In this document: in pieces, positions 1 through 53,148 of the stretch
Position numbering within the stretch: position 1 is the first letter of the stretch
How the letters are laid out: each line of letters begins with the position of its first letter
Virus record (IMG/VR): IMGVR_UViG_3300037104_000199
Span: 1-53,148 of that record
Direction: 5' to 3' (one strand)
DNA from: a virus
Taxonomy: Duplodnaviria > Caudoviricetes
DNA length: 53,148 nt
The notes under the pieces: generated by a model
The model's input: only the letters and a program-made list of their open reading frames with translations
The model's database searches: none
Told to the model about the DNA's origin: nothing
Made by a program: the position numbers and the translations under genes

Positions 1-1757
1 ATATCAGAGGATACAGTAATAGGTACTGACTTGATAAGTGTTTCTGCTGTGCTTACCATAGCATCCACCATAATTTTCTTGATTTCCTCTGCTTGATTTT
101 TGGGGGAAATTACAACAATCTCATCATGTACTTGAAGAATAATATGTGCCCCACCAAAATAATTATGTAGTTCTTCATAAACTGCTATTAAAGCAAGCTT
201 GGTAATATCAGCACTCGACCCCTGTACAGGCGAATTGGCTCCCGCTCTCTTTATTGCCCCAACTTGCTTATCATAAGACTCTTGATCAATAAACTTGGGG
301 CGATTGAAATATCTTTTTCTACCATAGATAGTTTCAATAGAACCTGTTCTAAGAGCCCTCAATCCCTGTGACTCTAACCACCTAATAGCTATAGCATAGG
401 TTTTCTTATGTAGTTCAAGAAGTTCCTTAGCTCTAGTTATAGTAATTCTATCCTTAGGTGTTTCAGCAGCCTCATTTAGAGTCTCCATTAGCTTTTTGGC
501 ACCAGCCCCGTACACCACGGCAAAGTTAAGCGTTTTACTTAAGTATCTTTGCGCCTTAGTAACCTTATCCAATGGAATTTTAAACATCATAGAAGCTGTC
601 GCTTTATGTAGGTCATCCCCTGAATTAAAGGCACTAATAAGATTTGGGTCCTGGCTCATTTCGGCAAGCACTCTCAACTCTATTTGGGAGTAGTCACAAA
701 TTATTAATGAGTAATTAGGATCACCTACACACGCTCGTAATTCCTCAGGAATTTGCTGTACGTTAGGTTCTCTACAGCTAAATCTGCCTGTCTCGGTACC
801 AGCTTGGTCGAAGTCGGGGTGAAGCCTCCCAGTAAAAGGATGAATCTTCTCCAATAAGCTTAGACCATAAGTATCTACAATCTTCTGGTACCCTCGCCAA
901 TTTATTAGTTCCTTAGCTGCTGGATGATCTACTTTAGAAAGCTCAGTTTCCCCCGTAGTAGTTATATCTATGCCTATCTTTTGTAGAGTCTCTAAGAGTT
1001 GCTTAGGACTTCTAAGATTCATAGGCTGTCTTTCAAACATACCCACTTGTTCAGGCATATCATGCTCATCAAAGATTAATGAGAATATCTTCTGACTTGA
1101 AGCATCAAACTTATTTTGGTAATCCCTAATAATCTTGCGCCATTTTTCCTGCATAATAGGAATACCCGCAAGTTCCATTTCAGCAACAACGGGAGCAACA
1201 TCAAACTCTAACTGAGCAACCTGTGTAAGTCCAGCCTCTTCAAGTAACTTCATTTGCTGATTTCTAATATCAAACATAATGTAGGAGTCTTTTGCCGCGT
1301 ACCCTAACTGCTCCTCAGTAAAGGCTTGCATGGGGCGCATGGTAAGGAAACTCTTACGTATAGACTTATCTAATACTACACCAGTATACTTTAGAGCAAC
1401 ATCATCAAGACCATTTCTCTTGCCCCCAGGAATAAGAACCTTCTCAGCAAGAAGAGTATCAAATACACCTAGGATTTTAGTATTGTAGTAATGTAAAAAG
1501 AACTTGGACTCAAATTTAGCCTGATGGATAATCTTTACCCACTTCTTACTCTCCATGTAAGGAAGCAGCGGAGTAAGATCAACTTTTCGGGCATCAATAA
1601 CAAAGCAGTCACCGCCTTCAAAGGCAAGTTGACAGAGTAATATTCTAGAGTCAATAGGATTAAGCCCCGAAGTCTCCAAGTCTAATCCAACAACACTGTA
1701 CTTATTAAATTGCTCTAAAACGGCATCTAAAGTACCTTCTACAAACGTATAGTCCAT
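1..1757 (-). CDS. polA: DNA polymerase, family A (3'-5' exonuclease + polymerase); runs off the left edge
   Basis: Hand translation from ATG 1757 (TGATG overlap with upstream stop): exonuclease GLDLETSG, TETGRFSCREPNVQQIP, motif A DYSQIELRVLA, motif B RYLSKTLNFAVVYG, NSPVQGSSADI, motif C QVHDEIV. Not in the ORF track because its stop lies outside the window. Confidence 0.96.
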   Translation of the reverse strand, partial: MDYTFVEGTLDAVLEQFNKYSVVGLDLETSGLNPIDSRILLCQLAFEGGDCFVIDARKVDLTPLLPYMESKKWVKIIHQAKFESKFFLHYYNTKILGVFDTLLAEKVLIPGGKRNGLDDVALKYTGVVLDKSIRKSFLTMRPMQAFTEEQLGYAAKDSYIMFDIRNQQMKLLEEAGLTQVAQLEFDVAPVVAEMELAGIPIMQEKWRKIIRDYQNKFDASSQKIFSLIFDEHDMPEQVGMFERQPMNLRSPKQLLETLQKIGIDITTTGETELSKVDHPAAKELINWRGYQKIVDTYGLSLLEKIHPFTGRLHPDFDQAGTETGRFSCREPNVQQIPEELRACVGDPNYSLIICDYSQIELRVLAEMSQDPNLISAFNSGDDLHKATASMMFKIPLDKVTKAQRYLSKTLNFAVVYGAGAKKLMETLNEAAETPKDRITITRAKELLELHKKTYAIAIRWLESQGLRALRTGSIETIYGRKRYFNRPKFIDQESYDKQVGAIKRAGANSPVQGSSADITKLALIAVYEELHNYFGGAHIILQVHDEIVVISPKNQAEEIKKIMVDAMVSTAETLIKSVPITVSSD

Positions 1758-2227
1758 CAGTTTCCTTCTATACTATTTAGGTATGCAAAATCTTTAAAAT
1801 AAATTACTGCTGCCTCATTATAAGCTTTAGCAGCCTCTAACTCTGTATAAAATACACCCAAGTTTATAATCTTCCCATTCACAGTAATCCTAGCCCTCCA
1901 GGGTTTTGTAAGATTTGGAAGTTTTTCATAAGAAACTCCTTTGAAGGAAGACCCCCTATTCTTTATAGGTGCTCTATTATACATATTTTGTATGTGTGTA
2001 CACCCCCTTAGATTTTCTCTCCTATTATCTAAACCATTACCATTTATGTGATCTAAAAGCGTCTTCTTTCCCCAAACAAAGTGATGCATAAATCCTACCC
2101 TCTTACTTCTAGCATAGGTATTATTATGCTTCTCAGATGTAGCATACCACTTGTACTCAGAAAGGGTTTCAAATAAATCATCATCAACTAGTGCTTCTTT
2201 TCCTTGGGTTAAAGGTATTTTTCTCAA
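1757..2227 (-). CDS. HNH homing endonuclease with C-terminal AP2 domain
   Basis: MHH..DHINGNGLDNRRENLR (HNH); SSFKGVS..WRARI..LGVF..ELEAAKAYN (AP2). Confidence 0.92.
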   Translation of the reverse strand: MRKIPLTQGKEALVDDDLFETLSEYKWYATSEKHNNTYARSKRVGFMHHFVWGKKTLLDHINGNGLDNRRENLRGCTHIQNMYNRAPIKNRGSSFKGVSYEKLPNLTKPWRARITVNGKIINLGVFYTELEAAKAYNEAAVIYFKDFAYLNSIEGN

Positions 2228-3240
2228 AATAACTCCTTAGAAATATTCGACAAATGTGTAGTCCAAGTCTCGACTTGCTCCTTTACTATAGTATCAAATA
2301 AATCTTGCGCCCCCGGAAAACTAGATAACTCCCCAACATCCTTTACCCCTAATTCAGAGTAATCTAGAATCATAGCTCGGTCCCCAAACACTTCTTTGAG
2401 ACTCTTAGCTGCCTTCATCCCTGGTGGATCATTGTCTGGGACAATTATAATCCTCTTGCCTTCAAATAGCAAGCGGTTGTACTTAGTTAGATGGGTTCCC
2501 CCTAAGCATACCGCAGGGTAACCCCATTGGAGTAGAAGCATCCGGTCTATCTGACCCTCAACTACCATAATAGTTGAAGCAGTCCTAACCTCATAAAAAC
2601 CCATAACTGGTTTAGGAGCCCTGACCCCTAAATATTTCACGTGGTCATTTACAACTGTTCTACCTATGAGAAAGTCAGCTTGTTTCCTATCTAGTAAATT
2701 AGGTATTGTAACTCTATGGGATAAACATTCGCGCCCATCTTTAGTTATTAAGCCTATCTCAATACCTAGTATGTAATCCTCTGCCATCTGAAAGCTGAGA
2801 ACATTACCGTCTGTATACCCTAATTTGTATTTAGAGATTGTTTCATCCGTTAACCCCCTTCCATGAAAATAACTTAGTGCCCCTGGGGTTTTTAGTAGAA
2901 ATTTGTGGTACTGATCTGCTACACTATACAAAAAGGGCCAAGTTTTGGAGGGATTAGAAACCTTTATAACCATACTCTTATCTGCCCTAGGTTCTTTGTA
3001 ATCCTCACCTAAGTAAGCCCTAGCTTCCGCATTAGTCCAATGCTTAAAATCCATAAGAAACCTAAGAGCATCCCCCCATTTCTCACATCCAAAACAATAG
3101 TAAGTATCGTTAGGATAATAAGTAAATGATGGGGAGTGATCACCCTCGTGGAGGGGGCAATTAGTTTTCATAAGCCTACCACTAGAAGGTACCAACTCTA
3201 TGTTATTTTCGCCCAAAACCTCTAGTAGAGTCTTAGCCAT
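2224..3240 (-). CDS. dnaG: DNA primase (CHC2 zinc finger + TOPRIM)
   Basis: CPLH..SPSF..YYCFGC zinc finger; VVEGQID and PDNDPPG TOPRIM motifs. Confidence 0.92.
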   Translation of the reverse strand: MAKTLLEVLGENNIELVPSSGRLMKTNCPLHEGDHSPSFTYYPNDTYYCFGCEKWGDALRFLMDFKHWTNAEARAYLGEDYKEPRADKSMVIKVSNPSKTWPFLYSVADQYHKFLLKTPGALSYFHGRGLTDETISKYKLGYTDGNVLSFQMAEDYILGIEIGLITKDGRECLSHRVTIPNLLDRKQADFLIGRTVVNDHVKYLGVRAPKPVMGFYEVRTASTIMVVEGQIDRMLLLQWGYPAVCLGGTHLTKYNRLLFEGKRIIIVPDNDPPGMKAAKSLKEVFGDRAMILDYSELGVKDVGELSSFPGAQDLFDTIVKEQVETWTTHLSNISKELF

Positions 3241-3250
3241 AGTAACTCCT

Positions 3251-3688
3251 TTAGGCTGCTAAGTGTTCCAGTACATAAGCCGCTTCATCTAGGGAAGAAA
3301 CTACATAACCAACGCTTTCCCTAATCATAGGGTGATTATGTATACTATCCTCACTCATAATAAGTATGATAGGCTTTCTACCTAAGTCAGCCCAAGCAAT
3401 TTCCATTACAGTTCCAATAGATACCTTTTCCGCGCCAAGAAAATTAACTATGACTACATCTGCTCTAACGCAGTCCCACCTATCTCTTGTGGTTAACCCT
3501 CTAGCAGAGGATAGAACCTTATCCTCATAAGAGCCTTGTATACTTGTCTCTTTCTCCAAATACTCCTTACCCCTAAGAGGGGAAAGGAATTCAATATTGT
3601 CAAACTTACTACCAAACCAATTGCGCCACCCAGTAGCCTCTTCCCAACTTTTACCAGCTATTGGTCCAGCTAAATAAACCTTTAACAT
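3251..3688 (-). CDS. nucleoside 2-deoxyribosyltransferase / nucleotide N-glycosidase family protein
   Basis: VYLAGPI, RD....RAD, SIGTVMEIAWA..KPII motifs. Confidence 0.82.
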   Translation of the reverse strand: MLKVYLAGPIAGKSWEEATGWRNWFGSKFDNIEFLSPLRGKEYLEKETSIQGSYEDKVLSSARGLTTRDRWDCVRADVVIVNFLGAEKVSIGTVMEIAWADLGRKPIILIMSEDSIHNHPMIRESVGYVVSSLDEAAYVLEHLAA

Positions 3689-3690
3689 TC

Positions 3691-5517
3691 CTACTCCTTT
3701 ACTTCAATTATGGGTTTATGGGCAACATCGCACATCCCGTCTGGACAACCCATGATAGAACTTTCAGCTATTGTACCATCTAATGCGCCCTTATTCTTCT
3801 TGACTAGCTTTTCAACCTGATCAAGAGGAATGGCTTCCAAAGGTTCCTCACCACGACTTCCGGCGCGATAGAAGGTTGTCCCCTTCACATAGGGCAGGTA
3901 TTCTAACCACAGATCACTCAGGTTGTCAATAGGATAATTCTGAGGTAGGTTTGTTGTTTTTGCTATGGCTGAATCAATATGCTTCTGAACGACCCTCTGT
4001 ACCTCTAGATGATTTTCGGGGGAGATATCATATGCCCCTTCAAGTAAGGACTTATCCTCAATAGTGTTCCATATAGGGTCAACTACTAGTTCCTTGTCTA
4101 ACTTCCTTGAACCATCCTCAGTAGGACGATAAAAGCGTCTCCAATAGGCAGGAGCAAAGATAGGTTCTAATCCAGAAGAAACGTTTGAAATAAGCGATGT
4201 GCTGCCAGTAGGTGCAACCGTATTGAGCGCAGCATTCCTTATACCAAACTTCCTAATCTTCATCTGTAACTTTTGAGGAATTGCCCTTCTTACAAAACCA
4301 GACTCTAAGAACTCATCCGCATAAACAGGGAAAGCTCCCTTCTCTTTGGCTAACTCAATAGAGGCTTCATAAGAAGCAATCTTAATAAAGTGAAATAGTT
4401 CATCAATAAACTTATGTGCAGACTCAGAGGAGTACTTGTAACCTAGTTCTAGTAATAATGTATGAAGACCCATAATACCCAAACCTATACGCCTAACATT
4501 AAGAACATTTTCTCTAATTTCGGGCAATGGGTATTCTGTGGTGTCTAGAACATCATCCAAAAATCTAACTGCTACTTTTATTGTTGCCCTAAGTTGATCC
4601 CAGTCCAATGTACCATTAGATATAAATCTAGGAAGAACCAAAGACCCTAAGCAACACGCGCCGCCTCCCTCCAGGGGCTGCTCGCTGCATGCGTTGCAAA
4701 TGATTATTGGTTTGTAATAATGAATATTATTCTCTTTATTAGAGAGGTCCAGATTTAGAATTCCTGGCTCACCACTATTCCAAGCATTTTGAACGATCTT
4801 TTCCCAGATACTCTTAGCATTTACTTTTGTGGCAATAGTGTTATGCCAGGTAAGATCATAGTCCTTACCCTCCTTTACTGCGCGAACCCACTTAACTGCG
4901 GGCATTTTCTTATCAATGATAAGGGATATATTAGCATTAGTAAGTTCTTTCTTATCTAACTTTATATCAAGAAACTCAGGCATATCTGGATGTGTAATAT
5001 TGAGCGCCAGTAGCAAAGCCAAACGACGGCCCCCTCCTGATACAAGCACATCCCCAACACGATCAATCATCTGCATAAGACTTACAGCACCAGTAGCTAT
5101 TCCCCCAGTTCCATTAATCTTGGAACCTCTGGGCCTGATACTTGACATATTCATACCAATTCCGCCACCCATACCAGAAACAACTATAACATCTGAAATA
5201 GCCTTACCCCATCCCTCCCTAGAGTCCCCCGGCATGGAGAGTCCATAACAGTTGATAGCGTGAGCCCTAGTTCTACCCGCACCATACCAAATTCTTCCAC
5301 CAGGATTAAATCTATTAGTTACAATTTCCTGATAAAAAAGTTCTTCGAATTTAGATCGTATCTCCCCTAACTCGGCAGCAGATACATGTCTGGAAACTCT
5401 TCTTGCGCCCTCTTCCCAAGTTTCTGTTGGGTGAATGGCGTGCCTCTCAGAAAAAATTGTACTAGGAAGTCCTTCTTTTGGTGTAAATACTTCTTGTAAT
5501 TTAATACCCTTAAGCAC
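3691..5517 (-). CDS. nrdJ: ribonucleotide reductase, probably class II (B12-dependent)
   Basis: PGGRI, NCY, GGGIG, GEPG, NACSE (variant of the NPCxE thiyl motif), CCLGS, RRIGLG, VAPTGS, C-terminal CPDGMC; no beta subunit nearby. Confidence 0.88.
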   Translation of the reverse strand: MLKGIKLQEVFTPKEGLPSTIFSERHAIHPTETWEEGARRVSRHVSAAELGEIRSKFEELFYQEIVTNRFNPGGRIWYGAGRTRAHAINCYGLSMPGDSREGWGKAISDVIVVSGMGGGIGMNMSSIRPRGSKINGTGGIATGAVSLMQMIDRVGDVLVSGGGRRLALLLALNITHPDMPEFLDIKLDKKELTNANISLIIDKKMPAVKWVRAVKEGKDYDLTWHNTIATKVNAKSIWEKIVQNAWNSGEPGILNLDLSNKENNIHYYKPIIICNACSEQPLEGGGACCLGSLVLPRFISNGTLDWDQLRATIKVAVRFLDDVLDTTEYPLPEIRENVLNVRRIGLGIMGLHTLLLELGYKYSSESAHKFIDELFHFIKIASYEASIELAKEKGAFPVYADEFLESGFVRRAIPQKLQMKIRKFGIRNAALNTVAPTGSTSLISNVSSGLEPIFAPAYWRRFYRPTEDGSRKLDKELVVDPIWNTIEDKSLLEGAYDISPENHLEVQRVVQKHIDSAIAKTTNLPQNYPIDNLSDLWLEYLPYVKGTTFYRAGSRGEEPLEAIPLDQVEKLVKKNKGALDGTIAESSIMGCPDGMCDVAHKPIIEVKE

Positions 5518-5981
5518 TAAGCATCAATCTCCTTAATTTTATCTGTTTCTTGCGCCGAATTTAAGAAATCCCAATAAAGGGGACATTCAATCACATCAGC
5601 GCCTTCTTGGTACGAACAAATATAAGGAAGATAACACTTTAGTTTTCTTGCCTTAGGTTGTCTTATTTCCTTCCAGCATTTTCTTTGAAATTTACAAGGT
5701 ATAAATGTCTTAGTAGTAATTCGTCTTGGTTTAGATACATAGTTATCTACTAAAGCAATAACCCTAAATCCAGAATTAGTTGACACTACCTCCAAATTTT
5801 CTGGCGCATTATTTTTTGTATCACCATCAATATGCCTAACATCCTCATCCTGAGTCAGAGATCGTTCAAGTACCTTTTCCGCCACCAATATTTGTTCTGG
5901 TACATAGCCACCTCCTACTGCTCTTACATGACTCGGATCGTAAACAAGAACATAGTAGTCAATAATTCTCTCGCCTAACAT
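5517..5981 (-). CDS. degenerate HNH-like protein with Cys-rich C-terminus
   Basis: PEQILVAE..VRHIDGDTKNNAPENLEV resembles the EHR..VHHIDG..NN..NL HNH motif with His substitutions. Confidence 0.6.
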   Translation of the reverse strand: MLGERIIDYYVLVYDPSHVRAVGGGYVPEQILVAEKVLERSLTQDEDVRHIDGDTKNNAPENLEVVSTNSGFRVIALVDNYVSKPRRITTKTFIPCKFQRKCWKEIRQPKARKLKCYLPYICSYQEGADVIECPLYWDFLNSAQETDKIKEIDA

Positions 5982-6194
5982 ATCTCTCCTTTATAAGTGG
6001 TAACTATCTAACTGCCTCAGGTCCTCCCTTTAGGGCATCATTGTACCACAAAACTACTGTCCTGTATTGTGAAGGTTTCTTATCCTAGTACCTATTGACT
6101 TTGACCCAAGAGTGTGCTACTCGCATGCGGGCGTAGATTAATGCTATCGGACAGTATGATCAGTAACTGCTCAGTTGGTACAGTACTAGCTCTG

Positions 6195-6293
6195 TTACTA
6201 GCTAAGTACTTAACGTACTTAGCTTAGTAAGAACGAAGTTAGCTACGTTAATAGCTAAAGCTATTAACTACGCTAACTTAGGGCTGAAGCCCT
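6195..6293. repeat. three consecutive inverted repeats in a divergent intergenic region (candidate origin or regulatory site)
   Basis: TTACTAGCTAAGTAC/GTACTTAGC-T-TAGTAA; AAGTTAGC..GTTAATAGCT/AGCTATTAAC..GCTAACTT; AGGGCT/AGCCCT. Confidence 0.75.
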
Positions 6294-6408
6294 GAAATTT
6301 AAAAAGTTCTTTACTTTTGGGGATGTTTGTGGTAGTATTATGCTGTTCGTTCTCTCTCTCTTTCGTCGCTGCCAGAGAATGGCGCAAATAATACTAAGGA
6401 GGTTACTA

Positions 6409-6591
6409 ATGCTTGATTATGGATTTAGAAGTGCTTGCTGTGGAAGTCCTATCCGACTAGGAACTCGCACCGTCAAGAAGACCAAGCAGACGGTCAAGGT
6501 CTGGGTCTGTTGCAAGTGCCAATCTTTCGATTGTGACATAGTGCCCACAGGTGGGGGCAAAAGTCAAGAGCCAGAATCCTTTGCAGATTAG
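6409..6591 (+). CDS. small Cys-rich (zinc-ribbon-like) protein
   Basis: AAGGAGG RBS before ATG 6409; SACCG and CCKC motifs. Confidence 0.65.
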   Translation: MLDYGFRSACCGSPIRLGTRTVKKTKQTVKVWVCCKCQSFDCDIVPTGGGKSQEPESFAD

Positions 6592-6594
6592 GGG

Positions 6595-6623
6595 TTGACA
6601 CTACTAGTGGTTTGTGGTACTCT
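6595..6623 (+). promoter_or_regulatory. sigma70-type promoter with extended -10
   Basis: TTGACA-17 nt-TACTCT with TGTGG immediately before the -10. Confidence 0.75.
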
Positions 6624-6785
6624 GACAGAGTTATGCTTGAAGCACAGCACCTTGATTGCAAGCGTAAAAATATAGGCGTTGGGTGGCTTTCAGATTTGCC
6701 CCACAATAGGGCCAGGAACCACGGAGCCGAGAGTTTAGGTGGCCGAACGAGTAAGTGGCCATCTTCCCAAAAATAAGGAGATTTT

Positions 6786-8354
6786 ATGACCATAGCCCCT
6801 AAAACGGTGGACGGTAGAGATACTTCTACACTACCTAAGTATAGTACAAAGAAAGTTGAAAGAACTTGTGATTCCTGTGGGGAAGTTTCAATTGTAAGTT
6901 GGCAAGATGTACTTAAAACAAGTTCTAGAAGAGGGGGCATAACTCTATGTTACACATGTGCCATGAAGTTAAACTCTGGGGATAATAATGTTTCTAAAAG
7001 ACCAGAAGTAAGAGCAAAGATATCAGAAAGGACTACTGGTAAACCTAAAAATTTTGGAAATCTAGAAAACCCTAGACTCCTTAAACGAAAACTTACTACA
7101 GCGGGGTATGTTTTAGTATGGGATGAGGTAACTAAAAAATATACACCTGAACATAGATTACTATTAGGACTATCACAAATGGATGGTAAGCAAGTACACC
7201 ATATAGATGGCAATAAGAGAAATAACTCTAAAGATAATTTAGTTATTATAAACTCCCCAGAAGAGCATAACAAACTACATACTCAACTAGAGTCCCTAGC
7301 CTTTCAACAGGTTAGTCTAGGGAATATTTACTTTGATAAAACTACTAATAATTACACACTTAAAGATGAGTCTAGTACCATACCCCTTAGTTTAGGCTTT
7401 GAAGATATAGCTATCTCTGAAAATAAGGCAACTATAAAATCTCGTTCAGAGATTGATATTAGTTCTGAGATTATTAGGGGTCTTAAATTACAAATTCCAC
7501 TTATTTCCTCTAATATGACTACTGTTACAAACCCACATTTTTGCTCTATTTTAGATTCTTTGGGATGCCTAGGAATTTTACCACGAACAGGAAACTCTGA
7601 AGAACAGAAGGATCAGGTAATATCCTTAAAGAAGGTATGTGAGACTGTTGCTACGTCTGTAGGTATCAGGGAGGGCCAACTAGAGCTAGCTAAAAATCTA
7701 ATTAGGGCGGGTGCCTCAATTATTGTGATTGATGTAGCTCATGGCTACTCTGAGTATGTTATGGCTTTTGGTAAAACTCTAAAAGCTTTTAGCCCATCAA
7801 CTAAAATTGTTGTTGGAAACTCTACCAATCCTGGGATTCTTTATGAGTCCTACAAATGGGCAGATGCTATAAAAGTAGGAATTGCACAAGGTTTTGCCTG
7901 TGAAACTAAGAATGTTGCGGGAGCTACTGAAAAGCAATTTTCGGCATTACTAAAATTCAAAAGAATTTCTTCTGAATTTGAAGTTCCTGTTATTAGTGAT
8001 GGAGGGATAAGAGAACCTGCTGATTTCGTTAAAGCCATTGGTGCTGGAGCCCATTCAGTTATGGCGGGTAAGGTTTTTGCTGCCTGTCCAGAAAGTGCTG
8101 CACCTTATGTAACTATTGAGGGGGGATTTTTAAAGAAGCTATATGCAGGTATGGCCTCTAGGTATGTCCAAGAAATCATGCATGGTACAGTACATAATGA
8201 TGCACCTGAAGGTACTATCAAGTATCTAGATATAGGAGAATCTGTAACAGACTTAGTTGCTAGGTATGCTGGGGCTCTTAGGTCGGGTATATCCTATTCT
8301 GGTGGAAGTAGTATAGAAACATTTCAAACCAGTGTAAACTGGGTAAGAATTTAA
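6786..8354 (+). CDS. HNH endonuclease fused in frame to a GuaB/GMP-reductase (IMPDH family) domain
   Basis: N-terminal CxxC..CxxC and EHR..VHHIDGNKRNN..NL; from about aa 200 LGFEDIAI, PLISSNM, IDVAHG, KVGIAQGFACET, ISDGGI..KAIGAGA..VMAG, YAGMAS, APEG, LRSGISYSG; no CBS domains. Confidence 0.9.
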   Translation: MTIAPKTVDGRDTSTLPKYSTKKVERTCDSCGEVSIVSWQDVLKTSSRRGGITLCYTCAMKLNSGDNNVSKRPEVRAKISERTTGKPKNFGNLENPRLLKRKLTTAGYVLVWDEVTKKYTPEHRLLLGLSQMDGKQVHHIDGNKRNNSKDNLVIINSPEEHNKLHTQLESLAFQQVSLGNIYFDKTTNNYTLKDESSTIPLSLGFEDIAISENKATIKSRSEIDISSEIIRGLKLQIPLISSNMTTVTNPHFCSILDSLGCLGILPRTGNSEEQKDQVISLKKVCETVATSVGIREGQLELAKNLIRAGASIIVIDVAHGYSEYVMAFGKTLKAFSPSTKIVVGNSTNPGILYESYKWADAIKVGIAQGFACETKNVAGATEKQFSALLKFKRISSEFEVPVISDGGIREPADFVKAIGAGAHSVMAGKVFAACPESAAPYVTIEGGFLKKLYAGMASRYVQEIMHGTVHNDAPEGTIKYLDIGESVTDLVARYAGALRSGISYSGGSSIETFQTSVNWVRI

Positions 8355-8363
8355 AGGAGACTT

Positions 8364-9374
8364 ATGGTTAAGAAAAATACCCCTATAAATAATCAATCAG
8401 CTATTGATGCGGCCATTTCTCAGATTGAGAAGCAGTTTGGTATGGGCTCTATTATGCGCTTTGGGTCTATGGAAAGGCAGTCTGTAGATGTTATACCTAC
8501 GGGTTCTTTGGCTCTTGATGCCGCATTGGGTGTCGGGGGAATTCCTAGAGGTAGAATAACGGAAATTTATGGGTCTGAATCGGCTGGTAAGAGTACCCTC
8601 TGTCAACATATTCTAGCAGAGGCACAGAAGGCGGGGGGAAAAGTTGCTTACATAGATGTAGAGCAAACATTAGACCCTGCGTACGCAAAAGCGTGCGGAT
8701 TAGATATAGATGAAATGTACATCAGCCAGCCGGATACAGGAGAACAAGCTTTACAAATAGCAGAGCATCTTATTAACTCTGGAGCTATTACTTGTGTAAT
8801 TGTTGACTCTGTTGCCGCACTTTTACCCAAGGCTGAGATTGAGGGGGAGATTGGGGATTCCTATGTAGGTGTTCAGGCTCGTCTTATGAGTCAAGCTCTT
8901 AGAAAGTTAGCAGGAGCAGTCAATAGAACTAATACTGCCTTAATCTTTACTAATCAACTTAGAGAAAAGATTGGTTTTACCCGGGGAAATCCAGAAATTG
9001 TTTCCGGGGGGAAAGCTCTTAAGTACTATGCTAGTGTTCGGTTAGATGTGCGAAAAATTGAAACACTCCTAGTAGGAGACTCTTCTAGTGGCATACGTTC
9101 TAAGGTAAAGGTAGTCAAGAATAAAGTTGCCCCTCCCTTTAGAGTTGCTGAGTTTGATATCACTTTCGGTGAAGGAATTTCGCGCGAAGGGGATATTCTT
9201 GATATAGCTGTAGAGCATAAGTTAGTAGATAAGGCAGGAGCCTGGTACAGCTATGGTGAGACACGAGTAGGCCAGGGTAGGGAGCAAAGTAAGGAATATC
9301 TGCGTAACAACCCAGAGGTCCTTACAGGTTTAGAAAATCAACTAAGACATAAGTTATTTGGAGAGGAGCTTTAG
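8364..9374 (+). CDS. recA: RecA recombinase (full-length, bacterial type)
   Basis: [57 protein letters not shown]. Confidence 0.98.
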
Positions 9375-9671
9375 ATGGCAATAACACCAGAGGAGTTTAT
9401 TAAGGGCGCGGAGGAAAAGGCTCCAGAACAACAGTGGAGACATAGGTGGTTTACTACTATCATTCCTTGTGGTAATTTAAATGAACCCCTTGTATGTAAT
9501 TATTGCCCCAATTGTCGGGCAATATATACACAGGCTGTTGCCGTACCTATGTATGATAACGCAGGGGGAATGTACGAAAGATACTCGGGGCAGTTGATAC
9601 AAAGTGATCTAGCTACAATCAGTAAGCTAGACCTTCCTAAAAATGGCTGTGAAGGACCAGAGGGCATATAG
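9375..9671 (+). CDS. hypothetical protein (CxxC)
   Basis: Abuts recA, GAGGAG RBS, CNYCPNC. Confidence 0.6.
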   Translation: MAITPEEFIKGAEEKAPEQQWRHRWFTTIIPCGNLNEPLVCNYCPNCRAIYTQAVAVPMYDNAGGMYERYSGQLIQSDLATISKLDLPKNGCEGPEGI

Positions 9672-9895
9672 TGGGTGAAACTAAAGTGGGGGTTCGTCCA
9701 CCCCGTTGCCCAATCTGTAATGGTATCGTGAGGCCGGACGGTAGTGCCTACAATTGGGAACTGACACCTGAGCATCCTGGCAGATTCAATGACGCCCCCT
9801 GGTATGGTTGGAGGTGTGAGCAGTGCCAGAGGTTATTTAAAACTGAGGTTTTGTGGTCAGGGCACAAATGCGGGGAGAACAGAAATGACAACTGA
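9671..9895 (+). CDS. hypothetical zinc-ribbon protein
   Basis: Overlapping start/stop; CPIC..CEQC. Confidence 0.55.
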   Translation: MGETKVGVRPPRCPICNGIVRPDGSAYNWELTPEHPGRFNDAPWYGWRCEQCQRLFKTEVLWSGHKCGENRNDN

Positions 9896-10103
9896 TCAAT
9901 GTAGTATTTGTGGAACTTATAGCTATTTAGCACTTCCTAAGTATCATAGCCCCTTCTATAACTCCTATGAGGGCTACAGAACGCCCTCTAAGGACTGTAG
10001 GTTTAGGGAATGGTCAGATAGGTACCATGTATGCTGGACTTGTAGATGTGGGCATACTTGGCAAACTGATATTGGATACACAGTAGACAATAAAAAAATA
10101 TAG
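9885..10103 (+). CDS. hypothetical zinc-ribbon protein
   Basis: ATG 9885 after GGGGAG; CSIC..CRCGHTW. Confidence 0.55.
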   Translation: MTTDQCSICGTYSYLALPKYHSPFYNSYEGYRTPSKDCRFREWSDRYHVCWTCRCGHTWQTDIGYTVDNKKI

Positions 10104-10112
10104 GTTAAATAG

Positions 10113-10144
10113 AAAGACCCTAAGCATTTCGCTTAGGGTCTTTT
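10113..10144. terminator. bidirectional intrinsic terminator
   Basis: AAAGACCCTAAGC-ATTTC-GCTTAGGGTCTTTT between convergent genes. Confidence 0.85.
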
Positions 10145-10154
10145 ACTATGCTTA

Positions 10155-10616
10155 TTACTTCTGATAGTCTATCTGATACTTAGGAGGCATGGAACGGTTG
10201 GAGGCTTTCTTAGAGGCTTCTGCAACCTTACCAAAAGCTAACTTGTAATCATAACTCTTGTAGTCCCCATCATTCCAAAATCTAAGTTCTGGCTCAGGAA
10301 CTGGCTTAGCTCTGGAAATCCAAAGCTCTTCCTTCTTGATTGCCCAGTCCTGGTATGTTCGTGCCTTAGAGATTTCCTGCCCCACCTTGCGGCTGTACAC
10401 GTCTGTAGAGGCACACTTAGAAGAACCCCCAGCAAGGATACCATCCTCAAAGAGGGCGCGGGTGATGGTCTTCATTCCCTTAAAGATAGTAACTAAGACT
10501 GCCCCATTATCTAAGTAATGAACTGAGATAGGAAGGCCATACTCAGAAGGCTTCACCAACTGAGCCAGCTTCTCGCTGTACTTAACCATATCACTGAATG
10601 TCTGTTCCTTTGCCAT
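10155..10616 (-). CDS. hypothetical phage protein
   Basis: AAGGAG RBS; SKCASTDVYSRKVGQEISKAR resembles a common phage CxxxDxFxxxxG motif. Confidence 0.65.
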   Translation of the reverse strand: MAKEQTFSDMVKYSEKLAQLVKPSEYGLPISVHYLDNGAVLVTIFKGMKTITRALFEDGILAGGSSKCASTDVYSRKVGQEISKARTYQDWAIKKEELWISRAKPVPEPELRFWNDGDYKSYDYKLAFGKVAEASKKASNRSMPPKYQIDYQK

Positions 10617-10966
10617 TTCAACTCCTTTATGCTTGTAGTGTTTTTATTAAACCTGCAACTAAACTAATTGCTATTATCCACACCCAGTACTTAGGAGCTA
10701 TACCCAAGCTCCAGTCTGGATGGAAGTTATATCCTTGAAATGATTGGTGCCTTCTAGTTACTCTTACCTTATGCCCATAGACTAAATGCTTGTAACCATA
10801 CTTCATAGTTAGTCACCCTTTTCTCGGGCAATAAGGAAGTCCATAATAGTTTCTCGCCATGCTCCTAATAGGTCATCATAACTTACATCATCACCCATAG
10901 ACCTCTTTTGTAGCCATTGGGTAAACTCATAAATCAACTCAAAATTATCATCAAACTCATCATACA

Positions 10967-11185
10967 TTAGTCTCTCAAACTCCTTAGTGTTGCATCAATT
11001 TCAAAATGGGGCATATTATTAGCATCCAAAGCAACCTTAGTATTCATAAGAGTAATAGTAACAGATGTTTCCATATACTCTATGTGCCCTAAAAGCTGTA
11101 AGGCTGTACAATCCTTCAAGGTACACCCATATTGTGTATGCTCCCTCCTTACCTTGTCCATTGTAGTATGATTTAGCTTATACAT
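10967..11185 (-). CDS. hypothetical protein
   Basis: ORF with GAGGG RBS in a run of coupled small genes. Confidence 0.5.
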   Translation of the reverse strand: MYKLNHTTMDKVRREHTQYGCTLKDCTALQLLGHIEYMETSVTITLMNTKVALDANNMPHFEIDATLRSLRD

Positions 11186-11259
11186 TTTCCCTCACTTTCA
11201 TTATATTTAGTAGTAGTTTACTATACATTAGTAGTCAATTATGACTACTTTCCTTACAA

Positions 11260-11610
11260 TTAGTCGAGTTTGACTAACCTTTTAATGCGCTCCCAAAAGT
11301 GGTGCAATCTATAAGAAAATGTCTTAGGGGTTTCAAGAGCGTTTCTATAACAGACTGAACATATAGTTACACTTTGTTCCTTAGGACCAGTAAGGGGGTT
11401 GTCAGTAAGTTCTAAAAGATAGATTGCTCTATTACAGAAATAACAATGTTCCTGGGGGTGTAAAACTTCATGCTCTAAGGCATCAACTTCTGTACCTAAC
11501 CAGTCATGGCATATGTTACATATAAAAATATCGGGCGTAACATTGACAACTCTTGTAGGATTCTTATCTTCATCCCCACTAATAAATAACTCAAATAAGT
11601 CTTGGTTCAT
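11260..11610 (-). CDS. hypothetical zinc-finger protein
   Basis: CNIC..HEVLH..CYFC..CSVC. Confidence 0.6.
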   Translation of the reverse strand: MNQDLFELFISGDEDKNPTRVVNVTPDIFICNICHDWLGTEVDALEHEVLHPQEHCYFCNRAIYLLELTDNPLTGPKEQSVTICSVCYRNALETPKTFSYRLHHFWERIKRLVKLD

Positions 11611-11703
11611 AGTTAGGACTTACTACTTAGGTTATCTAGTATAATCCCTACAGAAATTCCAGTAACAAACATAATGGCACCCACTATAACAAGCAATGTG
11701 TCA

Positions 11704-11937
11704 CTATACATAAAAATTATCTCTAGGGTTATTCCTTGGAAGAGCGTCCTCATAACTAACATCTGTATCCGTGTCACACTCCCCACAATTGAACCAACTA
11801 AAGTTACTGTAGGTCAACATGAACCCAGTCTGAGTACTACCACAAACGGGGCAAAAATAATCCGTTTCAAATTCATCATCTGGACCAGCTATCTCATACT
11901 CTCTACCAGTAACTCCTGGTGGGTAGTTATCATACAT
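11704..11937 (-). CDS. hypothetical zinc-ribbon protein
   Basis: AAGGAG RBS before MYDNYPPGV; CPVC..CGEC. Confidence 0.6.
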   Translation of the reverse strand: MYDNYPPGVTGREYEIAGPDDEFETDYFCPVCGSTQTGFMLTYSNFSWFNCGECDTDTDVSYEDALPRNNPRDNFYV

Positions 11938-12009
11938 TGTAATCTCCTTTCTTAAAACGAGGGCCAACGGGCCTTGGACTATATGTTAACTCTATTCTAA
12001 CTGTGCTAA

Positions 12010-12315
12010 CTATTCTGTGTGGGCGTTGTGCTTTTCCCAGTAAGTTGTACTAAAGAGTTCCTCTACCTCTTTCTCTAATTCAACTATCCTATCTTTTAGT
12101 TCTTTTATTTTATCTTGGGCTTTATTCCAGCCATGATCATTTCCGCGCCACCAAGCAGGATGAGCCCCATCTGTTGCGTCAAATTCTGGGTTATCATAGA
12201 CACCATAATGATGACCACCTACCCACTCCCCAGGAATATTCTCCGCGCGAATTTCATCCCATACCCTTGTTTCATAATTCCATAATGCCCATCTAGGATT
12301 TCCTATATTAGTCAT
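12010..12315 (-). CDS. hypothetical phage protein
   Basis: DATDGAHPAWWRG motif plus coiled coil; overlaps upstream gene. Confidence 0.6.
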   Translation of the reverse strand: MTNIGNPRWALWNYETRVWDEIRAENIPGEWVGGHHYGVYDNPEFDATDGAHPAWWRGNDHGWNKAQDKIKELKDRIVELEKEVEELFSTTYWEKHNAHTE

Positions 12316-12535
12316 TAGTATCTCTCCTTAGAGCTTCCCAAGCTATGTTAGATTCTACAGAATGATTACCCCTGTAATCCATACCAGCAATTTGTTCTAG
12401 GGCAAGTATTAAATTAGCTATCCTCTTGTTTTCATATAATTTACATGCGCCAATAATAAATTCAGAACAGTATATACCAGGACCTTCTTGCGGCCCATGA
12501 TTATGTACCCCTGTTGGGGGAGTATTATACTTCAT
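12308..12535 (-). CDS. hypothetical protein
   Basis: Coupled ORF with AAGGA RBS. Confidence 0.5.
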   Translation of the reverse strand: MKYNTPPTGVHNHGPQEGPGIYCSEFIIGACKLYENKRIANLILALEQIAGMDYRGNHSVESNIAWEALRRDTND

Positions 12536-12681
12536 CGACTAATTCCTTTGCCCAAGACTCTAACTCTTTTGCGCGGTCTTCCTGTGTTTGAGAAATTCCC
12601 CACCAACCATAGTAATTTCTGGGGGGATCAATAACTATCTTTAGGTCTATAAGTTTTTTAATTGGTTTAGCATATTTAATC

Positions 12682-12990
12682 TCAGTCATTGGATACCTTA
12701 TCTACTCCCTGTGTTAGAGCTATTAGTAAATCGTCTGCTTCATTTGGCTGCCAACAGTTGCGCCACTTTAATACTTTATAGATACTGTCTTTATTTAAAG
12801 CGCCCCCAGATAGATCAAACTGTTTATCTTTAAATCCTGCTGCATACCCATTATTATAGGCAGTAAGAAATTCGCCCCACAAAGCTAGACCACCATTTAG
12901 TGTTCCTCTTAGGTATCTTATTGCTTCATCTTTACAACAAGGTGTTTTTCTTTTATGCGCCCCATTATGTTCAATCATTCGTCCTCCCAA
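12682..12990 (-). CDS. hypothetical protein
   Basis: Coupled ORF in the leftward run. Confidence 0.5.
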   Translation of the reverse strand: MGGRMIEHNGAHKRKTPCCKDEAIRYLRGTLNGGLALWGEFLTAYNNGYAAGFKDKQFDLSGGALNKDSIYKVLKWRNCWQPNEADDLLIALTQGVDKVSND

Positions 12991-13199
12991 AGTTCAATAC
13001 CGCGCGCCCTAAATAATTCAACAATTATAGGATCATCTAAATACCTATCAAGGGATTCAGATTCAGTATCCCAATCACCAGCTTCAAGCGCGTCAATAAG
13101 ATCACCTAAGACACTTCGCTTAATATCGTCACTTGCTTTGGCGGCAATAAGGCCGTCAGCAACTTTATCAAATATTTCTTCACCAGATGCCCATACCAC
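12975..13199 (-). CDS. hypothetical acidic protein
   Basis: AAGGAG RBS, overlaps neighbours. Confidence 0.55.
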   Translation of the reverse strand: MVWASGEEIFDKVADGLIAAKASDDIKRSVLGDLIDALEAGDWDTESESLDRYLDDPIIVELFRARGIELWEDE

Positions 13200-13450
13200 T
13201 AGTTACTCCTTTCGGGGGAGTGTAATTCCCCGCAGCTACAGTCGGGGCAATTTTCAATATCCCAGTTAGTGTCCCTAATAGGAGTCAGGGTATACCCGGC
13301 AGCAGTAAGGGAGTTTAACATAACTTCACCAGTACGACGGGGCGGATAATACATAGTGTCTATCCCTGGGCCATGATCATTAACATAAGCAACAACTGCC
13401 GCATGTTTGGCGCGTTCTAAGACCATAAACAAGTCTTCTAAAGTATTCAT
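13199..13450 (-). CDS. hypothetical protein
   Basis: GGAG RBS; CPDCSC. Confidence 0.55.
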   Translation of the reverse strand: MNTLEDLFMVLERAKHAAVVAYVNDHGPGIDTMYYPPRRTGEVMLNSLTAAGYTLTPIRDTNWDIENCPDCSCGELHSPERSN

Positions 13451-13477
13451 TTGCTACTCCACCGCTATAAAGTTATG

Positions 13478-13660
13478 TTAAATAAATCGTCCAATCAAAG
13501 CACTAATACCTAAGAAGGCTATAAACCCAATTAGGGAGACTACAAAAAGAATTGGACCAACACTTATAGCAAAAATAATACTTGCGACAAGGAAAATTAA
13601 AGCTGCTGAAAGAAATCCTGCCCCTGTGATAGTTCCGATTACCCAGTCACTTAACTCCAT
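13478..13660 (-). CDS. small membrane protein (2 TM)
   Basis: GAGGAG RBS; two hydrophobic stretches. Confidence 0.65.
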   Translation of the reverse strand: MELSDWVIGTITGAGFLSAALIFLVASIIFAISVGPILFVVSLIGFIAFLGISALIGRFI

Positions 13661-13725
13661 AATATACTCCTCTCTCTATACAAGGTCTAACGACCCGGCG
13701 CCCAACCTGAGCGCCTGTTAGTGTC

Positions 13726-13754
13726 AACATAACACAAGGACGACCCACTGTCAA
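13726..13754 (-). promoter_or_regulatory. sigma70-type promoter
   Basis: TTGACA-17 nt-TATGTT with extended TG on the minus strand. Confidence 0.6.
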
Positions 13755-13776
13755 GGACTTTCTTTGGCGTCCCTTA

Positions 13777-13811
13777 AACAAAAAAACTGACCCCCCAGTG
13801 AAGGGGGCCAG
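13777..13811 (-). terminator. intrinsic terminator
   Basis: CTGGCCCCC..GGGGGTCAG hairpin followed by a T7 run on the minus strand. Confidence 0.75.
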
Positions 13812-13827
13812 AAGGTAACCCAGACCC

Positions 13828-13893
13828 TTAGCGTCTAGGTATGTAATTTATGATAAGAATAACAATAATAACTACGATCAGTAGTTCAAGCAT
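13828..13893 (-). CDS. 21-aa hydrophobic micropeptide MLELLIVVIIVILIINYIPRR
   Basis: Hand-read; TAATG coupling to the upstream micropeptide. Confidence 0.55.
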   Translation of the reverse strand: MLELLIVVIIVILIINYIPRR

Positions 13894-13979
13894 TATCTGC
13901 GCCAGAAATGGGTTAGTACTAGATCAACTATCAATACAACTAGTATTGCTATGAGAAGGGTATTGTCAGTAAAATTCAT
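13893..13979 (-). CDS. 28-aa hydrophobic micropeptide MNFTDNTLLIAILVVLIVDLVLTHFWRR
   Basis: Hand-read; AAGGAGG RBS and its own promoter. Confidence 0.65.
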   Translation of the reverse strand: MNFTDNTLLIAILVVLIVDLVLTHFWRR

Positions 13980-14017
13980 TATGGTGACCTCCTTGCTCCA
14001 ACTTTAGGAACTTGTAT

Positions 14018-14046
14018 AGTCTACCACACTTATGAATAAATGTCAA
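14018..14046 (-). promoter_or_regulatory. sigma70-type promoter with extended -10
   Basis: TTGACA-17 nt-TAGACT with TGTGG before the -10. Confidence 0.75.
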
Positions 14047-14294
14047 GGGGTTTTTCTACCAGGAGCAATAAGCATTCCGGAGAATACAAGAACGAAAGAC
14101 AAGAAGGAAATTATTAGCATCTATATTGCCCCCTTTTCTACCAGAAGAATCTCTTCCTATACTATATATCCTACACCAAAGCGTCCTTTGTGTGGTTGCG
14201 GTAGGGTTCTGGTTGGGTAACAGAAAAGTTACAGATTGGTTTTCTAAAAAATCCTTAGAAAAACTGGAAAATACTTTCCTCGTAAATGTGTACA

Positions 14295-14323
14295 GTAACA
14301 GACGTCCGAATGAAAAAAACTAA
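14295..14323 (+). repeat. degenerate copy of the GTAACAG-N9-TGAAA element
   Basis: gtaacag acgtccgaa tgaaa aaaac taa. Confidence 0.55.
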
Positions 14324-14388
14324 GCCGGCGACTTATATATAATGGGGGGGGAGTTATACACTTTGGAATGTATAACTCCCCGAATTAT

Positions 14389-14691
14389 TTACCTCGTTTC
14401 GATGGGCGAGAGGACGCATCCAAGCTTGTCAGCTAAGGAGCCCGCGATGCGAGCCGTTATCGGGGCCTCGGCGTGCATCCTATCCTGGGCAAGCCACAGA
14501 CCCGAGACAATCAGGCTAATCTCGGCAGCTGTTAGGTAGCAAGCGAATTCGTACTCCCGCGCATGCGCAGTGGGGGTACCGCATGCAGGTAGCCGGGTGA
14601 CATGGTCGAGGCAATGGGGGCCATGCATAGGCCGATCTGGCGCGTCCTGTTCGGACGCGTAAATTCGGTCCAGTAGTGAGGTGGAGTCCAT
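14389..14691 (-). CDS. hypothetical protein (GC-rich island)
   Basis: AGGAGG RBS; GC-rich codon usage. Confidence 0.6.
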   Translation of the reverse strand: MDSTSLLDRIYASEQDAPDRPMHGPHCLDHVTRLPACGTPTAHAREYEFACYLTAAEISLIVSGLWLAQDRMHAEAPITARIAGSLADKLGCVLSPIETR

Positions 14692-14823
14692 GATCTAACC
14701 TCCTGCTATAAGGGCTGAGGTAGGGTCTAGAGCCTCAATTCTGGGCACGGGCGATTTCTGGGTTTGATTGTTGCGCGCCGATCCTATCGGCTGAGGTTAC
14801 TGATCGCTGGTCGCTGTAGCGTC

Positions 14824-15141
14824 CTAGACGGCCATAGCGGCGAGTAGGGCGTCTAGGTCATCTTGCGTCATACTCTTGACCTTTGCTCCTCGTGTTCCAC
14901 CCTCCACTATGATGGTGCGAGCGGCGAGGTTGACTCCTCGCAAGTCTGCCAGGGTCAACGGGATGGAGATTAGAGGTGCCTTGCCTGTTTCGACGTTGAC
15001 GGCGTTCTGCCGGACGACCTTGCCTTCGTCATCGCGGAAGGACGTTGCCTTGGCATTTGCAACAATGCCAGCAGCGCGAGAAGCAGCGGTAGCGCGGAGG
15101 GGACAGAGCCGGAAGTCAGAGGATCCAGTGAGAATAGCCAT
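14824..15141 (-). CDS. hypothetical protein (GC-rich island)
   Basis: GGAGG RBS; GC-rich codon usage. Confidence 0.6.
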   Translation of the reverse strand: MAILTGSSDFRLCPLRATAASRAAGIVANAKATSFRDDEGKVVRQNAVNVETGKAPLISIPLTLADLRGVNLAARTIIVEGGTRGAKVKSMTQDDLDALLAAMAV

Positions 15142-15567
15142 AGGAGATTCCTCCAGCCTATGCCCAAAATTGAGACTCTAGACTAGTGCCCTATACCGCG
15201 CGCGGGTACTGATTCCGACGAAGCGTAGGGGGCTATTCGACTTGTTAAGGTGCGCTGGGCCTATACGATCCGGCGCCGACCATTTCGGCGGACCGCGGAA
15301 ACGACTGGGACAAACATACACATAGACTCCGCCGAATGCAATACCTATTTTGAGGCGATTTTGGGCGGGCTTCCCAGCTGTAGCAGGCGTACAGCCCAAA
15401 ATCGCTCCAGGCGACCGAATCCAGAGATTTTGGGTGTACGTGCGTCTGGACAGGATGCGCGCCGTAGCGTGGCCCTACGGTCGTCATGTAGCGGTACCGC
15501 CGGCCGATCCACCGATCGGACACCCCACCGGCTGTAATGCCCCAGGACGATTCTGGGCGTCTCCTAC

Positions 15568-15627
15568 CCTCGGCCCATGCCGGGGCTGGCCGCGTTCCTG
15601 GCCCGCCGAAGCGTTCTCGACGAGTAG
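15568..15627 (+). pseudogene. C-terminal remnant of a DUF1778/TacA-like antitoxin
   Basis: Reads PRPMPGLAAFLARRSVLDE*; its TAG overlaps the GTG of the GNAT fragment, as in tacAT-type operons. Confidence 0.55.
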
Positions 15628-15893
15628 TGGGCCGCTACAGCCAGATCGAGCCGCTCGCGCCAACGCACCAGACCGACGCCTTCGATTGCGTCTCTGAGGC
15701 CCAATCCACGTGGTTGCGCCGCCACGGTCTGCAAGCTCATCGATCCGATACGTGCAAGGTGTACGTGGTCTGCCGGCGAGATGAACCCGCGGTGGCTGGT
15801 TACTACGCGCTGGCGGCCGGATCCGTAGGCCACGAGACGGCTCCGCCGCGCCCCAGTACCCTCCGGGAATTATCACCTATATGCAAGGAGTGA
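15627..15893 (+). pseudogene. truncated GNAT acetyltransferase toxin (TacT/AtaT family), N-terminal half
   Basis: IEPLAPTHQTDAFDC..WLRRHGLQ..KVYVV..VAGYYALAAGSV; similarity stops near 15853, before the acetyl-CoA-binding motif. Confidence 0.8.
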
Positions 15894-15946
15894 CATAAAG
15901 AAAACTTTATCCTTGCATTTATCTTTAATCTCTAGGTAACAGCAAC

Positions 15947-16378
15947 GTAACAGAAACTCAAATGAAAGACGGCTAGCATTATACTAATCATTTATTTATT
16001 TTGGTTAGTGTAAGTAACAGACTTTTATTTGAAAGACGGTTACGACTTTTGCGCGCCCAAAATGGGCTGACAATTCCCTATTCAATAATCCTAGTACAAC
16101 TATGCCCCAAAGGGGGGCATCATAAACATACAAATATCTTATTAACTATCTTTCTTTAGACTTTACAAGTAACAGAAATCAAAATGAAAGACGGCTAGGC
16201 GTAATTGAGTCTAAAGACTCCGTGCAAAATTCTTACTACCTAACCCCCGGCAAATCCCTATAACTAATTCCCTAGTATAACTATACCCCAAAAGGGGGCA
16301 AATAATACATGTACATAACTTATTAACTACATTTTCTTAGTTACTCTATGTAACAGAATTCAAAATGAAAGACGGTTA
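15947..16378 (+). repeat. four tandem GTAACAG-N9-TGAAAGACGGYTA elements (15947, 16014, 16169, 16350); the last two lie in longer related units
   Basis: Direct alignment; units also share CCTAGTAYAACTAT-CCCCAAA-GGGGGCA and CTTATTAACTA. Confidence 0.9.
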
Positions 16379-16594
16379 GCGTTTTATCTGTAAGTCAGCA
16401 GTATATATGGGTATAGGATTATCATCATTTATTTCAGGCGCGAATTGTACATAAACATATTTCCAATTATTATTACCACCAGATACACCTGTAAGAGTCC
16501 CTATACTACTAGGTACTAATTCACCCCCATAATTACTACCAATCCTATCTAGGATATTTACATCTTCCTTTATTCTTACAGTACCACCTATCAT
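16376..16594 (-). CDS. SH3/KOW-like miniprotein (array member)
   Basis: MIGGTVRIKE..SIGTL..YVQF..DLQIKR; paralog of 17761-17994. Confidence 0.7.
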   Translation of the reverse strand: MIGGTVRIKEDVNILDRIGSNYGGELVPSSIGTLTGVSGGNNNWKYVYVQFAPEINDDNPIPIYTADLQIKR

Positions 16595-16791
16595 TATGAC
16601 TTTCTCCTCATAACTTTTGCGCCCGAAAAAGAAATACAATAACAAGCGTTATCATGATCCATTCTTGCTTCAAATCCACAAGATATACCTACCATCATAA
16701 CTGTACCTACTTTATTTGCGGGGCAAGATTCATGAACACTAATAGTAGTAGTAATAATCCTATCACCAACTCTAAGCTAAGAAGGACGCAT
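16594..16791 (-). pseudogene. SH3/KOW-like miniprotein with in-frame TAG at codon 5
   Basis: MRPS*LRVGDRIITT..KVGTV..FSGAKVMRRKS; paralog of 18017-18238 and 19211-19426. Confidence 0.7.
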
Positions 16792-16987
16792 TATTATCCA
16801 CCTTATACTGTAGTAACCTAAGATAGATATAATCAGTAATTTCGGGCGCAAATTTCACACCAGCATAATGATATACAGGATTAGGGTCCCTTCTAATAAT
16901 AGTTTCAATTATACCTATAGTACCTCTCATTGAAGTTACCTCATACGTATCTTTAACTCTAACAGTCATGCCAATTTCAGGGCGCAT
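16772..16987 (-). CDS. SH3/KOW-like miniprotein (array member)
   Basis: MRPEIGMTVRVKD..GTIGII..VKF..LLQYK. Confidence 0.7.
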   Translation of the reverse strand: MRPEIGMTVRVKDTYEVTSMRGTIGIIETIIRRDPNPVYHYAGVKFAPEITDYIYLRLLQYKVDNNASFLA

Positions 16988-17208
16988 TATTTACTCCTAA
17001 GTACTTGAAAGTCATATGAAGAGAAACACCATCTATAGAGATATGCACTTCCTACAGGTTCCTCAAAAGTCGCCGCAAGAAAGTGTGGTCGTATTCCCCA
17101 ACCACCAATATTACAAGGTATCTCACTAACAGTACCTATACGCCCTCGAAGAAAATCCTTAGAATAAGTATCTTTGATTCTTATCTTGTCCCCAATTTTG
17201 ATTTCCAT
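16987..17208 (-). CDS. SH3/KOW-like miniprotein (array member)
   Basis: GGAGG RBS before MEIKIGDKIRIKD..GRIGTV..DFQVLR. Confidence 0.7.
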   Translation of the reverse strand: MEIKIGDKIRIKDTYSKDFLRGRIGTVSEIPCNIGGWGIRPHFLAATFEEPVGSAYLYRWCFSSYDFQVLRSK

Positions 17209-17240
17209 TTGTCCCTCCTGACTACCAATGTAAAGAATCT

Positions 17241-17277
17241 TTGACATTAAGTAAAGTAAACTTGACATTAAGTAAAT
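17241..17277 (+). repeat. short tandem repeat TTGACATTAAGTAAA x2
   Basis: Seen directly, with a third degenerate copy; upstream of the 17208 RBS. Confidence 0.6.
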
Positions 17278-17426
17278 TAAGCTCGACAACTACCTTAATG
17301 ACCTAAAAAGGTTAGATACTAACAAATGTATTTACTCTCTATGTGTTTTCTCTTATATAGAATATGTACATCTTTGTTGCCCCCTTTTCTAGAAACTCTA
17401 TAGAACACTTAGTAGAGAAACCCTTG

Positions 17427-17633
17427 CTACTCTTCAGAAGGGGTATTCTCCTTTAGTAAGAGTAATTCCGATGGGTCGAAGATACCACGCGTTCCATCGG
17501 AATCAAATCTAATACTATAGAATGAAGTACTACTAGATGTAATTGTACCAATACCCTTAGCAACATAATAAGAGAAGTATATGCCCTCCTTTACTTTCAC
17601 TTTCCTACCTAGATACTTATCATTAGGTTTCAT
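17427..17633 (-). CDS. SH3/KOW-like miniprotein (array member)
   Basis: LGRKVKVKE..GIGTI..YSIRFD..FDPSELLL. Confidence 0.7.
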   Translation of the reverse strand: MKPNDKYLGRKVKVKEGIYFSYYVAKGIGTITSSSTSFYSIRFDSDGTRGIFDPSELLLLKENTPSEE

Positions 17634-17705
17634 TTAGTTACACTCCTTACTATTACCTGTAATATTGATGCCCCAAAAATGGGCAAGTATTACTTACCTA
17701 TATCT

Positions 17706-17763
17706 TATTAACTGTATTTCTTTACTAGACTTAAGTAACAGAGCATTTATTGAAAGACGATTA
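17706..17763 (+). repeat. TATTAAC-N22-GTAACAG-N9-TGAAAGACGA element
   Basis: Same spacing as the copies at 16140 and 16321. Confidence 0.85.
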
Positions 17764-17994
17764 ATGCTTTATTTGTAAATCATGTACAAATACAGCGATA
17801 TTATTATGAGGTAGGTCACTAAATTTTACATATATAACAGGAGCCCTGCTATGGTTAGTATACATACTAGGGCATCTTACAATAGTGCCTATGGACCCAT
17901 TATACAGTGGACACACACCTATACGTTCTCTGATAAGTACGCCCTCTTTTATCCTTACTGTATCCCCTACTCTTAATTCACTGTATTTCATCAT
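17761..17994 (-). CDS. SH3/KOW-like miniprotein (array member)
   Basis: LRVGDTVRIKE..SIGTI..YVKF..DLQIKH. Confidence 0.72.
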   Translation of the reverse strand: MMKYSELRVGDTVRIKEGVLIRERIGVCPLYNGSIGTIVRCPSMYTNHSRAPVIYVKFSDLPHNNIAVFVHDLQIKH

Positions 17995-18016
17995 GCTCCT
18001 TCGCAGGTATTACTAT

Positions 18017-18238
18017 TTACCTCTTTCTGACTTTTGCGCCCGAAAATTCCACACAAGTAGGACTAGAACCAGTGTTTAGACTATCAAAAGTAGCATCAAA
18101 TAAAGTCCACCTGCCACTTCTACAAGGAACATACATAACAGTACCAATAGAGCCTATAGGTACAGTCTCTAAAGTAATGTAGGGAAGTCTTTTAGTAGTG
18201 ATAATAGTATCATCTACATTTAGATCACTTGGACGCAT
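18017..18238 (-). CDS. SH3/KOW-like miniprotein (array member)
   Basis: MRPSDLNVDDTIITT..SIGTV..FSGAKVRKR. Confidence 0.7.
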   Translation of the reverse strand: MRPSDLNVDDTIITTKRLPYITLETVPIGSIGTVMYVPCRSGRWTLFDATFDSLNTGSSPTCVEFSGAKVRKR

Positions 18239-18461
18239 TTGTTGCCCCATTTCTTTGAACTTGTAATTCTCTAGCATTAAAAGTCTTACTATCAGTATAC
18301 CCAGCCAGTAGAACACTAATAGGGTTTGACATCCAATAGTCACTACTAATCTCAGTAATCTTACCCAAGAGTCCTACCACTAAGCTAGTGTCTGTGTACA
18401 GACCACTACTGCTATGTATACAGGGCTTTACTCTCACCCTCATTCCTACCTCTGGAACCAT
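18225..18461 (-). CDS. SH3/KOW-like miniprotein (array member)
   Basis: AGGAGG RBS; MVPEVGMRVRVK..GLLGKI..FNARELQ; paralog of 19655-19873. Confidence 0.72.
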   Translation of the reverse strand: MVPEVGMRVRVKPCIHSSSGLYTDTSLVVGLLGKITEISSDYWMSNPISVLLAGYTDSKTFNARELQVQRNGATNASK

Positions 18462-18507
18462 TGTAACCTCCTGTAATTATTGCGCCCTAATTAGTATACC
18501 TATAAAC

Positions 18508-18565
18508 TATTAACTGTAAATTCTCAGTGTTGTTAAGTAACAGAACCTATTCTGAAACACGACTA
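18508..18565 (+). repeat. TATTAAC-N22-GTAACAG-N9-TGAAACACGA element
   Basis: Same fixed spacing. Confidence 0.8.
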
Positions 18566-18753
18566 GGCTTGAAAACTAGATGACGCTTAAAGTGTACATA
18601 CATTTTACCATCAGGTTTTTTTAGGTAGACTAAGTTAGAACCTGGGGCAGAACCAAAAGACTCTATTACACCTTCTGTATTTATAGGGCAGTAGCTTTCA
18701 TTATAACCTAGACCACCTTTTACTTTTACCCTATCCCCAATCCTTGGTTCCAT
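18547..18753 (-). CDS. SH3/KOW-like miniprotein (array member)
   Basis: MEPRIGDRVKVK..TEGVI..HL. Confidence 0.68.
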   Translation of the reverse strand: MEPRIGDRVKVKGGLGYNESYCPINTEGVIESFGSAPGSNLVYLKKPDGKMYVHFKRHLVFKPSRVSE

Positions 18754-18981
18754 TTAACTTCCCCGCAATCTTTCTAGGCTATCTGCCCTAAGATCAATCA
18801 TTTCCGAATAACCTTCGGATTGAATCCAGTAGAATACTGTAGAGTCCTGCCTCGTGTGTTCATGACCAAGCTTCTCTTTACAGTTTTGTACTATTACACC
18901 TTTAGTATGTGCTTCTAATTGGGGGTACCTACCATACAGAGTATGCTTATTTCTTACTATTGTTCCATTAGGAATTATCAT
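18754..18981 (-). CDS. SH3/KOW-like miniprotein (array member)
   Basis: IPNGTIVRNK..TKGVI..YWI..DSLE. Confidence 0.62.
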   Translation of the reverse strand: MIIPNGTIVRNKHTLYGRYPQLEAHTKGVIVQNCKEKLGHEHTRQDSTVFYWIQSEGYSEMIDLRADSLERLRGS

Positions 18982-19214
18982 CTTTGGTGCCCCCTAAATT
19001 GTAGTTCTTTTGCGCAATAATAACCAGATAATCCATTATTATCCCAAGTTACTCTAATAGGCCATTGCCTATGCCAAGGATACTCAAAACCTGGGGAAGT
19101 GTAATCTACTAGAAATCCAGTAATAGTACCTATACTACCTACTACACATTTTCTATAAGGTCTTAATTTATTAGGATAAGAAAGCCTTACCTTCATACCT
19201 AATTCGGGTGTCAT
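18978..19214 (-). CDS. SH3/KOW-like miniprotein (array member)
   Basis: MTPELGMKVRL..SIGTI..VTWDN..YCAKELQF. Confidence 0.72.
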   Translation of the reverse strand: MTPELGMKVRLSYPNKLRPYRKCVVGSIGTITGFLVDYTSPGFEYPWHRQWPIRVTWDNNGLSGYYCAKELQFRGHQR

Positions 19215-19426
19215 TTAGCTCTCTTAACTTTTGCGCCACTAAAGAATACACAAGAGTTCATTTTAGAAAAATCCGTCATAGCTTGAAAACAACCATTTCT
19301 ATCAGAACAACAATTACAGGTTACTAGGGAATCAACTGTACCTTCCATACCCACAGGAACTGAGTTAAATACAGACGCTCCTGTAGTTATAATTCTATCG
19401 CCATCTTTTAGTTCAGAAGGACGCAT
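19211..19426 (-). CDS. SH3/KOW-like miniprotein (array member)
   Basis: MRPSELKDGDRIITT..MEGTV..FSGAKVKR. Confidence 0.72.
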   Translation of the reverse strand: MRPSELKDGDRIITTGASVFNSVPVGMEGTVDSLVTCNCCSDRNGCFQAMTDFSKMNSCVFFSGAKVKRAK

Positions 19427-19662
19427 TACTTACACCTTTTCTTAATCTGAAGTCTCCATTGATAAACGCTATCAACTACACCATTATCAAACTGTACAGT
19501 ACATAGGAAATTTCCTACAGTAGTTTCATTAAGCCTCTCAGTATAGGATTCAGTTGGAACAACAGTTCCTTCAGTAAATTTGGGGATTCTACAATACTCA
19601 TTATCTGAGTATCTAGTCTTTATTCTTACTCTGGTACCTACTGGAATTGTATTCTTAGACAT
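19426..19662 (-). CDS. SH3/KOW-like miniprotein (array member)
   Basis: IPVGTRVRIK..TEGTV..VQFDNG..RLQI. Confidence 0.7.
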   Translation of the reverse strand: MSKNTIPVGTRVRIKTRYSDNEYCRIPKFTEGTVVPTESYTERLNETTVGNFLCTVQFDNGVVDSVYQWRLQIKKRCK

Positions 19663-19873
19663 TTTCGCGCCGAAATTGTAATTCATCTAAACGAAAGCCC
19701 TTAATGTCGAAGAAACCTTCTAATTGCACACTTATACCCTCGCTGTTAAAGTAGTAATCTAAACTAGAAATAACCCCCACTAATCCAATAGATAGACTGT
19801 GATCAGCATAGCGACCATCAACGCTATGAGTACATTTCTTAAGTCTAACACTCATACCAACTTTTGGTACCAT
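19655..19873 (-). CDS. SH3/KOW-like miniprotein (array member)
   Basis: MVPKVGMSVRLK..GLVGVI..FRLDELQF. Confidence 0.7.
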   Translation of the reverse strand: MVPKVGMSVRLKKCTHSVDGRYADHSLSIGLVGVISSLDYYFNSEGISVQLEGFFDIKGFRLDELQFRRENV

Positions 19874-19875
19874 AA

Positions 19876-20103
19876 TCAACCTCTCTTTATCCAAAGGAAT
19901 TTCTTCTCTACACACTGCCCCCTAAATCCTTCTGGGACCCCATCAAAATGAATATACAAACCTTTTCCGAATACATGTCTTGGGTCACTAAGAGGGTTTA
20001 TACTGAAGGGGCATTGTAAACTTACAATATCCCCTTCAGTACCAGCCTTATAGGTGAATAAATCCTCTTTAAGTTTTACCCTATCACCTAGGTTAATGGT
20101 CAT
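19876..20103 (-). CDS. SH3/KOW-like miniprotein (array member)
   Basis: MTINLGDRVKLK..TEGDI..IHFDG..FL. Confidence 0.68.
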   Translation of the reverse strand: MTINLGDRVKLKEDLFTYKAGTEGDIVSLQCPFSINPLSDPRHVFGKGLYIHFDGVPEGFRGQCVEKKFLWIKRG

Positions 20104-20104
20104 T

Positions 20105-20437
20105 TTAGTAAATGTCCGGGGTAATGTCCTTAGGGCCAAGAGTAACCTTAATGCCACCCATATCGTCCTCATAATCCTCTTCGTCGCCTTCACTAAAATC
20201 AACAAATTCCTTGTAACCAAATCCCTGAGCAGTAATAGTATCGCGAAGACCAAACTCAATCTTAGTTCGGGTACCCAAAACCTCTCCATCAGCTTCTACA
20301 AGGTAGTACGCAACCTTACTTAGAATAAACTGCTCCATTGGAATCTTAGAAGTTACGATGTTATCTCTAACATACTCATCGACCATCTCAAAAACCATCG
20401 GGGGAAAAGTAACCGTAATACGAACCATCTTAGACAT
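20105..20437 (-). CDS. hypothetical acidic protein, possible ribbon-helix-helix N-terminus
   Basis: AAGGAG RBS; RITVTFPPMVFEMVDEY pattern. Confidence 0.55.
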   Translation of the reverse strand: MSKMVRITVTFPPMVFEMVDEYVRDNIVTSKIPMEQFILSKVAYYLVEADGEVLGTRTKIEFGLRDTITAQGFGYKEFVDFSEGDEEDYEDDMGGIKVTLGPKDITPDIY

Positions 20438-20438
20438 T

Positions 20439-20861
20439 TTATTGCTCCTTTCTATACATTTTTAGCATTTCAGTAATAAAACTACTATACATATCTTCTT
20501 GCCACTTTGGAAACTCGGCATCCTCAGTAAAGCACTCTTTTACACTGCTATAGAAACAATCAAAAACCTCTATACTGTAGTTAGCATAATTCTCATACTC
20601 AGTAGCCAACTTTCGCATCCAAGGTCGCCACCTATATTTGAGAATAATATCCGTTGAATGGTAGTATTTCCTATGGCAAGATTGGCAAGAGGTTGTTCCA
20701 TACTTGCCCCACAAATCATGGTAGTTGAATAGGCACCTAACTGGCTGCAAGAAACTGTACACTCTATACACTATCTTGGGCAGTTCATAACCCTGCATAA
20801 AATAATATAGCCCCTTTCCCCGCCTAGTAGCTGTACATTTCTTTAGAAAATGGGGCATCAT
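20439..20861 (-). CDS. hypothetical protein
   Basis: AGGAGG RBS. Confidence 0.6.
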   Translation of the reverse strand: MMPHFLKKCTATRRGKGLYYFMQGYELPKIVYRVYSFLQPVRCLFNYHDLWGKYGTTSCQSCHRKYYHSTDIILKYRWRPWMRKLATEYENYANYSIEVFDCFYSSVKECFTEDAEFPKWQEDMYSSFITEMLKMYRKEQ

Positions 20862-20891
20862 AAGTCCTCCTATATATAGCTACCTATAAAC

Positions 20892-20949
20892 TATTAATTA
20901 ATTTTCTTAGACTGTTTTATGTAACAGCATCAACTATGAAAGACGGTTA
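20892..20949 (+). repeat. TATTAAT-N22-GTAACAG-N9-TGAAAGACGG element
   Basis: Same fixed spacing. Confidence 0.85.
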
Positions 20950-20977
20950 CGCTGGAGCATACTTAAATGGCTGCCAC

Positions 20978-21205
20978 CTATTCCCCGCCTTCCTTATCTT
21001 GTAGAATCCAATTTACTTTTGACTTATTTAGGATGTTTTCTTGCTGATTTCTTTGAGCCCACAAAAAGTGCTCATCACAATACAGTACTGACCATACACC
21101 TATCTGCATATTGTGCAGAACTACTACATGTGTAGCATCCCTAGAACACTTGTTCTGTAATTCCCAAGACTCTGTAACATACAGATCACATTGAGGAATA
21201 GCCAC
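20978..21205 (-). CDS. hypothetical protein
   Basis: Coupled ORF; C..C..CDEH pattern. Confidence 0.5.
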   Translation of the reverse strand: MAIPQCDLYVTESWELQNKCSRDATHVVVLHNMQIGVWSVLYCDEHFLWAQRNQQENILNKSKVNWILQDKEGGE

Positions 21206-21414
21206 TACTTCTCACGCAAAAATTGTAAGACTCTGGGGCTGTAATTATAGTGTGCGTCTGGGTAATCATCCCATAAAACAAACCATGTTTGGTCCCCAGC
21301 ATAATTGAAACCAGGCTTTTCTATAATACCTAAAACACCATTCTTACTAGGCTCCGCATAATCATAAGGGTTTGGGGCATTTAATCTAACCCGCATTCCA
21401 ACTTCAGGTTTCAT
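21205..21414 (-). CDS. SH3/KOW-like miniprotein (array member)
   Basis: AGGAGG RBS; MKPEVGMRVRL..VLGII..VLWDD..VLQF. Confidence 0.72.
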   Translation of the reverse strand: MKPEVGMRVRLNAPNPYDYAEPSKNGVLGIIEKPGFNYAGDQTWFVLWDDYPDAHYNYSPRVLQFLREK

Positions 21415-21562
21415 TTAGCTCCTCCTACTAAACTGTAAACGGTTTACAAAAACTACAGGATAAAGATGAGAACCTGCTGTGGATTCTCTATCCATCAAAA
21501 CTTTTACTATATAAGTCTCATACATAGGTAAGGTGGAACTAGTTGTAGTTTAGTAGTTTTAT

Positions 21563-21599
21563 CTAGGGCACTATATCAGGAGGTAATATAGTGCCCTAG
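21563..21599. terminator. 14-bp hairpin (terminator or processing site)
   Basis: CTAGGGCACTATAT / ATATAGTGCCCTAG; no clear U-tract. Confidence 0.5.
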
Positions 21600-21608
21600 C
21601 GACAAATA

Positions 21609-21794
21609 CTAACTGATTGTACTACGATTAATCTTTGGGGGCGCAATAACTTCAATCTGATTAGCTGCAATATGCACACAGGACTCAATAATAGTCCCTG
21701 TCCAATCACAAGCCTTACAAGTATAAATAGGAGCCTTAAGATAAGACTTCTGGGTAGACCAAGTACCAATGCGAGAAACAACGTGTGTAATCAT
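21609..21794 (-). CDS. small C2H2-like hypothetical protein
   Basis: GGAG RBS; YTCKACDW....H. Confidence 0.5.
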   Translation of the reverse strand: MITHVVSRIGTWSTQKSYLKAPIYTCKACDWTGTIIESCVHIAANQIEVIAPPKINRSTIS

Positions 21795-21808
21795 CTAACT
21801 ATCTCCAA

Positions 21809-22126
21809 CTAAAAGTGGTGGACCTTTTCAGAATCATCGGGCAATAAAGAGTCTTCCTCATCAAAATCATCAAAATCATCAAATCCTACTGAGTCATAAT
21901 CTTCATCCTCCATTCGATCCTCAGCAGCAAGAGTTAATATTGCGTCCAAAGCTGCTGTATAAAAGGCATCCTTGATATCATCTTCATTATCATTGAGGAA
22001 CTTTTCAGGCTCCTCTAGATTAGAAACAAATTCCTCCCTAACATCAGCCATAGATAACTCAATATGCTTATAGAAGATTTCATATAGCTGATCATAGATC
22101 ACTGGGTCTTTTGGTTTATATGCCAT
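21809..22126 (-). CDS. highly acidic hypothetical protein
   Basis: GAGG RBS; D/E-rich. Confidence 0.6.
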   Translation of the reverse strand: MAYKPKDPVIYDQLYEIFYKHIELSMADVREEFVSNLEEPEKFLNDNEDDIKDAFYTAALDAILTLAAEDRMEDEDYDSVGFDDFDDFDEEDSLLPDDSEKVHHF

Positions 22127-22150
22127 TACATTTCCTCTAATAAGAAAAAT

Positions 22151-22230
22151 TGGTACCCCTTGTGAGAATCAGACTCACCTTTGCTACGGATATAAGCCGT
22201 CATCCAACCATCAGTTAGAACATAAGGGGC
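22151..22230 (-). tRNA. tRNA-Ile(UAU)-like, atypical
   Basis: Acceptor GCCCCTT/AAGGGGT-A-CCA; anticodon arm ACGG-CT TAT AT-CCGT; T-arm GTGAG/CTCAC with non-canonical loop TCTGATT. Confidence 0.7.
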
Positions 22231-22421
22231 ACAAAGTAAACTACCAGGTATCACTACCTAAATGAGCAACACTCATAACACGATAAACCTTACTGCGCCA
22301 AAGAAGTCTACTAAACTTTTCTTGTCTCCCCCAAGCCTTTGCACAATAATTCTGCATAGCAAGATTACTGAGCATCTTCTGATAGGAGTCAAGCTTCTTA
22401 GTATTACTGCGTAAAGGCTTA

Positions 22422-23252
22422 CTAAGTAGCAACATTATCCCAACCTACCTTTCCGCGCATATTAACACCATAAGACTCTCCCTTATCAAGATCAAACTGA
22501 AGATCAGTCCACCTGAGAATTTCAATATCTTTTGCTGCTTCATCGCGCAAAGTTTGTGGGACTTCTTTACCCTCATCACGAAGCTTCTCAATAAGAGCAT
22601 AATTCTTATCCACACTAAGGGTGTACTTTCGGTACATCATAAGTGCGGAAAGAATCCACATAGCAGATGCCATATTAGCAGTAATAAGCTGCTCTCCACC
22701 CTCTAATGCAGCAATTGCTGCACAAGTCATGGTAGCTCTATCTGCTCCCTTATTTGAAATTTCTTGATGAAGGAAAGTAAGGACAGGGGTAATATTTTCC
22801 CCGCCCTTTCTCACCCACAATTGACAAGAACCTGTACTAACCTCATTGCCTCCATTAATAACTACAGCGTTATCAAGTGTCAAGCAATGAGACTGAATAA
22901 GAGCCCTAACTGGATAATTATCTACACCAATAAGGACAGTACATCCATCAGTAATAAGCTGATCAATATTGTCCTTACCAAGGTATTCATTGACGGGAAA
23001 AACCTTGTTAGTTTCACTATACCGACTTGCAGAAGCTACGGCCTTATTTGCCTTAATAGCTGACTCATCATATAGCTGCCTATCAAGATTCTTTTCCTCA
23101 ACATCATCACCATCAACAAGAAGCAATTCCCAAGTATTTTGGGCATTACGATAATGGGTTGTAAGGAAGCGGATTAATGGGTCAAGCAAGAAAGACCCGG
23201 TGCCTCCAATTCCCACAAGAACATATTTGTCATTTTCCATATTGCTTTCCAA
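22422..23252 (-). CDS. ThiF/E1-like ubiquitin-activating enzyme
   Basis: VGIGGTGS, LVDGDDVEEKNLDRQ, KA, GVDN..R, GGN, and TCA..EQ...N (candidate catalytic Cys). Confidence 0.9.
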   Translation of the reverse strand: MESNMENDKYVLVGIGGTGSFLLDPLIRFLTTHYRNAQNTWELLLVDGDDVEEKNLDRQLYDESAIKANKAVASASRYSETNKVFPVNEYLGKDNIDQLITDGCTVLIGVDNYPVRALIQSHCLTLDNAVVINGGNEVSTGSCQLWVRKGGENITPVLTFLHQEISNKGADRATMTCAAIAALEGGEQLITANMASAMWILSALMMYRKYTLSVDKNYALIEKLRDEGKEVPQTLRDEAAKDIEILRWTDLQFDLDKGESYGVNMRGKVGWDNVAT

Positions 23253-23253
23253 A

Positions 23254-24474
23254 TTACTCTCCTATGTAATCCTCAACCTCATCCACAGGCTGATTAAGCA
23301 TTGTAGACAATGTTGAAGTTGTTAGAACCTTATCCTTTTCAGAATCTGCTGAGGGATCAATAACTTCCCCCACCATAAAGCTAATAACATAGCCTGCCTT
23401 TTCGCACTCCTTATTAAGCTTCTTAGCAAGGAGTTCAATAGCTTCAGGCCAGTATTCAGGCTTAATCTTTCCGGTACGGACGGACTCTAACCATTTCTTA
23501 GGAACACTTATACCTAACTGCGAAGAGTAAGCACTACCTGACCCTGCAGTATAACCATCATAAGAATCCGGCCAGGAATCTTCATTCCCACCTTGCCAAC
23601 CCTTATACCACTTATTTGCGCGGGACTTATCCAAACCCCAATTCTGATTTGTAGTACTCTTTACAAATTGACCAACTGTTTGAGCAGTAGGCTTCTTAAC
23701 TAGGGAGTACCACCATTCAGGAATTCCAACATCTTCAAGTCCCACAACATCAGCAACCTCTTCAATCTTGTAATTGAAGTTACTTCCGCCAAGGGAAATC
23801 ATTGATGCAAATTCCATCTGCTTATAGTCTGTAACATGCCCCACAGTAATGTGTAGACCATCAAAAGTCTTAGCATCATGTGTATCTGTTCCAGAATGGA
23901 ATGCAGAAAAGACTGGATGGGAATGGACTGATCCTACTAAACTATACCCTGAAGGAATCTTAGTTGCATCAAAAGTATAATCGACACTTGCTCCCCCACA
24001 AATCTGCACAGGAACAAATACCTTGTATTCCTTAGTAGTAGTGTTAAAGAGAAGCATAACCTCTGCTTCCGTCTGGATTCTAGAATAGACGCCCCTAAAA
24101 AAGGAGACAATCTGATTCATGATAGCCAGGGGGATAATCGGGGCATCTTCATAATTATGCCAGAAAAGTCCACCCTTATGCTTAGGATCAACTGTACCTA
24201 AAACAGTGGGATGTTCCTTTGTGGGCATAATTGCTCTACCAAAAGCAAAATGCTTGTAGTAATACCAACCCTGCGCAGTAGGCACAAAATAAGGGCCATT
24301 ATCTGGCTGAGGAAGATCATAAAAGTCCCCATTGAACTTGGTATAAATATCAAGCAATCCTGGGGCTTCAATTACTGCTGCCTCTACAACTTCTAACACA
24401 GTTTCAATTTCCACAGGAAGATGAGTAGCTTCCCCAACAATTTCAACCTTAGGAAGGGTTTTCTTTTTGGTCAT
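23254..24474 (-). CDS. JAB/MPN+ metalloisopeptidase (prokaryotic JAB)
   Basis: TEA..VPVQ..ASVDY..GSVHSHPVFSAFHSGTDTHD..GLHITVG. Confidence 0.9.
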   Translation of the reverse strand: MTKKKTLPKVEIVGEATHLPVEIETVLEVVEAAVIEAPGLLDIYTKFNGDFYDLPQPDNGPYFVPTAQGWYYYKHFAFGRAIMPTKEHPTVLGTVDPKHKGGLFWHNYEDAPIIPLAIMNQIVSFFRGVYSRIQTEAEVMLLFNTTTKEYKVFVPVQICGGASVDYTFDATKIPSGYSLVGSVHSHPVFSAFHSGTDTHDAKTFDGLHITVGHVTDYKQMEFASMISLGGSNFNYKIEEVADVVGLEDVGIPEWWYSLVKKPTAQTVGQFVKSTTNQNWGLDKSRANKWYKGWQGGNEDSWPDSYDGYTAGSGSAYSSQLGISVPKKWLESVRTGKIKPEYWPEAIELLAKKLNKECEKAGYVISFMVGEVIDPSADSEKDKVLTTSTLSTMLNQPVDEVEDYIGE

Positions 24475-24701
24475 AACAACTCCAAAATTTGGATGCTGGT
24501 TAGGGGTGCATTTTTCCCATAGGTAATAGAACTAGCAATTTGCGTGAAATCCTTAGAAAAAACTCTTAATCCTGCCTTACTCTGTGTTTCAGAAAGTTCT
24601 GGCAGTTTCTCAAAAGTTTCCATAAGCTGTTCCATAGTTTCGGGGAAATCTTTAACCCCTAGAGACGAAACCCTAAGAAAATCAGGTGTAGTGTCAGCCA
24701 T
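24471..24701 (-). CDS. small hypothetical protein within the Ubl cassette
   Basis: Translationally coupled on both sides. Confidence 0.6.
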   Translation of the reverse strand: MADTTPDFLRVSSLGVKDFPETMEQLMETFEKLPELSETQSKAGLRVFSKDFTQIASSITYGKNAPLTSIQILELL

Positions 24702-25537
24702 TAAGCAGTAACCTCTTCTTCAAAGTCTTCCCAGACCTCTTCCTCAGTATTAAACTCTTCAACTTCCACAAATTCAGGGGTAGTTGCAGAAACTGCGGCA
24801 GGAATTTCTGCACAACCTTCAATGGTAATGCTCTCCTTTGGATTGTAGAAAGACAAGAACCTAATAAAGCCTGACAACTTTCCTGCTCGGTACTCATTAG
24901 GAATATTATCCCACCAATCCCACTTAAGAGCAACAAGTGGATCAGCTTTTGTTGCAACTGCCCATTCCCTAAATGTTTCATAGGGCTCAGGAATATTCCA
25001 ACCTAAATCAGCATTAAACACAGAAGCAGGGGTAAAGAACTGATTGACAATTGTATCAACCCTTTCATCTAATTCCAGATTACCCTGAGGGGCAGTACCA
25101 CCAAAACAAATTCGTCCATAATCCCTGTAGACATTGGGGAGTCTTGCAGGGATAACTGTTTGATCCAAAGTCTTCAATCTCTTCTGTGACCAGAAAAGAC
25201 TAACATCATCTATGCGCCACTTGATATTAGGATATGTAACATTGGCAACTTCCGAAAAAGGGAATACCATATACTGAAAGGGCATGGAAAGATACAAGCC
25301 TGCTTTCATTGCACTAGTCTTGATGAATTGCGGCCCTGGGTCAATCTCAACAACAAGATGAATCTTCTTATTTTCCTGGTAGTAAAATCGGCAGTTCTTA
25401 GGAATTCTAGGCAGAACAATAGCTTGTAAAGCAGGCATTTCTGAAAGGGCAGTCTTTAAGCTGACTACCTTTTCAATAGTAGTGCGCTCAATAAAAGCTA
25501 CCCCACCCTCAATTACAATTCTTTTCTTTTCTGGCAT
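24701..25537 (-). CDS. prokaryotic E2-like (UBC-fold) conjugating protein
   Basis: PARLPNVYRDYGRICFG (PNV..G.IC.G active-site Cys) and FF...FNADL; position between Ubl and JAB. Confidence 0.8.
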   Translation of the reverse strand: MPEKKRIVIEGGVAFIERTTIEKVVSLKTALSEMPALQAIVLPRIPKNCRFYYQENKKIHLVVEIDPGPQFIKTSAMKAGLYLSMPFQYMVFPFSEVANVTYPNIKWRIDDVSLFWSQKRLKTLDQTVIPARLPNVYRDYGRICFGGTAPQGNLELDERVDTIVNQFFTPASVFNADLGWNIPEPYETFREWAVATKADPLVALKWDWWDNIPNEYRAGKLSGFIRFLSFYNPKESITIEGCAEIPAAVSATTPEFVEVEEFNTEEEVWEDFEEEVTA

Positions 25538-25561
25538 TTCTTCTCCTCAGTGGGGGAATAG

Positions 25562-25595
25562 TTAAGGGGTGTACCTTTTACAATACACCCCTTAA
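25562..25595. promoter_or_regulatory. 12-bp hairpin between the Ubl and E2 genes
   Basis: TTAAGGGGTGTA / TACACCCCTTAA. Confidence 0.6.
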
Positions 25596-25612
25596 GCTAC
25601 TTAGGCTAAATC

Positions 25613-25822
25613 TTAGCCCTTAGAACCGGAAGGGCGCGCGAAAATAACCTCATCTCCACTTCGAGTAGTGTAATACTCATCCGTAGGAACACTATTAACG
25701 TATGCAGTAGCATCCGAAGGAATACCCATAATATCCTTAAGATTTGCTCGAAGATTACGAATAGTCGTGCAAGCAAAGGTGGCGTTAGTAAAGCTAGAGG
25801 CACCAGAAGAAACAGTAACCAT
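25613..25822 (-). CDS. ubiquitin-like (beta-grasp) protein ending in Gly
   Basis: 69 aa; AYVNS.P..Y....GDEVIF pattern of ThiS/MoaD-like folds; C-terminus SGSKG; AAGGAG RBS. Confidence 0.78.
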   Translation of the reverse strand: MVTVSSGASSFTNATFACTTIRNLRANLKDIMGIPSDATAYVNSVPTDEYYTTRSGDEVIFARPSGSKG

Positions 25823-25955
25823 GATTTATCTCCTTTTTGTTAATGGGATAAACTGACCAAAGAAACAAACCTATCGAGGTTCTCTACTTATTCACTACCT
25901 CCTTCAACTACTATTCACTGGAGACTCCTCATAAGAGTTCCATATTGGTAAAAAA

Positions 25956-26636
25956 TCATTCGGATGGGCAATTACAAGGATAATTACCGCATTCTGAGCA
26001 ACACTCGCAAGGATTTTGCTTGCATTCTTCACAACAAGTACAGCTACAGCCACTATGTTCACATTTATCACAATAACGGCAGTCATTGCTACCACATTCT
26101 GGGCAGCATGCACAATCGTCTATATATTCCCCACAATTGGGGCAAGTCTCTCTTGTATTGTCCTCATCTTCCTCATTAAAATAATCTTTATAAAGAGGTA
26201 GCATAGGAAATCCACTATTCTCGTAGCTCTCCATATGGAGATCACATAGAAAAATAGTCCTGCTATTAGCAGAGACACTTTTAGTTCCCTTGTAACTACA
26301 GTAAACTCCAAACTCGTCCTCTGTCTCTTCTCCTACAACTTGACCGTAGTCACAATAATCATTAGGCATGTCTAGGATTTTTGGTTTGAGGCCATTTAGC
26401 CAGGTCATAACATCCTCTAAGTTGTTGTTTCTAAAAACTCCTGGGGGAGTCTGTCCACGAACATAAATATTACCAATAGCCCAGGAATACTGGAGATATG
26501 AATCTCCATTAATAAAATTTGTGTAGTCAGGACCACTACCCTTGGTCCAGTCAATTTCCCAACCATTATCTTCAAGATACCTTGAAAGTTTAAGCAGAAA
26601 TTCTGGGGGATTATTCTCAAAATGCCGATGTGCCAT
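25956..26636 (-). CDS. protein with C-terminal Cys-rich CxxC repeats
   Basis: CPNC..CACCPEC..CRYCDKC..CSCTCCEEC..CECCSEC..CNC. Confidence 0.7.
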   Translation of the reverse strand: MAHRHFENNPPEFLLKLSRYLEDNGWEIDWTKGSGPDYTNFINGDSYLQYSWAIGNIYVRGQTPPGVFRNNNLEDVMTWLNGLKPKILDMPNDYCDYGQVVGEETEDEFGVYCSYKGTKSVSANSRTIFLCDLHMESYENSGFPMLPLYKDYFNEEDEDNTRETCPNCGEYIDDCACCPECGSNDCRYCDKCEHSGCSCTCCEECKQNPCECCSECGNYPCNCPSE

Positions 26637-26645
26637 TAATCCTTC

Positions 26646-27278
26646 CTACCTATATTTGAGTTCATTCTGAATTCTAGCCAACAACTCCTGAAGGCTGTTA
26701 TCCGACAGTTTTTTAAGATTTGCAACCTCTGGTCTTGAAACCAGACTAACTGAATCAATTGATCTGAATAGGTTTTCAATAGCTGGGGTTACTAATTGCT
26801 CCCTAGTTATTGTGTTACCTTTTAGTGGGTGAAAATCTGTAGGTGTTCTAGTTGATCTTCTGCCTCTTTTATGGGGATCAATTTCCTGCCCCCTACTTGT
26901 ACAGACACCCTCAAAATAAGTGCAAGTATTAGGGGCTCCAGAAACATGCCAACTTCTAGCAGTCTTTAGCTTTGCTAGTGTTTGAGTAATAAATGCCCCT
27001 TTGTGCTTGATACCTAAAGTCTCTAAGACTTGGTTTCTAACACTTTGGGGCAAAGGATTCTCATAACCATTAATAAGATTTACTAGATGAATAGCTACTA
27101 ACCCATCCATAAATAGGGCAGTATCATCAAATAAGTCTATGTCATGCATAGCTTCTTCAATTATTGTTGCTTTTTCGGGGGGGTATTCTACAACCTGAAC
27201 TAAAGCAGTTGAGGCATCAAAATTGAGTACACAACCTGCGGCTGAAAGAATACTCCCAAACTGAATGAGGTTTCTCAA
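26646..27278 (-). CDS. hypothetical protein
   Basis: 210-aa ORF in operon. Confidence 0.6.
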   Translation of the reverse strand: MRNLIQFGSILSAAGCVLNFDASTALVQVVEYPPEKATIIEEAMHDIDLFDDTALFMDGLVAIHLVNLINGYENPLPQSVRNQVLETLGIKHKGAFITQTLAKLKTARSWHVSGAPNTCTYFEGVCTSRGQEIDPHKRGRRSTRTPTDFHPLKGNTITREQLVTPAIENLFRSIDSVSLVSRPEVANLKKLSDNSLQELLARIQNELKYR

Positions 27279-27303
27279 TTTCCATTAAGCACCTTTCTAA
27301 GAA

Positions 27304-27558
27304 TTACTCCAATCGGTAGGTATTACCCTTACGAGTAATACTGCCATAAAACTTATGACCATCATCAACAACAAAAGATATCTTGCGCCCATCAGGCATA
27401 TCAGTTACTGCACCATCAAATTCAGTTTCATATTCTGCCACTAGACAAACACAATCAGGATAAGTATTAAGCATCTTCTTAATCTCAGCCTTATTCCTGG
27501 GTGTAAGACCATTTACAGTAATTCCGTACAACCTAAAACTCCTTAATTCCAAATGCAC
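27304..27558 (-). CDS. hypothetical protein
   Basis: ORF in operon; true start may be downstream. Confidence 0.5.
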   Translation of the reverse strand: MHLELRSFRLYGITVNGLTPRNKAEIKKMLNTYPDCVCLVAEYETEFDGAVTDMPDGRKISFVVDDGHKFYGSITRKGNTYRLE

Positions 27559-28144
27559 TTATATTTTCTGGGAACAATTCCCTAAGCTTGAATGTAAAGA
27601 AGGATTCCATACCAATCCCCATACCAAAGAAGTGTGAAGTTGCATGGTTAATTCCTAACCAAACATCCTCTAAATCTTGCACCCAATTTTTGGCAAATTC
27701 AAAGCTCCAACGTCTAGACATACAAAGGTATGCAATAAGCACACACACTGATCGACTATTACCTGCCCCGCATTTCACTAAAATTTTGGGGCTACTAAAC
27801 CCTAAACTAACCAGTTGTGACTTACCTATAATTTTGGCCGCATCAGATGCTTGTATATCTAGAGCCTTTTCCCACTCAGAAAGTACACCAAAAGCCTCTT
27901 CTAGTATTCCTTCAAAATCTGGGTTGAATTCTGAGTCAAACATCCTTATGAAATGAAAGTTAATTAAATTCTTTGACATAGCTTCTGTAACGGAAGCTAT
28001 TCCTAAACTCGAATCCTCATTTGTGAATTGAAGATCAAGCACAGCAAAGATGTTATTATCCTTTAGAAATTTAGCATCCTTCTCTATATCCTGCCATCCA
28101 CCACTAAGGGCAAATCTATCGCCAATACATCTAAAGTTAAGCAT
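27533..28144 (-). CDS. dual-specificity/tyrosine phosphatase-like protein
   Basis: IFAVLDL; ILVKCGAGNSRS (CX5R loop)..LIAYL. Confidence 0.82.
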   Translation of the reverse strand: MLNFRCIGDRFALSGGWQDIEKDAKFLKDNNIFAVLDLQFTNEDSSLGIASVTEAMSKNLINFHFIRMFDSEFNPDFEGILEEAFGVLSEWEKALDIQASDAAKIIGKSQLVSLGFSSPKILVKCGAGNSRSVCVLIAYLCMSRRWSFEFAKNWVQDLEDVWLGINHATSHFFGMGIGMESFFTFKLRELFPENISAFGIKEF

Positions 28145-28370
28145 TGTAGTTTCCTACTTACTACCCTTATTATTCTCAATATCAGCAGCAATACACTTCC
28201 TGCGCCACTTTTCAGCATTACACCCGAAGTCTGTTGCCCAATGCTTTTCCATGTTTTTTTCTAGAACTATCTTACAACAAATATGGCACTTATTCTCCTT
28301 ATCCCAAAACATCTTTCTCTCCTAAACCAAAAATAAGAAAAGCCTCATGATCCCTCATATGAAAAAAGAA

Positions 28371-28444
28371 TGGTGAGTCAGCCGTGAATTGAACACGGGA
28401 TTGCAACTTAAAAGGATGCCATTTTACCACTAAATTACTGACCC
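28371..28444 (-). tRNA. tRNA-Lys(UUU)
   Basis: GGGTCAG/CTGACTC-A-CCA; D-loop AGTGGT; GCATC-CT TTT AA-GTTGC; CCGTG-TTCAATT-CACGG. Confidence 0.88.
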
Positions 28445-28701
28445 ACGTAGTATAGCAGCACTTTCTCTTCTTTCTTTCCTATGCTGCTCTGTCGCTCCCA
28501 CTTTTCAACAGCCTTGATCATAGCTTTATTGAATGCTTCTGAAATCTTACCCAACATTTGCAATTCGGGGGTACAATCTTCTGGCTGGATATAGCCATGC
28601 TCATACCTTACAGTATTAGGATTGAAGTAAATCACAGCTATTGGCTGATCCCCTCCAATATTAGTATGATCAGAGTAAGCTGTTACCACGTACCTTTTCA
28701 C
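28435..28701 (-). CDS. hypothetical protein
   Basis: AGGAG RBS; last codons overlap the tRNA-Lys 5' end. Confidence 0.55.
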   Translation of the reverse strand: MKRYVVTAYSDHTNIGGDQPIAVIYFNPNTVRYEHGYIQPEDCTPELQMLGKISEAFNKAMIKAVEKWERQSSIGKKEEKVLLYYVGQ

Positions 28702-28879
28702 AAGAACTCCTAAATTACTATACCCGGTTCCCCATTACAAAGGGGGCAAATAACCTGCTTCTTTTTACATTTAGTAGTAGTAAGCATCTTATAGCAAGGT
28801 TTATTACTTTTCTTATGCCATGCCCCGCAACCACTACACATAGGGCATTCTTTAATAATGCCTATAGTTTTTATGATTT

Positions 28880-29017
28880 TCATCTTGGAGTATTTGTTGC
28901 ACCCTCTATCATAAGTAGAACTATTGCAACAGCAATAAATCCTAATGGACCCCAAATCATATAACCAGCAACTGCTAGAAGCAGCCAGAGTAGTATTCCT
29001 ACAGGGTTAATTCTCAT
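28880..29017 (-). CDS. small membrane protein
   Basis: GGAGG RBS before MRINPVG; two hydrophobic segments. Confidence 0.5.
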   Translation of the reverse strand: MRINPVGILLWLLLAVAGYMIWGPLGFIAVAIVLLMIEGATNTPR

Positions 29018-29240
29018 CAAATTCCTCCATACTAACAATAGCAGTACTAAGTACCCACTCATCCCCAGAAGCAATATATAGGGGCTTACCAATTTCCATT
29101 TCGGGAAGATAGTTTAGTCTACCATCCCAAAGATTTTCCAATCCATACAGGGGCTTATTGGTAGGATTTTCGCGCCTCCAAGTAAGATTTTCAGCATCAA
29201 TTGTATATGTACTACCAGATACAGTTGTAATCTTAATCAT
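29007..29240 (-). CDS. hypothetical phage protein
   Basis: ITTVSGSTYTID..STAIVSM pattern; coupled. Confidence 0.6.
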   Translation of the reverse strand: MIKITTVSGSTYTIDAENLTWRRENPTNKPLYGLENLWDGRLNYLPEMEIGKPLYIASGDEWVLSTAIVSMEEFDEN

Positions 29241-29568
29241 TAGGTATCTCCGAAGAAATGAATTCTTGAAAGGACCAAGACTTATTTGCTATGGACACTT
29301 GTTGATTACCACAATCAACATTGATTAGTGGATGATTATTGTCATCTTCCGATGCTGAAATACCCAAACCTGTAGCTGAACCATGAAGATTTTCTCCATC
29401 TTCCATAGCATCAAAAATAATACGAGCTAGATAAGTTGGGTCATCCCAAAGCTCATGCTTCTTTAAAGCATCTTGCAAAACTTGGGGCAACTCACTACCC
29501 CCATAATGACTGTACAAATACACAGTACCACTATGCTGCTTAATAGCTATATTTCCCCTGTCACCCAT
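29233..29568 (-). CDS. hypothetical phage protein
   Basis: AAGGAG RBS; MGDR..VYLYSHYGG..WDDPTYLARIIF. Confidence 0.7.
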   Translation of the reverse strand: MGDRGNIAIKQHSGTVYLYSHYGGSELPQVLQDALKKHELWDDPTYLARIIFDAMEDGENLHGSATGLGISASEDDNNHPLINVDCGNQQVSIANKSWSFQEFISSEIPND

Positions 29569-29667
29569 AAATACTCCTTATAAAGGACACTCACGTTTTT
29601 GTATCCTAGCTTCCAGATATTGCGACTTAGACAATCTTTCGATCCCTAGTAATCTGGTTTGCTTAAT

Positions 29668-29745
29668 TGGCGGGCAAGAAGAGACTCGAACTCTCATCAT
29701 CCAATTACGGTGGCGCTTTTTAGAAGAAAGGCCCGTTACTTGCCC
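29668..29745 (-). tRNA. tRNA-Arg(UCU)-like RNA lacking a D-arm
   Basis: GGGCAAG/CTTGCCC-G-CCA; CTTT-CT TCT AA-AAAG; GAGAG-TTCGAGT-CTCTT; no D-arm between acceptor and anticodon arm. Confidence 0.75.
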
Positions 29746-29914
29746 GCGAAACTAATTCTACCTAAACTCTATAGCGTGTTCTTCAATAGCATACCCAACA
29801 ATATCCCCATCAATTAGAATTGAGAGCAATTTGCCATCAGCAATACGCCTAAGCAACATTGGGAATTGATCCTCACTTTAACACCTACTTACAAAATAAA
29901 GAATAGGAAGAAAT

Positions 29915-30000
29915 TGGTGGGATAGGAGGGACTCGAACCCTCACACCTTTTCAGGTACTCATTTTAAGTGAGTTTCGTCGTGCCAATTGCGTACTATCCC
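29915..30000 (-). tRNA. tRNA-Leu(UAA)
   Basis: GGGATAG/CTATCCC-A-CCA; ACTCA-CT TAA AA-TGAGT; long variable arm ACCT-GAAA-AGGT; GAGGG-TTCGAGT-CCCTC. Confidence 0.93.
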
Positions 30001-30016
30001 AAAGTTCCTTACCTAC

Positions 30017-30045
30017 ATTATACCAGACCTTACCTTATAAATCAA
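30017..30045 (-). promoter_or_regulatory. promoter for the tRNA-Leu/Arg unit
   Basis: TTGATT-17 nt-TATAAT with extended TG. Confidence 0.7.
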
Positions 30046-30066
30046 ACTTGTTTAGTGCGCGCACTT

Positions 30067-30261
30067 TTAGTCTACTCCATCACAACTAGGACCATACAAG
30101 CAACTCTCGAATAGTTCAATATCCAAACCATTGTGCAAAATAAATCTCCCAACTTCTAGTACAATCTTCTTCCAAGCCCCTAGAGCAGGACTATTTTCTT
30201 CCTGCTCTACTTTTCGTAGAGCTTCAGCAAAAAGAACTTCTGGTGGGATGTTCTTTAACAT
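30067..30261 (-). CDS. hypothetical protein
   Basis: AAGGAGAGG RBS. Confidence 0.55.
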   Translation of the reverse strand: MLKNIPPEVLFAEALRKVEQEENSPALGAWKKIVLEVGRFILHNGLDIELFESCLYGPSCDGVD

Positions 30262-30474
30262 TTCCTCTCCTTATAATTTCTGGCGCGAAATGTGCTAGTC
30301 GTCATTAAGGTAGCCCTATTCCATACAACCACCAGAGTATTACTTATTGCGCCAAACAAGTAGAAACTTAGCCCACCAAAGATAGGTTCTATTACAACCT
30401 GTCATTTTAATAGGCTCCCAAGAAAAATCACAACTAGAAACCATTACCTTCATTGATCCTCCTAGTATAGGGAA

Positions 30475-31005
30475 AAAAGAAGGATAACCGGAGCCTCCAC
30501 GGATAGGTTCTGTATTAATTGCGCGCGACTGGACAAAACCTATAAACAAACAGCCCTATCTAGTTATTAGCAACACGTTTTAGCTAATAGTTTAGCATTC
30601 CTCTAACGGTGGATAATGGTCGCTAATATCCTTGTCCGTTAGCTTACGAGTACATTGTACTAGCTAATCTTTATTTGGATGCTGCTTACCGGGTACAGCA
30701 ATAGTTTAGGATTATGGCAAGGTGTTTATATATTGGCCCAACTTCTCGCGGGCATCTATAAACTTATCTCGCTCCCCAACCTTATCTTCAATTAAGAAGC
30801 ATTACTATGGACCTTTCTATTGAAAGTACCTACAATTGCCTAAACTGTAGTACGACTCCCAATAGTTATTTAGTTAGCCTACCTATTTCAAAGTCAAGCC
30901 AGTAAAGCATCGGGTTGTAATCTGCTCCCCACCTAATGGAATATTTGTAGCTTCTCTTTCCTGCTGCCTTATGTGGATGAATACTTGATTGACGTTTGAA
31001 TTGCT
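30475..31005 (-). ncRNA. candidate large structured non-coding RNA
   Basis: About 530 bp without a credible ORF and with at least eight hairpins readable by eye. Confidence 0.5.
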
Positions 31006-31010
31006 TTGAC

Positions 31011-31562
31011 TTAATCAACTATAGTACCTGTAATAAGTTGCCCATCCTCTAGCTTAATGGGGACCTTTTTTGAAAGACTAGGGCACACTGGAGGAATTTC
31101 CTCAAATATAGCCCTTCCTTTGTAAATAACCTCCTGAGAAGGATTCAGAGATTTTAACTTAATCTCCTCACTATTAAAACGCATACCAAAGAAAGATCCA
31201 GCCCTTACCCTAAGTGCTCCAGAAATCCGAGCATCACCATAAATCCGAGCATCACCATAAATCCGAGCATTGCCAGAAATCCGAGCATTGCCATAAATCC
31301 GAGCATTGCCATAAATCCGAGCATTGCCAGAAATCTGGGCATCACCAGAAATCCGAGCATTGCCATAAATCCGAGCATTGCCAGAAATCTGGGCATCACC
31401 ATAAACCCAAGCATTGCCTTCTTGGGAAAGATTACTTTCCTTCTCTACAAACCCTCCCCTAGCTCCTTTACTAATGCTCCCAAAAGTAACAAGGGCTTCT
31501 ACCCTAAATAAGGTCTTTCCCTCAGTAACCTTCGTTTCACTAGTTAGCTTAAACTTAGTCAA
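31011..31562 (-). CDS. hexapeptide-repeat (left-handed beta-helix) phage protein
   Basis: GGFVEKESNLSQEGNAWVYG followed by G[ND]A[RQ]I[YS] repeats. Confidence 0.85.
   Translation of the reverse strand: MTKFKLTSETKVTEGKTLFRVEALVTFGSISKGARGGFVEKESNLSQEGNAWVYGDAQISGNARIYGNARISGDAQISGNARIYGNARIYGNARISGNARIYGDARIYGDARISGALRVRAGSFFGMRFNSEEIKLKSLNPSQEVIYKGRAIFEEIPPVCPSLSKKVPIKLEDGQLITGTIVD
31217..31417 (-). repeat. 18-bp coding tandem repeat
   Basis: About 11 units such as GGCAATGCTCGGATTTAT. Confidence 0.9.
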
Positions 31563-31861
31563 TCAAGTACCTTCCTTTGATTTGCTTTCTAGCTGAATTC
31601 TTTGTATACTTTCTAGTACCTTTAATTCGCTTCATGCGAGTCTTTCCTGACTTCCTACGTTCAAATCTACCGGGATACACAAGGTAATCAAGATCACTAT
31701 TGAGTAGCGTACTATAATTTGCGGGCATTAAATCCTCCTACTTGTATTGTACTTTCTTATCTCTTAGGAATTTCCAGTTATTCCAAGGAATATTTAGTTG
31801 TGGTTTACCATTAAATCCAAGTGTTTGTTGCCCCCTAATTACCCACTTAGAATGTTTCATA

Positions 31862-32053
31862 TCAATTCACAAGTTTCAAGGCATCTTCAATCTTAGTCAG
31901 AAGAATACTATACCTCTCTGAAGCCCTCTTATTAATACTCAGGTAAGTATCCTTATATCTAGGGTCACGAGCAGTTCTAATGTGATCCTCCAAGCTTCGA
32001 GAAACCAAATTTCTCAAAGATCCCAAATCTTCCCTAGTCAATTCGACTTTCAC
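31862..32053 (-). CDS. hypothetical protein
   Basis: AGGAG RBS, GTG start. Confidence 0.55.
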   Translation of the reverse strand: MKVELTREDLGSLRNLVSRSLEDHIRTARDPRYKDTYLSINKRASERYSILLTKIEDALKLVN

Positions 32054-32062
32054 TGTAATCTC

Positions 32063-32557
32063 CTAAAGATTAGTGTAATTCCAAAAGTTGGGTGGGAGCC
32101 AAGGATTATTCAACGTTCCTCTAAGGAAATTGTACACAATTTTTCCAGACCTACCATTTCCGTCTCTAAATCCGTGGATGTTTTGGTACTCAAAATAGAA
32201 TTGATCTTCGGGAGTTTCTGCGACCTTATGTGTAGGTTCCAATCTACCCTCATAATAAGCTCCAATCAGATTTTGAAGCATTTCAGGAACTCTTTCCCAA
32301 GGAGCCTTTTCAATACTAGTAAAACCATCAGAAACAAAGATACGAATTTGTCTAAATCCATTCTTGTTATATTCTGGTTCTACCAACTTGCCCAAAGTTT
32401 CAATTATTTCTAGGGTTAGGGGGCAAGCCAAATCTTTTAGATTAGAAGCATATTCCCATGCTTTGACCATATTATATACACTTGCCCCACCTGAACCTTG
32501 ACGCTCGCATTCTTCTGCTATGTATTGAAGTACATTAAGTTGTTCTGAATTGAACAC
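32063..32557 (-). CDS. Fic-domain protein
   Basis: GFRQ.. and YQNIHGFRDGNGRSGK (HxFxDGNGR). Confidence 0.88.
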   Translation of the reverse strand: MFNSEQLNVLQYIAEECERQGSGGASVYNMVKAWEYASNLKDLACPLTLEIIETLGKLVEPEYNKNGFRQIRIFVSDGFTSIEKAPWERVPEMLQNLIGAYYEGRLEPTHKVAETPEDQFYFEYQNIHGFRDGNGRSGKIVYNFLRGTLNNPWLPPNFWNYTNL

Positions 32558-33293
32558 CTTTTGCTCCTTAAATTTAGTTCCGCTCCACGTTTTGGCGGAT
32601 AGATAATACCAGCATTTATTCGACTGTATCTATAGCCTCGGAAGCTATAAACCAAAGTAGCTGGTTTTTCTTTCCTTACTTAATGTAGCTCTTTGGGATA
32701 AGAAATATCCGATGATGCTGATTAGAACACCTTTCGCAAAAGGTATTCTTACAAGGCTTTCTGCAACGAAGGCATTTCTTCTTCAAAGGAATCTCCAATC
32801 AAAAATTGGGGTTACTTACACGCCGAAGTGTTGTGAGTATAACCTTCAGGATGCTTTGTATATCGTGAAGTATTCTTTGGAATTGGCAATGTACATGTTA
32901 CACAAAGCACTACACCAATTCTCTTACACGAATCTTCATGCTTTCCATTTCCCGCGCAAAAGTTACAGTAGTTTGCCATTTAGCACTCCTCAGTTTCAAA
33001 AGAATAGTCGTAGAAAGAATACTCGAACTGCTTTCCGTAAGTAATCTCTTCCTCCGCTTCAACTATAGCTTCTTCTAGATCACAAAATGCTTGATGCTGA
33101 TTGTTGAATTCACCACAAATGGGGCAACAACCCATTACTTAATCCTCTCTCTTTATACAGACTTGCCAAGCGCCATACTGATGCTTAATAATTACTGTAT
33201 TTCCTTCCTTCCTAAATTGAGAAGCAACTTCTCGCGCTCTTTCACGAGAATAATATCCTGCGCCAATCCATTTACGATTAGACATTTCAACTC

Positions 33294-33923
33294 CTACAGT
33301 TGAATGATCTTATTTGTTGCATGATCCATAATCGAAATACTAGGACGATCAAATCCTTTCGCAATCAGATTATTGATACAATTCAGGGCATATTCCTTAG
33401 AACCTTGAAATGCAATCTTACCTTGACAAAAAACTGTGAAACCCTTGCGCGCCATATATTCATTGAACAAGGGCGCAAGAATTACGAAATCTTCTGCGGG
33501 ATGTTCAACATTTCTGCCATCCTGCATTACAGGCTTCTTAAGCTTATTTGTTGCGCGAACCTTATATGCTGCACGAGCAGGGGTAAATGTTGGAGTTGCG
33601 AATTGAGTCTTTCCAACAATTCTTTCTGCGGGCTTAATAGCAGGAAATGAAAGAGTCATTCCTGCTTCAGTTACGGAAGTTACTTCCGTAACATTTACTC
33701 GAAAACCTTCCTTACGCTTTTCATTGCGAATTCGAGTAGCAGTAACTTGTGTAATTCCTTCATAAGATTCTACAAAAGAACCATCACGCTCCAAAATTTC
33801 AATCGAAAATCTTCGAGTTGAAATCTTGCAGGGATTACTTCTTTCTGGAATCATGCACTTAGGAGTGCCACCAGAAAGAAGAATTTCAATATCAGTTTGT
33901 GTAAGAGTTACCATTGCTGACAT
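33294..33923 (-). CDS. hypothetical protein, first gene of the leftward accessory operon
   Basis: AAGGA RBS before MSAMVT; TGG-TACACT -10 at about 34012. Confidence 0.6.
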   Translation of the reverse strand: MSAMVTLTQTDIEILLSGGTPKCMIPERSNPCKISTRRFSIEILERDGSFVESYEGITQVTATRIRNEKRKEGFRVNVTEVTSVTEAGMTLSFPAIKPAERIVGKTQFATPTFTPARAAYKVRATNKLKKPVMQDGRNVEHPAEDFVILAPLFNEYMARKGFTVFCQGKIAFQGSKEYALNCINNLIAKGFDRPSISIMDHATNKIIQL

Positions 33924-34340
33924 TTGTTCTTTCCTTTTTATAAGGAATTTTTTTCTGAATTTCTTTTTCGCGGATAGCGCATATTTAATGCAGCCGCGGT
34001 GTGGCCATAAGTGTACCACGGCCCACGCCCAGGGAGCCCCCGTACTTCCGTACTACCCACCCTAGCCGATAGTACTACTTGACGGATGGGCCGGCGTATG
34101 GTAGTCGCGCGCGCGCGTTCAATTAATAGTACACGCCTGGGCCGATTATCCGGCCCGAAAATTGCTTAATTTTCCTTGCAGAATTCGCCGGCAATTGGGG
34201 CCTGAAATTCCCCCTATTTCCCAACCTAAATCTCAGGAATTTTCGCCTCTAAAACTCTTTTCTGGATCGAAAAGGTAACGGCTTCCAAATCGAAATCCGG
34301 CTCTGAAATTCTGAGTTTCAGGGACGAATAAAAATTCCTG

Positions 34341-34370
34341 TTGACAATCCTGAGGTTGGTGTGGTAGTCT
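34341..34370 (+). promoter_or_regulatory. sigma70-type promoter with extended -10
   Basis: TTGACA-18 nt-TAGTCT with TGTGG before the -10. Confidence 0.7.
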
Positions 34371-34413
34371 AAGGGTGGCACAGTCCAGCCCTAATAAATC
34401 CGAGAGGAGCAGC

Positions 34414-34566
34414 ATGAAGAAAGAAGTTATACCTAAGAAAACATTACGGGTAGAGTTGATTAATTCTGTAGATGCGGAGCAACTTAGAGTCAAGAATCCT
34501 AAGGATTATAACAGAGTATACAAATTTATACAAGATACAATTAAGAAGGAGTATGGTGAACAGTAA
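34414..34566 (+). CDS. small hypothetical protein
   Basis: GAGGAG RBS. Confidence 0.55.
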   Translation: MKKEVIPKKTLRVELINSVDAEQLRVKNPKDYNRVYKFIQDTIKKEYGEQ

Positions 34567-34762
34567 TTCGTACACAACTATCTCAGCTAAAAATAAGCTT
34601 TGGGATGTCCTTACAGGAACTGCACGCCTCCTCAGTGATGAGGGGGCAATTTATTGGTGTGGGGATTGTTCAGAGTACCATGTTAATTACTGTAATGAAA
34701 CCCTAGATAAATATGAGATAGTAGAACTTAGCACCCTTATTAAAGACTATGGTAATGAGTAA
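34553..34762 (+). CDS. small hypothetical protein
   Basis: AAGGAG RBS; YWCGDCSEYH. Confidence 0.55.
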   Translation: MVNSNSYTTISAKNKLWDVLTGTARLLSDEGAIYWCGDCSEYHVNYCNETLDKYEIVELSTLIKDYGNE

Positions 34763-34924
34763 GGTAGAGGTTGTTCCTCTTGCGCCCTTAAGGATGCAGT
34801 TAGTATCTCTGATGAAGGACGGCTTTAGTTACATCCCTCTCAAAGACTTATTTGCTATCATTGAGATAATCATGCAGGATTACGAGGCAGAAATTGCTCC
34901 CAATCCTACACCAGACACGAAAGG

Positions 34925-34953
34925 GTAACAGCAACCAAAATGAAAGGCGGTTT
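34925..34953 (+). repeat. isolated GTAACAG-N9-TGAAAGGCGG element
   Basis: gtaacag caaccaaaa tgaaa ggcgg. Confidence 0.7.
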
Positions 34954-35156
34954 TGAAAATGACTAAGAAAGACTACATACTTATTGGTAATGCTCTTAGG
35001 AAATCCAGGAGTAACCTGCGCCCTATAGGGGGAGTTTGGACCCAGGCTTCTTTGGAATCTTGGTACCTAACTGTTGACGAAATTGCTATTGCTTTGAAAT
35101 CTGAGAACTCCCTATTTGATTATAGCAGATTTCTGAAATATGTTAAGGAAGGTTAA
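34953..35156 (+). CDS. hypothetical phage protein
   Basis: MTKKDYILI..EN..FD..RF pattern common in phages. Confidence 0.65.
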   Translation: MKMTKKDYILIGNALRKSRSNLRPIGGVWTQASLESWYLTVDEIAIALKSENSLFDYSRFLKYVKEG

Positions 35157-35158
35157 GA

Positions 35159-36040
35159 ATTCTTAATATAGATGAACTTCTAAAAGGAATAAAAGCTGCT
35201 AATTTAGCTCGTGAAAGCAGCCAGTTAGGTTTATACACCCCCAAGAGCTTTGCGGAATATGTGGGGCAGCAATCTAACAAAAAAGTACTCTCAATAATTG
35301 TAGAAGCAGCTAAGAAAGAGTACAGGCCCTTACCTAACCTCTTATTTACTGGTCCTGCTGGAACAGGTAAGACTACCTTAGCTAAGCTAACTGCTCAGTT
35401 ATATACTGGGGGCGCAAATATAGAACTCATAGATGGGCAAAGCGTAAACGTAAGGCCCCCAACTAGGGGAACAATACTTATAGATGAGATACATAATGTT
35501 GATCCTAAGGTGTGCGACACACTAAATACTTATATGGATAGCGGGGAGTTACACCTTGTAGGAGCCACCACAGACGCCGGAAAGCTACCATCAGCGTTCA
35601 GAAGTAGGTTTCGTGTAATAACACTGCTCGAATATTCTATTAATGAATTAGCGGGCATATTAGAGCAAGTTGTACATAGAAAAGGATTCACAATAACTAA
35701 ACCCTTATGTATTGAAATAGCTAAAAGGTCTAGACGAAACCCTAGAGCAGGGCTGTCCTACCTGTCTTTCATATTTGACACTATGGTTGTTAATAACCAA
35801 CGCAACGTAACAGTTTCAATATTGAATAACGCTTGGACTGTGTTAGATATAGATGACAAAGGACTTACTAGAACAGACTATAAGTACCTTGAAGCTATTC
35901 CTAATGATAGGGCTGTAGGATTACAATTTATTAGTGCCAAAATTGGCGTGGACACAAGTACAATTTTGGAAGAGGTCGAGCCTTTCTTATTGAGGGAAGG
36001 GCGCATAGATAGAACAAACAAGGGAAGGATTAAACTTTGA
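35159..36040 (+). CDS. ruvB: RuvB-like Holliday junction branch-migration ATPase
   Basis: PKSFAEYVGQ, GPAGTGKTTLA, IDEIH, VGATT.AG.L..FRSRF, NPR, EVEPFLL..I.RT.KGR; start placed at ATT 35159 by inference (track starts at 35261). Confidence 0.88.
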   Translation: MLNIDELLKGIKAANLARESSQLGLYTPKSFAEYVGQQSNKKVLSIIVEAAKKEYRPLPNLLFTGPAGTGKTTLAKLTAQLYTGGANIELIDGQSVNVRPPTRGTILIDEIHNVDPKVCDTLNTYMDSGELHLVGATTDAGKLPSAFRSRFRVITLLEYSINELAGILEQVVHRKGFTITKPLCIEIAKRSRRNPRAGLSYLSFIFDTMVVNNQRNVTVSILNNAWTVLDIDDKGLTRTDYKYLEAIPNDRAVGLQFISAKIGVDTSTILEEVEPFLLREGRIDRTNKGRIKL

Positions 36041-36228
36041 TGGAATATACTAAGAGCGTGGAAATAGCTCATCGCATACAGGCACTCTTAGGTGTTAACT
36101 CTGGCTCTATGGGGGATATGTGCGCGCAAGATGTTCCTCTAGGGGATATCATTGCTGTGGTATCTGAAACTGAGGACCAGGGTTTGAAAAAAGCTATTGA
36201 TATGGAACTTGAAAGGTGGATTGATTAA
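36037..36228 (+). CDS. hypothetical protein
   Basis: Coupled to ruvB. Confidence 0.5.
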   Translation: MMEYTKSVEIAHRIQALLGVNSGSMGDMCAQDVPLGDIIAVVSETEDQGLKKAIDMELERWID

Positions 36229-36489
36229 TTGATAGATGATTTAGATAATACTGAAGGTCGGTTTACATTACACTGGGCTGATACCCCAACAATGTTCTTT
36301 CCGAAGTGCTTCGTGTGCGGTGAGCAAGTAGATTTTACCTGGGGCGCGCATTATGTAACCCTTACACCAACAGGTAATAAGGGTATATCAATTCATAGTG
36401 ATTGTTTTAGTAATCTTGTAGACTCTTCAATAAACTTTAGAGAATTCTTTATGAACGATGAAGTTGATGAAGAAGCTATTACACACTAG
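36229..36489 (+). CDS. hypothetical protein
   Basis: CFVC..HSDC. Confidence 0.5.
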   Translation: MIDDLDNTEGRFTLHWADTPTMFFPKCFVCGEQVDFTWGAHYVTLTPTGNKGISIHSDCFSNLVDSSINFREFFMNDEVDEEAITH

Positions 36490-36502
36490 AAAGGAAAAGA
36501 TA

Positions 36503-36730
36503 ATGAAACTGTGGTTACTAGGTAGAATATGGGATAAGGGACCTTATATGGACTATAATAATGGGTTTGTAATACGCGCCCAAACTGAGCAAATAGCTAG
36601 GATACTAGCATCTAGGGAAGCAGCCGATGAAGGCCCTGAGATGTGGCTTCTCAATACACACTCCTACTGTGTAGAAATACCTGTATGGGGTAATGAGGAA
36701 GTTATTCTAAAAGATTTTAATGCTGGATAA
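36503..36730 (+). CDS. hypothetical phage protein
   Basis: AAGGA RBS; GFVIRA..E..AR..DFNAG pattern. Confidence 0.65.
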   Translation: MKLWLLGRIWDKGPYMDYNNGFVIRAQTEQIARILASREAADEGPEMWLLNTHSYCVEIPVWGNEEVILKDFNAG

Positions 36731-36745
36731 TTAAACTAAAAAATT

Positions 36746-36779
36746 AGGGAGCAGAAATTAATCTGCTCCCTTTTTCTTT
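36746..36779 (+). terminator. intrinsic terminator
   Basis: AGGGAGCAGA-AATTAA-TCTGCTCCCT followed by a T-tract. Confidence 0.85.
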
Positions 36780-36799
36780 GCCTATCACGAACTTAAGCA

Positions 36800-37545
36800 A
36801 TTTATTTTATTGCTGAACTTTAGCAGTAGTACATTCTATAGGCTCTATCTATTAGGACACTCACGGTTTGTGTCCTCGCTCGCTGGCATCCCGACGATTG
36901 CCCCAACCGTATCCAGCTTATGCAAGTGGCTACTCACGTATTGTAGCTATCCCCTAGACACCACGACGACTGAGAATCCCCAATCGTATCCTAGTAGGGT
37001 TTATTTTAGGGCCTCACGCATTATTCCCGTCGCCAAGCATTGTGACCTACAGGCTGTTCCTACACTCCCTAGGGTGGTCCCGACAGTTGTTCTATAGGTA
37101 TCTTGGTAAAAGTTGGGGCAGGAATCGAACCTGCGTCATTGTCATACACCCCTGATCAAGAGGATTCATCCAGTGGTCAATCCAGCACTCAGCATCTAGA
37201 AGCTGTGCGCCATCCTTGCCATCCCAACGTATTTGGTGGGCTACCATTTATTACGCGCCGTAGCCCAAAGCGCAAGGGCCAAGACTGCCATCTTGGAAAT
37301 ATGGATCGCTGTTACCCCGACCCGGACCCCAACCCAGACTAAGACCTTTAATGTCTGCTTAGTCCAACTACGACAAGGTGCCAAGTAGGTCGCTCCTACT
37401 ACCCGCAACCCCTATTTAGTTGGTCCGTCTTTTGGTTGAGTGGACCAGTCTCTAGCGCGCTATCCCTGGCGCGGGGCAAGAAGAACCTAACCTCACTATT
37501 CCCCCAACTGAAGGCGTCAAACGCTCTGAAAGGTTCTTCTTACAA
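36800..37545 (-). ncRNA. candidate structured ncRNA cluster with tRNA-like elements
   Basis: About 750 bp, GC-richer, no credible ORF; 13-bp stem, perfect T-arm GCAGG-TTCGATT-CCTGC, two ACCA-terminated stems. Confidence 0.6.
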
Positions 37546-37666
37546 CTACTTTTTCTTAGGTGGTAATTCCCCCGGAGTATCCTTAAGGCGCTCAATAATC
37601 TTTTGAGTATCCTTAAGTTTCTCTTTCCATAATGGACCCGGATTTTTCTCTATGATAGTCTTTGGC

Positions 37667-38044
37667 TTAGTCAATAGAATCAACTCCTAAATAGTTTATT
37701 GCCCGAAACATTATGACTTGGGAATCCCTAAAGTTACCTAGACCTATGTTACAGTGAGAACACAATATACCTCGTACACACTTACCACAAGACCTTTTAC
37801 CTGGGCAGCATGCCCAATCATGGTCTATACAGGAAGTCTTTAGAGTTATAGGAAGTCTACATATAGCACAACAACTATCCTGACTTAGTAATCTTTCCTC
37901 TAACTGCTCTACAGTCATAGAGAATTGCCTAGCCCTATCACGTAACCTAAAGGTCTTTCCATAGATAGACTTACTTTCTCTAAGTTCCTCTACATGCTCC
38001 TCACGATACTTCTTGTTGTAACAAAACTCACAAAGGTCCCACAA
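37667..38044 (-). CDS. endonuclease VII-family protein
   Basis: Q...CAIC..IDHDW.CC..VRGILCSHCNIGLG.F.D. Confidence 0.88.
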   Translation of the reverse strand: MWDLCEFCYNKKYREEHVEELRESKSIYGKTFRLRDRARQFSMTVEQLEERLLSQDSCCAICRLPITLKTSCIDHDWACCPGKRSCGKCVRGILCSHCNIGLGNFRDSQVIMFRAINYLGVDSID

Positions 38045-38099
38045 AACCTAGGACTGTGACCACACAAAGTTTCAGTATTCTGTAAATTAGGTCTACCCA

Positions 38100-39116
38100 T
38101 TAAAGAAGTATCTCTCTGGTAGAGTTAAACACTGTCCGACCATTTACCTGCTCTAGGTGAACACAACCAAGCATCGGAGGGCGCATAACGGCTGATGCTT
38201 CAGTCGTGTAGTCCAACTCTGCGCAAAGGGCTCCGCATTCCATTAGCTTTAGGTCCTCTCGATAAACAGAACTCACTTGATGTGTGTGGCTTTGGATTAT
38301 ACACCGTATGTTATCCATTTTCAAGCGTTTGGACCACCCTTTTTGTAGGAAATACTCAGCAGTAAGTATTGGGGGTCGGCCCTCAACAGTACTGGATCGT
38401 TCTGCGTGAGCTATTAGGCAGTCTCCTACCTGCATGTACCAATTGTCAACCCAATGGACGTTAGGAAAGGGGCGCGTAAGCATTTCTAGTGCCTCCGCAT
38501 CCTCTAACAGCCAGAACAATTCTGCTGGTACTATATCCTTAAGACGCTTGGAAGCTCTAATGTCGTGATTACCGGGCATAACATACACATCCGGAAAGGT
38601 TCTAGATAAGTACTCTAGAATTCTTACACAATTGTCATACTCAACTAAAGCAGGAACATACTTCCTCTTCCTCCAACGGGAGGTGTTGTACATTTCTAAT
38701 AAATCACCCGCTACAAATACTGCATCAGCATTTCTATTTAAGTCTATGGCTTTCTGTAGGGCCACTTCATTTTGGAATGGTACATGAAGATCACTGATAA
38801 CCAAAAAAGATTGTTTGGCTTTCTCCGGGGTAAAGGTCTTATCAACTATTTTCACTCCCTTTATATACTCTCTGTACTTATCAAAGTATGGCATTATCTG
38901 AGCTACTGGACTTTGTGATAAATATGTAGCCTTATCTTTTGCCCTAACTATCGCGCCCTTAATCATATCCCTTGTAATCTCAAAGGGAAATTCCTTAGGA
39001 TACTCTAACTGAATTTGTTTAGCTATTTCTGGCTGAGTCATATGCCCTAAGGCATCTAACTCTATGAGTCGCTTCTGTATGTCCGGACGCTCATTCCAGT
39101 TAATTTTATCTAACAA
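38100..39116 (-). CDS. calcineurin-like metallophosphoesterase with N-terminal HTH-like region
   Basis: ISDLHVP, AGDLLE, PGNHD, AH, SHTH. Confidence 0.85.
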   Translation of the reverse strand: MLDKINWNERPDIQKRLIELDALGHMTQPEIAKQIQLEYPKEFPFEITRDMIKGAIVRAKDKATYLSQSPVAQIMPYFDKYREYIKGVKIVDKTFTPEKAKQSFLVISDLHVPFQNEVALQKAIDLNRNADAVFVAGDLLEMYNTSRWRKRKYVPALVEYDNCVRILEYLSRTFPDVYVMPGNHDIRASKRLKDIVPAELFWLLEDAEALEMLTRPFPNVHWVDNWYMQVGDCLIAHAERSSTVEGRPPILTAEYFLQKGWSKRLKMDNIRCIIQSHTHQVSSVYREDLKLMECGALCAELDYTTEASAVMRPPMLGCVHLEQVNGRTVFNSTREILL

Positions 39117-39127
39117 AAGATCACTCC

Positions 39128-39343
39128 TTATCGGTACTTGTTATAGCGATTTTCAAGCAAACCTTCTAAACTTGTATCATTGGATTCTCTGATTTTTCTT
39201 CTGCGTTCTTTTTGTGCCGCATTTTTAATTACCCTTACCCAAGGTTTCTTACCTTTAATGTCTTCTTTATTTTCTCTATAGCAGAGGGAGCAGAACTCCA
39301 AACCCCCTAGTGTAGAGCCCTCGCAGATAGTGCAACAACCCAT
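39128..39343 (-). CDS. small Cys-containing hypothetical protein
   Basis: CTIC..CSLC; TAATG coupling. Confidence 0.55.
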   Translation of the reverse strand: MGCCTICEGSTLGGLEFCSLCYRENKEDIKGKKPWVRVIKNAAQKERRRKIRESNDTSLEGLLENRYNKYR

Positions 39344-39609
39344 TATGCCCTCACCAACTCAATGATCCTTCGCGCGCCAAACAAGTGATTCTTAGCTTGG
39401 CACCCAGGCACACCACAAAAGATGCGGAGTTCTTCTGCTACCTGCCACTCTAGAGCAGTATACTCTAGTTTCTTGGTGGACGCAACTGGTATTTCAACAG
39501 GGGTAAGTTTTTCCTCCCCCCGAGGACCAGGGTTGGTAGGCATCTTTGTGAAGGCTGCTCCCATTGTTCTAAAGTTAGTCTTATTCTTTGATCCTAAGGG
39601 TCTACCCAT
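39343..39609 (-). CDS. hypothetical protein with GRP..SKNK (AT-hook-like) N-terminus
   Basis: MGRPLGSKNK. Confidence 0.55.
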   Translation of the reverse strand: MGRPLGSKNKTNFRTMGAAFTKMPTNPGPRGEEKLTPVEIPVASTKKLEYTALEWQVAEELRIFCGVPGCQAKNHLFGARRIIELVRA

Positions 39610-39823
39610 CAGTCTTCGGCTTCCTTTTATTTCGGATACAGTTTGAACATCGTGCGTTTTCTATGAAAGGTATGTCTTTCTTAGGTACATAAATTTCTAC
39701 ACGACATACATCACAAAGAATCTTATACTTTTGCTTAGTCTTTTTGTTTGTTGCGCCCTTAACTACTTCTGTAACTTGGGGCACAAATAACCCAGAGTCA
39801 TTCTTTACTAATAGTTTATCCAT
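39602..39823 (-). CDS. small zinc-ribbon protein
   Basis: CDVC..CSNC. Confidence 0.55.
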   Translation of the reverse strand: MDKLLVKNDSGLFVPQVTEVVKGATNKKTKQKYKILCDVCRVEIYVPKKDIPFIENARCSNCIRNKRKPKTDG

Positions 39824-40312
39824 TTATATCCTTTCCCATTTTTGGATGGCTGAATCTATCTCCAAATCGCTTAAAATGTAGGGTTCTGGTCTACCCATTT
39901 TGCGCGCAATCATTTTGAACACACGCTCGTCTGAATATTCGAAGCCTAAGTATTTCTGTATCTTTATATAAGCTTTACCTAATTTTTCGGATACTCTTCT
40001 CTGGTCCACCCACAGGTCATTTTCGTCATACAAGAGAACAGCTATATCCTGGCGCGAAAGTCTACCGTCCATCTTTACATACTCTAGCATAAGTACTTCC
40101 ATATCTGAAAGCTTACCTTCTTTATGCAAGACACTTATAGCTTTCTCTATATCCATCTTTGCTGTTAGATCAACATTAACGGTAGGTGTGGCGTCGTAAC
40201 CTCTTACTGCCCCCAAGCTTACGGCTCGATAAGGAGAGTAAGATGACAGACCTTCCGTTAGCAAACGTATTAAATGGGCGCTTCTCTTTCTCAATATTAA
40301 GTTCCCCCACAA
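39824..40312 (-). CDS. sigma-region-4-like HTH transcription regulator
   Basis: MDIEKAI..LSDME...L..SRQDIA..VSEKL.KAY.KI..YL pattern. Confidence 0.55.
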   Translation of the reverse strand: MWGNLILRKRSAHLIRLLTEGLSSYSPYRAVSLGAVRGYDATPTVNVDLTAKMDIEKAISVLHKEGKLSDMEVLMLEYVKMDGRLSRQDIAVLLYDENDLWVDQRRVSEKLGKAYIKIQKYLGFEYSDERVFKMIARKMGRPEPYILSDLEIDSAIQKWERI

Positions 40313-40366
40313 AGTATTAATGTTTCTTAGTGCCCAACTTGGGAACCTTATGGAATTATAACAGAG

Positions 40367-40900
40367 TTACTCAGAATTGTCAACTACTATTCTATCTAGT
40401 ACCTTTTTTGTTGCTTCAAGGTTGTTATGGGTAATTGAGTAACTAACCTTGTAAGGCATCATCTTTCCTGGGTATGCTTCTTGTAGAAGTATTGTTCCAT
40501 CTAAAGGAGTTTGACCCTCTCTCTTGGCCGCAATAATCTTACCTTTGTTACCCTTTACATTAGTACTTACTATACGAATAATTTTAAAGCCCCGCTCTGT
40601 GAGTAACTTAGCCTCGCTGCTGTATCTAATATCCGTCAAGATTATGTCATTGGTAGCTTTAGATAGCCTATAGTCTAGGTACTTTACCCACACTGTAGGA
40701 TCAACACTATAAAGAGCATCATACATAGCATACTGTTGGTGCCATCTGAGAGCTTGGTATCCGCCTACAAAGTATAAGCTTCTTACTACCCTATGGATAC
40801 CGTCTAGCATAGACATTTTAGTAAAACCTTTATCTGTAACTAAATATCGCGCCAAAATTATTACATCTTTGGTATCATTACCTATAAAAGCTATCTTCAT
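40367..40900 (-). CDS. dNMP kinase-like protein with degenerate P-loop
   Basis: WV..L..ILTDIRY..E...L...GFKIIRI, but no GK[ST]. Confidence 0.65.
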   Translation of the reverse strand: MKIAFIGNDTKDVIILARYLVTDKGFTKMSMLDGIHRVVRSLYFVGGYQALRWHQQYAMYDALYSVDPTVWVKYLDYRLSKATNDIILTDIRYSSEAKLLTERGFKIIRIVSTNVKGNKGKIIAAKREGQTPLDGTILLQEAYPGKMMPYKVSYSITHNNLEATKKVLDRIVVDNSE

Positions 40901-41030
40901 TTCTCTAAATCCTGAATAACCCCCTCTAAAGAGAGATTAACCCACTTCGCAAGGGTAGGCATTACTCTCCAAAGAAACCAACATTCTGCTATAAATAGGG
41001 GCACTATAAATAAGAACCCAATAATGCCTA

Positions 41031-41600
41031 TCAATACGAGCCCTTCCTAAACATTATTATTTCATCTAGGTCTTCTTGTGTCTTGCGCCCCTCACCACTG
41101 ATCGTAAAGTCAGGCACAATCTCTAGCCATTCTTTCTCGCTCGCGTGTTCATGAGCCTCTGCCTGTGTATCAGGATAGAGCTTAGTAACACGAGCCATTC
41201 TCACACTCTCTGGGGTATCTATCCTAATAATAGTGAACCCATTTTCGCGCAATATATCTGCCTCATGTATAAATCTAAGATCATCTATAACAAACTTCTC
41301 AATACCATAAGTCTGAGACTTAGCGATTTCTTCTAAGGTAGTTTCGATCCAAACATCAGGTCGCCAACGCTTACAATCAGCCGAGAATTGCTGTAAAACT
41401 TGGCGCGTAAGATTATTCTTTACAGTAACATTAATATCTAAGAGTTCTGAAACTACACTTTTAAGTTTATCTGCAAAAGCAAATTGAACATACCCATACT
41501 CGCGCATAAGTATGCCAGAGGCATAGCTTTTCCCAGAAGTCATTGGGCCGCATAAAGCAATTCTATCTAATTTATTTGTAGGTTCATCTAAGTACTTCAT
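41031..41600 (-). CDS. deoxynucleoside monophosphate kinase
   Basis: GPMTSGKS, FADKLK, RQVLQ, DDLRF.HE, HASE. Confidence 0.88.
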   Translation of the reverse strand: MKYLDEPTNKLDRIALCGPMTSGKSYASGILMREYGYVQFAFADKLKSVVSELLDINVTVKNNLTRQVLQQFSADCKRWRPDVWIETTLEEIAKSQTYGIEKFVIDDLRFIHEADILRENGFTIIRIDTPESVRMARVTKLYPDTQAEAHEHASEKEWLEIVPDFTISGEGRKTQEDLDEIIMFRKGSY

Positions 41601-41606
41601 AAACTC

Positions 41607-42116
41607 CTACCATCTTGTATCTCTCCAAGCCAATAACCATTCAAGATTCCCTTCCTTTTCTACTATACCTACAAAAGTATTATGGGTTCTACATAAAATA
41701 CCCCTATTACACTTCCCACAGGCTTTTTCTGTGGGGCAGCATCTGCGATCATGGTCTACAGATAAGTTATCCCCACTACCAGACTCTATCTCCCTGAGGC
41801 ACCCAGGAAAGGCGCAATGCCCTCCTTGTTCAGCTAGTTTCTCATCAAACTGATCTAGAGTAAGACTAAACTTTGAGGATAGGCTATGCTTCCTTCTGAT
41901 TTCCCTAGTTTTAGGCAATTTCTCACGCTCCCTTTCACGCACACGTATGTACCCCCTAGTACTCTTTATAGGGTCTGGCCCCTTCCTTATTTGAGAGATA
42001 TCTTTTCCTACAGACTTAGCATACCTTATCTGGTTCCTTATACGTATTTTGTCCTTGTTATCTATATGATACTGATGATCATATGCTACCTGGTCTTCTT
42101 TATTTTTGTAAGGCAT
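41607..42116 (-). CDS. endonuclease VII-family homing endonuclease
   Basis: QGGHCA..LSVDHD..CC..RGILC..HN; start MPYKNK. Confidence 0.85.
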   Translation of the reverse strand: MPYKNKEDQVAYDHQYHIDNKDKIRIRNQIRYAKSVGKDISQIRKGPDPIKSTRGYIRVREREREKLPKTREIRRKHSLSSKFSLTLDQFDEKLAEQGGHCAFPGCLREIESGSGDNLSVDHDRRCCPTEKACGKCNRGILCRTHNTFVGIVEKEGNLEWLLAWRDTRW

Positions 42117-42912
42117 CCTCGCTCCATTGGAAGTCCACTTTAGCAATAAGCCTTTTCTCTAAAAGGCGATCCCCGCACACGCCGCTCTTGTTACCCCACC
42201 CTTCTGAAAAATCGCACCAGGCGCACACCGCTTCGTTGTACACTCTGTGCCGTATCTTGTTTTCGCGCATAAATACTATATTCTTAATTGCTACCTTAAC
42301 TTCATCAATATCTTCCTGAGTTCTCACAGTATCAAACAAACGGCCTGTTGTCGCCTGGTACCACCTGAGCTTCGTAGGTAATTCTCCGTACAATTCTTGT
42401 ATAGCCATTGCGTAAATTGTGAATTGTTGATTTTTTGACAAAAACCAGGGGTCCGGTGCCTTGGCTCCTGTCTTATAATCCGTTACTTCAAAACCACCTG
42501 GACCCCCGTCAAGGCGGTCAATCTTACCAACAACCTCAATCTCACCAAGCATAAGCCTAAATTCTAGCTCTGACTCTAAAGGTTCGGGTGATAGGGTACC
42601 TTCTTCTAAAACATTATCGTACACGGTTAGCAGACCTACCAAATCTGATTCCATTTTCTTAATTTCAGGGTAGCCTATAAATATATCTTCGTCTACTACT
42701 GTTCTATTAAATTCAGATTTGGCTATACTTATTGCTTTAGCTAAATCCCACGCCCCTGCTTTATGTACTAATTCAAGAGCAGTATGAAAAGCAGTGCCCT
42801 TTATAATGTACTTTGTTGGGGGACTCTTTATTCCGGCGTCGTAACGAAGGAAGTTTGCCATGGGGCAGGCCATGGTATTTATGAAACTATATGACAGCCG
42901 ACGACCACTCAA
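42100..42912 (-). CDS. PD-(D/E)XK RecB/Cas4-like exonuclease
   Basis: LSYS..CP, GTAFH, E.EF, GKIDRLD, DYKTG, Q...Y, CAWCDF..C. Confidence 0.88.
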   Translation of the reverse strand: MSGRRLSYSFINTMACPMANFLRYDAGIKSPPTKYIIKGTAFHTALELVHKAGAWDLAKAISIAKSEFNRTVVDEDIFIGYPEIKKMESDLVGLLTVYDNVLEEGTLSPEPLESELEFRLMLGEIEVVGKIDRLDGGPGGFEVTDYKTGAKAPDPWFLSKNQQFTIYAMAIQELYGELPTKLRWYQATTGRLFDTVRTQEDIDEVKVAIKNIVFMRENKIRHRVYNEAVCAWCDFSEGWGNKSGVCGDRLLEKRLIAKVDFQWSEDALQK

Positions 42913-43574
42913 AACATAACCTCATTTCTGTACTCTAAGTGCTTCTCGTCCCTTATTTTTATATAGCAATCTTCACGAAAAGCTAATTCAGCCTCTTCAA
43001 GGGACTCTGCGAAAACCCTCTTTCTAGCAGACTTATGTTGCTGAAACTCTATGCCTATAGAGGCTTGCTCCTTCTTAACTAAAAGGTAAGGTTCCACCAT
43101 TAGCAAAAATCTAAGAGCTAGTTCACTTGCTGCTCTCCAACAGTAAATGAACCTATGATTATTCTCATCCCTAGTATCCAGAGAACCCCCAAAATACTTT
43201 AAAAGTAATTTAATAGGCTCAGGATGCACTTGAACTGCCGAAGTTCCTAAAGTATAAACAGGTGAGACGTGCCCACCCTTTCTATGCGCTTTATTTATCT
43301 GGATACACCCCTCCCCATCAAAAAATCCTGCTAGGTAAATAATAGTATCCCTATCTGGGGTATCAAAGTCCAACTTAACTCCCTTATGTGTTAAATCAAT
43401 AGGGTGTCTATCCCTATAAGCCTTATTTAGACGATCCCTAATTTTTTGTGGGTCCTTAACTTTATTCCTAGATACATTTTCCCTATTACAAGTTAGGCAG
43501 TAGTGTTGCCCCTGAGTACCATACGGAACCTTTGTCTCGTTATGCTTTGAGCATATAAAAAGAGTTTCCTCCAA
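42909..43574 (-). CDS. free-standing LAGLIDADG homing endonuclease
   Basis: YLAGFFDGEGCI..FGG..W..FL..V.PYL.VKK.QA. Confidence 0.88.
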   Translation of the reverse strand: MEETLFICSKHNETKVPYGTQGQHYCLTCNRENVSRNKVKDPQKIRDRLNKAYRDRHPIDLTHKGVKLDFDTPDRDTIIYLAGFFDGEGCIQINKAHRKGGHVSPVYTLGTSAVQVHPEPIKLLLKYFGGSLDTRDENNHRFIYCWRAASELALRFLLMVEPYLLVKKEQASIGIEFQQHKSARKRVFAESLEEAELAFREDCYIKIRDEKHLEYRNEVMF

Positions 43575-43578
43575 AATA

Positions 43579-44025
43579 TTAACTCATTCCTAATGCTGTA
43601 TGTAAGTCCTCTGAAGGTAGGCTGTTTAAGTAATCTAGTATTCTATTTACACAAGCTCTTGCCTGTGGAGAGGTTGAAGGAATTTCATCCGGGATTTTAC
43701 AGCCCGAAATTTCACCCATTGACTTATCTATAATGTTACAAAGTTCCCCGTATACCTCAGCAGTAGCTTCTTCAGCCTTAACTACTTGGCAATAAGCACA
43801 AATACCTTCCTCTTCTGCTAAGAAGTCATTTAGTTCCCCCAAATTATGGGCCAAAGCATCAATAGCTAAAGCCTCAATACACTGAGGGCATAAATTCTCA
43901 ACAGTAATCTTTGCTTGCTTCCAAACTCTTCGCTTTGTATTCTGATCCCAATCCGCCATCGCATCTGAAACTATTTCTGCTACTGTATTAATCTGCTCAT
44001 AAATCCACTTCTTATTCTTGCCCAT
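43579..44025 (-). CDS. hypothetical protein
   Basis: Coupled ORF with CPQC/CAYC. Confidence 0.55.
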   Translation of the reverse strand: MGKNKKWIYEQINTVAEIVSDAMADWDQNTKRRVWKQAKITVENLCPQCIEALAIDALAHNLGELNDFLAEEEGICAYCQVVKAEEATAEVYGELCNIIDKSMGEISGCKIPDEIPSTSPQARACVNRILDYLNSLPSEDLHTALGMS

Positions 44026-44317
44026 TTCTTGCTCCTCTACATGCTATTAAGGTTTCTACCCTAGAAATATTGGTAAGTGTATAAAAGTACTTAGGGAGTA
44101 TACTGAACTCCACAATTTGAAAGGTTTCTGGAAAATCTTGGTCCCCTATAAAAAAGGATATAAGTAAATCAGAAGAATTGGGGTAGGGGGTAATATTTAT
44201 GTCATACACCCTATACTTCTCAGAGCCCCTTTCCTCAGAGTTTATGTATATATTTGCGTTGTTAGTATCTTTATACATTTCTCTCCTTCTAGCTATCTCT
44301 CCAAGCCCCATCTTCAA
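44012..44317 (-). CDS. hypothetical protein
   Basis: Coupled ORF. Confidence 0.45.
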   Translation of the reverse strand: MKMGLGEIARRREMYKDTNNANIYINSEERGSEKYRVYDINITPYPNSSDLLISFFIGDQDFPETFQIVEFSILPKYFYTLTNISRVETLIACRGARNGQE

Positions 44318-44687
44318 TATTATTCAAAGAAGTAAACTCAGGTTTAATTGGTTTCCAGTGTCTTCTAAACTTATGTTCATTTGTATGTCTAAGACCTATC
44401 ATTCCATCTGTATTAGTATTTGTTGCGCCCTTATTTTCTAGCTGTTCTAGTCTTCGAGACTCTATTGTTCTAAGAAAGAGGGCGCACCACTTAGATAAAT
44501 CCTCGCTTAAGTTCTTACGCATAGATACTCCAAAGATATAGAACTTAAACCTTTGGTAGTTCATACTCTCTATGTCTAATGAGGACAAAGCCCACTGGAT
44601 ATATTCTGGGTCATGATTTAGAACCCAGTGCCATGAGTTACTTTTATGCTTACCAAATCCTATAGTAGCACCTAATCTAATACCCAC
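44289..44687 (-). CDS. protein with exonuclease-X C-terminal-like (FGKHK..DPxYIxW) domain
   Basis: IGFGKHK..DPEYIQWAL. Confidence 0.55.
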   Translation of the reverse strand: MGIRLGATIGFGKHKSNSWHWVLNHDPEYIQWALSSLDIESMNYQRFKFYIFGVSMRKNLSEDLSKWCALFLRTIESRRLEQLENKGATNTNTDGMIGLRHTNEHKFRRHWKPIKPEFTSLNNIEDGAWRDS

Positions 44688-44690
44688 ATA

Positions 44691-44909
44691 CTACTCCTTT
44701 TCAGGAAGGTGCTTACTTATCTCTATAAAAGCTTCAGACAACTTAATGAGGTCCCCTTTTAGTATGAGGTTAGTTGTAAAAGAAGTTACAATGGCATTTT
44801 CTCCGCCATTTTCCCAACAACTTATCTCCAGGGCTTTACCATAAGTTCTAGGTATAAGGGAGATTGTCCACCGGCCACTGTTGCTAAATTTAATCATAAG
44901 AGGGTTCAT
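44691..44909 (-). CDS. hypothetical protein
   Basis: AAGGAG RBS. Confidence 0.55.
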   Translation of the reverse strand: MNPLMIKFSNSGRWTISLIPRTYGKALEISCWENGGENAIVTSFTTNLILKGDLIKLSEAFIEISKHLPEKE

Positions 44910-44921
44910 TTTCTGCTCCTT

Positions 44922-45284
44922 CTAGTAGTTATATACTAATTCAATACTTAAATCTTGACCTTGTGTGAAGTAAGAACTTATAGGTCTTATATCACATATA
45001 GTAAGTATATTATTTCTTCCCCCCAAAAGTACTAACTTATTGAGGTTGGCGCAGTGTGCTATAGTGCCCATGTGCCAGCGTAGCTTGACTGCTCCGTTAT
45101 CTAGGTTAGTAACAGCATCAAGTTCATTACTTAAAATGGCTTCATCACTATCACTAATAAGTAGAAGTTTAATTTCTCCCCCGCGCAATAGAATAGCCTT
45201 TACTTCTTTTGAAGTTAACACTAGGGCTCCCTTCTTACTTGAATTCTGTACCATTCTTACGAAGTAAGTAATCTTCACTAACAC
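44922..45284 (-). CDS. hypothetical protein
   Basis: ORF in operon; start uncertain. Confidence 0.45.
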   Translation of the reverse strand: MLVKITYFVRMVQNSSKKGALVLTSKEVKAILLRGGEIKLLLISDSDEAILSNELDAVTNLDNGAVKLRWHMGTIAHCANLNKLVLLGGRNNILTICDIRPISSYFTQGQDLSIELVYNY

Positions 45285-46380
45285 TCTTAAGTATCTTGCG
45301 CCCTATTTGTGGGCTGTTACCTTCATGGAGTAGCTTGATTACAATGCCCTCTCGCATTTGAGTGGGGCATAATAAGGACTTCCCACTAGTGTCAGCTTGT
45401 ACAATTCCTGGGAGGTAAGGACCAACATAAATCTCTGGAACTGTGGGTAGTCCCCACTTAGCACAAAGAGCCTTCACACTATTTAAGGGAAAGTAAAGCT
45501 GCTCATTCATCACAAACCCAGAAGCCATTATAGAGTTAGTCCCCCAAGGAAGATATTGACCCTTGTACTTAATATCAAATACAGCAAAGTCTATTTCCTT
45601 TGTGCCATAAGTAAGGTCCTGAATTCCTGGTCCATAGATTTCTCCATAGATAATGTAATCCTGGGGAATTACTTCTCTAAGGTTATACTTCTTTGCTATT
45701 TGCCCCCAAACATCTGTACCATAGAAACTCCGCCTCTTAGTAGAAGCTCCAATTTGCACGTTATGGCTTCCATAAACAAACTCGTACTTCTGCCTAAATA
45801 GGTTCTTTCTTATAAAGGACCAGGTACGACTAAGTAAGGGCTGATTTCTATTAATAGAAATTTCAAGATTTGCCGCCCGCATATTACAACCGTGCAGCTT
45901 CTCCGTAACCACAACTACATCATCCGAAGTAAATACATCTGGGTAATGTTTAATGTTCTCTATGTCTGTGTACTTATCAAAGTTAGGATTAAGCTTCTTG
46001 CGCGAACTTTTCTTAGGTTGTGGCGCGAAAGATGGTTCAGCAACTTCATACTTAGTAATGCCCATAACCTCTGCGACATTATCCCCTTCCTTATATTTAG
46101 GAGAGGGAACATCTAAGATAAGACCTTGACTTATATACCCCCGAAGTTTTACTGTACCAGTTCTACCATTATTCTTTAGGTAGTCTAGTTCATACTTTTC
46201 AATTAAGGGCGCAGGGATAATACAATCAGGTGGAACAAAAACTACTAAGTCTCCAACCTTATAGTTATCTAAACCTACAATACAATTAAAGCCCTTAATA
46301 GTAACAATTGAAAGTCGATCTGCGTTAGGGTGTTCGGTAACCTCATTAACTTTACAAACTTCTACTATGAGAGAACTCAT
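45235..46380 (-). CDS. RNA ligase, DRB0094/Rnl2-like, with N-terminal OB domain
   Basis: HPNADRL, VKLRG.ISQG, TEKLHG, YGEIYG, VFDI, REGIVIK, LKSVSEDYL. Confidence 0.9.
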   Translation of the reverse strand: MSSLIVEVCKVNEVTEHPNADRLSIVTIKGFNCIVGLDNYKVGDLVVFVPPDCIIPAPLIEKYELDYLKNNGRTGTVKLRGYISQGLILDVPSPKYKEGDNVAEVMGITKYEVAEPSFAPQPKKSSRKKLNPNFDKYTDIENIKHYPDVFTSDDVVVVTEKLHGCNMRAANLEISINRNQPLLSRTWSFIRKNLFRQKYEFVYGSHNVQIGASTKRRSFYGTDVWGQIAKKYNLREVIPQDYIIYGEIYGPGIQDLTYGTKEIDFAVFDIKYKGQYLPWGTNSIMASGFVMNEQLYFPLNSVKALCAKWGLPTVPEIYVGPYLPGIVQADTSGKSLLCPTQMREGIVIKLLHEGNSPQIGRKILKSVSEDYLLRKNGTEFK

Positions 46381-46392
46381 AAACTTCCCTTT

Positions 46393-46704
46393 CTATGTAA
46401 GTCTACTAGTATTAGCTAAATCATATTCCAACTTGCGCCCAGTAATCTTTCTGGATTCAAAAGCTGCTAAGACTTTAAATGTTTCCTTAGCTTTATCCAC
46501 AATAAGTGTTCTAACCTTCTTGGTAGCTTCATCAGCTTGCCCGGTTATTTCCAGCCAGGAAATTTGCGCATGAATGGCTTCTAATCTTGCTTGTATGCCA
46601 GCTATAGTTTCCATATTAGTCCATAAATGTTCGCCTTCTTTACTCACATCTATACCTTCTAAATACTCCATTACTTCTTTGGCAATGTCCTCAGCGTAGC
46701 TCAT
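46393..46704 (-). CDS. hypothetical helical protein
   Basis: AAGGAG RBS and own promoter. Confidence 0.6.
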   Translation of the reverse strand: MSYAEDIAKEVMEYLEGIDVSKEGEHLWTNMETIAGIQARLEAIHAQISWLEITGQADEATKKVRTLIVDKAKETFKVLAAFESRKITGRKLEYDLANTSRLT

Positions 46705-46723
46705 GGCTCTCCTTTCATACCTG

Positions 46724-46753
46724 ATTGTACACCCTTAGGCCCCTTCCTGTCAA
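46724..46753 (-). promoter_or_regulatory. sigma70-type promoter
   Basis: TTGACA-18 nt-TACAAT. Confidence 0.65.
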
Positions 46754-47400
46754 GCCTGAGGTTCTTGTGACTTGTAGTACAAATCTATTAGGTCTTGGTA
46801 TCTCTCAGAGTCCTCGTTCAATGCCCCCAGAATGACCTGTAGTGCCCTCTCAGACTTGATAAGACTCTCGTGCCTAGTCTGTGTTATGACTGCCATCGTA
46901 TCAAGCTTGTACTCATTGCCCTCTGATTCAAAAGTCTTGGGCATATTTGGTGGCTCAATATGAAGCAAAGCTTCTTTCTTAAACTGAACAGACTTCTGGT
47001 TGATCAGCAACCACGCGGAAACCAGCCATGTAGGTAACTTAGTGTTTTTGTTCTCCGTCGTGTAGTTCTTGGACACGGCGTCCACTCGAATACTTGTAAT
47101 ATGCCCTATCCTACCTGTGGACGTAGCAATATTATCAAAAGCATGATCAGGACCATCAGCCACAAGCATCCTTTTAGCTATAGCCCTTTCTGAGTTCTTT
47201 GATCGGCGCATCAAAGCCTTTTGATCTACTGTGCCTACAGGCTTAACACTAGTAGGGGTAATTATTACTTCCTGTAGTGTTCCTTGCTGTTTACAGCCAC
47301 GGCAGAACCCTTCCCAATGAGTATGTGATCTTTGACAAGTAGTACATATCCAAGCACGTTTACTTTTAACCATAAGTCCCATTATATGTTTACCCGCCAT
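46750..47400 (-). CDS. RadA-like zinc ribbon fused to a putative PD-(D/E)XK resolvase-like domain
   Basis: WICTTC..W.G.CRGC...GTL.E; SER.IA..VDA....TENK. Confidence 0.55.
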   Translation of the reverse strand: MAGKHIMGLMVKSKRAWICTTCQRSHTHWEGFCRGCKQQGTLQEVIITPTSVKPVGTVDQKALMRRSKNSERAIAKRMLVADGPDHAFDNIATSTGRIGHITSIRVDAVSKNYTTENKNTKLPTWLVSAWLLINQKSVQFKKEALLHIEPPNMPKTFESEGNEYKLDTMAVITQTRHESLIKSERALQVILGALNEDSERYQDLIDLYYKSQEPQA

Positions 47401-47777
47401 TCTAAACCATGGTTTCTTTTGTACGTTCTAATTCTATGGCAATTAACACAAACTAATTCACACTTAGCCATCTCATCTAAAACCTTTTCTAAACTTTGGT
47501 TAGATATCTGTGCAATCTTTTTGTACTTATTATCTGCTATATGGTCGAACTCCATTACATACCAAGGGAATATCTGCTTACAATCTGTACAAGGATTTGA
47601 TCCTTTGTAATCTCTAAGCCATATTTTAGTTGGACTTAAATATGCCCTATCTTCAAACTCACGGCGATTACTAGCTTTAATTCTGCACGTTTCTGAGCAG
47701 TATGTTTTAGCCCTATTACTTAGACGTTCATATTCAAAAACTATACTACACTCTCTGCATACACCAGTATTTATCAA
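47382..47777 (-). CDS. HNH endonuclease
   Basis: PCTDC..MEFDHI..E..KCELVCVNCHRIRT. Confidence 0.85.
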   Translation of the reverse strand: MINTGVCRECSIVFEYERLSNRAKTYCSETCRIKASNRREFEDRAYLSPTKIWLRDYKGSNPCTDCKQIFPWYVMEFDHIADNKYKKIAQISNQSLEKVLDEMAKCELVCVNCHRIRTYKRNHGLEWRVNI

Positions 47778-47786
47778 AATTTCCCC

Positions 47787-50138
47787 CTATAAATCACTAA
47801 AAAGCATATACCTAGGAACCCATTTAACTTCCACTAGTCCTAACCTTCCATTTCTATTCTTAGCTACTATTACTTCCGCTATATCTTCTTCCACGCCCCC
47901 AAATGCCTCACCATAAGATTCCCTATGAAGAAACATTATGATATCTGCTGACTGTTCAATTTCACCAGAAGCTCTTAGGTCTGCCATACCCGGGCGCTTA
48001 TTAGTACGCTCCCCACGCTCATTGGAGGGGCCTCTACTTAGCTGTGAGAGTACAATAACTGGGCATCCTAATTCCTTACCCAAGCCTCTCAATTCTTTAC
48101 AAGCATCCCCAAGAGTATCCACTTTATTACCTGTAGGGAGTTTCATAAGGTGCAGGTAGTCTACAACTATAAGACCTACCTTACCCCATTCATAGAGCAT
48201 TTGCCTTCCAAGGGATGTAATGTAACTTGTAGATACATTAGGTCTATCGTCTACATGGAAGGTTTCCATTACCTTTTCCAGTGATTTATTTGCCCCAGCA
48301 ATATCCGCTACCATACCAGGATTAGCCAGGTAGGTACCCGAACGAATATCTTCGAGAGGTACCTGGGCTTCTCGGGCAAGTAATCTTTCAAAGATTTGCT
48401 CTTTAGTCTGCTCTAAAGAGAAAAATAAAACTGGCCCTGTGTTTACAGCATGCCTAGCAAGATTAACCGCAAAGGCAGTATTATGCGTTGGTATAAAGTC
48501 ATCTGTAATGTACAGATGACTACTATTATCAATCTTAATACACTGGCATTCTTTAGAACCTACAAAATCTATAGAAACTACCTTCCTTGTATGTACCCTA
48601 TTACTAACTCTCCATTTTCTGGTATGCTTTAAAGATGTAACTGGAATTTCCCCATTGAAGAATCTTATGTATAATCTATAGTAAGTTAAAATACTGGTTT
48701 TATCCCTATAAGTATACTTAAGATACTTATGCCCCTCTCGTACCACACCCCCTAAAGAACGTACTAAAGTACAAACATCCTGAGCAAGTTTCTTAGAACC
48801 TGTACAGTAATCTACTATACTACTACCATTAGCCATCCCCCCATCAGTATCTAAAAGACCTTGTAATAACCTCATCCTATTTTCAGGTGTAGAGTACAAG
48901 TACCTTTCAGGAATGAATTTATGTAGACTCCCACAAAGAAGACCTAGTTCCTCTAGGTATTGTTTAGTGTCACTTTGGGTATGGTTATAAACCTTACGTA
49001 CTACATTACTATGCAAACTGTAGGGATTTACTAAGGTATCCCCTTCTGGAAGAAGTTCTAACACTTTGGCCTTTATGTCCTTTTCGGGGTTGCATATATT
49101 CACCATTGAATTTCCCAAGGTACCATCACCCAGAAGAACTCCCAAAAGGTAAGGATCAAGCTTTAGGGGTTCCTCAGAAGGGGTGTAATTTACCCTCCCA
49201 GTTATAGGTAAAATATGGTTGGGATACCCTCCAGAATTTTTTAAACTACCTAGTAACTCCTTGGTTGATTTAACCGACCCCGGAAAATCCCTAAGCCTCT
49301 CGTTCATAGTTTGCGTAAACCACAAATGATCTAAAGAGCACTCGGTAGAAGTACCATCAGATAAAGTTACCTTATACACATCCAAAGGCCCTTGTGGGAA
49401 AACTCCAGTAACATTACAAGCAACCCCATCAGAGCCTATAACCTCATCCCCAACCACTAAACTGCCCATTGGTACAAAACCCTTAGGGGTCAGTACTTTT
49501 GCATCTAAGGGTTGTGCCTTCCCTAAACTCGTGCGGGCGGCAACAATAACCAATCCCTCTAACCTATGGAGAATTAGGTCCACTTCTGTAAGACCTGTAG
49601 TAATTCCTTCTGCGTTCTCATCCACACGATTAACAAGGTTCTTTACAAACTCTTGATAAGCTTCAACGGAAGACTCTCCTGTGTCATCAAGCACTCTTTG
49701 CTTGATAAAGTTTGCGAAGTTATCTTCGAGTTGTTGTAATACTTCTGTGGCATTAGCATTATCTTTGTAAGCTAATTCAACTATATTTTGCCCCAAAGTT
49801 ATTGCTGCTCTAAGCTTAGCTTTATCCTTAACTGTTTCAGCATAAACTATAGCATTAGATATACTAGGAACTAGCCTATCACTATCTGCTACTAAGTTAG
49901 CAAAGTACTCCTTAGACCTATCCGACAGTTTCTCCGCAACAGTAAGGGAGTCCGCAGCACCTTGGAGGTCGCATATAACATGGTATATTTCCTGGTGCTC
50001 ATTCTTATAGAAATCACTAGGCTGTAGTATCTCAGAGATTCTAGGTAAAAGCATGGGGTCTGAAAGTATCGCGACCAACACTGCCTTTTCTATATCCTGG
50101 CTGTAGGGTATCTTTGTTATTTCTGGGTTAATGGTCAT
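47787..50138 (-). CDS. dnaB: replicative DnaB helicase containing an intein
   Basis: DFY..H..IY, TGL..VD, AARTSLGK/T, FFSLE, VVDYLHL, LSQLSR, DLRASGEIEQSAD, AKNRNG. Confidence 0.95.
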   Translation of the reverse strand: MTINPEITKIPYSQDIEKAVLVAILSDPMLLPRISEILQPSDFYKNEHQEIYHVICDLQGAADSLTVAEKLSDRSKEYFANLVADSDRLVPSISNAIVYAETVKDKAKLRAAITLGQNIVELAYKDNANATEVLQQLEDNFANFIKQRVLDDTGESSVEAYQEFVKNLVNRVDENAEGITTGLTEVDLILHRLEGLVIVAARTSLGKAQPLDAKVLTPKGFVPMGSLVVGDEVIGSDGVACNVTGVFPQGPLDVYKVTLSDGTSTECSLDHLWFTQTMNERLRDFPGSVKSTKELLGSLKNSGGYPNHILPITGRVNYTPSEEPLKLDPYLLGVLLGDGTLGNSMVNICNPEKDIKAKVLELLPEGDTLVNPYSLHSNVVRKVYNHTQSDTKQYLEELGLLCGSLHKFIPERYLYSTPENRMRLLQGLLDTDGGMANGSSIVDYCTGSKKLAQDVCTLVRSLGGVVREGHKYLKYTYRDKTSILTYYRLYIRFFNGEIPVTSLKHTRKWRVSNRVHTRKVVSIDFVGSKECQCIKIDNSSHLYITDDFIPTHNTAFAVNLARHAVNTGPVLFFSLEQTKEQIFERLLAREAQVPLEDIRSGTYLANPGMVADIAGANKSLEKVMETFHVDDRPNVSTSYITSLGRQMLYEWGKVGLIVVDYLHLMKLPTGNKVDTLGDACKELRGLGKELGCPVIVLSQLSRGPSNERGERTNKRPGMADLRASGEIEQSADIIMFLHRESYGEAFGGVEEDIAEVIVAKNRNGRLGLVEVKWVPRYMLFSDL
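48480..49517 (-). mobile_element. intein (346 aa, Ala-start) with LAGLIDADG endonuclease, in the DnaB P-loop
   Basis: GK|AQPLD start; HLW; LGVLLGDG and LLQGLLDTDG; CQCI; THN|T end. Confidence 0.93.
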
Positions 50139-50521
50139 ATAGTCAATTTCCTTTTTACTTTTCTAGCTAATACTTGGTTCTTAGCAACTAACTTATTCTC
50201 CTGTAGGGTCTTTTCCTTAGCCTTTTTTATCTTAGCCTCCTCCTCGTCCTTAGCATCCTCTATTAACTGATCTTCTTTCCATTTACTTCCAGCTACCTTC
50301 AAAACATAGGGTAAGGGGTCACCTGTAAGTTGCCTAGTAGAGGAATCTACGATGGCCTCAAACATATACCAACCGCCATAGTTATTTATTGCCCGATTAA
50401 AATTCACATAGTTAGAAACCCTTACTCCCATAAGGTCTTCATACATTTTGATGTAATGTTTTCTACCTATTAACTTTATTTCATGCCGCCAAGCTGCTAA
50501 ACTCTTAGGTTCCTCTTCCAA
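50135..50521 (-). CDS. hypothetical protein (possible helicase loader)
   Basis: Coupled to dnaB; function guessed from position only. Confidence 0.5.
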   Translation of the reverse strand: MEEEPKSLAAWRHEIKLIGRKHYIKMYEDLMGVRVSNYVNFNRAINNYGGWYMFEAIVDSSTRQLTGDPLPYVLKVAGSKWKEDQLIEDAKDEEEAKIKKAKEKTLQENKLVAKNQVLARKVKRKLTI

Positions 50522-50545
50522 AGTTCTCTCCTAAAACTAAGATAA

Positions 50546-50572
50546 TGCGCTGGAGGGTTTAGCTCCAGCGCA
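50546..50572. terminator. hairpin downstream of SSB
   Basis: TGCGCTGGAG / CTCCAGCGCA. Confidence 0.55.
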
Positions 50573-50585
50573 AGTCTCTTACTAT

Positions 50586-51362
50586 TTATGCAATGCCACG
50601 AGAAAGGTTGATCTCTTGCATATTTGCCCCCTTAAGCATAAGCTCAATCTCTTCACTAGGGGAAGGCTCAGCTAAAAGATCAAGATCAAAGAGCTTCTGA
50701 GGCTCCCCAGTCTCCTTATCTGTCAAGGCATCCTTAGGAAGGGGGATGATGTTCTTATCTGCATCAAACTTAACTTCCTGAGGAATAGCATTGATCTTCT
50801 TTTCTCTACCCACACCTTGTGTTACAAAGGTAATGTCATAATCTGTAATACTTGCCCCAAACTCTTCCTTTTGAAGCTGATCAATAGCATTAAGAGTTTC
50901 AGCAAACAACCTAGGACCCCCCTCTAAAATCTTAATCTTGTTCAAAGGAACAAAATCACTATCCTTTAGGGATGCCTGGCAGGCAGAGCAAATCTTACCG
51001 GGTGTCTCTGTATTACAAGAGGGGCATACAGTGTAGGGGGTTCTATCAAGAACATTCACCATAAATCGCTTACGGGCTCTCCCCGCAGAAACCTTTGCTT
51101 CGTAATCGGGATCATCCTTAGGAGTAGCCTTTGCGGCTCTCTCAATAGGACAAACATTTGTCTGGGCAGTAATATTTGGGCAAGTAGCCATCATGCCCTT
51201 ACCACTATTAGCTTCCTGAATCCAATGCTTCCAAGCTCTCTTAGCATTAGGATTAAGAATTCTAAGAACAACCTTGTAGTCTGGTGTAAACTTAACATAT
51301 GCAGCACTAGTTCGTGTGCGAGTCTCGGTATAAGTTCGTGCATCATCGGCAAAAGGTGACAT
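50586..51362 (-). CDS. gp32-like single-stranded DNA-binding protein
   Basis: VLRIL..KHW..TCP..CPI..RKRFMVNVLDR..IKILE..ITDYDI. Confidence 0.7.
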   Translation of the reverse strand: MSPFADDARTYTETRTRTSAAYVKFTPDYKVVLRILNPNAKRAWKHWIQEANSGKGMMATCPNITAQTNVCPIERAAKATPKDDPDYEAKVSAGRARKRFMVNVLDRTPYTVCPSCNTETPGKICSACQASLKDSDFVPLNKIKILEGGPRLFAETLNAIDQLQKEEFGASITDYDITFVTQGVGREKKINAIPQEVKFDADKNIIPLPKDALTDKETGEPQKLFDLDLLAEPSPSEEIELMLKGANMQEINLSRGIA

Positions 51363-51430
51363 ATTCGTTATTTTCTCCTGTTAGGTATTGATGCTGTTTT
51401 TAATTGAGAACAGCAAATAAACTCTACAAA

Positions 51431-51724
51431 TTACTTAGTAGGGGTAGTAGTCTTTGTGGCCTTAGCAGCCGCTTGTTCTAACCCCTTCTCTCTCAGCCAC
51501 TTATCAACAGCCAGAACAAACCCTACTAGGATAACAATTGTTACTTGCCCCCACTCCTTAGGGAATAGTGTTCCAGCAGCCGCATTAGCTACTAGAACAG
51601 CCATAACTGCCCCAATAATACCTCTAACAGCACTAACTGAAGCATCCTGAAGGGCTCCCTTAAGCTGAGCAACAATGGGCAACTTCCAAACAAGGTCTAG
51701 GAACTTCTGAATACCTATAAACAT
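51431..51724 (-). CDS. holin-like membrane protein
   Basis: Two hydrophobic segments, basic C-terminus, AAGGAGG RBS, next to the peptidase. Confidence 0.55.
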   Translation of the reverse strand: MFIGIQKFLDLVWKLPIVAQLKGALQDASVSAVRGIIGAVMAVLVANAAAGTLFPKEWGQVTIVILVGFVLAVDKWLREKGLEQAAAKATKTTTPTK

Positions 51725-51795
51725 TCTTTACCTCCTTTCTTCTAAATTATACCACAGTTTGTGGAACACACAATACTACACCATGGGGTGTACTG

Positions 51796-52983
51796 TCAAG
51801 CAGGGATGAGGTAGCCGGGTGCGTCGATCAGAAAGTCGGTCGAAGCCAAGCTGCCATTGTGAACCACGACGGAGCCGCTGACGATGGCCGCGATGAAGCC
51901 ATTGGCTCGGGTGTCGTGGGGCGGGAAGTTGATTGAGGAGTATGAGCCCGTCGGGACGACCGGCGTAACGGACACCCAACCAGCAGCAGCCTCATTAGTA
52001 ACGGTCAAGTTGCCAACAAGCCCAGTGGCATTGGCGGGGATACCTAGAAGTCCCGCTATCTGGACGACTCGGGACTCACCGGGTGCGAGCGGACGGGCAG
52101 CCGTGCCAACATTGACCAAGGCGCGACTATCACACATTCGGGGGGGCATAGTAGTAAAGAGTACAATAACTGAGGGCACGGTTACCTCCTGAATTATAGG
52201 TTTAATAGGTTGAGGGCCAGTCCATGTTTTGCCAGTGACATACTGGTAGCTGTCAATGCAGGCAATTTGGCGCTCATAGGGCAGAGCCGGCCACTGGAAA
52301 TCCCAAACACAGACAACTAACTCATCTATAGTGCCGAAGCCTTTGGCGTTGATTGAGACTTGATATCCCCAGGTCTTGATTGAGTTGTCGGTAGCGGTGT
52401 AACTGCCTCCGGCGATACCATGACCGCCAACGTTTGCGCCGCGCGCACCCGTATACCAGACCTTGTTCGGGTACTCCATTGCGGCGTAGACCACGACTCC
52501 GACGCAAACCGAGCCGAACTCCGCGACCGCTTGTTTCATGCCTTCGTCGGTGATCGGATAGTCGCCGTAGAACAGAAGCTTTGAGCCACCGAACCGCTCC
52601 GGATGGTTCTGTGCCCATTTGAGCGCTCCGAGAATATTCGAGCCGGGGCCAGGGGCGCTGGACGCGGCGTAGGGGATGCCATTGTAGTCGCAGTAATTCC
52701 GGACGACCTGCGCCGGGGTAGTGTGAGTGACTGGGACGCCGAGAGCCTTCGCGCTGATAACGCGGTCTTCTTCGATCATCTCGAAAACACAATCGCCCCA
52801 CGCGGTGCCGAGGACTTCCGTCCCGCCGTTGCCATACATGTTCGTGTCGGCGGCGTCTAACTCAATGTTGTGGACTTCAACCGGCCGGGCCGGTGCGGCA
52901 CCCATCGGGATTATGGCGATGGCGGACTTATTCTCTTCGCGGGGGAGCCTCCCTAATAGGGGCCTACCCTCAATAACTTCCAT
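51796..52983 (-). CDS. papain-like cysteine peptidase (probable lysin) with C-terminal beta-sandwich cell-surface domain
   Basis: MYGN..WGDCV, GGHGI..GSY, TWG; C-terminal P.R..DSR..GIP..A..L.GNLTV..G...V; GGAGG RBS before ATG 52983; GC-rich. Confidence 0.72.
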   Translation of the reverse strand: MEVIEGRPLLGRLPREENKSAIAIIPMGAAPARPVEVHNIELDAADTNMYGNGGTEVLGTAWGDCVFEMIEEDRVISAKALGVPVTHTTPAQVVRNYCDYNGIPYAASSAPGPGSNILGALKWAQNHPERFGGSKLLFYGDYPITDEGMKQAVAEFGSVCVGVVVYAAMEYPNKVWYTGARGANVGGHGIAGGSYTATDNSIKTWGYQVSINAKGFGTIDELVVCVWDFQWPALPYERQIACIDSYQYVTGKTWTGPQPIKPIIQEVTVPSVIVLFTTMPPRMCDSRALVNVGTAARPLAPGESRVVQIAGLLGIPANATGLVGNLTVTNEAAAGWVSVTPVVPTGSYSSINFPPHDTRANGFIAAIVSGSVVVHNGSLASTDFLIDAPGYLIPA

Positions 52984-53148
52984 AAATACCCTCCTATAAA
53001 ATGTGGAATATGTCTTTGATAATCCTATCAAACTTGTCAACAGCAAAATCCCAAGTAAACTGCTCTTGGTTAATAAACTTATACCCCTCTTCAGATAACT
53101 TAACTCGTAAATCCTTAGAGGCATACAGAGTATTCAACTTTTTAACAA

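Follow-up and report, generated by a model that had tools for sequence, protein, structure and literature searches.

A repeated three-box module with fixed spacings at gene-cassette boundaries of an uncultured peat phage

The accessory gene array of a novel lytic phage, uncultured, from peat and not recognisably related to T4, is punctuated by a repeated module of ~70 bp composed of three boxes at fixed spacings. With moderate confidence, we consider it a cassette-boundary regulatory module similar to the PeSL and PmSL elements, in which a factor-dependent promoter would coincide with a recombination junction. We infer the promoter activity, the identity of the factor and an exchange that is homologous rather than site-specific from the observations described below.

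Anatomy of the module and of its copies

An earlier note had described the pattern GTAACAG-N9-TGAAA, in one orientation, in the window, i.e., the whole stretch of 53,148 nt analysed here. A pattern search of the window returned the nine copies listed there, starting at 14295, 15947, 16014, 16169, 16350, 17735, 18537, 20921 and 34925, all on the plus strand and none on the minus strand, against a mean of 0.02 and a maximum of 1 in 100 dinucleotide shuffles. A search of the whole record gave the identical nine copies, and the reversed pattern used as a control gave 0/0 matches in the whole record. When all 6-mer/gap/5-mer pairs were enumerated, the GTAACAG/TGAAA pair ranked first in the window (n = 9). 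The N9 spacing was kept in 9/9 copies. The element TATTAAY was confirmed exactly 22 nt upstream of GTAACAG in five copies; CTGTTAC followed by TTAATA 20-24 nt further on was found five times on the minus strand and never on the plus strand, and the spacing from CTGTTAC to RTTAATA was N22 in 5/5 cases.

The element had been read on the plus strand, but its functional sense is the minus strand, where the order is a TAR stop codon, the A box CCGTCTTTCA, N9, the B box CTGTTAC, N22, the C box RTTAATARKWTAT(AGGTA), a 5′ UTR, a Shine-Dalgarno sequence (SD) and ATG; the A-N9-B part is hereafter called the 26-mer. A loose TAAGAAA block is present within N22, shifted by 1 nt in one copy with the total still 22. 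The longer box TGAAAGACGG is exact in 5/9 copies (15947, 16014, 16169, 16350 and 20921), has one mismatch in copies 17735 and 34925 and two in 18537, and is degenerate in 14295. The spacers had been considered free: the length of N9 is indeed exact, but its letters are partly constrained, with the common form TTT(T)GRWTT (minus sense) in four copies. The features are the following:

16376..21414, minus strand: array of about 15 small paralogous genes, SH3/Tudor-like barrel fold
20880..20950, minus strand: complete module, copy 20921 (TAA, A, N9, B, N22, C), then AGGAGG and the ATG of gene 20439-20861
18496..18566, minus strand: complete module, copy 18537, with the A-box variant TCGTGTTTCA, then AGGAGG and the ATG of gene 18225-18461
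17694..17764, minus strand: complete module, copy 17735, with the stop codon of gene 17761-17994 as its TAA
16309..16379, minus strand: complete module, copy 16350 (E4), with the stop codon of gene 16376-16645 (also delimited as 16376-16594) as its TAA
16128..16198, minus strand: complete module, copy 16169 (E3), in a stretch devoid of genes
16014..16043, minus strand: partial module, copy 16014 (E2), with TAA, A, N9, B and a degenerate C box (ATGATTAGTATAAT)
15936..15976, minus strand: partial module, copy 15947 (E1), with TAG, A, N9, B, gttg and a second B box
14295..14320, minus strand: degenerate copy 14295 (E0), with TTTTTTTCA, N9 and CTGTTAC
34925..34950, minus strand: outlier copy 34925, with CCGCCTTTCA, N9 and CTGTTAC, without C box and without TAR
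14392..15870, both strands: mosaic cassette of high GC content (52-70%), flanked by copies 15947 and 14295

Each of the eight array copies either falls between coding sequences or overlaps a stop codon; gene junctions elsewhere in the array are tight or overlapping. The TAR triplet stands one base before the A box in 7/8 array copies. In agreement with the earlier note, the upstream minus-strand gene ends in frame at the terminal TTA in two copies (17735 and 16350), and an SD and an ATG follow on the minus strand downstream of three (20921, 18537 and 17735). Upstream of copy 18537, ORF 18547-18753 runs across the A box and ends in N9; in copy 17735 the 5′ UTR, with a small GC hairpin, leads to the SD and ATG of gene 17427-17633; copy 16350 has no downstream gene. 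A 3′-end remnant of a paralogue lies upstream of copy 16014, copy 15947 stands at the head of the GC-rich cassette, and copy 14295 comes after the hairpin at 14348-14381 which terminates that cassette, with an additional CTGTTAC nearby at 14217-14223. The modules thus positioned split the paralogue array, which also contains a handful of small genes without relation to it and, at 16597-16791, a pseudogene, into small operons. The SH3/Tudor-like paralogues (68-78 aa as aligned, 11-37% identical to the first) are confined to this phage lineage.

Scored with a position weight matrix (PWM) built from seven copies, these seven reached 37-46 bits, and copy 14295, whose A box is degenerate, remained below 12 bits. 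Copy 34925 reached 22.8 bits, against 16.2 bits for the best of 20 shuffles; it lies between the plus-strand genes 34749-34928 and 34953-35156, for which its TAA also serves as stop codon and its AGGCGG as SD, so that its membership is uncertain. If real, this copy would be antisense to the adjoining genes.

Conservation of the boxes and predicted promoter function

The conservation pattern indicates that the boxes are under selection. Among the eight array copies, pairwise identity is 84% for the A box and 100% for the B box against 37% for N9, and among the five complete copies it is 83% for the C box against 49% for N22. In a cousin contig (L100), whose orthologous genes share 39-62% protein identity with those of the window, the counterparts of copies 16350 and 15947 carry the window's 26-mers unchanged, within perfect blocks of 34 nt (copy 16350, CCTAACCGTC...CTGTTACATA, kept letter for letter) and about 40 nt (copy 15947, including its second B box), and the flanks of these blocks are about 45-55% identical (by eye from the alignments). 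L100 also has an orthologous copy of 14295. The identity extends to N9 in both pairs (16350 and 15947), which is unexpected for a pure two-box protein site; recent exchange could account for it instead.

It is hardly credible that the boxes are functionless remains of the tandem duplication or conversion of genes. The modules do accompany paralogous genes, copies 17735 and 16350 have similar last codons before the A box, and pseudogene remnants are found between copies; but under neutral decay all parts of the unit would erode evenly, whereas 100%-conserved boxes adjoin spacers of 37-49% identity next to genes drifted to 11-37% protein identity, and the boxes are intact in L100.

The module probably acts as a factor-dependent promoter, judging from its placement and composition. 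A search for the region in RNA runs gave no match. The phage-specific promoter or activator site proposed previously is the best functional reading as a prediction, since the modules are intergenic, co-oriented with the array genes and at operon heads, with fixed spacings and selected boxes, and TAnnnT words occur at a fixed offset, 28-33 nt past the B box, in six copies (TAAGAT, TAAGAT, TAAGTT, TAGTTT, TAGTTT and TAGTAT). No sigma-70 -35 box was found in the module and no canonical promoter within the array; the rest of the genome has a clear promoter class TTGACA-N16-18-(TGTG)TAnnnT, e.g., at 6595, 13754, 14046, 34341, 40383, 46753 and 51799. The module would then be a phage-specific transcription unit boundary, whose C box would provide a -10-like TAnnnT and the start region without a -35 hexamer. 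Taking TAnnnT as the -10, the B box would be centred near -43 and the A box near -60, and both may be bound by a factor of the phage itself, which would recruit the host RNA polymerase or re-target it.

A candidate for this factor is the HTH protein already singled out in the earlier note, which models as sigma region-4-like:

39824..40312, minus strand: candidate trans-acting factor of 162 aa, residues about 44-126 modelled as a sigma-factor region-4-like helix-turn-helix

Its gene lies downstream of the canonical TTGACA-N17-TATAAT promoter at 40383, so the factor would be made from a canonical early promoter. In a wide VIA-align search, sigma-factor chains, mostly region 4, accounted for at least 20 of the best 25 matches, with Z 9.1 for sigma-H (3mzy), Z 7.8 for ECF sigma-L (rmsd 2.4 over 72 residues) and Z 7.1 for sigma-E region 4 on -35 DNA, bearing in mind that Z < 8 may reflect a common helical arrangement. 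The model is a weak one, with a pLDDT of 57.5 overall and 65-89 in the core; Foldseek gave no match for it at E ≤ 0.001, the protein has no Pfam match, and just seven homologues were found.

The same protein, as modelled, would also suit an ECF-sigma-type promoter firing in the opposite direction, on the plus strand (GTAAC ... CG), and producing RNAs against the 3′ ends of array genes, as had been suggested. All nine copies are plus-oriented, and in the case of 34925 the neighbouring genes are plus-strand as well; we take GTAAC and TGAAA(G/C) to be akin to ECF -35 words. We regard such an antisense promoter as very improbable, however, as GACGG and not a CGT-type -10 is found on the plus strand 16-17 nt past GTAAC, nothing is conserved 17 nt past TGAAAG, sigma region 2 was not found in the window, and the genes, stop codons, C box, SD and ATG are meaningful only in the minus direction.

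Four points weigh against the promoter reading: the TAnnnT word, without a -35 box, is weak and may be there by chance in an AT-rich stretch; both phages keep copy 16350 without any change, yet neither has a gene after it; A-N9-B occurs without C box in three to four copies; and the A box abuts a stop codon. All four would be equally well or better accounted for if the element acted where the upstream unit ends. A-N9-B would then mark the 3′ end of the upstream transcription unit, as a hairpin-less terminator, as a roadblock or as a signal for the processing or stability of RNA, and the C box would be a separate adjoining promoter. We consider this possible but rather unlikely. The one-base distance from TAR to the A box in 7/8 copies with a real stop codon in two, the 34 identical nt of a copy 16350 that follows a gene and precedes none in the window and in L100, the A-N9-B units of 16014 (C box degenerate), 15947 and 14295, and the N9 kept between orthologues are in its favour, and PeSLs likewise pair a terminator with a promoter (PMC2839356). 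On the other hand, the modules have no U-run and no hairpin or conserved RNA fold (RNAalifold, 0 pairs over five 71-nt copies), a terminator scan gave no match at the modules and Rfam detected just two tRNAs in the window, the strict N22 between B and C argues for a joint reading of the two boxes, and copy 15947 has no upstream gene in either phage.

Break points at module edges

The comparison of related genomes for indels ending at the element, which the earlier note had advised, placed break points at module edges. In assembled contigs (rather than reads) of four peat runs, all three strain break points fall within one module-dense stretch of 250 bp. In variant X3 similarity breaks off with the final base of copy 15947's 26-mer (15972) and restarts at 16169, where copy 16169 begins (B-box edge). 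In X4 the contig matches up to 15976 and continues with the letters following copy 16169, giving a hybrid copy and a deletion of 222 bp, whereas in X2 37 unlike letters adjoin 16169. Copy 16169 has its strain break points at the B-box edge (16169) and inside the A box, and copy 16014 is absent from X3 and X4. Compared with L100, which lacks copies 16169 and 16014, the similarity of the window has its limit at the A-box edge of copy 15947, and copy 16350 is preceded by another gene. The strains and L100 differ by deletions or replacements ending at module edges, and the PeSL-like recombination site formerly proposed is supported as a junction, by three strain rearrangements and the L100 break at 26-mer edges.

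Every cassette in the accessory array is bordered by this one selected module, which is therefore also a shared stretch for recombination. Recombination at the shared module would join otherwise unrelated cassettes, and cassette exchange at modules may lead to deletions, replacements, half-modules and stacked boxes, as has been reported for the PeSL and PmSL elements of T4-type phages. The phage encodes UvsX-like recombinase, RuvB-like and endonuclease VII genes, which would suffice for homologous exchange, and the X4 hybrid is the expected product of plain homologous exchange within 17 shared bases. A dedicated, att-like site, with A-N9-B cut and joined by a phage enzyme, the regulatory look being secondary, would imply integron-like cassette capture and exchange in a lytic phage, and we deem both the site and this implication unlikely. 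The exact coincidence of similarity limits with the outer edges of the 26-mer (15972 in X3, the A-box edge of copy 15947 in L100, 16169 in X3 and X2) speaks for it, as do 26-mers, N9 included, identical between phages with 39-62% identical proteins, and the extra B boxes adjoining the foreign GC-rich cassette, itself bracketed by modules. This cassette carries minus-strand genes at 14824-15141 and 14389-14691 and, on the plus strand at 15627-15851, the first 75/179 aa of a bacterial GNAT acetyltransferase, truncated at the cassette edge and 99% identical to a metagenomic protein. Its foreign DNA is joined about 75 nt (right) and about 70 nt (left) away from the 26-mers, however, and not at them. 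Moreover, integrase, serine recombinase and transposase were not found among the window's proteins (44% of the genome), and the site has no inverted repeats and no attC-like hairpin.

Comparison with known cassette systems

Short conserved sites bracketing promoter-poor cassettes of unrelated content, in one orientation, are a trait of integrons that the array shares, with foreign DNA present as a cassette. Unlike integron attC sites, the peat module lacks a hairpin and an imperfect inverted repeat; no integrase came up among the window's proteins, and the junctions are compatible with plain homologous exchange. The T4 MotA-dependent middle promoters, which carry a TGCTT Mot box at -30, share with the predicted promoter an upstream factor box and a -10-like TAnnnT without -35 hexamer, and the dependence on an early-made phage factor that we propose here. 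The peat module has no TGCTT Mot box, its boxes would lie near -43 and -60 and not -30, no MotA/AsiA homologue was detected, and the candidate factor is sigma region-4-like according to its model.

The same likeness extends to PmSL, the promoter-middle stem-loop of Vibrio phage nt-1 (PMC4122927). The closest parallel in overall organisation may be seen in the promoter-early stem-loop (PeSL) cassettes of T4-type phages (Arbiol et al., 2010, PMC2839356; Comeau et al., 2014, PMC4122927). PeSLs are likewise repeated intergenic modules of about 70-100 bp that extend from the stop codon of the upstream gene to the SD and start codon of the next, cluster in a hyperplastic region where small orphan genes are gathered and are associated with insertions, deletions and replacements between close relatives. 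The "degraded PeSLs" described near indels (PMC4122927) resemble the half-modules and mis-spaced doubled B boxes found here. Unlike PeSLs, the peat module has neither a stem-loop nor a sigma-70 -35/-10 pair at conserved positions, and its conserved parts are three separate boxes with spacers of constant length (N9 and N22) between them. Its phage is not recognisably related to T4, no phage record exceeding 33% identity to its DNA polymerase. For PeSLs, mini-circles as well as promoter and terminator function have been demonstrated, and their exchange was proposed to be passive and homologous; for the peat module, promoter activity is a prediction.

Taken as such a cassette-boundary regulatory module, the element would be the site where related phages gain, lose and swap cassettes of their variable region.

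The module and the gene array it punctuates

The pattern GTAACAG-N9-TGAAA was found nine times on the plus strand of the window, where 0.02 occurrences are expected, and the reversed pattern, used as a control, was found zero times; no other gapped word pair occurs in the window as often as GTAACAG/TGAAA. In five copies TATTAAY is placed exactly 22 nt upstream, which confirmed the fixed spacings and the single orientation described in the earlier note. A position weight matrix built from seven copies and scanned over the window corroborated the motif at the scale of the whole record: these seven copies scored 37-46 bits and the outlier copy 34925 scored 22.8 bits, both above the best of 20 shuffles (16.2 bits), and no further site in the window exceeded this last value. 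Owing to its degenerate A box, copy 14295 scored less than 12 bits. Eight of the nine copies fall within 14.3-21.0 kb.

Since most genes of the window are located on the minus strand, the element must be read as its reverse complement. In this coding sense, the module comprises a TAR triplet, one base, the A box (C)CGTCTTTCA, 9 nt, the B box CTGTTAC, 22 nt holding a loose TAAGAAA block, and the C box RTTAATARKWTAT. The TAR triplet is found one base ahead of the A box in seven of the eight array copies. In the three copies that precede a gene, the C box extends as AGGTA and is followed by a 5′-UTR, a Shine-Dalgarno sequence (SD) and an ATG.

Copies of the module, named by the plus-strand start of GTAACAG-N9-TGAAA
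20921, minus sense, complete, with all three boxes
18537, minus sense, complete; the upstream ORF reads through the A box and stops within the N9
17735, minus sense, complete; its TAA is the genuine stop codon of the upstream gene
16350, minus sense, complete; its TAA is likewise a genuine stop codon of the upstream gene
16169, minus sense, complete
16014, minus sense, C box degenerate
15947, minus sense, B box doubled and C box absent
14295, minus sense, A box degenerate
34925, minus sense, outlier lying outside the array region

Four of these copies fall in a gene-less stretch at 15.9-16.4 kb, separated by remnants of the starts and ends of genes. Among the eight array copies the pairwise identity is 84% for the A box, 100% for the B box and 37% for the N9, and among the five complete copies it is 83% for the C box and 49% for the 22-nt spacer. 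We conclude that the module is genuine and under selection, lies in the sense orientation and delimits the cassettes.

The array punctuated by the module (16376-21414, minus strand) consists of about 15 paralogous small genes, with 11-37% identity to the first one. The structural model of a paralogue (pLDDT 87.7) is an SH3/Tudor-like barrel, and its best Foldseek matches were PetP, Tudor and SH3 domains with TM scores of 0.6-0.7, none of them at E ≤ 0.001. The homology search for the family returned eight matches, all in the window or in contigs of 622 and 2137 bp, and none outside the lineage. Gene junctions within the array are mostly tight or overlapping, and the modules fill the few long gaps. 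One long intergenic gap, 17209-17426, carries no module and holds a 21-bp direct repeat at 17241-17288 (2.3 copies); this gap is partly conserved (176-430) in L100, the contig of a cousin phage, and may be another regulatory region. The array also includes a pseudogene of the MRPS...FSGAKV sub-family (16597-16791, minus strand) with a stop at codon 5, whose L100 orthologue (1069-1281) is intact and shares 62% protein identity.

The window is the entire IMG/VR virus record (53,148 bp, linear, estimated completeness 44%), and encodes a DNA polymerase, a primase, a ribonucleotide reductase, a UvsX-like recombinase, a DnaB-like helicase, an RNA ligase, two endonuclease VII proteins, several HNH endonucleases and two tRNAs. 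Free-standing HNH endonuclease genes lie amid the replication genes (1757-2227, 5517-5981, 42909-43574 and 47382-47777). The DnaB-like helicase (783 aa; 47787-50138) matches PHROG 'terminase large subunit' families over residues ~190-580, and this match may correspond to an intein-like insert. Genes for a ThiF-like (E1-like) protein and a JAB-domain protein stand side by side immediately upstream of the array (22422-24474, minus strand) and may form a pair for ubiquitin-like conjugation or deconjugation. Other accessory genes code for a Fic/DOC-domain protein and a dual-specificity-phosphatase-like protein (32063-32557 and 27533-28144, minus strand). An 18-bp tandem repeat in 11 copies (31219-31418), within the gene 31011-31562, is an ordinary coding repeat for hexapeptide/YdcK beta-solenoid repeats.

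Rearrangement junctions and the GC-rich cassette

L100 (3,137 bp) carries paralogues with 39-62% protein identity to their counterparts in the window. The 26-mers (A box, N9 and B box) of L100 orthologous to those of copies 16350 and 15947 are nonetheless identical to the window's, N9 included, inside perfect blocks of 34 and ~40 nt flanked by sequence with ~45-55% identity, as judged by eye on the two alignments (A4 and A5). The degenerate copy 14295 also has an L100 orthologue, with two to three changes in the N9. Identical 26-mers between such diverged genes indicate that the boxes are under selection, or have been exchanged between the lineages, or both.

We then compared the region 13000-22500 with contigs, not reads, of four peat runs (X1-X4), drawing on 40 of the 166 substitution entries, 12 of the 27 indel entries and 30 of the 58 aligned pieces. 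In X3, the similarity ends at 15972, the last base of the 26-mer of copy 15947, and restarts at 16169, the first base of the 26-mer of copy 16169, so that the intervening 196 bases, with copy 16014, are missing or replaced. In X4, a contig follows the window to 15976 and continues with the letters following copy 16169, giving a hybrid copy and a 222-bp deletion; the crossover falls within 17 bases common to both copies. X2 has 37 unlike letters next to 16169, and a second X2 contig agrees with the window through this position. L100 shows a fourth arrangement, copy 16350, 53 nt and copy 15947, in which copies 16169 and 16014 are absent and the gene preceding copy 16350 is not the one that precedes it in the window. 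The earlier note had proposed a recombination site that shuffles gene modules, and break points in related genomes do fall at the element (15972, 15976, 16169 twice, and L100), as seen in contigs, with the three module break events all within one 250-bp, module-dense stretch. Break points off the modules were also present, those listed including 13981, 14399/14606, 15550/15857, 15568 (twice), 15594, 18043, 19616, 20048 and 21392. The loose ends of X4 at 18043 and 20048 carry identical letters, suggesting that ~2 kb of the array (~8 genes) has given way in this strain to a short stretch of other sequence.

The interval between copies 15947 and 14295 is occupied by a ~1.5 kb cassette of 52-70% GC (14392-15870), in a phage of ~40% GC. 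It holds two minus-strand genes with SDs and, on the plus strand (15627-15851), the first 75 of the 179 residues of a GNAT acetyltransferase, truncated at the cassette edge. This fragment was found by homology search, being unrecognized by Pfam, and shares 99% identity with a metagenomic protein and 89% with a protein of a fen Chloroflexi MAG. The DNA-level match to this MAG is limited to 15568-15851, which indicates that the cassette is mosaic; the Chloroflexi link may hint at the cassette donor or at the phage host. A GC-rich cassette also occupies this position in L100 and has in common with the window the gene 14824-15141 (76% protein identity), for which only three homologues were found, all on small contigs; the GNAT piece has no DNA match in the L100 cassette. 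The X3 allele of the cassette is ~10% diverged, and the X3 phage flanks differ from the window at 2 of 419 and 7 of 313 bases. Contigs of X1, X2 and X3 bridge the GC-rich stretch to the phage flanks, which shows that the stretch is no assembly chimera. The foreign DNA joins the phage ~70-75 nt inside the 26-mers and not at the 26-mers themselves.

The role of the module as a recombination junction is supported by independent metagenomes, with the edges of X2, X3, X4 and L100 at the 26-mer. A stronger reading would make the 26 bp a true recombination site of a lytic-phage cassette-exchange system, a functional analogue of the integron that captures, stacks and swaps small cassettes, including high-GC foreign DNA such as the mosaic cassette with its bacterial GNAT fragment, at intergenic sites that also supply expression signals. 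The single strand of an attC site, however, is folded by its imperfect inverted repeats (R''/L'' with L'/R'), whereas the A and B boxes are not mutually complementary and give no consensus pairing. An attC site is also served by a cognate tyrosine recombinase encoded nearby; none was found with PHROGs, Pfam and NCBIfam among the scanned ORFs of this 44% complete record. We consider this stronger reading improbable.

Putative promoter signals and a candidate factor

As for what the boxes do at these junctions, we infer that the module most likely works as a factor-dependent promoter. A TAnnnT is located 28-33 nt past the B box in six copies; taken as the -10, it places the B box near -43 and the A box near -60 (centres), with no -35 box. 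Upstream boxes combined with a -10 and no -35 box are the layout of activator-dependent phage promoters. A scan with the sigma-70 consensus gave only copy-specific matches in the modules, at 18520-18493 and 16301-16274, with a total of 25 in the region vs 23.7 expected, and no pair of -35/-10 hexamers (~17 nt apart) was found at conserved columns of the module. A phage-specific promoter or activator site, as put forward in the earlier note, would fit this layout of boxes, spacings and TAnnnT, in which the sigma-70 -35 is absent. The same note had also suggested an antisense promoter of the ECF-sigma type. Such promoters have, on the same strand, an AAC-type -35, a spacer of 16-17 nt and a CGT-type -10; the plus strand does read GTAAC-N16-GACGG, but neither a CGT word nor any other conserved word stands at the -10 place, which speaks against this suggestion.

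Elsewhere in the phage, canonical promoters of the form TTGACA-N16-18-TAnnnT head operons on both strands, mostly with TGTG or TG directly before the -10, and none was located inside the array. This family is probably the early, host-polymerase class of the phage.

Canonical promoters
6595, plus strand, TTGACA-type
13754, minus strand, TTGACA-type
14046, minus strand, TTGACA-type
34341, plus strand, TTGACA-type
40383, minus strand, TTGACA-type
46753, minus strand, TTGACA-type
51799, minus strand, TTGACA-type

The protein 39824-40312 (minus strand), named in the earlier note as a possible partner of the element, sits behind a canonical promoter and has only seven homologues. Its model is weak as a whole (pLDDT 57.5), with 65-89 across residues 51-122 and low confidence for residues 1-45. 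No match was obtained with Foldseek at E ≤ 0.001, nor with Pfam, PHROG and NCBIfam models. In the wide VIA-align search, independent of Foldseek, 20 or more of the 25 best matches were chains of sigma factors, predominantly of region 4 (Z 6.1-9.1), including sigma-H (Z 9.1), ECF sigma-L (Z 7.8, rmsd 2.4 over 72 residues) and sigma-E region 4 on -35 DNA (Z 7.1), where a Z below 8 can reflect a common helical arrangement. Sigma region 2 (PF04542) had no match in the window. On the basis of the model, this protein is a candidate binder of the module and is taken as nothing further. A search for a phage RNA polymerase (PF00940) gave no match in five records, and the control genomes were likewise without a match.

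Other functions were evaluated for the same boxes. RNAalifold predicted 0 pairs conserved in the five 71-nt copies, Rfam recognized only the two tRNAs across the window and no family for the module, and a scan for terminators (GC-rich hairpin and U-run) found none in the modules; a small GC hairpin is present 3′ of the C box in three copies only. A boxA/nut-like element was rejected, as only ~6 bases agree (boxA core TCTTT) and boxB is absent. A plus-strand mini-ORF (MKDG*) was dropped, as it has no SD and its ATG is found in only four of nine copies. Words of IHF, Ter, the T7 class II terminator (ATCTGTT), sigma-54 and the Bacteroidetes -7/-33 were rejected by eye against consensus sequences.

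Distribution and relation to known cassettes

The exact 17-base pattern of the A and B boxes matched viral_contigs once, within a tail-fibre-like ORF, which points to chance. In metagenome_contigs, it was found in 84 stretches; of the 80 examined, 79 were unrelated chance matches and one, L100, was related. The 22-base pattern of all three boxes had no match in metagenome_contigs. Neither the JAB-like protein nor one of the paralogues nor the protein of the GC cassette retrieved relatives from viral_contigs. Five distant relatives were reached through the RNA ligase (38-59% identity). In these, the module pattern with up to two mismatches was no commoner than the reversed control, the paralogue family was absent apart from one weak match (E 0.006), and no sigma-4-like protein was found in a search run without a positive control. 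One of them, G002 (a whole 160-kb record), is rich in a palindromic repeat of its own, CCATGAAA-N6-TTTCATGG, whose core word pair is counted 25-29 times on each strand; it is not the same kind of repeat as the module of the window, which is absent from G002. The DNA polymerase of the window shares at most 33% identity with any of 50,697 phage records, and the region has no DNA-level match among them by megablast and blastn. The sequencing runs containing the region are peat metagenomes, and no RNA run is listed among them. In the literature on phage promoters, no match was found for the box words.

The nearest known counterparts are the PeSL and PmSL cassettes carried by T4-type phages (PMC2839356, PMC4122927). 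As in the PeSLs of these accounts, the module spans from an upstream stop codon to a downstream SD and start codon, is confined to a hyperplastic region of orphan genes, and is where indels and replacements between close relatives end (PMC2839356, PMC4122927). Half-copies are also shared, the remnants at 15.9-16.4 kb resembling the 'degraded' PeSLs near indels described in PMC4122927. Compared with the PeSLs as outlined there, however, the module has neither a sigma-70 -35/-10 pair nor a stable stem-loop that would serve as terminator or attenuator. It also differs from PmSLs and T4 middle promoters, as it has no TGCTT and its conserved boxes lie near -43 and -60. In T4 middle promoters, a Mot box TGCTT centred near -30 accompanies a TAnnnT -10. 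The phage family differs as well from that of the PeSL and PmSL carriers. These likenesses, together with the missing sigma-70 promoter, stem-loop and Mot box and the different phage family, make the module akin to PeSLs and PmSLs and not a member of them.

To our knowledge, PeSL-type 'mobile regulatory cassettes' are known only from T4-like phages, with ordinary sigma-70 promoters and hairpins. Here, an unrelated uncultured peat phage has arrived at the same way of organizing its genome through another signal, in which three boxes stand at fixed distances and both the -35 and the hairpin are absent. Should these boxes prove to be a factor-dependent promoter, they would represent a new class of phage promoter, with a candidate sigma-4-like factor. 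The comparisons with strains and with the cousin phage suggest that conserved, putative expression signals double as seams for the shuffling of accessory genes, a pattern that helps to explain the turnover of orphan-gene arrays in environmental phages.

What the first reader, a model, noticed from the sequence alone, without database searches (positions are those of the whole stretch)
16376..21414. Array of about 15 diversified SH3/KOW-like miniproteins
Seen: 65-80-aa ORFs sharing a frame G[DMT]x[VI][RK][VIL]K...G[TVI][IV]...[VI]x[FW]...L[QE] with highly variable loops. Subfamilies recur (three MRPS..FSGAKV, two VRIKE..DLQIK, two MVP.VGM, two MxPExGMxVRL). The order element + VRIKE + MRPS + PExGM occurs twice (16350-16987 and 17735-18461), indicating module duplication. 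Inference: a scaffold-plus-variable-loop binder repertoire for anti-defence or host takeover, expanded via the repeat. The SH3-like fold is predicted by eye. With the repeat, this is a leading candidate for an undescribed system.
Basis: partly seen in the sequence, partly recalled or inferred. Interest (0 to 1): 0.82.

Follow-up and report, generated by a model that had tools for sequence, protein, structure and literature searches.

The report
Tandem array of phage SH3-fold miniproteins
An uncultivated peat phage carries sixteen side-by-side copies of a tiny SH3-type barrel protein gene that have drifted far apart, a real and unusual family expansion whose job, most likely binding other proteins, is still unknown.

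Summary
On the minus strand, 16376-21414 carries 15 intact genes of 68-78 aa and a 16th copy with an in-frame TAG at codon 5. All are one family. Three unrelated ORFs (20105-21205) interrupt the array. There are no further copies in the 53-kb viral contig.

Two divergent members fold as five-stranded SH3-like barrels (pLDDT 79 and 89). No member reaches a Pfam or PHROG threshold. The family profile does hit eukaryotic proteins with tandem Mind-bomb SH3 repeats (SH3_15; hhalign probability 96%). It also weakly hits PsaE and HERC2.

The paralogues are old: 35-50% identity within subfamilies and long tree branches. Some duplications predate the split from a related phage fragment (L081), which has a different complement at the same site, after a ThiF gene.

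The intergenic "repeat" looks like a promoter in front of three gene blocks. It does not look like a duplication engine.

Recent substitutions are not enriched in loops (p=0.38). There is no reverse transcriptase in the window and no TAG recoding.

Function is inferred only: small protein-binding modules from the replication/accessory arm, probably for host takeover or counter-defence. I rate this a new variant of a known kind, of moderate interest.

The parts
21205..21414 (-). g01, 69 aa, MxPExGM type; first family member, separated from the rest by three unrelated ORFs
   Evidence: E 7.8e-22; orthologue in L081 at 51% identity
20105..21205 (-). three unrelated ORFs inside the span (75 aa Cys-rich 20978-21205; 140 aa 20439-20861; 110 aa 20105-20437)
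   Evidence: no family match; no Pfam hit; only a weak PHROG hit of unknown function for the 75-aa ORF; the 75-aa and 110-aa ORFs have orthologues in L081, the 140-aa ORF does not
19876..20103 (-). g02, 75 aa (MTINLGDRVKLK...)
   Evidence: sister-phage orthologue P0012 at 96%
19655..19873 (-). g03, 72 aa, MVPxVGM type
   Evidence: 50% identical to g09; P0015 at 90%
19426..19662 (-). g04, 78 aa (..VGTRVRIK..LQIKK)
   Evidence: only member with weak DUF4314 (E 0.027) and PHROG hits
19211..19426 (-). g05, 71 aa, MRPS..FSGAKV type, five Cys
18978..19214 (-). g06, 78 aa, MxPExGM type; modelled
   Evidence: AlphaFold2 pLDDT 78.9, five strands; fold matches
18754..18981 (-). g07, 75 aa, most divergent member
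   Evidence: E 1.2e-15; long branch
18547..18753 (-). g08, 68 aa (MEPRIGDRVKVK...)
18225..18461 (-). g09, 78 aa, MVPxVGM type; first gene after the element at 18497-18565
18017..18238 (-). g10, 73 aa, MRPS type; modelled
   Evidence: AlphaFold2 pLDDT 88.6; best matches are canonical SH3 domains, TM 0.57-0.68
17761..17994 (-). g11, 77 aa, VRIKE..DLQIK type
   Evidence: 37% identical to g16
17427..17633 (-). g12, 68 aa; first gene after the element at 17695-17763
   Evidence: P0032 at 94%
16987..17208 (-). g13, 73 aa (MEIKIGDKIRIK...)
   Evidence: groups with the MRPS clade at 85/83 support
16772..16987 (-). g14, 71 aa, MxPExGM type
   Evidence: relatives P0037, P0046 and P0060 at 49-57%
16594..16791 (-). 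g15, third MRPS copy with an in-frame TAG at codon 5 (16777-16779); probable pseudogene
   Evidence: 46% identical to g05 and 42% to g10; no sign of TAG recoding
16376..16594 (-). g16, 72 aa, VRIKE..DLQIK type; last gene of the array
   Evidence: P0027 at 99%
20881..20949 (-). intergenic element, promoter-like, ahead of orfB140, orfC110 and g02-g08
   Evidence: TA[AG]CCGTCTTTCA-N9-CTGTTAC, about 21 nt, AGTTAATA..TATAGGTA, then AGGAGG and ATG
18497..18565 (-). intergenic element ahead of g09-g11; overlaps the 3' end of g08
   Evidence: TTTACA-16-TATACT, 10 of 12 matches
17695..17763 (-). intergenic element ahead of g12-g16
15947..16378 (-). four further element copies (cores at 16350, 16169, 16014 and 15947) in an ORF-free stretch downstream of g16; two carry a GCCCCC-TTTT-GGGG hairpin

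Best explanation
This is a lineage-specific multigene family of stand-alone SH3-fold beta-barrel proteins. Fifteen genes are intact and one is interrupted. It lies in the replication/accessory arm of an uncultivated phage of roughly 120 kb from peat metagenomes.

The genes arose by old tandem and segmental duplications and have since diverged to 35-50% identity or less. They are packed with overlapping or abutting stop and start codons, and nearly all have ribosome-binding sites. They sit in three blocks, each preceded by a conserved promoter-like element.

The family is a distant single-domain relative of the Mind-bomb-type SH3 repeat (Pfam SH3_15), which belongs with KOW-like and DUF4314-like small barrels.

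Inferred mechanism: each miniprotein is a small protein-binding module. The conserved strands make the barrel and the divergent loops and surfaces give each copy its own target. After infection the set binds and redirects or blocks host (or phage) proteins, for host takeover or counter-defence.

Shown: family, fold, gene organisation, remote homology and turnover between related phages. Inferred: that they bind proteins, when they are made, and what they bind.
For: Family and genes:
- 16 profile matches, all inside the array.
- Cross-subfamily profiles rank family members first among 505 ORFs.
- SD-like sequences lie upstream of nearly all genes, and gaps between genes are -17 to +2 nt within blocks.

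Fold:
- Models have pLDDT 78.9 and 88.6, with five or more strands.
- Best matches are PetP, YorP, CPH, Mind bomb REP, KOW, Tudor and canonical SH3.
- In BFVD the matches are many small phage proteins, including four labelled DUF4314.

Remote homology:
- The profile search of 1.84 billion representatives gave 140 hits at E<=1e-3. The top ones are multi-repeat proteins.
- 8 of the 9 scanned carry Pfam SH3_15. Where sources give a name, it names eukaryotes: fish KEG-like E3 ligases, Cafeteria 'Mind bomb SH3 repeat' proteins and a dinoflagellate.
- hhalign of A2 against repeat units cut from 7 of them gives probability 96.4, E 1.2e-9, over 57 columns covering strands 1-5.

Accessory character:
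- The related fragment L081 keeps the flanking genes (ThiF 80%, others 55-76%). It has an extra MRPS gene before g01, non-orthologous ORFs in place of orfB140, and g01 at only 51%.
- One copy here is interrupted by a stop.
- Net charges range from -2.5 to +5.7, so the surfaces differ.

Context: PolA, primase, RNR, RecA, DnaB, RuvB-like, Endo VII and dNMP kinase. No structural genes are in the window.

Recalled, not tested: SH3-fold domains of this group act mainly as peptide- or protein-binding modules.
Against: - There is no direct evidence of binding, of timing of expression, or of any target.
- No member matches a characterised anti-defence or host-takeover protein. 0 of 15 reach a Pfam threshold, and 14 of 15 have no PHROG hit at E<=0.1 or 0.01.
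- Strand-conserved, loop-variable patterns are what any old small-barrel family shows.
- Recent substitutions between orthologues are not enriched outside the strands: 6/92 against 20/196, p=0.38.
- Family members are only slightly more diverged between the two phages (51-52%) than a neighbouring unrelated ORF (55%).
- The host is unknown.
- No RNA run holding the region was listed, so expression is unverified.
Confidence: 0.4

Rival explanations
1. The miniproteins bind nucleic acid, as KOW, Tudor, Sm or Sso7d-like barrels do. They would modulate transcription, translation or RNA stability of host or phage.
For: Fold matches include NusG and Spt5 KOW domains (Z 6.5-7.5), ribosomal L21e/L24-type proteins and a PWWP domain bound to ssDNA. 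One member has a weak KOW6_SPT5 hit (E 0.026). 13 of 16 have net positive charge at pH 7.
Against: Charges are modest and not uniform, from -2.5 to +5.7, and three members are acidic. The best sequence-level relatives (SH3_15, HERC2, PsaE) are protein-binding domains. No Pfam KOW (PF00467) hit was listed for any of the 15 members.
Confidence: 0.2
2. The genes encode subunits that assemble with each other. This would be a tandem-repeat SH3 protein split into separate, translationally coupled polypeptides that form a scaffold or multivalent binder.
For: The closest profile hits are proteins with up to 17 tandem copies of the domain. Two-domain forms exist among small relatives, such as P0017 (137 aa) and P0078. 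Start and stop codons overlap within blocks. The subfamily order PExGM-MRPS-VRIKE recurs.
Against: No interaction was tested between members. Recurring order is equally explained by segmental duplication. Gene complements differ between related phages and one copy is interrupted, which fits poorly with an obligate assembly.
Confidence: 0.1
3. The array works with the phage's ubiquitin-like conjugation genes just upstream, either as substrate-recognition adaptors or as conjugation targets.
For: An operon lies 0.8-4.4 kb upstream on the same strand. It encodes a 69-aa ubiquitin-like protein (residues 17-39 match ubiquitin 19-41; summed E 1.3e-14 on polyubiquitin chains, but only about 1.5 on single ubiquitin). 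It also encodes a JAB protein and a ThiF/E1-like protein. ThiF followed by the array is also seen in L081. In eukaryotes SH3_15 repeats occur in E3 ligases; hits here carry RING, TRIM coiled-coil, SPRY or a 'KEG-like E3' name.
Against: L081 is a relative of the same phage, so the shared order is not independent evidence. No E2 or E3 catalytic domain was found: the 278-aa ORF has no Pfam or PDB match. Family C-termini carry no Gly-Gly.
Confidence: 0.08
4. They mimic the small SH3-like subunits of photosynthetic or respiratory complexes (PsaE, NdhS, PetP) and dock on host electron-transfer complexes.
For: The A2 profile's best solved-structure hits are cyanobacterial PsaE (E 3.3e-4). NdhS and PetP hits are weaker (E 0.077 and 0.11). 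PetP is the top Foldseek hit (E 3.3e-3) and scores Z 8.3 in VIA-align.
Against: The matches rest on the generic GDxVRxK...GxVGTV strand motif and cover only profile positions 1-55. No photosynthesis gene is in the window. RecA's best matches are Chloroflexota MAGs, not cyanobacteria (the search is pattern-biased). The runs holding the phage are labelled peat metagenomes.
Confidence: 0.03
5. The array is decaying baggage: duplicated ORFs with little or no present function.
For: One copy has a premature stop. Complements differ between relatives. The region borders a foreign GC-rich island.
Against: 15 of 16 frames are open, with start codons and mostly SD sequences. Sister-phage orthologues keep 84-99% identity with open frames. 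Core residues are conserved across old paralogues. Models are confident.
Confidence: 0.05

Closest known systems
Pfam SH3_15 (PF18346), the Mind bomb SH3 repeat (REP) domain
   Same: Same small barrel with the GDxVRVK ... GxVGTV ... L strand pattern. The family profile finds SH3_15-bearing proteins as its top hits. Profile-profile probability is 96.4% over 57 columns. Mind bomb 1 REP structures match the model at Z 7.3-7.4.
   Different: No single member reaches the Pfam threshold (0 of 15). Here the domain stands alone as a 68-78 aa protein encoded by 16 separate phage genes. In SH3_15 proteins it occurs as tandem repeats inside large proteins that, where a source names them, are eukaryotic and E3-ligase-type. 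The loops here are longer and more variable.
DUF4314 (PF14192), a small SH3-like domain of phage and plasmid proteins
   Same: Small barrel common in phage proteins. Four BFVD structural matches carry this label. One member (g04) and one multi-repeat relative (P0013) hit it weakly.
   Different: The best member score is 14.9 bits against a cut-off of 27, so membership is not met. I found no paper on DUF4314: 0 papers hold the term.
YorP of Bacillus subtilis prophage SPbeta (PDB 2heq)
   Same: A stand-alone SH3-like protein of about 70-84 aa from a phage genome, of unknown function. Foldseek E 4.7e-3, TM 0.56-0.60; VIA Z 7.2.
   Different: No YorP family hit in Pfam scans of 15 members. That YorP is single-copy rather than in an array is recalled, not checked here.
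PsaE, NdhS and PetP, small SH3-like subunits of cyanobacterial complexes
   Same: Stand-alone barrels of 60-75 aa with the same N-terminal strand motif. They are the best solved-structure matches by sequence profile (PsaE E 3.3e-4) and by fold (PetP).
   Different: The alignment covers only the first three strands. The genomic context has nothing photosynthetic.
KOW motif domains (NusG, Spt5, ribosomal L24)
   Same: The GDxVxV...G..G.V strand-turn-strand and the barrel; Z 6.5-7.5.
   Different: 11-22 residues separate the two motif halves here, where KOW has a short turn (recalled). No PF00467 hit was listed.
Host-takeover module of Bacillus phage SPO1 (recalled from the literature, not searched here)
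   Same: A block of many small genes with repeated promoters in a non-structural region of a large phage.
   Different: As I recall it, the SPO1 genes are unrelated to one another; here all are paralogues of one fold.

Membership tests
SH3-like small beta-barrel fold | Five-stranded, partly open barrel of about 60-80 residues | tested here: met
   g06 model has 5 strands, pLDDT 78.9. g10 model has pLDDT 88.6. Matches to SH3-fold domains have TM 0.55-0.68 and Z up to 9.1. Foldseek E-values are only 3e-3 to 2e-2, and the VIA tool notes that a best Z of 7-8 is common.
Pfam SH3_15 (Mind bomb SH3 repeat) | Single sequence scores at or above the gathering cut-off (24 bits) | tested here: not met
   0 of 15 members list SH3_15 even at E<=1
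Pfam SH3_15 (Mind bomb SH3 repeat) | Profile-level homology to bona fide SH3_15 repeats | tested here: met
   Top profile hits carry SH3_15 in 8 of 9 scanned. hhalign probability 96.4, E 1.2e-9. The repeat units were located with the family's own profile, which favours the register.
Pfam SH3_15 (Mind bomb SH3 repeat) | Occurs as tandem repeats within one polypeptide, typically in E3 ligases | tested here: not met
   All 16 copies are separate ORFs with their own starts and stops
DUF4314 (PF14192) | Score at or above 27 bits | tested here: not met
   1 of 15 members hits, at 14.9 bits, E 0.027
KOW (PF00467) | KOW motif recognised by the Pfam model | tested here: not met
   No PF00467 hit. One member hits KOW6_SPT5 at E 0.026.
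PsaE / NdhS / PetP | Full-length similarity and a photosynthetic host or gene context | tested here: inconclusive
   The profile hits PsaE at E 3.3e-4 over positions 1-55 only. No photosynthesis genes appear among the 40 window ORFs scanned. The host is unknown.
Diversity-generating retroelement target array | Reverse transcriptase and a template repeat near the variable genes | tested here: not met
   No RT domain among the 40 ORFs scanned. No long near-identical repeat in 15900-21600. The window is only about 44% of the genome, so an RT elsewhere is not excluded.
Known anti-defence or host-takeover proteins | Similarity to a characterised inhibitor | tested here: inconclusive
   No named family appears in Pfam, PHROGs, PDB or BFVD matches. 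No dedicated anti-defence library was available.

The most novel reading that the evidence does not exclude
The sixteen stand-alone SH3_15-like miniproteins are a natural repertoire of target-recognition modules. They would work with the phage's own ubiquitin-like conjugation operon just upstream (ubiquitin-like protein, JAB peptidase, E1-like ThiF). This would be an E3-like substrate-selection layer split into separate small genes. Each copy would direct, or receive, modification of a different host or phage protein. It would also give a viral counterpart to the SH3 repeats of eukaryotic Mind-bomb or KEG-type ligases.
Probability: 0.08. Interest if true: 0.85.

Novelty: new variant of a known kind. 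Interest (0 to 1): 0.5.

Why it matters
Phage genomes rarely keep large paralogous families, so sixteen diverged copies of one 70-residue fold imply sustained selection for many versions of one scaffold.

The family has no Pfam or PHROG assignment. It was found only in this phage lineage: the contig itself, plus contigs of at most 4.9 kb.

Its nearest sequence relatives are the Mind-bomb SH3 repeats of eukaryotic E3 ligases. That makes it a compact test case for how phages use small binder domains. It may also bear on where that domain came from.

The position next to a phage-encoded ubiquitin-like system makes a specific hypothesis directly testable.

If the proteins turn out to be ordinary accessory proteins, the value is limited to a new family definition.

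Tried and rejected
- TAG recoding as an explanation for the in-frame TAG in g15 (and another in the Cys-rich ORF of L081): rejected. TAG ends 38 of 107 minus-strand ORFs. Reading TAG through adds no more ORF length than reading TAA through (19,242 against 19,261 aa).
- Diversity-generating retroelement: no RT and no template-like repeat.
- Loop-focused recent diversification: no enrichment. There are only 26 substitutions and strand assignment was borrowed from one model, so power is low.
- Relatives in isolated phages: blastn of 5.2 kb and tblastn of g11 (E<=1) against 50,697 records found nothing.
- Relatives in IMG/VR contigs: three scans found none.
- The element pattern in IMG/VR found one contig (L082) with no protein similarity to the window, taken as chance.
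- The first metagenome scan confirmed nothing because the confirming sequence was too distant. The second found L081.
- Word-indexed protein search: 8 hits, 6 of them the window's own.
- ESM Atlas: only unnamed clusters, plus one DUF8139 cluster at 0.91. Pfam scans of the 15 members did not list DUF8139.
- Host assignment failed. DnaB and RNR tblastn gave only distant hits below 40% identity and the 442-aa ORF gave none. RecA matches unannotated fragments at up to 62% and Chloroflexota MAGs at 60-71% in a pattern-biased scan.
- Expression: no RNA holder was listed among 10 runs.
- Complex prediction of the ubiquitin-like protein with g01, g05 and g11: no verdict, score 0.01 against a mark of 0.32. 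This is not evidence either way.
- Literature: 'DUF4314' gave 0 papers and 'YorP'+'SH3' gave 0 papers. A five-term search on phage, SH3-like, paralogous and tandem gave 68 papers; 15 were listed (listing only) and none had a title on such arrays. A search on phage-encoded Ubl, JAB, ThiF and SH3 gave 5 papers (listing only), none relevant. In PMC5512222 (polyvalent proteins) a term search for SH3, DUF4314, beta-barrel, Tudor and adaptor found 0 occurrences.

Full report
**What the window is.** The window is a complete IMG/VR viral record of 53,148 bp. CheckV rates it 44% complete, which implies a genome of roughly 120 kb (my inference). GC content is about 39% and nearly all genes are on the minus strand.

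Pfam scans of 40 larger or neighbouring ORFs found:
- DNA polymerase A, primase, class II-type ribonucleotide reductase, RecA and DnaB
- a RuvB-like ATPase, endonuclease VII, a PD-(D/E)XK nuclease and a dNMP kinase
- RNA ligase and two phosphatases
- three HNH endonucleases and one LAGLIDADG endonuclease
- a ThiF/E1-like and a JAB protein

No structural gene and no reverse transcriptase was found. The array therefore lies in the replication/accessory arm. Ten public runs from seven studies hold parts of the region. Nine are labelled peat metagenome and one carries no organism label. Only one holds half or more of the sampled words. The host is unknown.

**The observation.** Fifteen minus-strand ORFs of 68-78 aa between 16376 and 21414 align with a shared frame. 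Column counts are G6 14/15, an aliphatic residue at position 9 in 15/15, R10 10/15, K12 11/15, G29 15/15, an aliphatic at 31 in 15/15, L71 12/15 and Q72 9/15.

A six-frame scan of the whole record with the family profile gave 16 matches at E<=0.01, all inside the array. The 16th, read in frame, is MRPS*LRVGDRIITT...FSGAKVMRRKS. This is a third MRPS-type copy at 16594-16791 with TAG at codon 5, where the other two copies have E or D.

The first 15 matches are by construction, so I trained profiles on single subfamilies and searched all 505 stop-to-stop ORFs of at least 40 aa.
- The PExGM, VRIKE and 'other' profiles ranked 5, 9 and 9 other family members ahead of the first unrelated ORF. Best E-values were 4e-4, 6e-5 and 2e-5.
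- The MRPS profile was weak: g13 scored 0.047, then an unrelated ORF scored 0.088.
- The tree nevertheless joins the MRPS clade (support 100/98) to the g13 type at 85/83, and the MRPS model is a confident SH3 barrel.

Nearly all genes have an SD-like sequence. Within blocks the gaps between genes run from -17 to +2 nt. Three unrelated ORFs (20105-21205) separate g01 from g02.

**Fold.** AlphaFold2 on g06, with a 26-row alignment, gave pLDDT 78.9 and five strands. On g10, the MRPS type, it gave pLDDT 88.6.
- Foldseek found no match at E<=0.001.
- The best rows for g06 are PetP (3.3e-3), YorP, CPH domains, PsaE, NdhS, Tudor and SH3 domains.
- The best rows for g10 are almost all canonical SH3 domains, TM 0.57-0.68.
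- VIA-align against 48,161 chains gave the Hpy99I N-terminal domain (Z 9.1), PetP (8.3), CPH (7.7), KOW (7.5), Mind bomb REP (7.3-7.4) and YorP (7.2). The tool warns that a best Z of 7-8 is common.
- In BFVD the matches are many small uncharacterised phage proteins, four of them labelled DUF4314.

Both divergent subfamilies therefore share one SH3-like barrel.

**Relatives.** No member reaches a Pfam cut-off. The best results among 15 are KOW6_SPT5 at E 0.026, DUF4314 at 0.027 and Tudor_3 at 0.036. Only g04 has weak PHROG hits, all to families of unknown function.

The family profile against 1.84 billion representatives found 140 proteins at E<=1e-3.
- The top ones are long proteins with up to 17 matched stretches.
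- 8 of the 9 I scanned carry Pfam SH3_15, the Mind bomb SH3 repeat. These come with RING, TRIM coiled-coil, SPRY, Neuralized or calpain domains. One carries DUF4314 instead.
- Where sources give a name, it names eukaryotes: fish (one 'E3 ubiquitin-protein ligase KEG-like'), Cafeteria ('Mind bomb SH3 repeat domain-containing protein') and a dinoflagellate.
- hhalign between the family alignment and repeat units cut from seven of these proteins gave probability 96.4%, E 1.2e-9, over 57 columns spanning all strands. The units were located with the family's own profile, which favours the register.
- Against solved structures, the profile hits cyanobacterial PsaE (E 3.3e-4, positions 1-55), a thiocyanate hydrolase subunit, HERC2, NdhS and PetP.

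I read this as a remote, single-domain branch of the Mind-bomb/KOW-like group of SH3 barrels. It is not a member of any curated family.

**Distribution and turnover.** About twenty hits are single-domain proteins of 66-89 aa.
- Five are orthologues from a sister phage at 84-99% identity: P0012, P0015, P0020, P0027 and P0032.
- Others are at 36-60%: P0037, P0045, P0046, P0060, P0085 and P0107.
- The ten I looked up sit in clusters of one or two members. Apart from the window's own contig, they lie on contigs of 940-4,875 bp.
- Nothing was found in 50,697 isolated-phage records or in three IMG/VR scans.

One metagenome contig, L081 (4,118 bp), is a syntenic piece of a related phage. In order it holds:
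- ThiF (80% identity) and three small ORFs (65-76%)
- an MRPS gene that the window lacks at that place
- the g01 orthologue (51%)
- the Cys-rich ORF (64%, with an in-frame TAG)
- two ORFs with no counterpart in the window
- a 187-aa ORF whose C-terminal part is the orthologue of orfC110 (55%) and whose N-terminal part weakly matches the family (E 0.026)
- another MRPS gene at the contig end

In the tree both L081 MRPS genes fall inside the MRPS clade, one of them with g05 at 93/90 support. Those duplications therefore predate the split of the two phages. The region gains, loses and breaks genes, as accessory regions do.

**Age of the duplications.** The closest paralogue pairs are g03-g09 (50%), g15-g05 (46%), g15-g10 (42%), g05-g10 (41%), g16-g11 (37%) and g01-g06 (35%). 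Terminal branches have a median of 0.7 changes per site and 15 of 27 inner branches are unresolved.

At DNA level only short motif-coding stretches and the element itself are alike. This points to old segmental duplication, not recent repeat-driven expansion.

**The repeat.** On the coding strand the element reads TA[AG]CCGTCTTTCA-N9-CTGTTAC, then about 21 nt, then AGTTAATA..TATAGGTA. In three copies this is followed within 25-60 nt by a ribosome-binding site and the ATG of orfB140, g09 and g12. The core occurs 9 times in the window at up to 3 mismatches, against 0.09 expected. One copy contains a TTTACA-16-TATACT match. A degenerate copy sits at a comparable place in L081.

I take it as a promoter or regulatory site that divides the array into three transcription units. 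This is an inference. Four further copies lie in an ORF-free stretch just downstream of g16.

- Conservation is higher in strand columns (top residue-class frequency 0.56) than elsewhere (0.29). The two long loops vary from 11-22 and 8-26 residues. Any old small-barrel family looks like this.
- Between four orthologue pairs, 6 of 92 strand positions and 20 of 196 other positions differ (p=0.38). The sample is small and strand positions were borrowed from one model.
- Net charges run from -2.5 to +5.7, so the surfaces have diverged.
- There is no reverse transcriptase or template repeat in the window.
- TAG is an ordinary stop here.

**Explanation.** Shown: a real, old, lineage-specific multigene family of stand-alone SH3-fold proteins. 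It is organised in three promoter-headed blocks in the non-structural arm and turns over between related phages. Inferred: the proteins act as small protein-binding modules with different targets, used after infection for host takeover or counter-defence (confidence about 0.4).

Rivals are:
- nucleic-acid binding of the KOW/Tudor kind (0.2)
- mutual assembly as a split repeat protein (0.1)
- a link to the upstream ubiquitin-like operon (0.08)
- decay without function (0.05)
- mimicry of PsaE/NdhS/PetP (0.03)

**Novelty and score.** Small SH3-like phage proteins of unknown function are known as a class (DUF4314, YorP). An array of sixteen diverged paralogues, remotely related to the Mind-bomb repeat, was not found in the papers or databases I could search. 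I rate it a new variant of a known kind, with interest 0.5. It is a genuine and unusual expansion with a testable side hypothesis, but there is no evidence yet of a new system.

Noticed in passing
window 14400-15900: A 1.5-kb island of 56-68% GC sits in a 39% GC phage, directly downstream of the array. It is not an assembly chimera. Contigs of run X1 bridge both junctions. A contig of run X3, from another study, joins the same phage flanks to a diverged version of the island. In the 40 differences shown, 26 of the 34 that fall inside the two minus-strand ORFs (14389-14691, 14824-15141) lie at third codon positions, and 0 of the 6 between them do (my count). The island is therefore coding and probably acquired from a high-GC organism. 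Its ORFs have no Pfam hit.
   Followed up: partly
window 22422-25822, minus strand: A ubiquitin-like conjugation operon. It holds a 69-aa ORF whose residues 17-39 match ubiquitin 19-41, a 278-aa ORF with no match, a 76-aa ORF, a 406-aa JAB protein and a 276-aa ThiF/E1-like protein. ThiF is conserved at 80% in L081.
   Followed up: partly
window 15947-16378, and 34925-34950: Four copies of the promoter-like element lie in 430 bp without any ORF. Two are followed by a GCCCCC-TTTT-GGGG hairpin and TAGTTATACTAGG, so they could drive small RNAs. In run X3 a contig skips 15972-16169, meaning the copy number varies between strains. One more core copy lies at 34925.
   Followed up: partly
window 16777-16779; L081 about 2265: There are in-frame TAG codons in two otherwise conserved small genes of this phage lineage: g15 here and the Cys-rich ORF in L081. 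TAG recoding was tested and not supported.
   Followed up: yes
window 47787-50138: DnaB is 783 aa. Its N-terminal domain matches at residues 11-105 and its C-terminal domain at 554-781, leaving about 450 unmatched residues between them. This may be an intein. The window is rich in homing-type endonucleases: HNH at 1757-2227, 5517-5981 and inside 6786-8354, and LAGLIDADG at 42909-43574.
   Followed up: no
window 6786-9374, plus strand: The only sizeable plus-strand block holds an IMPDH/GMP-reductase-like protein with an HNH insert, and a full RecA. RecA's best matches in species genomes are Chloroflexota MAGs at 60-71% identity (the search is pattern-biased, so this is only a weak host hint).
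   Followed up: partly
window 17209-17426: A 218-nt gap between g12 and g13 holds a 21-nt tandem duplication (17230-17271) that contains TTGACA on the plus strand.
   Followed up: no
proteins P0017 (137 aa) and P0078/P0143: Two-domain fusions of the family exist on short metagenome contigs. The domain can therefore be concatenated outside this phage.
   Followed up: no

What the first reader, a model, noticed from the sequence alone, without database searches (positions are those of the whole stretch)
22422..25822. Complete phage-encoded ubiquitin-like conjugation cassette (Ubl-E2-small ORF-JAB-E1)
Seen: co-oriented, tightly coupled genes for a 69-aa beta-grasp protein ending SKG, an E2-like protein with PNV..GRIC, a JAB peptidase with HSH..S..D and a ThiF/E1 with nucleotide-binding motifs and a candidate Cys. 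No thiamine or molybdopterin genes are nearby. Known: E1-E2-JAB-Ubl operons occur in bacteria (PRTRC-type cassettes; Bil and CBASS Cap2/Cap3 in antiphage defence). Inference: the phage tags host or phage proteins, or counters host Ubl defences; substrates unknown.
Basis: partly seen in the sequence, partly recalled or inferred. Interest (0 to 1): 0.85.

Follow-up and report, generated by a model that had tools for sequence, protein, structure and literature searches.

The report
Phage-borne ubiquitin-like tagging gene cassette
An uncultured phage from peat carries tightly packed genes for a small ubiquitin-like protein, the enzymes that would activate, transfer and remove it, and one small gene of unknown role; it is a stripped-down, very diverged relative of the little-studied PRTRC cassette, and what it tags is unknown.

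Summary
On the minus strand at 22422-25822 lie five coupled genes, Ubl, E2, small ORF, JAB and E1, in a 53-kb IMG/VR phage record.

- **JAB:** the full E...HxH-x7-S-xx-D motif is present.
- **E1:** all ThiF adenylation motifs are present, plus an invariant Cys177.

The order Ubl-E2-JAB-E1 recurs in 8 phage-like contigs. A stable hairpin follows the Ubl gene in 6 of 7 cassettes. More PRTRC-like versions sit unannotated in cultured large phages (Salmonella phage Arash, Vibrio D69, Bacillus WH1).

A canonical PRTRC system is already annotated in Ralstonia phage Dina, so this is a new variant of a known but uncharacterised kind. Conjugation and its targets are inferred, not shown.

The parts
25613..25822 (-). 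Ubl: 69-aa beta-grasp modifier ending G66-S-K68-G69; strong RBS (AAGGAG) upstream
25557..25601 (-). Stable stem-loop in the 75-nt Ubl-E2 spacer. No U-tract follows it here. Possibly an attenuator or RNA-stability element that uncouples Ubl from enzyme levels.
   Evidence: MFE -33.2 kcal/mol, z -3.74, 0 of 200 shuffles as stable. A hairpin at the same place but with a different stem sequence occurs in L003, L004, L006, L009 and L002 (z -4.1 to -7.1) and is weak in L008 (z -2.0). In L006 and L002 a U-run follows it. The terminator scan did not call it.
24701..25537 (-). E2-like enzyme (278 aa) of the Prok-E2_D / PRTRC_B superfamily. Predicted catalytic Cys144 in the motif P134-N135-x8-C144-F-G146. 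N-terminal beta-hairpin extension. Acidic disordered tail 235-278.
24471..24701 (-). Small ORF (76 aa), translationally coupled to the E2 and the JAB. Function unknown. Present only in the closest relatives.
   Evidence: ORF and overlaps. Orthologues in L003 (1e-25) and L004/L005 (8e-11). A 65-aa ORF sits at the same place in L006 (16% identity). No ORF lies between the E2 and the JAB in L008/L009. dN/dS 0.19 against L003. No family hit.
23254..24474 (-). JAB/JAMM metallopeptidase (406 aa), PRTRC_A-like core at residues ~130-230, with N- and C-terminal extensions of unknown fold. Predicted to process Ubl precursors and to deconjugate.
   Evidence: Pfam Prok-JAB 1e-5, 25.8 bits against cut-off 25. 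PRTRC_A 2e-6, 27.5 bits, below cut-off 101.8. E136, H184, S185, H186, S194 and D197 are invariant in 8 sequences.
22422..23252 (-). ThiF/MoeB-size E1 (276 aa), a single adenylation domain with candidate catalytic Cys177
   Evidence: Pfam ThiF 1.3e-17, 64.2 bits. PRTRC_ThiF 3.1e-8, below cut-off. G14xGGTG19, D47-G-D49, R58-Q59, N69-K70, D111-N112 and C177 are invariant in 5 sequences. The profile hits 59 PDB sequences, among them MoeB, ThiF, Uba4, UBA5/6/7, NAE, SAE2, MccB, TcdA and Cap2.

Best explanation
The cassette is a self-contained ubiquitin-like conjugation module that the phage expresses during its own infection.

Proposed steps (all inferred):
1. The ThiF-type E1 binds the 69-aa beta-grasp Ubl and adenylates its C-terminal Gly69. 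The Ubl may then pass to E1 Cys177.
2. The Ubl is handed as a thioester to Cys144 of the UBC-fold E2.
3. The E2 transfers it to lysines of target proteins. No E3 is encoded, so the E2, with its variable C-terminal tail, would choose the targets.
4. The JAB metallopeptidase trims Ubl precursors where these exist and reverses conjugation.
5. A conserved hairpin after the Ubl gene would let the modifier be made in excess over the enzymes.

Shown here: the folds, the family links, the intact catalytic motifs, the conserved gene order, the coding constraint and the phage setting. Inferred: every chemical step and the targets. My preferred targets are host or phage proteins modified during the phage's own cycle.
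For: All four activities are present with intact catalytic residues.
- E1: adenylation motifs and an invariant Cys177.
- E2: UBC-like model; N135 and C144 invariant in 86 sequences; family link to Prok-E2_D and PRTRC_B.
- JAB: complete E...HxH-x7-S-xx-D motif in 8 of 8 sequences.
- Ubl: beta-grasp ending in an invariant G-x-K-G.

The four genes stay together in the same order where the flanking genes differ (L008, L009, L002 against the window).

Ubl forms that need a peptidase exist among the relatives:
- L008 has 2 extra residues after the Gly.
- Vibrio phage D69 has three tandem Ubl repeats, each ending TGTKG.
- PRTRC_C of phage Dina carries VGRKG followed by about 60 further residues.

dN/dS is below 1 for all five genes. 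No stop or indel appears in contigs of 4 other peat runs. In Salmonella phage Arash, proteins numbered Gp246-249 and Gp251 were detected by LC-MS (PMC10585845, Table 2, passages). The GenBank record labels the E1 (gp246c) and E2 (gp248c) homologues 'structural protein', so homologues are made as protein.

By analogy, Bil operons with the same gene set do conjugate their Ubl, and their JAB pre-processes it (PMC10557695 passages; PMC11601596 sections 3 and 5).
Against: - No biochemical result exists for this cassette, for PRTRC or for class 6d in the library searched.
- The Ubl is structurally nearest to MoaD, a sulfur carrier, not to ubiquitin.
- The E1 is MoeB/ThiF-sized and has no separate Cys domain or UFD. 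The alignments to solved E1s stop before Cys177, so its role is unproven.
- The histidine C-terminal to the Cys that Iyer et al. describe for 6d E2s is absent.
- No RING or other E3 was identified.
- The Arash particle proteome lists 116 proteins including many enzymes, so it shows expression, not packaging.
Confidence: 0.5

Rival explanations
1. The chemistry is the same, but the role is conflict with other mobile elements or with host immunity. The phage would tag structural proteins of co-infecting phages, as Bil does. Alternatively it would use its JAB and E2 to neutralise host Ubl-based defences (Bil, CBASS Cap2, Bub).
For: Characterised bacterial Ubl-E1-E2-JAB systems act in antiphage immunity (PMC11601596 sections 3 and 5; PMC10557695 passages). 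The cassette sits among small accessory ORFs, not among structural genes. Its distribution among phages is patchy: 10 of 50,697 phage records have the JAB by tblastn.
Against: No PADLOC defence model hits the Ubl, E2, sORF or JAB. No CapH/CapP or WYL regulator was seen in the neighbours that I scanned. Nothing links it to any host system.
Confidence: 0.15
2. A sulfur-carrier pathway. The MoaD/ThiS-like protein would be adenylated by the ThiF-type E1 and converted to a thiocarboxylate that donates sulfur to a phage nucleic-acid or cofactor modification. The JAB would only trim the carrier, as in the ThiS/MoaD-JAB-E1 clusters of Iyer et al. 2006.
For: The best structural matches of the Ubl are MoaD, ThiS and TtuB. 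ESM Atlas neighbours carry ThiS in 14-56% of members. The best NCBIfam hits of the E1 are ThiF/MoeB models. Ubl+JAB+E1 sulfur clusters are described in PMC1779556 (passages).
Against: An E2-fold protein with an invariant Cys is the most constant partner of the set, and sulfur pathways have no use for one. The E1 has no rhodanese domain. No MoaE, ThiG, CysM, TtuA-type or desulfurase gene was seen in the scanned neighbours. The penultimate Lys is invariant, where MoaD and ThiS end in Gly-Gly (recalled, not tested here).
Confidence: 0.1
3. Only activation and processing are real. The E2-like protein would be a non-catalytic adaptor, so the Ubl would never be transferred through Cys144. The E1 would then ligate it directly, or it would act non-covalently.
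For: UEV and RWD proteins share the fold without catalysis and appear among the structural matches. The fold match is moderate. Bub E2s work without any Cys (PMC11601596 abstract), which shows that the chemistry in these families is plastic.
Against: C144, N135 and G146 are invariant in 86 diverse sequences. That is hard to explain without a catalytic role.
Confidence: 0.1
4. A replicon maintenance or partition accessory, as PRTRC cassettes are labelled in genome papers ('ParB/ThiF partitioning cassette').
For: PRTRC is named for its link to ParB-related genes. A prophage paper calls it a partitioning cassette (PMC13366799 passages).
Against: The window has no ParB_N match in six frames. The partition idea is a label, and that paper itself says the function has not been studied. 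The phages concerned look lytic and large.
Confidence: 0.03

Closest known systems
PRTRC system (NCBIfam TIGR03735-03742), equal to operon class 6d of Iyer, Burroughs & Aravind 2006 (PMC1779556). A canonical example is annotated in Ralstonia phage Dina, NC_055026 gp02-gp07.
   Same: It has the same four core activities and the same order E2 (B) - JAB (A) - ThiF, with the Ubl (C) upstream. HMMs built from this cassette's family hit Dina PRTRC_B (1.4e-8), PRTRC_A (1.3e-14) and ThiF (5e-14); these E-values are for a search of 8 proteins. The E2 lacks the His of HPN. The Ubl end G-x-K-G is shared (Dina VGRKG). It is carried on mobile elements.
   Different: All four proteins score far below the PRTRC cut-offs or not at all. 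There is no PRTRC_E, PRTRC_F or ParB. The conserved His after the E2 Cys is absent. The Ubl is mature-length rather than C-terminally extended. The JAB is about 150 aa longer. A lineage-specific 76-aa ORF lies between the E2 and the JAB. The hosts are large, apparently virulent phages.
E2-JAB-E1 clusters in cultured large phages: Salmonella phage Arash gp246c-gp251c, Vibrio phages D69/D181/D148, Bacillus phages vB_BceM_WH1 and Edson (not annotated as such)
   Same: The order E2-JAB-E1 is the same. Arash has a 66-aa Ubl ending TGTKG. These are intermediate in sequence between PRTRC and the window: PRTRC_A 1.8e-21 and PRTRC_ThiF 7e-15 for Arash.
   Different: In Arash and D69 two extra genes (a 233-320-aa one and a small one) lie between the Ubl and the E2. 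D69 has a triple Ubl. No Ubl was found upstream in WH1. JAB identity to the window is 19-23%.
Bil (BilABCD, types I and II) antiphage systems
   Different: [quoted passage not shown] Here the E1 is a 276-aa single domain. The only PADLOC Bil hit is BilD at E 0.011 on the E1. Bil is host-encoded with CapH/CapP regulators.
CBASS Cap2/Cap3 and Bub (6E) systems
   Different: Cap2 is an E1-E2 fusion that conjugates a CD-NTase, not a Ubl. Bub uses Ser/Tyr oxyesters and a DUF6527 protease (PMC11601596). Here the proteins are separate and the E2 Cys is invariant.
MoaD-MoeB / ThiS-ThiF sulfur-carrier pairs
   Different: They have no E2 partner. No sulfur-transfer or cofactor genes were found here. The C-terminus is K-G.

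Membership tests
PRTRC system (NCBIfam equivalogs) | PRTRC_B (TIGR03737) match at or above 131.45 bits | tested here: not met
   The window E2 has no hit at E<=0.1. 36 of 86 family relatives hit at E<=0.01, best 2.2e-8.
PRTRC system (NCBIfam equivalogs) | PRTRC_A (>=101.8 bits) and PRTRC_ThiF (>=144.75 bits) | tested here: not met
   27.5 bits and 33.3 bits. This shows homology, not membership.
PRTRC system (NCBIfam equivalogs) | PRTRC_C, PRTRC_E and PRTRC_F proteins and a ParB-related gene | tested here: not met
   Six-frame searches of the 53-kb record found none. The record is rated 44% complete, so a distant copy cannot be excluded. PRTRC_D was not searched.
PRTRC system (NCBIfam equivalogs) | Gene order B (E2) - A (JAB) - ThiF, with C (Ubl) upstream | tested here: met
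   Window compared with Ralstonia phage Dina gp06, gp04, gp03, gp02.
Iyer et al. 2006 operon class 6d | Ubl + JAB + E1 + E2, with the E2 lacking the His of HPN | tested here: met
   (LPN). Definition taken from PMC1779556 Table 1 row 6d.
Iyer et al. 2006 operon class 6d | Absolutely conserved His C-terminal to the E2 Cys | tested here: not met
   No column of the 86-sequence alignment has His above 30%.
Iyer et al. 2006 operon class 6d | Rapidly diverging alpha-helical protein with conserved charged residues | tested here: inconclusive
   The 76-aa ORF is fast-evolving and absent from L008/L009. Its structure was not predicted.
UBC/E2 superfamily | UBC fold with a catalytic Cys about 8-10 residues after a (H)PN motif | tested here: met
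Pfam Prok-E2_D (PF14460) | Match at or above the gathering score (25 bits) | tested here: not met
   The window protein has 0 families at E<=0.1. 58 of 86 relatives match at E<=0.01.
JAB/JAMM metallopeptidase | Pfam Prok-JAB above cut-off and the E...HxH-x7-S-xx-D metal site | tested here: met
   25.8 bits against cut-off 25. E136, H184, H186, S194 and D197 are invariant in 8 of 8.
E1/ThiF adenylating enzymes | ThiF domain above cut-off with the nucleotide-binding and Mg/ATP motifs | tested here: met
   64.2 bits against 28.1. Motifs invariant. 59 PDB E1-superfamily hits.
E1/ThiF adenylating enzymes | Catalytic cysteine that forms the E1~Ubl thioester | tested here: inconclusive
   C177 is invariant in 5 of 5. 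It is seen as [ST]CA in D69 and WH1. Alignments to solved E1s end before it.
Ubiquitin-like beta-grasp modifiers | Beta-grasp fold with an exposed C-terminal Gly | tested here: met
   fold; G69 invariant; terminal in 6 of 7.
Bil (BilABCD) | BilA-D model matches; E1 with IAD-AAD-CYS architecture | tested here: not met
   Only BilD at E 0.011 on the E1. The E1 is 276 aa with one adenylation domain. Architecture taken from PMC11601596 section 5.
Bub (6E/DUF6527) | E2 and E1 without catalytic Cys, plus a DUF6527 protease | tested here: not met
   The E2 Cys is invariant. No DUF6527 hit in the cassette proteins.

The most novel reading that the evidence does not exclude
A minimal, PRTRC-derived Ubl-E2-JAB-E1 pathway may be a widespread but unrecognised feature of large tailed phages. 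The evidence is 475 E2 cluster representatives and nearest ESM-Atlas clusters that are mostly viral. On this reading, phages use it as their own ubiquitin-like system to rewire host or phage proteins during lytic infection. That would be the first complete virus-encoded Ubl conjugation cascade in prokaryotic viruses. It would be testable in culturable phages (Arash, Vibrio D69, Bacillus WH1). The enzymes might even be delivered with the virion.
Probability: 0.35. Interest if true: 0.85.

Novelty: new variant of a known kind. Interest (0 to 1): 0.62.

Why it matters
Ubl conjugation in bacteria has so far been studied as host immunity against phages (CBASS Cap2, Bil, Bub). Here the complete toolkit sits on the phage side, in a compact four-enzyme form that recurs in many uncultured phages. 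More PRTRC-like versions occur in culturable Salmonella, Vibrio and Bacillus phages, where the genes are labelled hypothetical or structural.

The whole PRTRC/6d class has no known function in the literature I could search. A phage model would therefore make the question testable. Useful questions are what is tagged, whether an E3-less E2 picks its targets, and whether a ThiF-sized E1 can feed an E2.

There is a practical point. The invariant Lys-Gly end means trypsin should leave a single-Gly remnant on modified lysines, which gives a direct proteomic read-out.

Tried and rejected
- **Complex prediction (E1 + Ubl):** not available, so no binding test was made.
- **INPHARED:** blastn of the region and tblastn of the E2 gave no match.
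- **IMG/VR scans:** scans with the E2, JAB, E1 and alignment A3 confirmed no relative. Alignment A2 was too diverse to scan with. These scans use a few peptide patterns and confirm with the window protein, so they miss distant kin.
- **Genome contigs:** 1 locus among the species genomes.
- **PDB sequence searches with the E2 profiles:** nothing, or chance-level rows only (best E 0.073, a lectin).
- **Foldseek of the E2 model against PDB:** best E 0.18. BFVD gave 4 hits at E<=1e-3, of which three are labelled uncultured Caudovirales and one has no name.
- **PADLOC on 86 E2 relatives:** one chance-level LeoA hit.
- **RNA evidence:** no RNA holder was listed among the sequencing runs.
- **Population variants in 4 peat runs:** 23 substitutions in the cassette, 8 synonymous and 15 nonsynonymous, with no stop and no indel. 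Contig depth is 2-5, so this says little about selection.
- **Cluster look-up of 10 E2 relatives:** only 'hypothetical protein'.
- **Cys-rich neighbour as an E3 lead:** the upstream 226-aa protein weakly resembles the Cys-rich tail of E2 homologue P0007 (E 0.035 for a single pair) but not P0005. It was not pursued.
- **Ubl in Bacillus phage WH1:** none found upstream of its E2.
- **Rfam:** only the two tRNAs.
- **Promoter and terminator scan:** nothing above shuffles.
- **Virus Rctr197k and Acinetobacter phage MD-2021a:** they share only the E1.
- **Literature:** searches for a described phage Ubl-conjugation cassette found none beyond PRTRC annotations. The jumbo-phage review PMC7824862 has 0 occurrences of JAB, ThiF, E1-like, E2-like or Ubl.


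Full report
**Setting.** The window is a linear IMG/VR virus record of 53,148 bases rated 44% complete. PHROG scans of its larger ORFs find DNA polymerase, primase, ribonucleotide reductase, a UvsX-like recombinase, a DnaB-like helicase, RNA ligase, an exonuclease and dNMP kinases. Two tRNAs are present. Its DNA polymerase is at most 33% identical to any of 50,697 deposited phage records, so this is a phage of an undescribed lineage. Near-identical DNA occurs in Logan contigs of runs labelled peat metagenome, from several coded studies.

| Gene | Coordinates | Length |
|---|---|---|
| Ubl | 25613-25822 | 69 aa |
| E2-like | 24701-25537 | 278 aa |
| small ORF | 24471-24701 | 76 aa |
| JAB | 23254-24474 | 406 aa |
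| E1 | 22422-23252 | 276 aa |

The last four genes are translationally coupled, with overlaps of 1 and 4 nt and a gap of 1 nt. The Ubl has a strong AAGGAG ribosome-binding site and is separated from the E2 by 75 nt.

**E1 and JAB.**
- The E1 matches Pfam ThiF at 64.2 bits (cut-off 28.1).
- The JAB matches Prok-JAB at 25.8 bits (cut-off 25).
- In NCBIfam the JAB hits PRTRC_A (2e-6) and the E1 hits PRTRC_ThiF (3e-8) among ThiF/MoeB models. All are far below the cut-offs.
- Across eight JAB sequences, E136, H184, S185, H186, S194 and D197 are invariant. That is the full JAMM site.
- Across five E1 sequences, the GxGGTG loop, D47-G-D49, R58-Q59, N69-K70, D111-N112 and Cys177 are invariant.
- An E1 profile finds 59 PDB sequences, among them MoeB, ThiF, Uba4, UBA5/6/7, NAE, SAE2, MccB, TcdA and Cap2. 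The alignments end before Cys177, so its equivalence to the E1 catalytic cysteine is my inference.

**The E2.**
- The 278-aa protein matches nothing in Pfam, NCBIfam, PHROGs or PADLOC. It has only three close relatives in 5.8 billion clustered proteins.
- A profile of those four finds 475 cluster representatives at E<=1e-3 among 1.84 billion.
- I aligned 86 of the best 150, chosen for full-length matches. Of these, 58 match Pfam Prok-E2_D, 36 match NCBIfam PRTRC_B, and none has a credible PADLOC hit.
- P86, N135, C144, G146 and W192 are invariant in the 86. The motif P-N-x8-C-x-G has the spacing expected of a UBC active site; that expectation is recalled knowledge, not a tool result.
- The AlphaFold2 model built on this alignment has pLDDT 84.1 and a disordered acidic tail.
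- Foldseek against the PDB is weak (best E 0.18, Rad6).
- The ESM Atlas agrees: 28 of 30 nearest clusters carry Prok-E2_D, and most of their classified members are viral.

**The Ubl.**
- No family model matches it.
- Seven orthologues share I34, G56, D57, F61, G66, K68 and G69. All end G-[SQE]-K-G, and L008 has two extra residues after the Gly.
- The AlphaFold2 model (pLDDT 90.1) has beta-grasp topology.
- The top 50 Foldseek entries are all MoaD, ubiquitin or Ubl-domain structures (best MoaD, TMq 0.74).
- The ESM Atlas neighbours are small, mostly viral proteins, some with ThiS hits.

**Conservation of the module.**
- Pattern scans recovered ten metagenome contigs and one contig of a MAG.
- phmmer shows the same order Ubl-E2-(sORF)-JAB-E1 wherever the contig is long enough. 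L004, L006 and L008 are complete. L009 and L002 end after the JAB. L003 and L005 end earlier.
- The upstream 226-aa and 210-aa genes are shared only with the closest relatives (L003-L006), whereas the four core genes persist in L008, L009 and L002 with different flanks. The conserved unit is therefore Ubl-E2-JAB-E1.
- The 76-aa ORF is specific to the window's near kin. It evolves under constraint (dN/dS 0.19 against L003).
- dN/dS for the other genes is 0.16-0.84, with dS mostly above 1.4, so the values are rough.

**A conserved hairpin.** A stable hairpin follows the Ubl stop codon (-33.2 kcal/mol, z -3.74).
- Hairpins at the same place but with different stem sequences occur in L003, L004, L006, L009 and L002 (z -4.1 to -7.1).
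- In L008 the structure is only weak (z -2.0).
- In L006 and L002 a U-run follows the hairpin.
- I read this as an attenuator or stabiliser that lets the modifier outnumber the enzymes. That reading is inference.

**Links to deposited phages.**
- tblastn of the JAB and the E1 finds them adjacent in Salmonella phage Arash, Vibrio phages D69, D181 and D148, and an unverified faecal phage contig. The E1 is also found in Bacillus phages vB_BceM_WH1 and Edson.
- HMMs built here identify the E2 in Arash (gp248c), D69 and WH1 (gp214), and the JAB in WH1 (gp215). These E-values apply to small ORF sets.
- These versions are closer to PRTRC: PRTRC_A scores 1.8e-21 and PRTRC_ThiF 7e-15 in Arash.
- Arash holds an unannotated 66-aa ORF ending TGTKG. 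D69 encodes a 263-aa protein with three Ubl repeats, each ending TGTKG.
- The Arash paper lists Gp246-249 and Gp251 in its particle proteome, among 116 proteins that include many enzymes (PMC10585845, passages). The GenBank record labels gp246c and gp248c 'structural protein'. The paper's numbering and the record's may differ by one, so I take this only as evidence that the proteins are made.
- Searching with the Arash JAB finds 10 of 50,697 records, including Ralstonia phage Dina. Its RefSeq record annotates PRTRC E, C, F, B, A and ThiF in that order.
- My HMMs hit Dina's B, A and ThiF proteins. Dina's PRTRC_C carries VGRKG followed by about 60 more residues.
- The window has no ParB_N, PRTRC_C, PRTRC_E or PRTRC_F match.

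**Interpretation.** The cassette is a diverged, reduced homologue of the PRTRC/6d module described by comparative genomics in 2006 (PMC1779556, Table 1 row 6d, passages). It fails the curated PRTRC cut-offs, and it lacks the accessory genes and the conserved E2 histidine. I therefore file it beside PRTRC, not inside it.

Mechanistically I think a Ubl-to-protein conjugation cascade with JAB-mediated processing and reversal is most likely (confidence 0.5 for this with the phage's own infection as context). The same chemistry aimed at rival elements or host immunity gets 0.15. Lower odds go to a sulfur-carrier role (0.1), a non-catalytic E2 (0.1) and a partition role (0.03). The sulfur rival draws real support from the MoaD-like Ubl and the ThiF-sized E1. 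It leaves unexplained the invariant-Cys E2, which is the most faithful partner of the set.

**Novelty.** In the held library I found no functional study of PRTRC, class 6d or Prok-E2_D, and no description of a phage Ubl-conjugation cassette.
- A jumbo-phage genomics review does not contain the terms JAB, ThiF, E1-like, E2-like or Ubl.
- A 2026 review table lists ubiquitin signalling as an accessory function of giant eukaryotic viruses but not of jumbo phages (PMC13359090, passages).
- A 2026 prophage paper notes a PRTRC cassette in a Burkholderia prophage, calls it a partitioning cassette and says its function is unstudied (PMC13366799, passages).

The library omits most subscription journals, and I could not read the bioRxiv supplements. 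The claim is therefore 'not found', not 'absent'.

Noticed in passing
L014:5295-6086 (-), Vibrio phage D69 CDS VPHD69_0307: A 263-aa protein made of three tandem Ubl repeats, each ending (K/R)TGTKG. It is a poly-Ubl precursor that would need the adjacent JAB to release monomers.
   Followed up: partly
L013:6014-6214 (-), Salmonella phage Arash: An unannotated 66-aa ORF ending TGTKG, the likely Ubl. It overlaps the annotated gp251c, which is read in another frame, so that annotation may be wrong.
   Followed up: partly
window 25956-26636 (-): A 226-aa protein directly upstream of the Ubl. It has an acidic stretch followed by a very Cys-rich C-terminus (many CxxC / CxC-E-C units). It is conserved only in L003-L005. 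It weakly resembles the Cys-rich C-terminal tail of E2 homologue P0007 (E 0.035 for one pair). It could be a zinc-binding partner or an E3-like factor.
   Followed up: partly
window 27533-28144 (-): A 203-aa protein with a dual-specificity phosphatase-like motif (KCGAGNSRS). Pfam DSPc scores 8.2e-8, 32.6 bits, just under the 33.5 cut-off.
   Followed up: no
window 14001-16000: A GC-rich island (GC 0.54 against 0.35-0.44 elsewhere). It has overlapping Arg/Pro-rich ORFs on both strands and no Rfam hit. It may be foreign DNA or an assembly join.
   Followed up: partly
window 47787-50138 (-): A 783-aa DnaB-like helicase. The helicase match is split in two stretches, and residues about 190-577 resemble terminase large-subunit or DnaC-like ATPase families. 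This may be an insertion or intein, or a fusion.
   Followed up: no
window 6786-8354 (+): A 522-aa ORF that combines an HNH-endonuclease-like N-terminus with a PHROG 'dehydrogenase' C-terminus. It lies on the opposite strand to most genes, next to the UvsX-like gene.
   Followed up: no
window 22241-22435 (-) and 21809-22126 (-): A 64-aa ORF overlaps the end of the E1 gene by 14 nt, and a 105-aa very acidic protein lies downstream. Both are conserved only in L004. They may be lineage-specific additions to the operon.
   Followed up: partly
L016:164-1693 (+), Bacillus phage vB_BceM_WH1 gp213: A 509-aa coiled-coil-rich protein precedes the E2-JAB-E1 genes where a Ubl would be expected. No ORF ending in Gly was found there.
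   Followed up: partly
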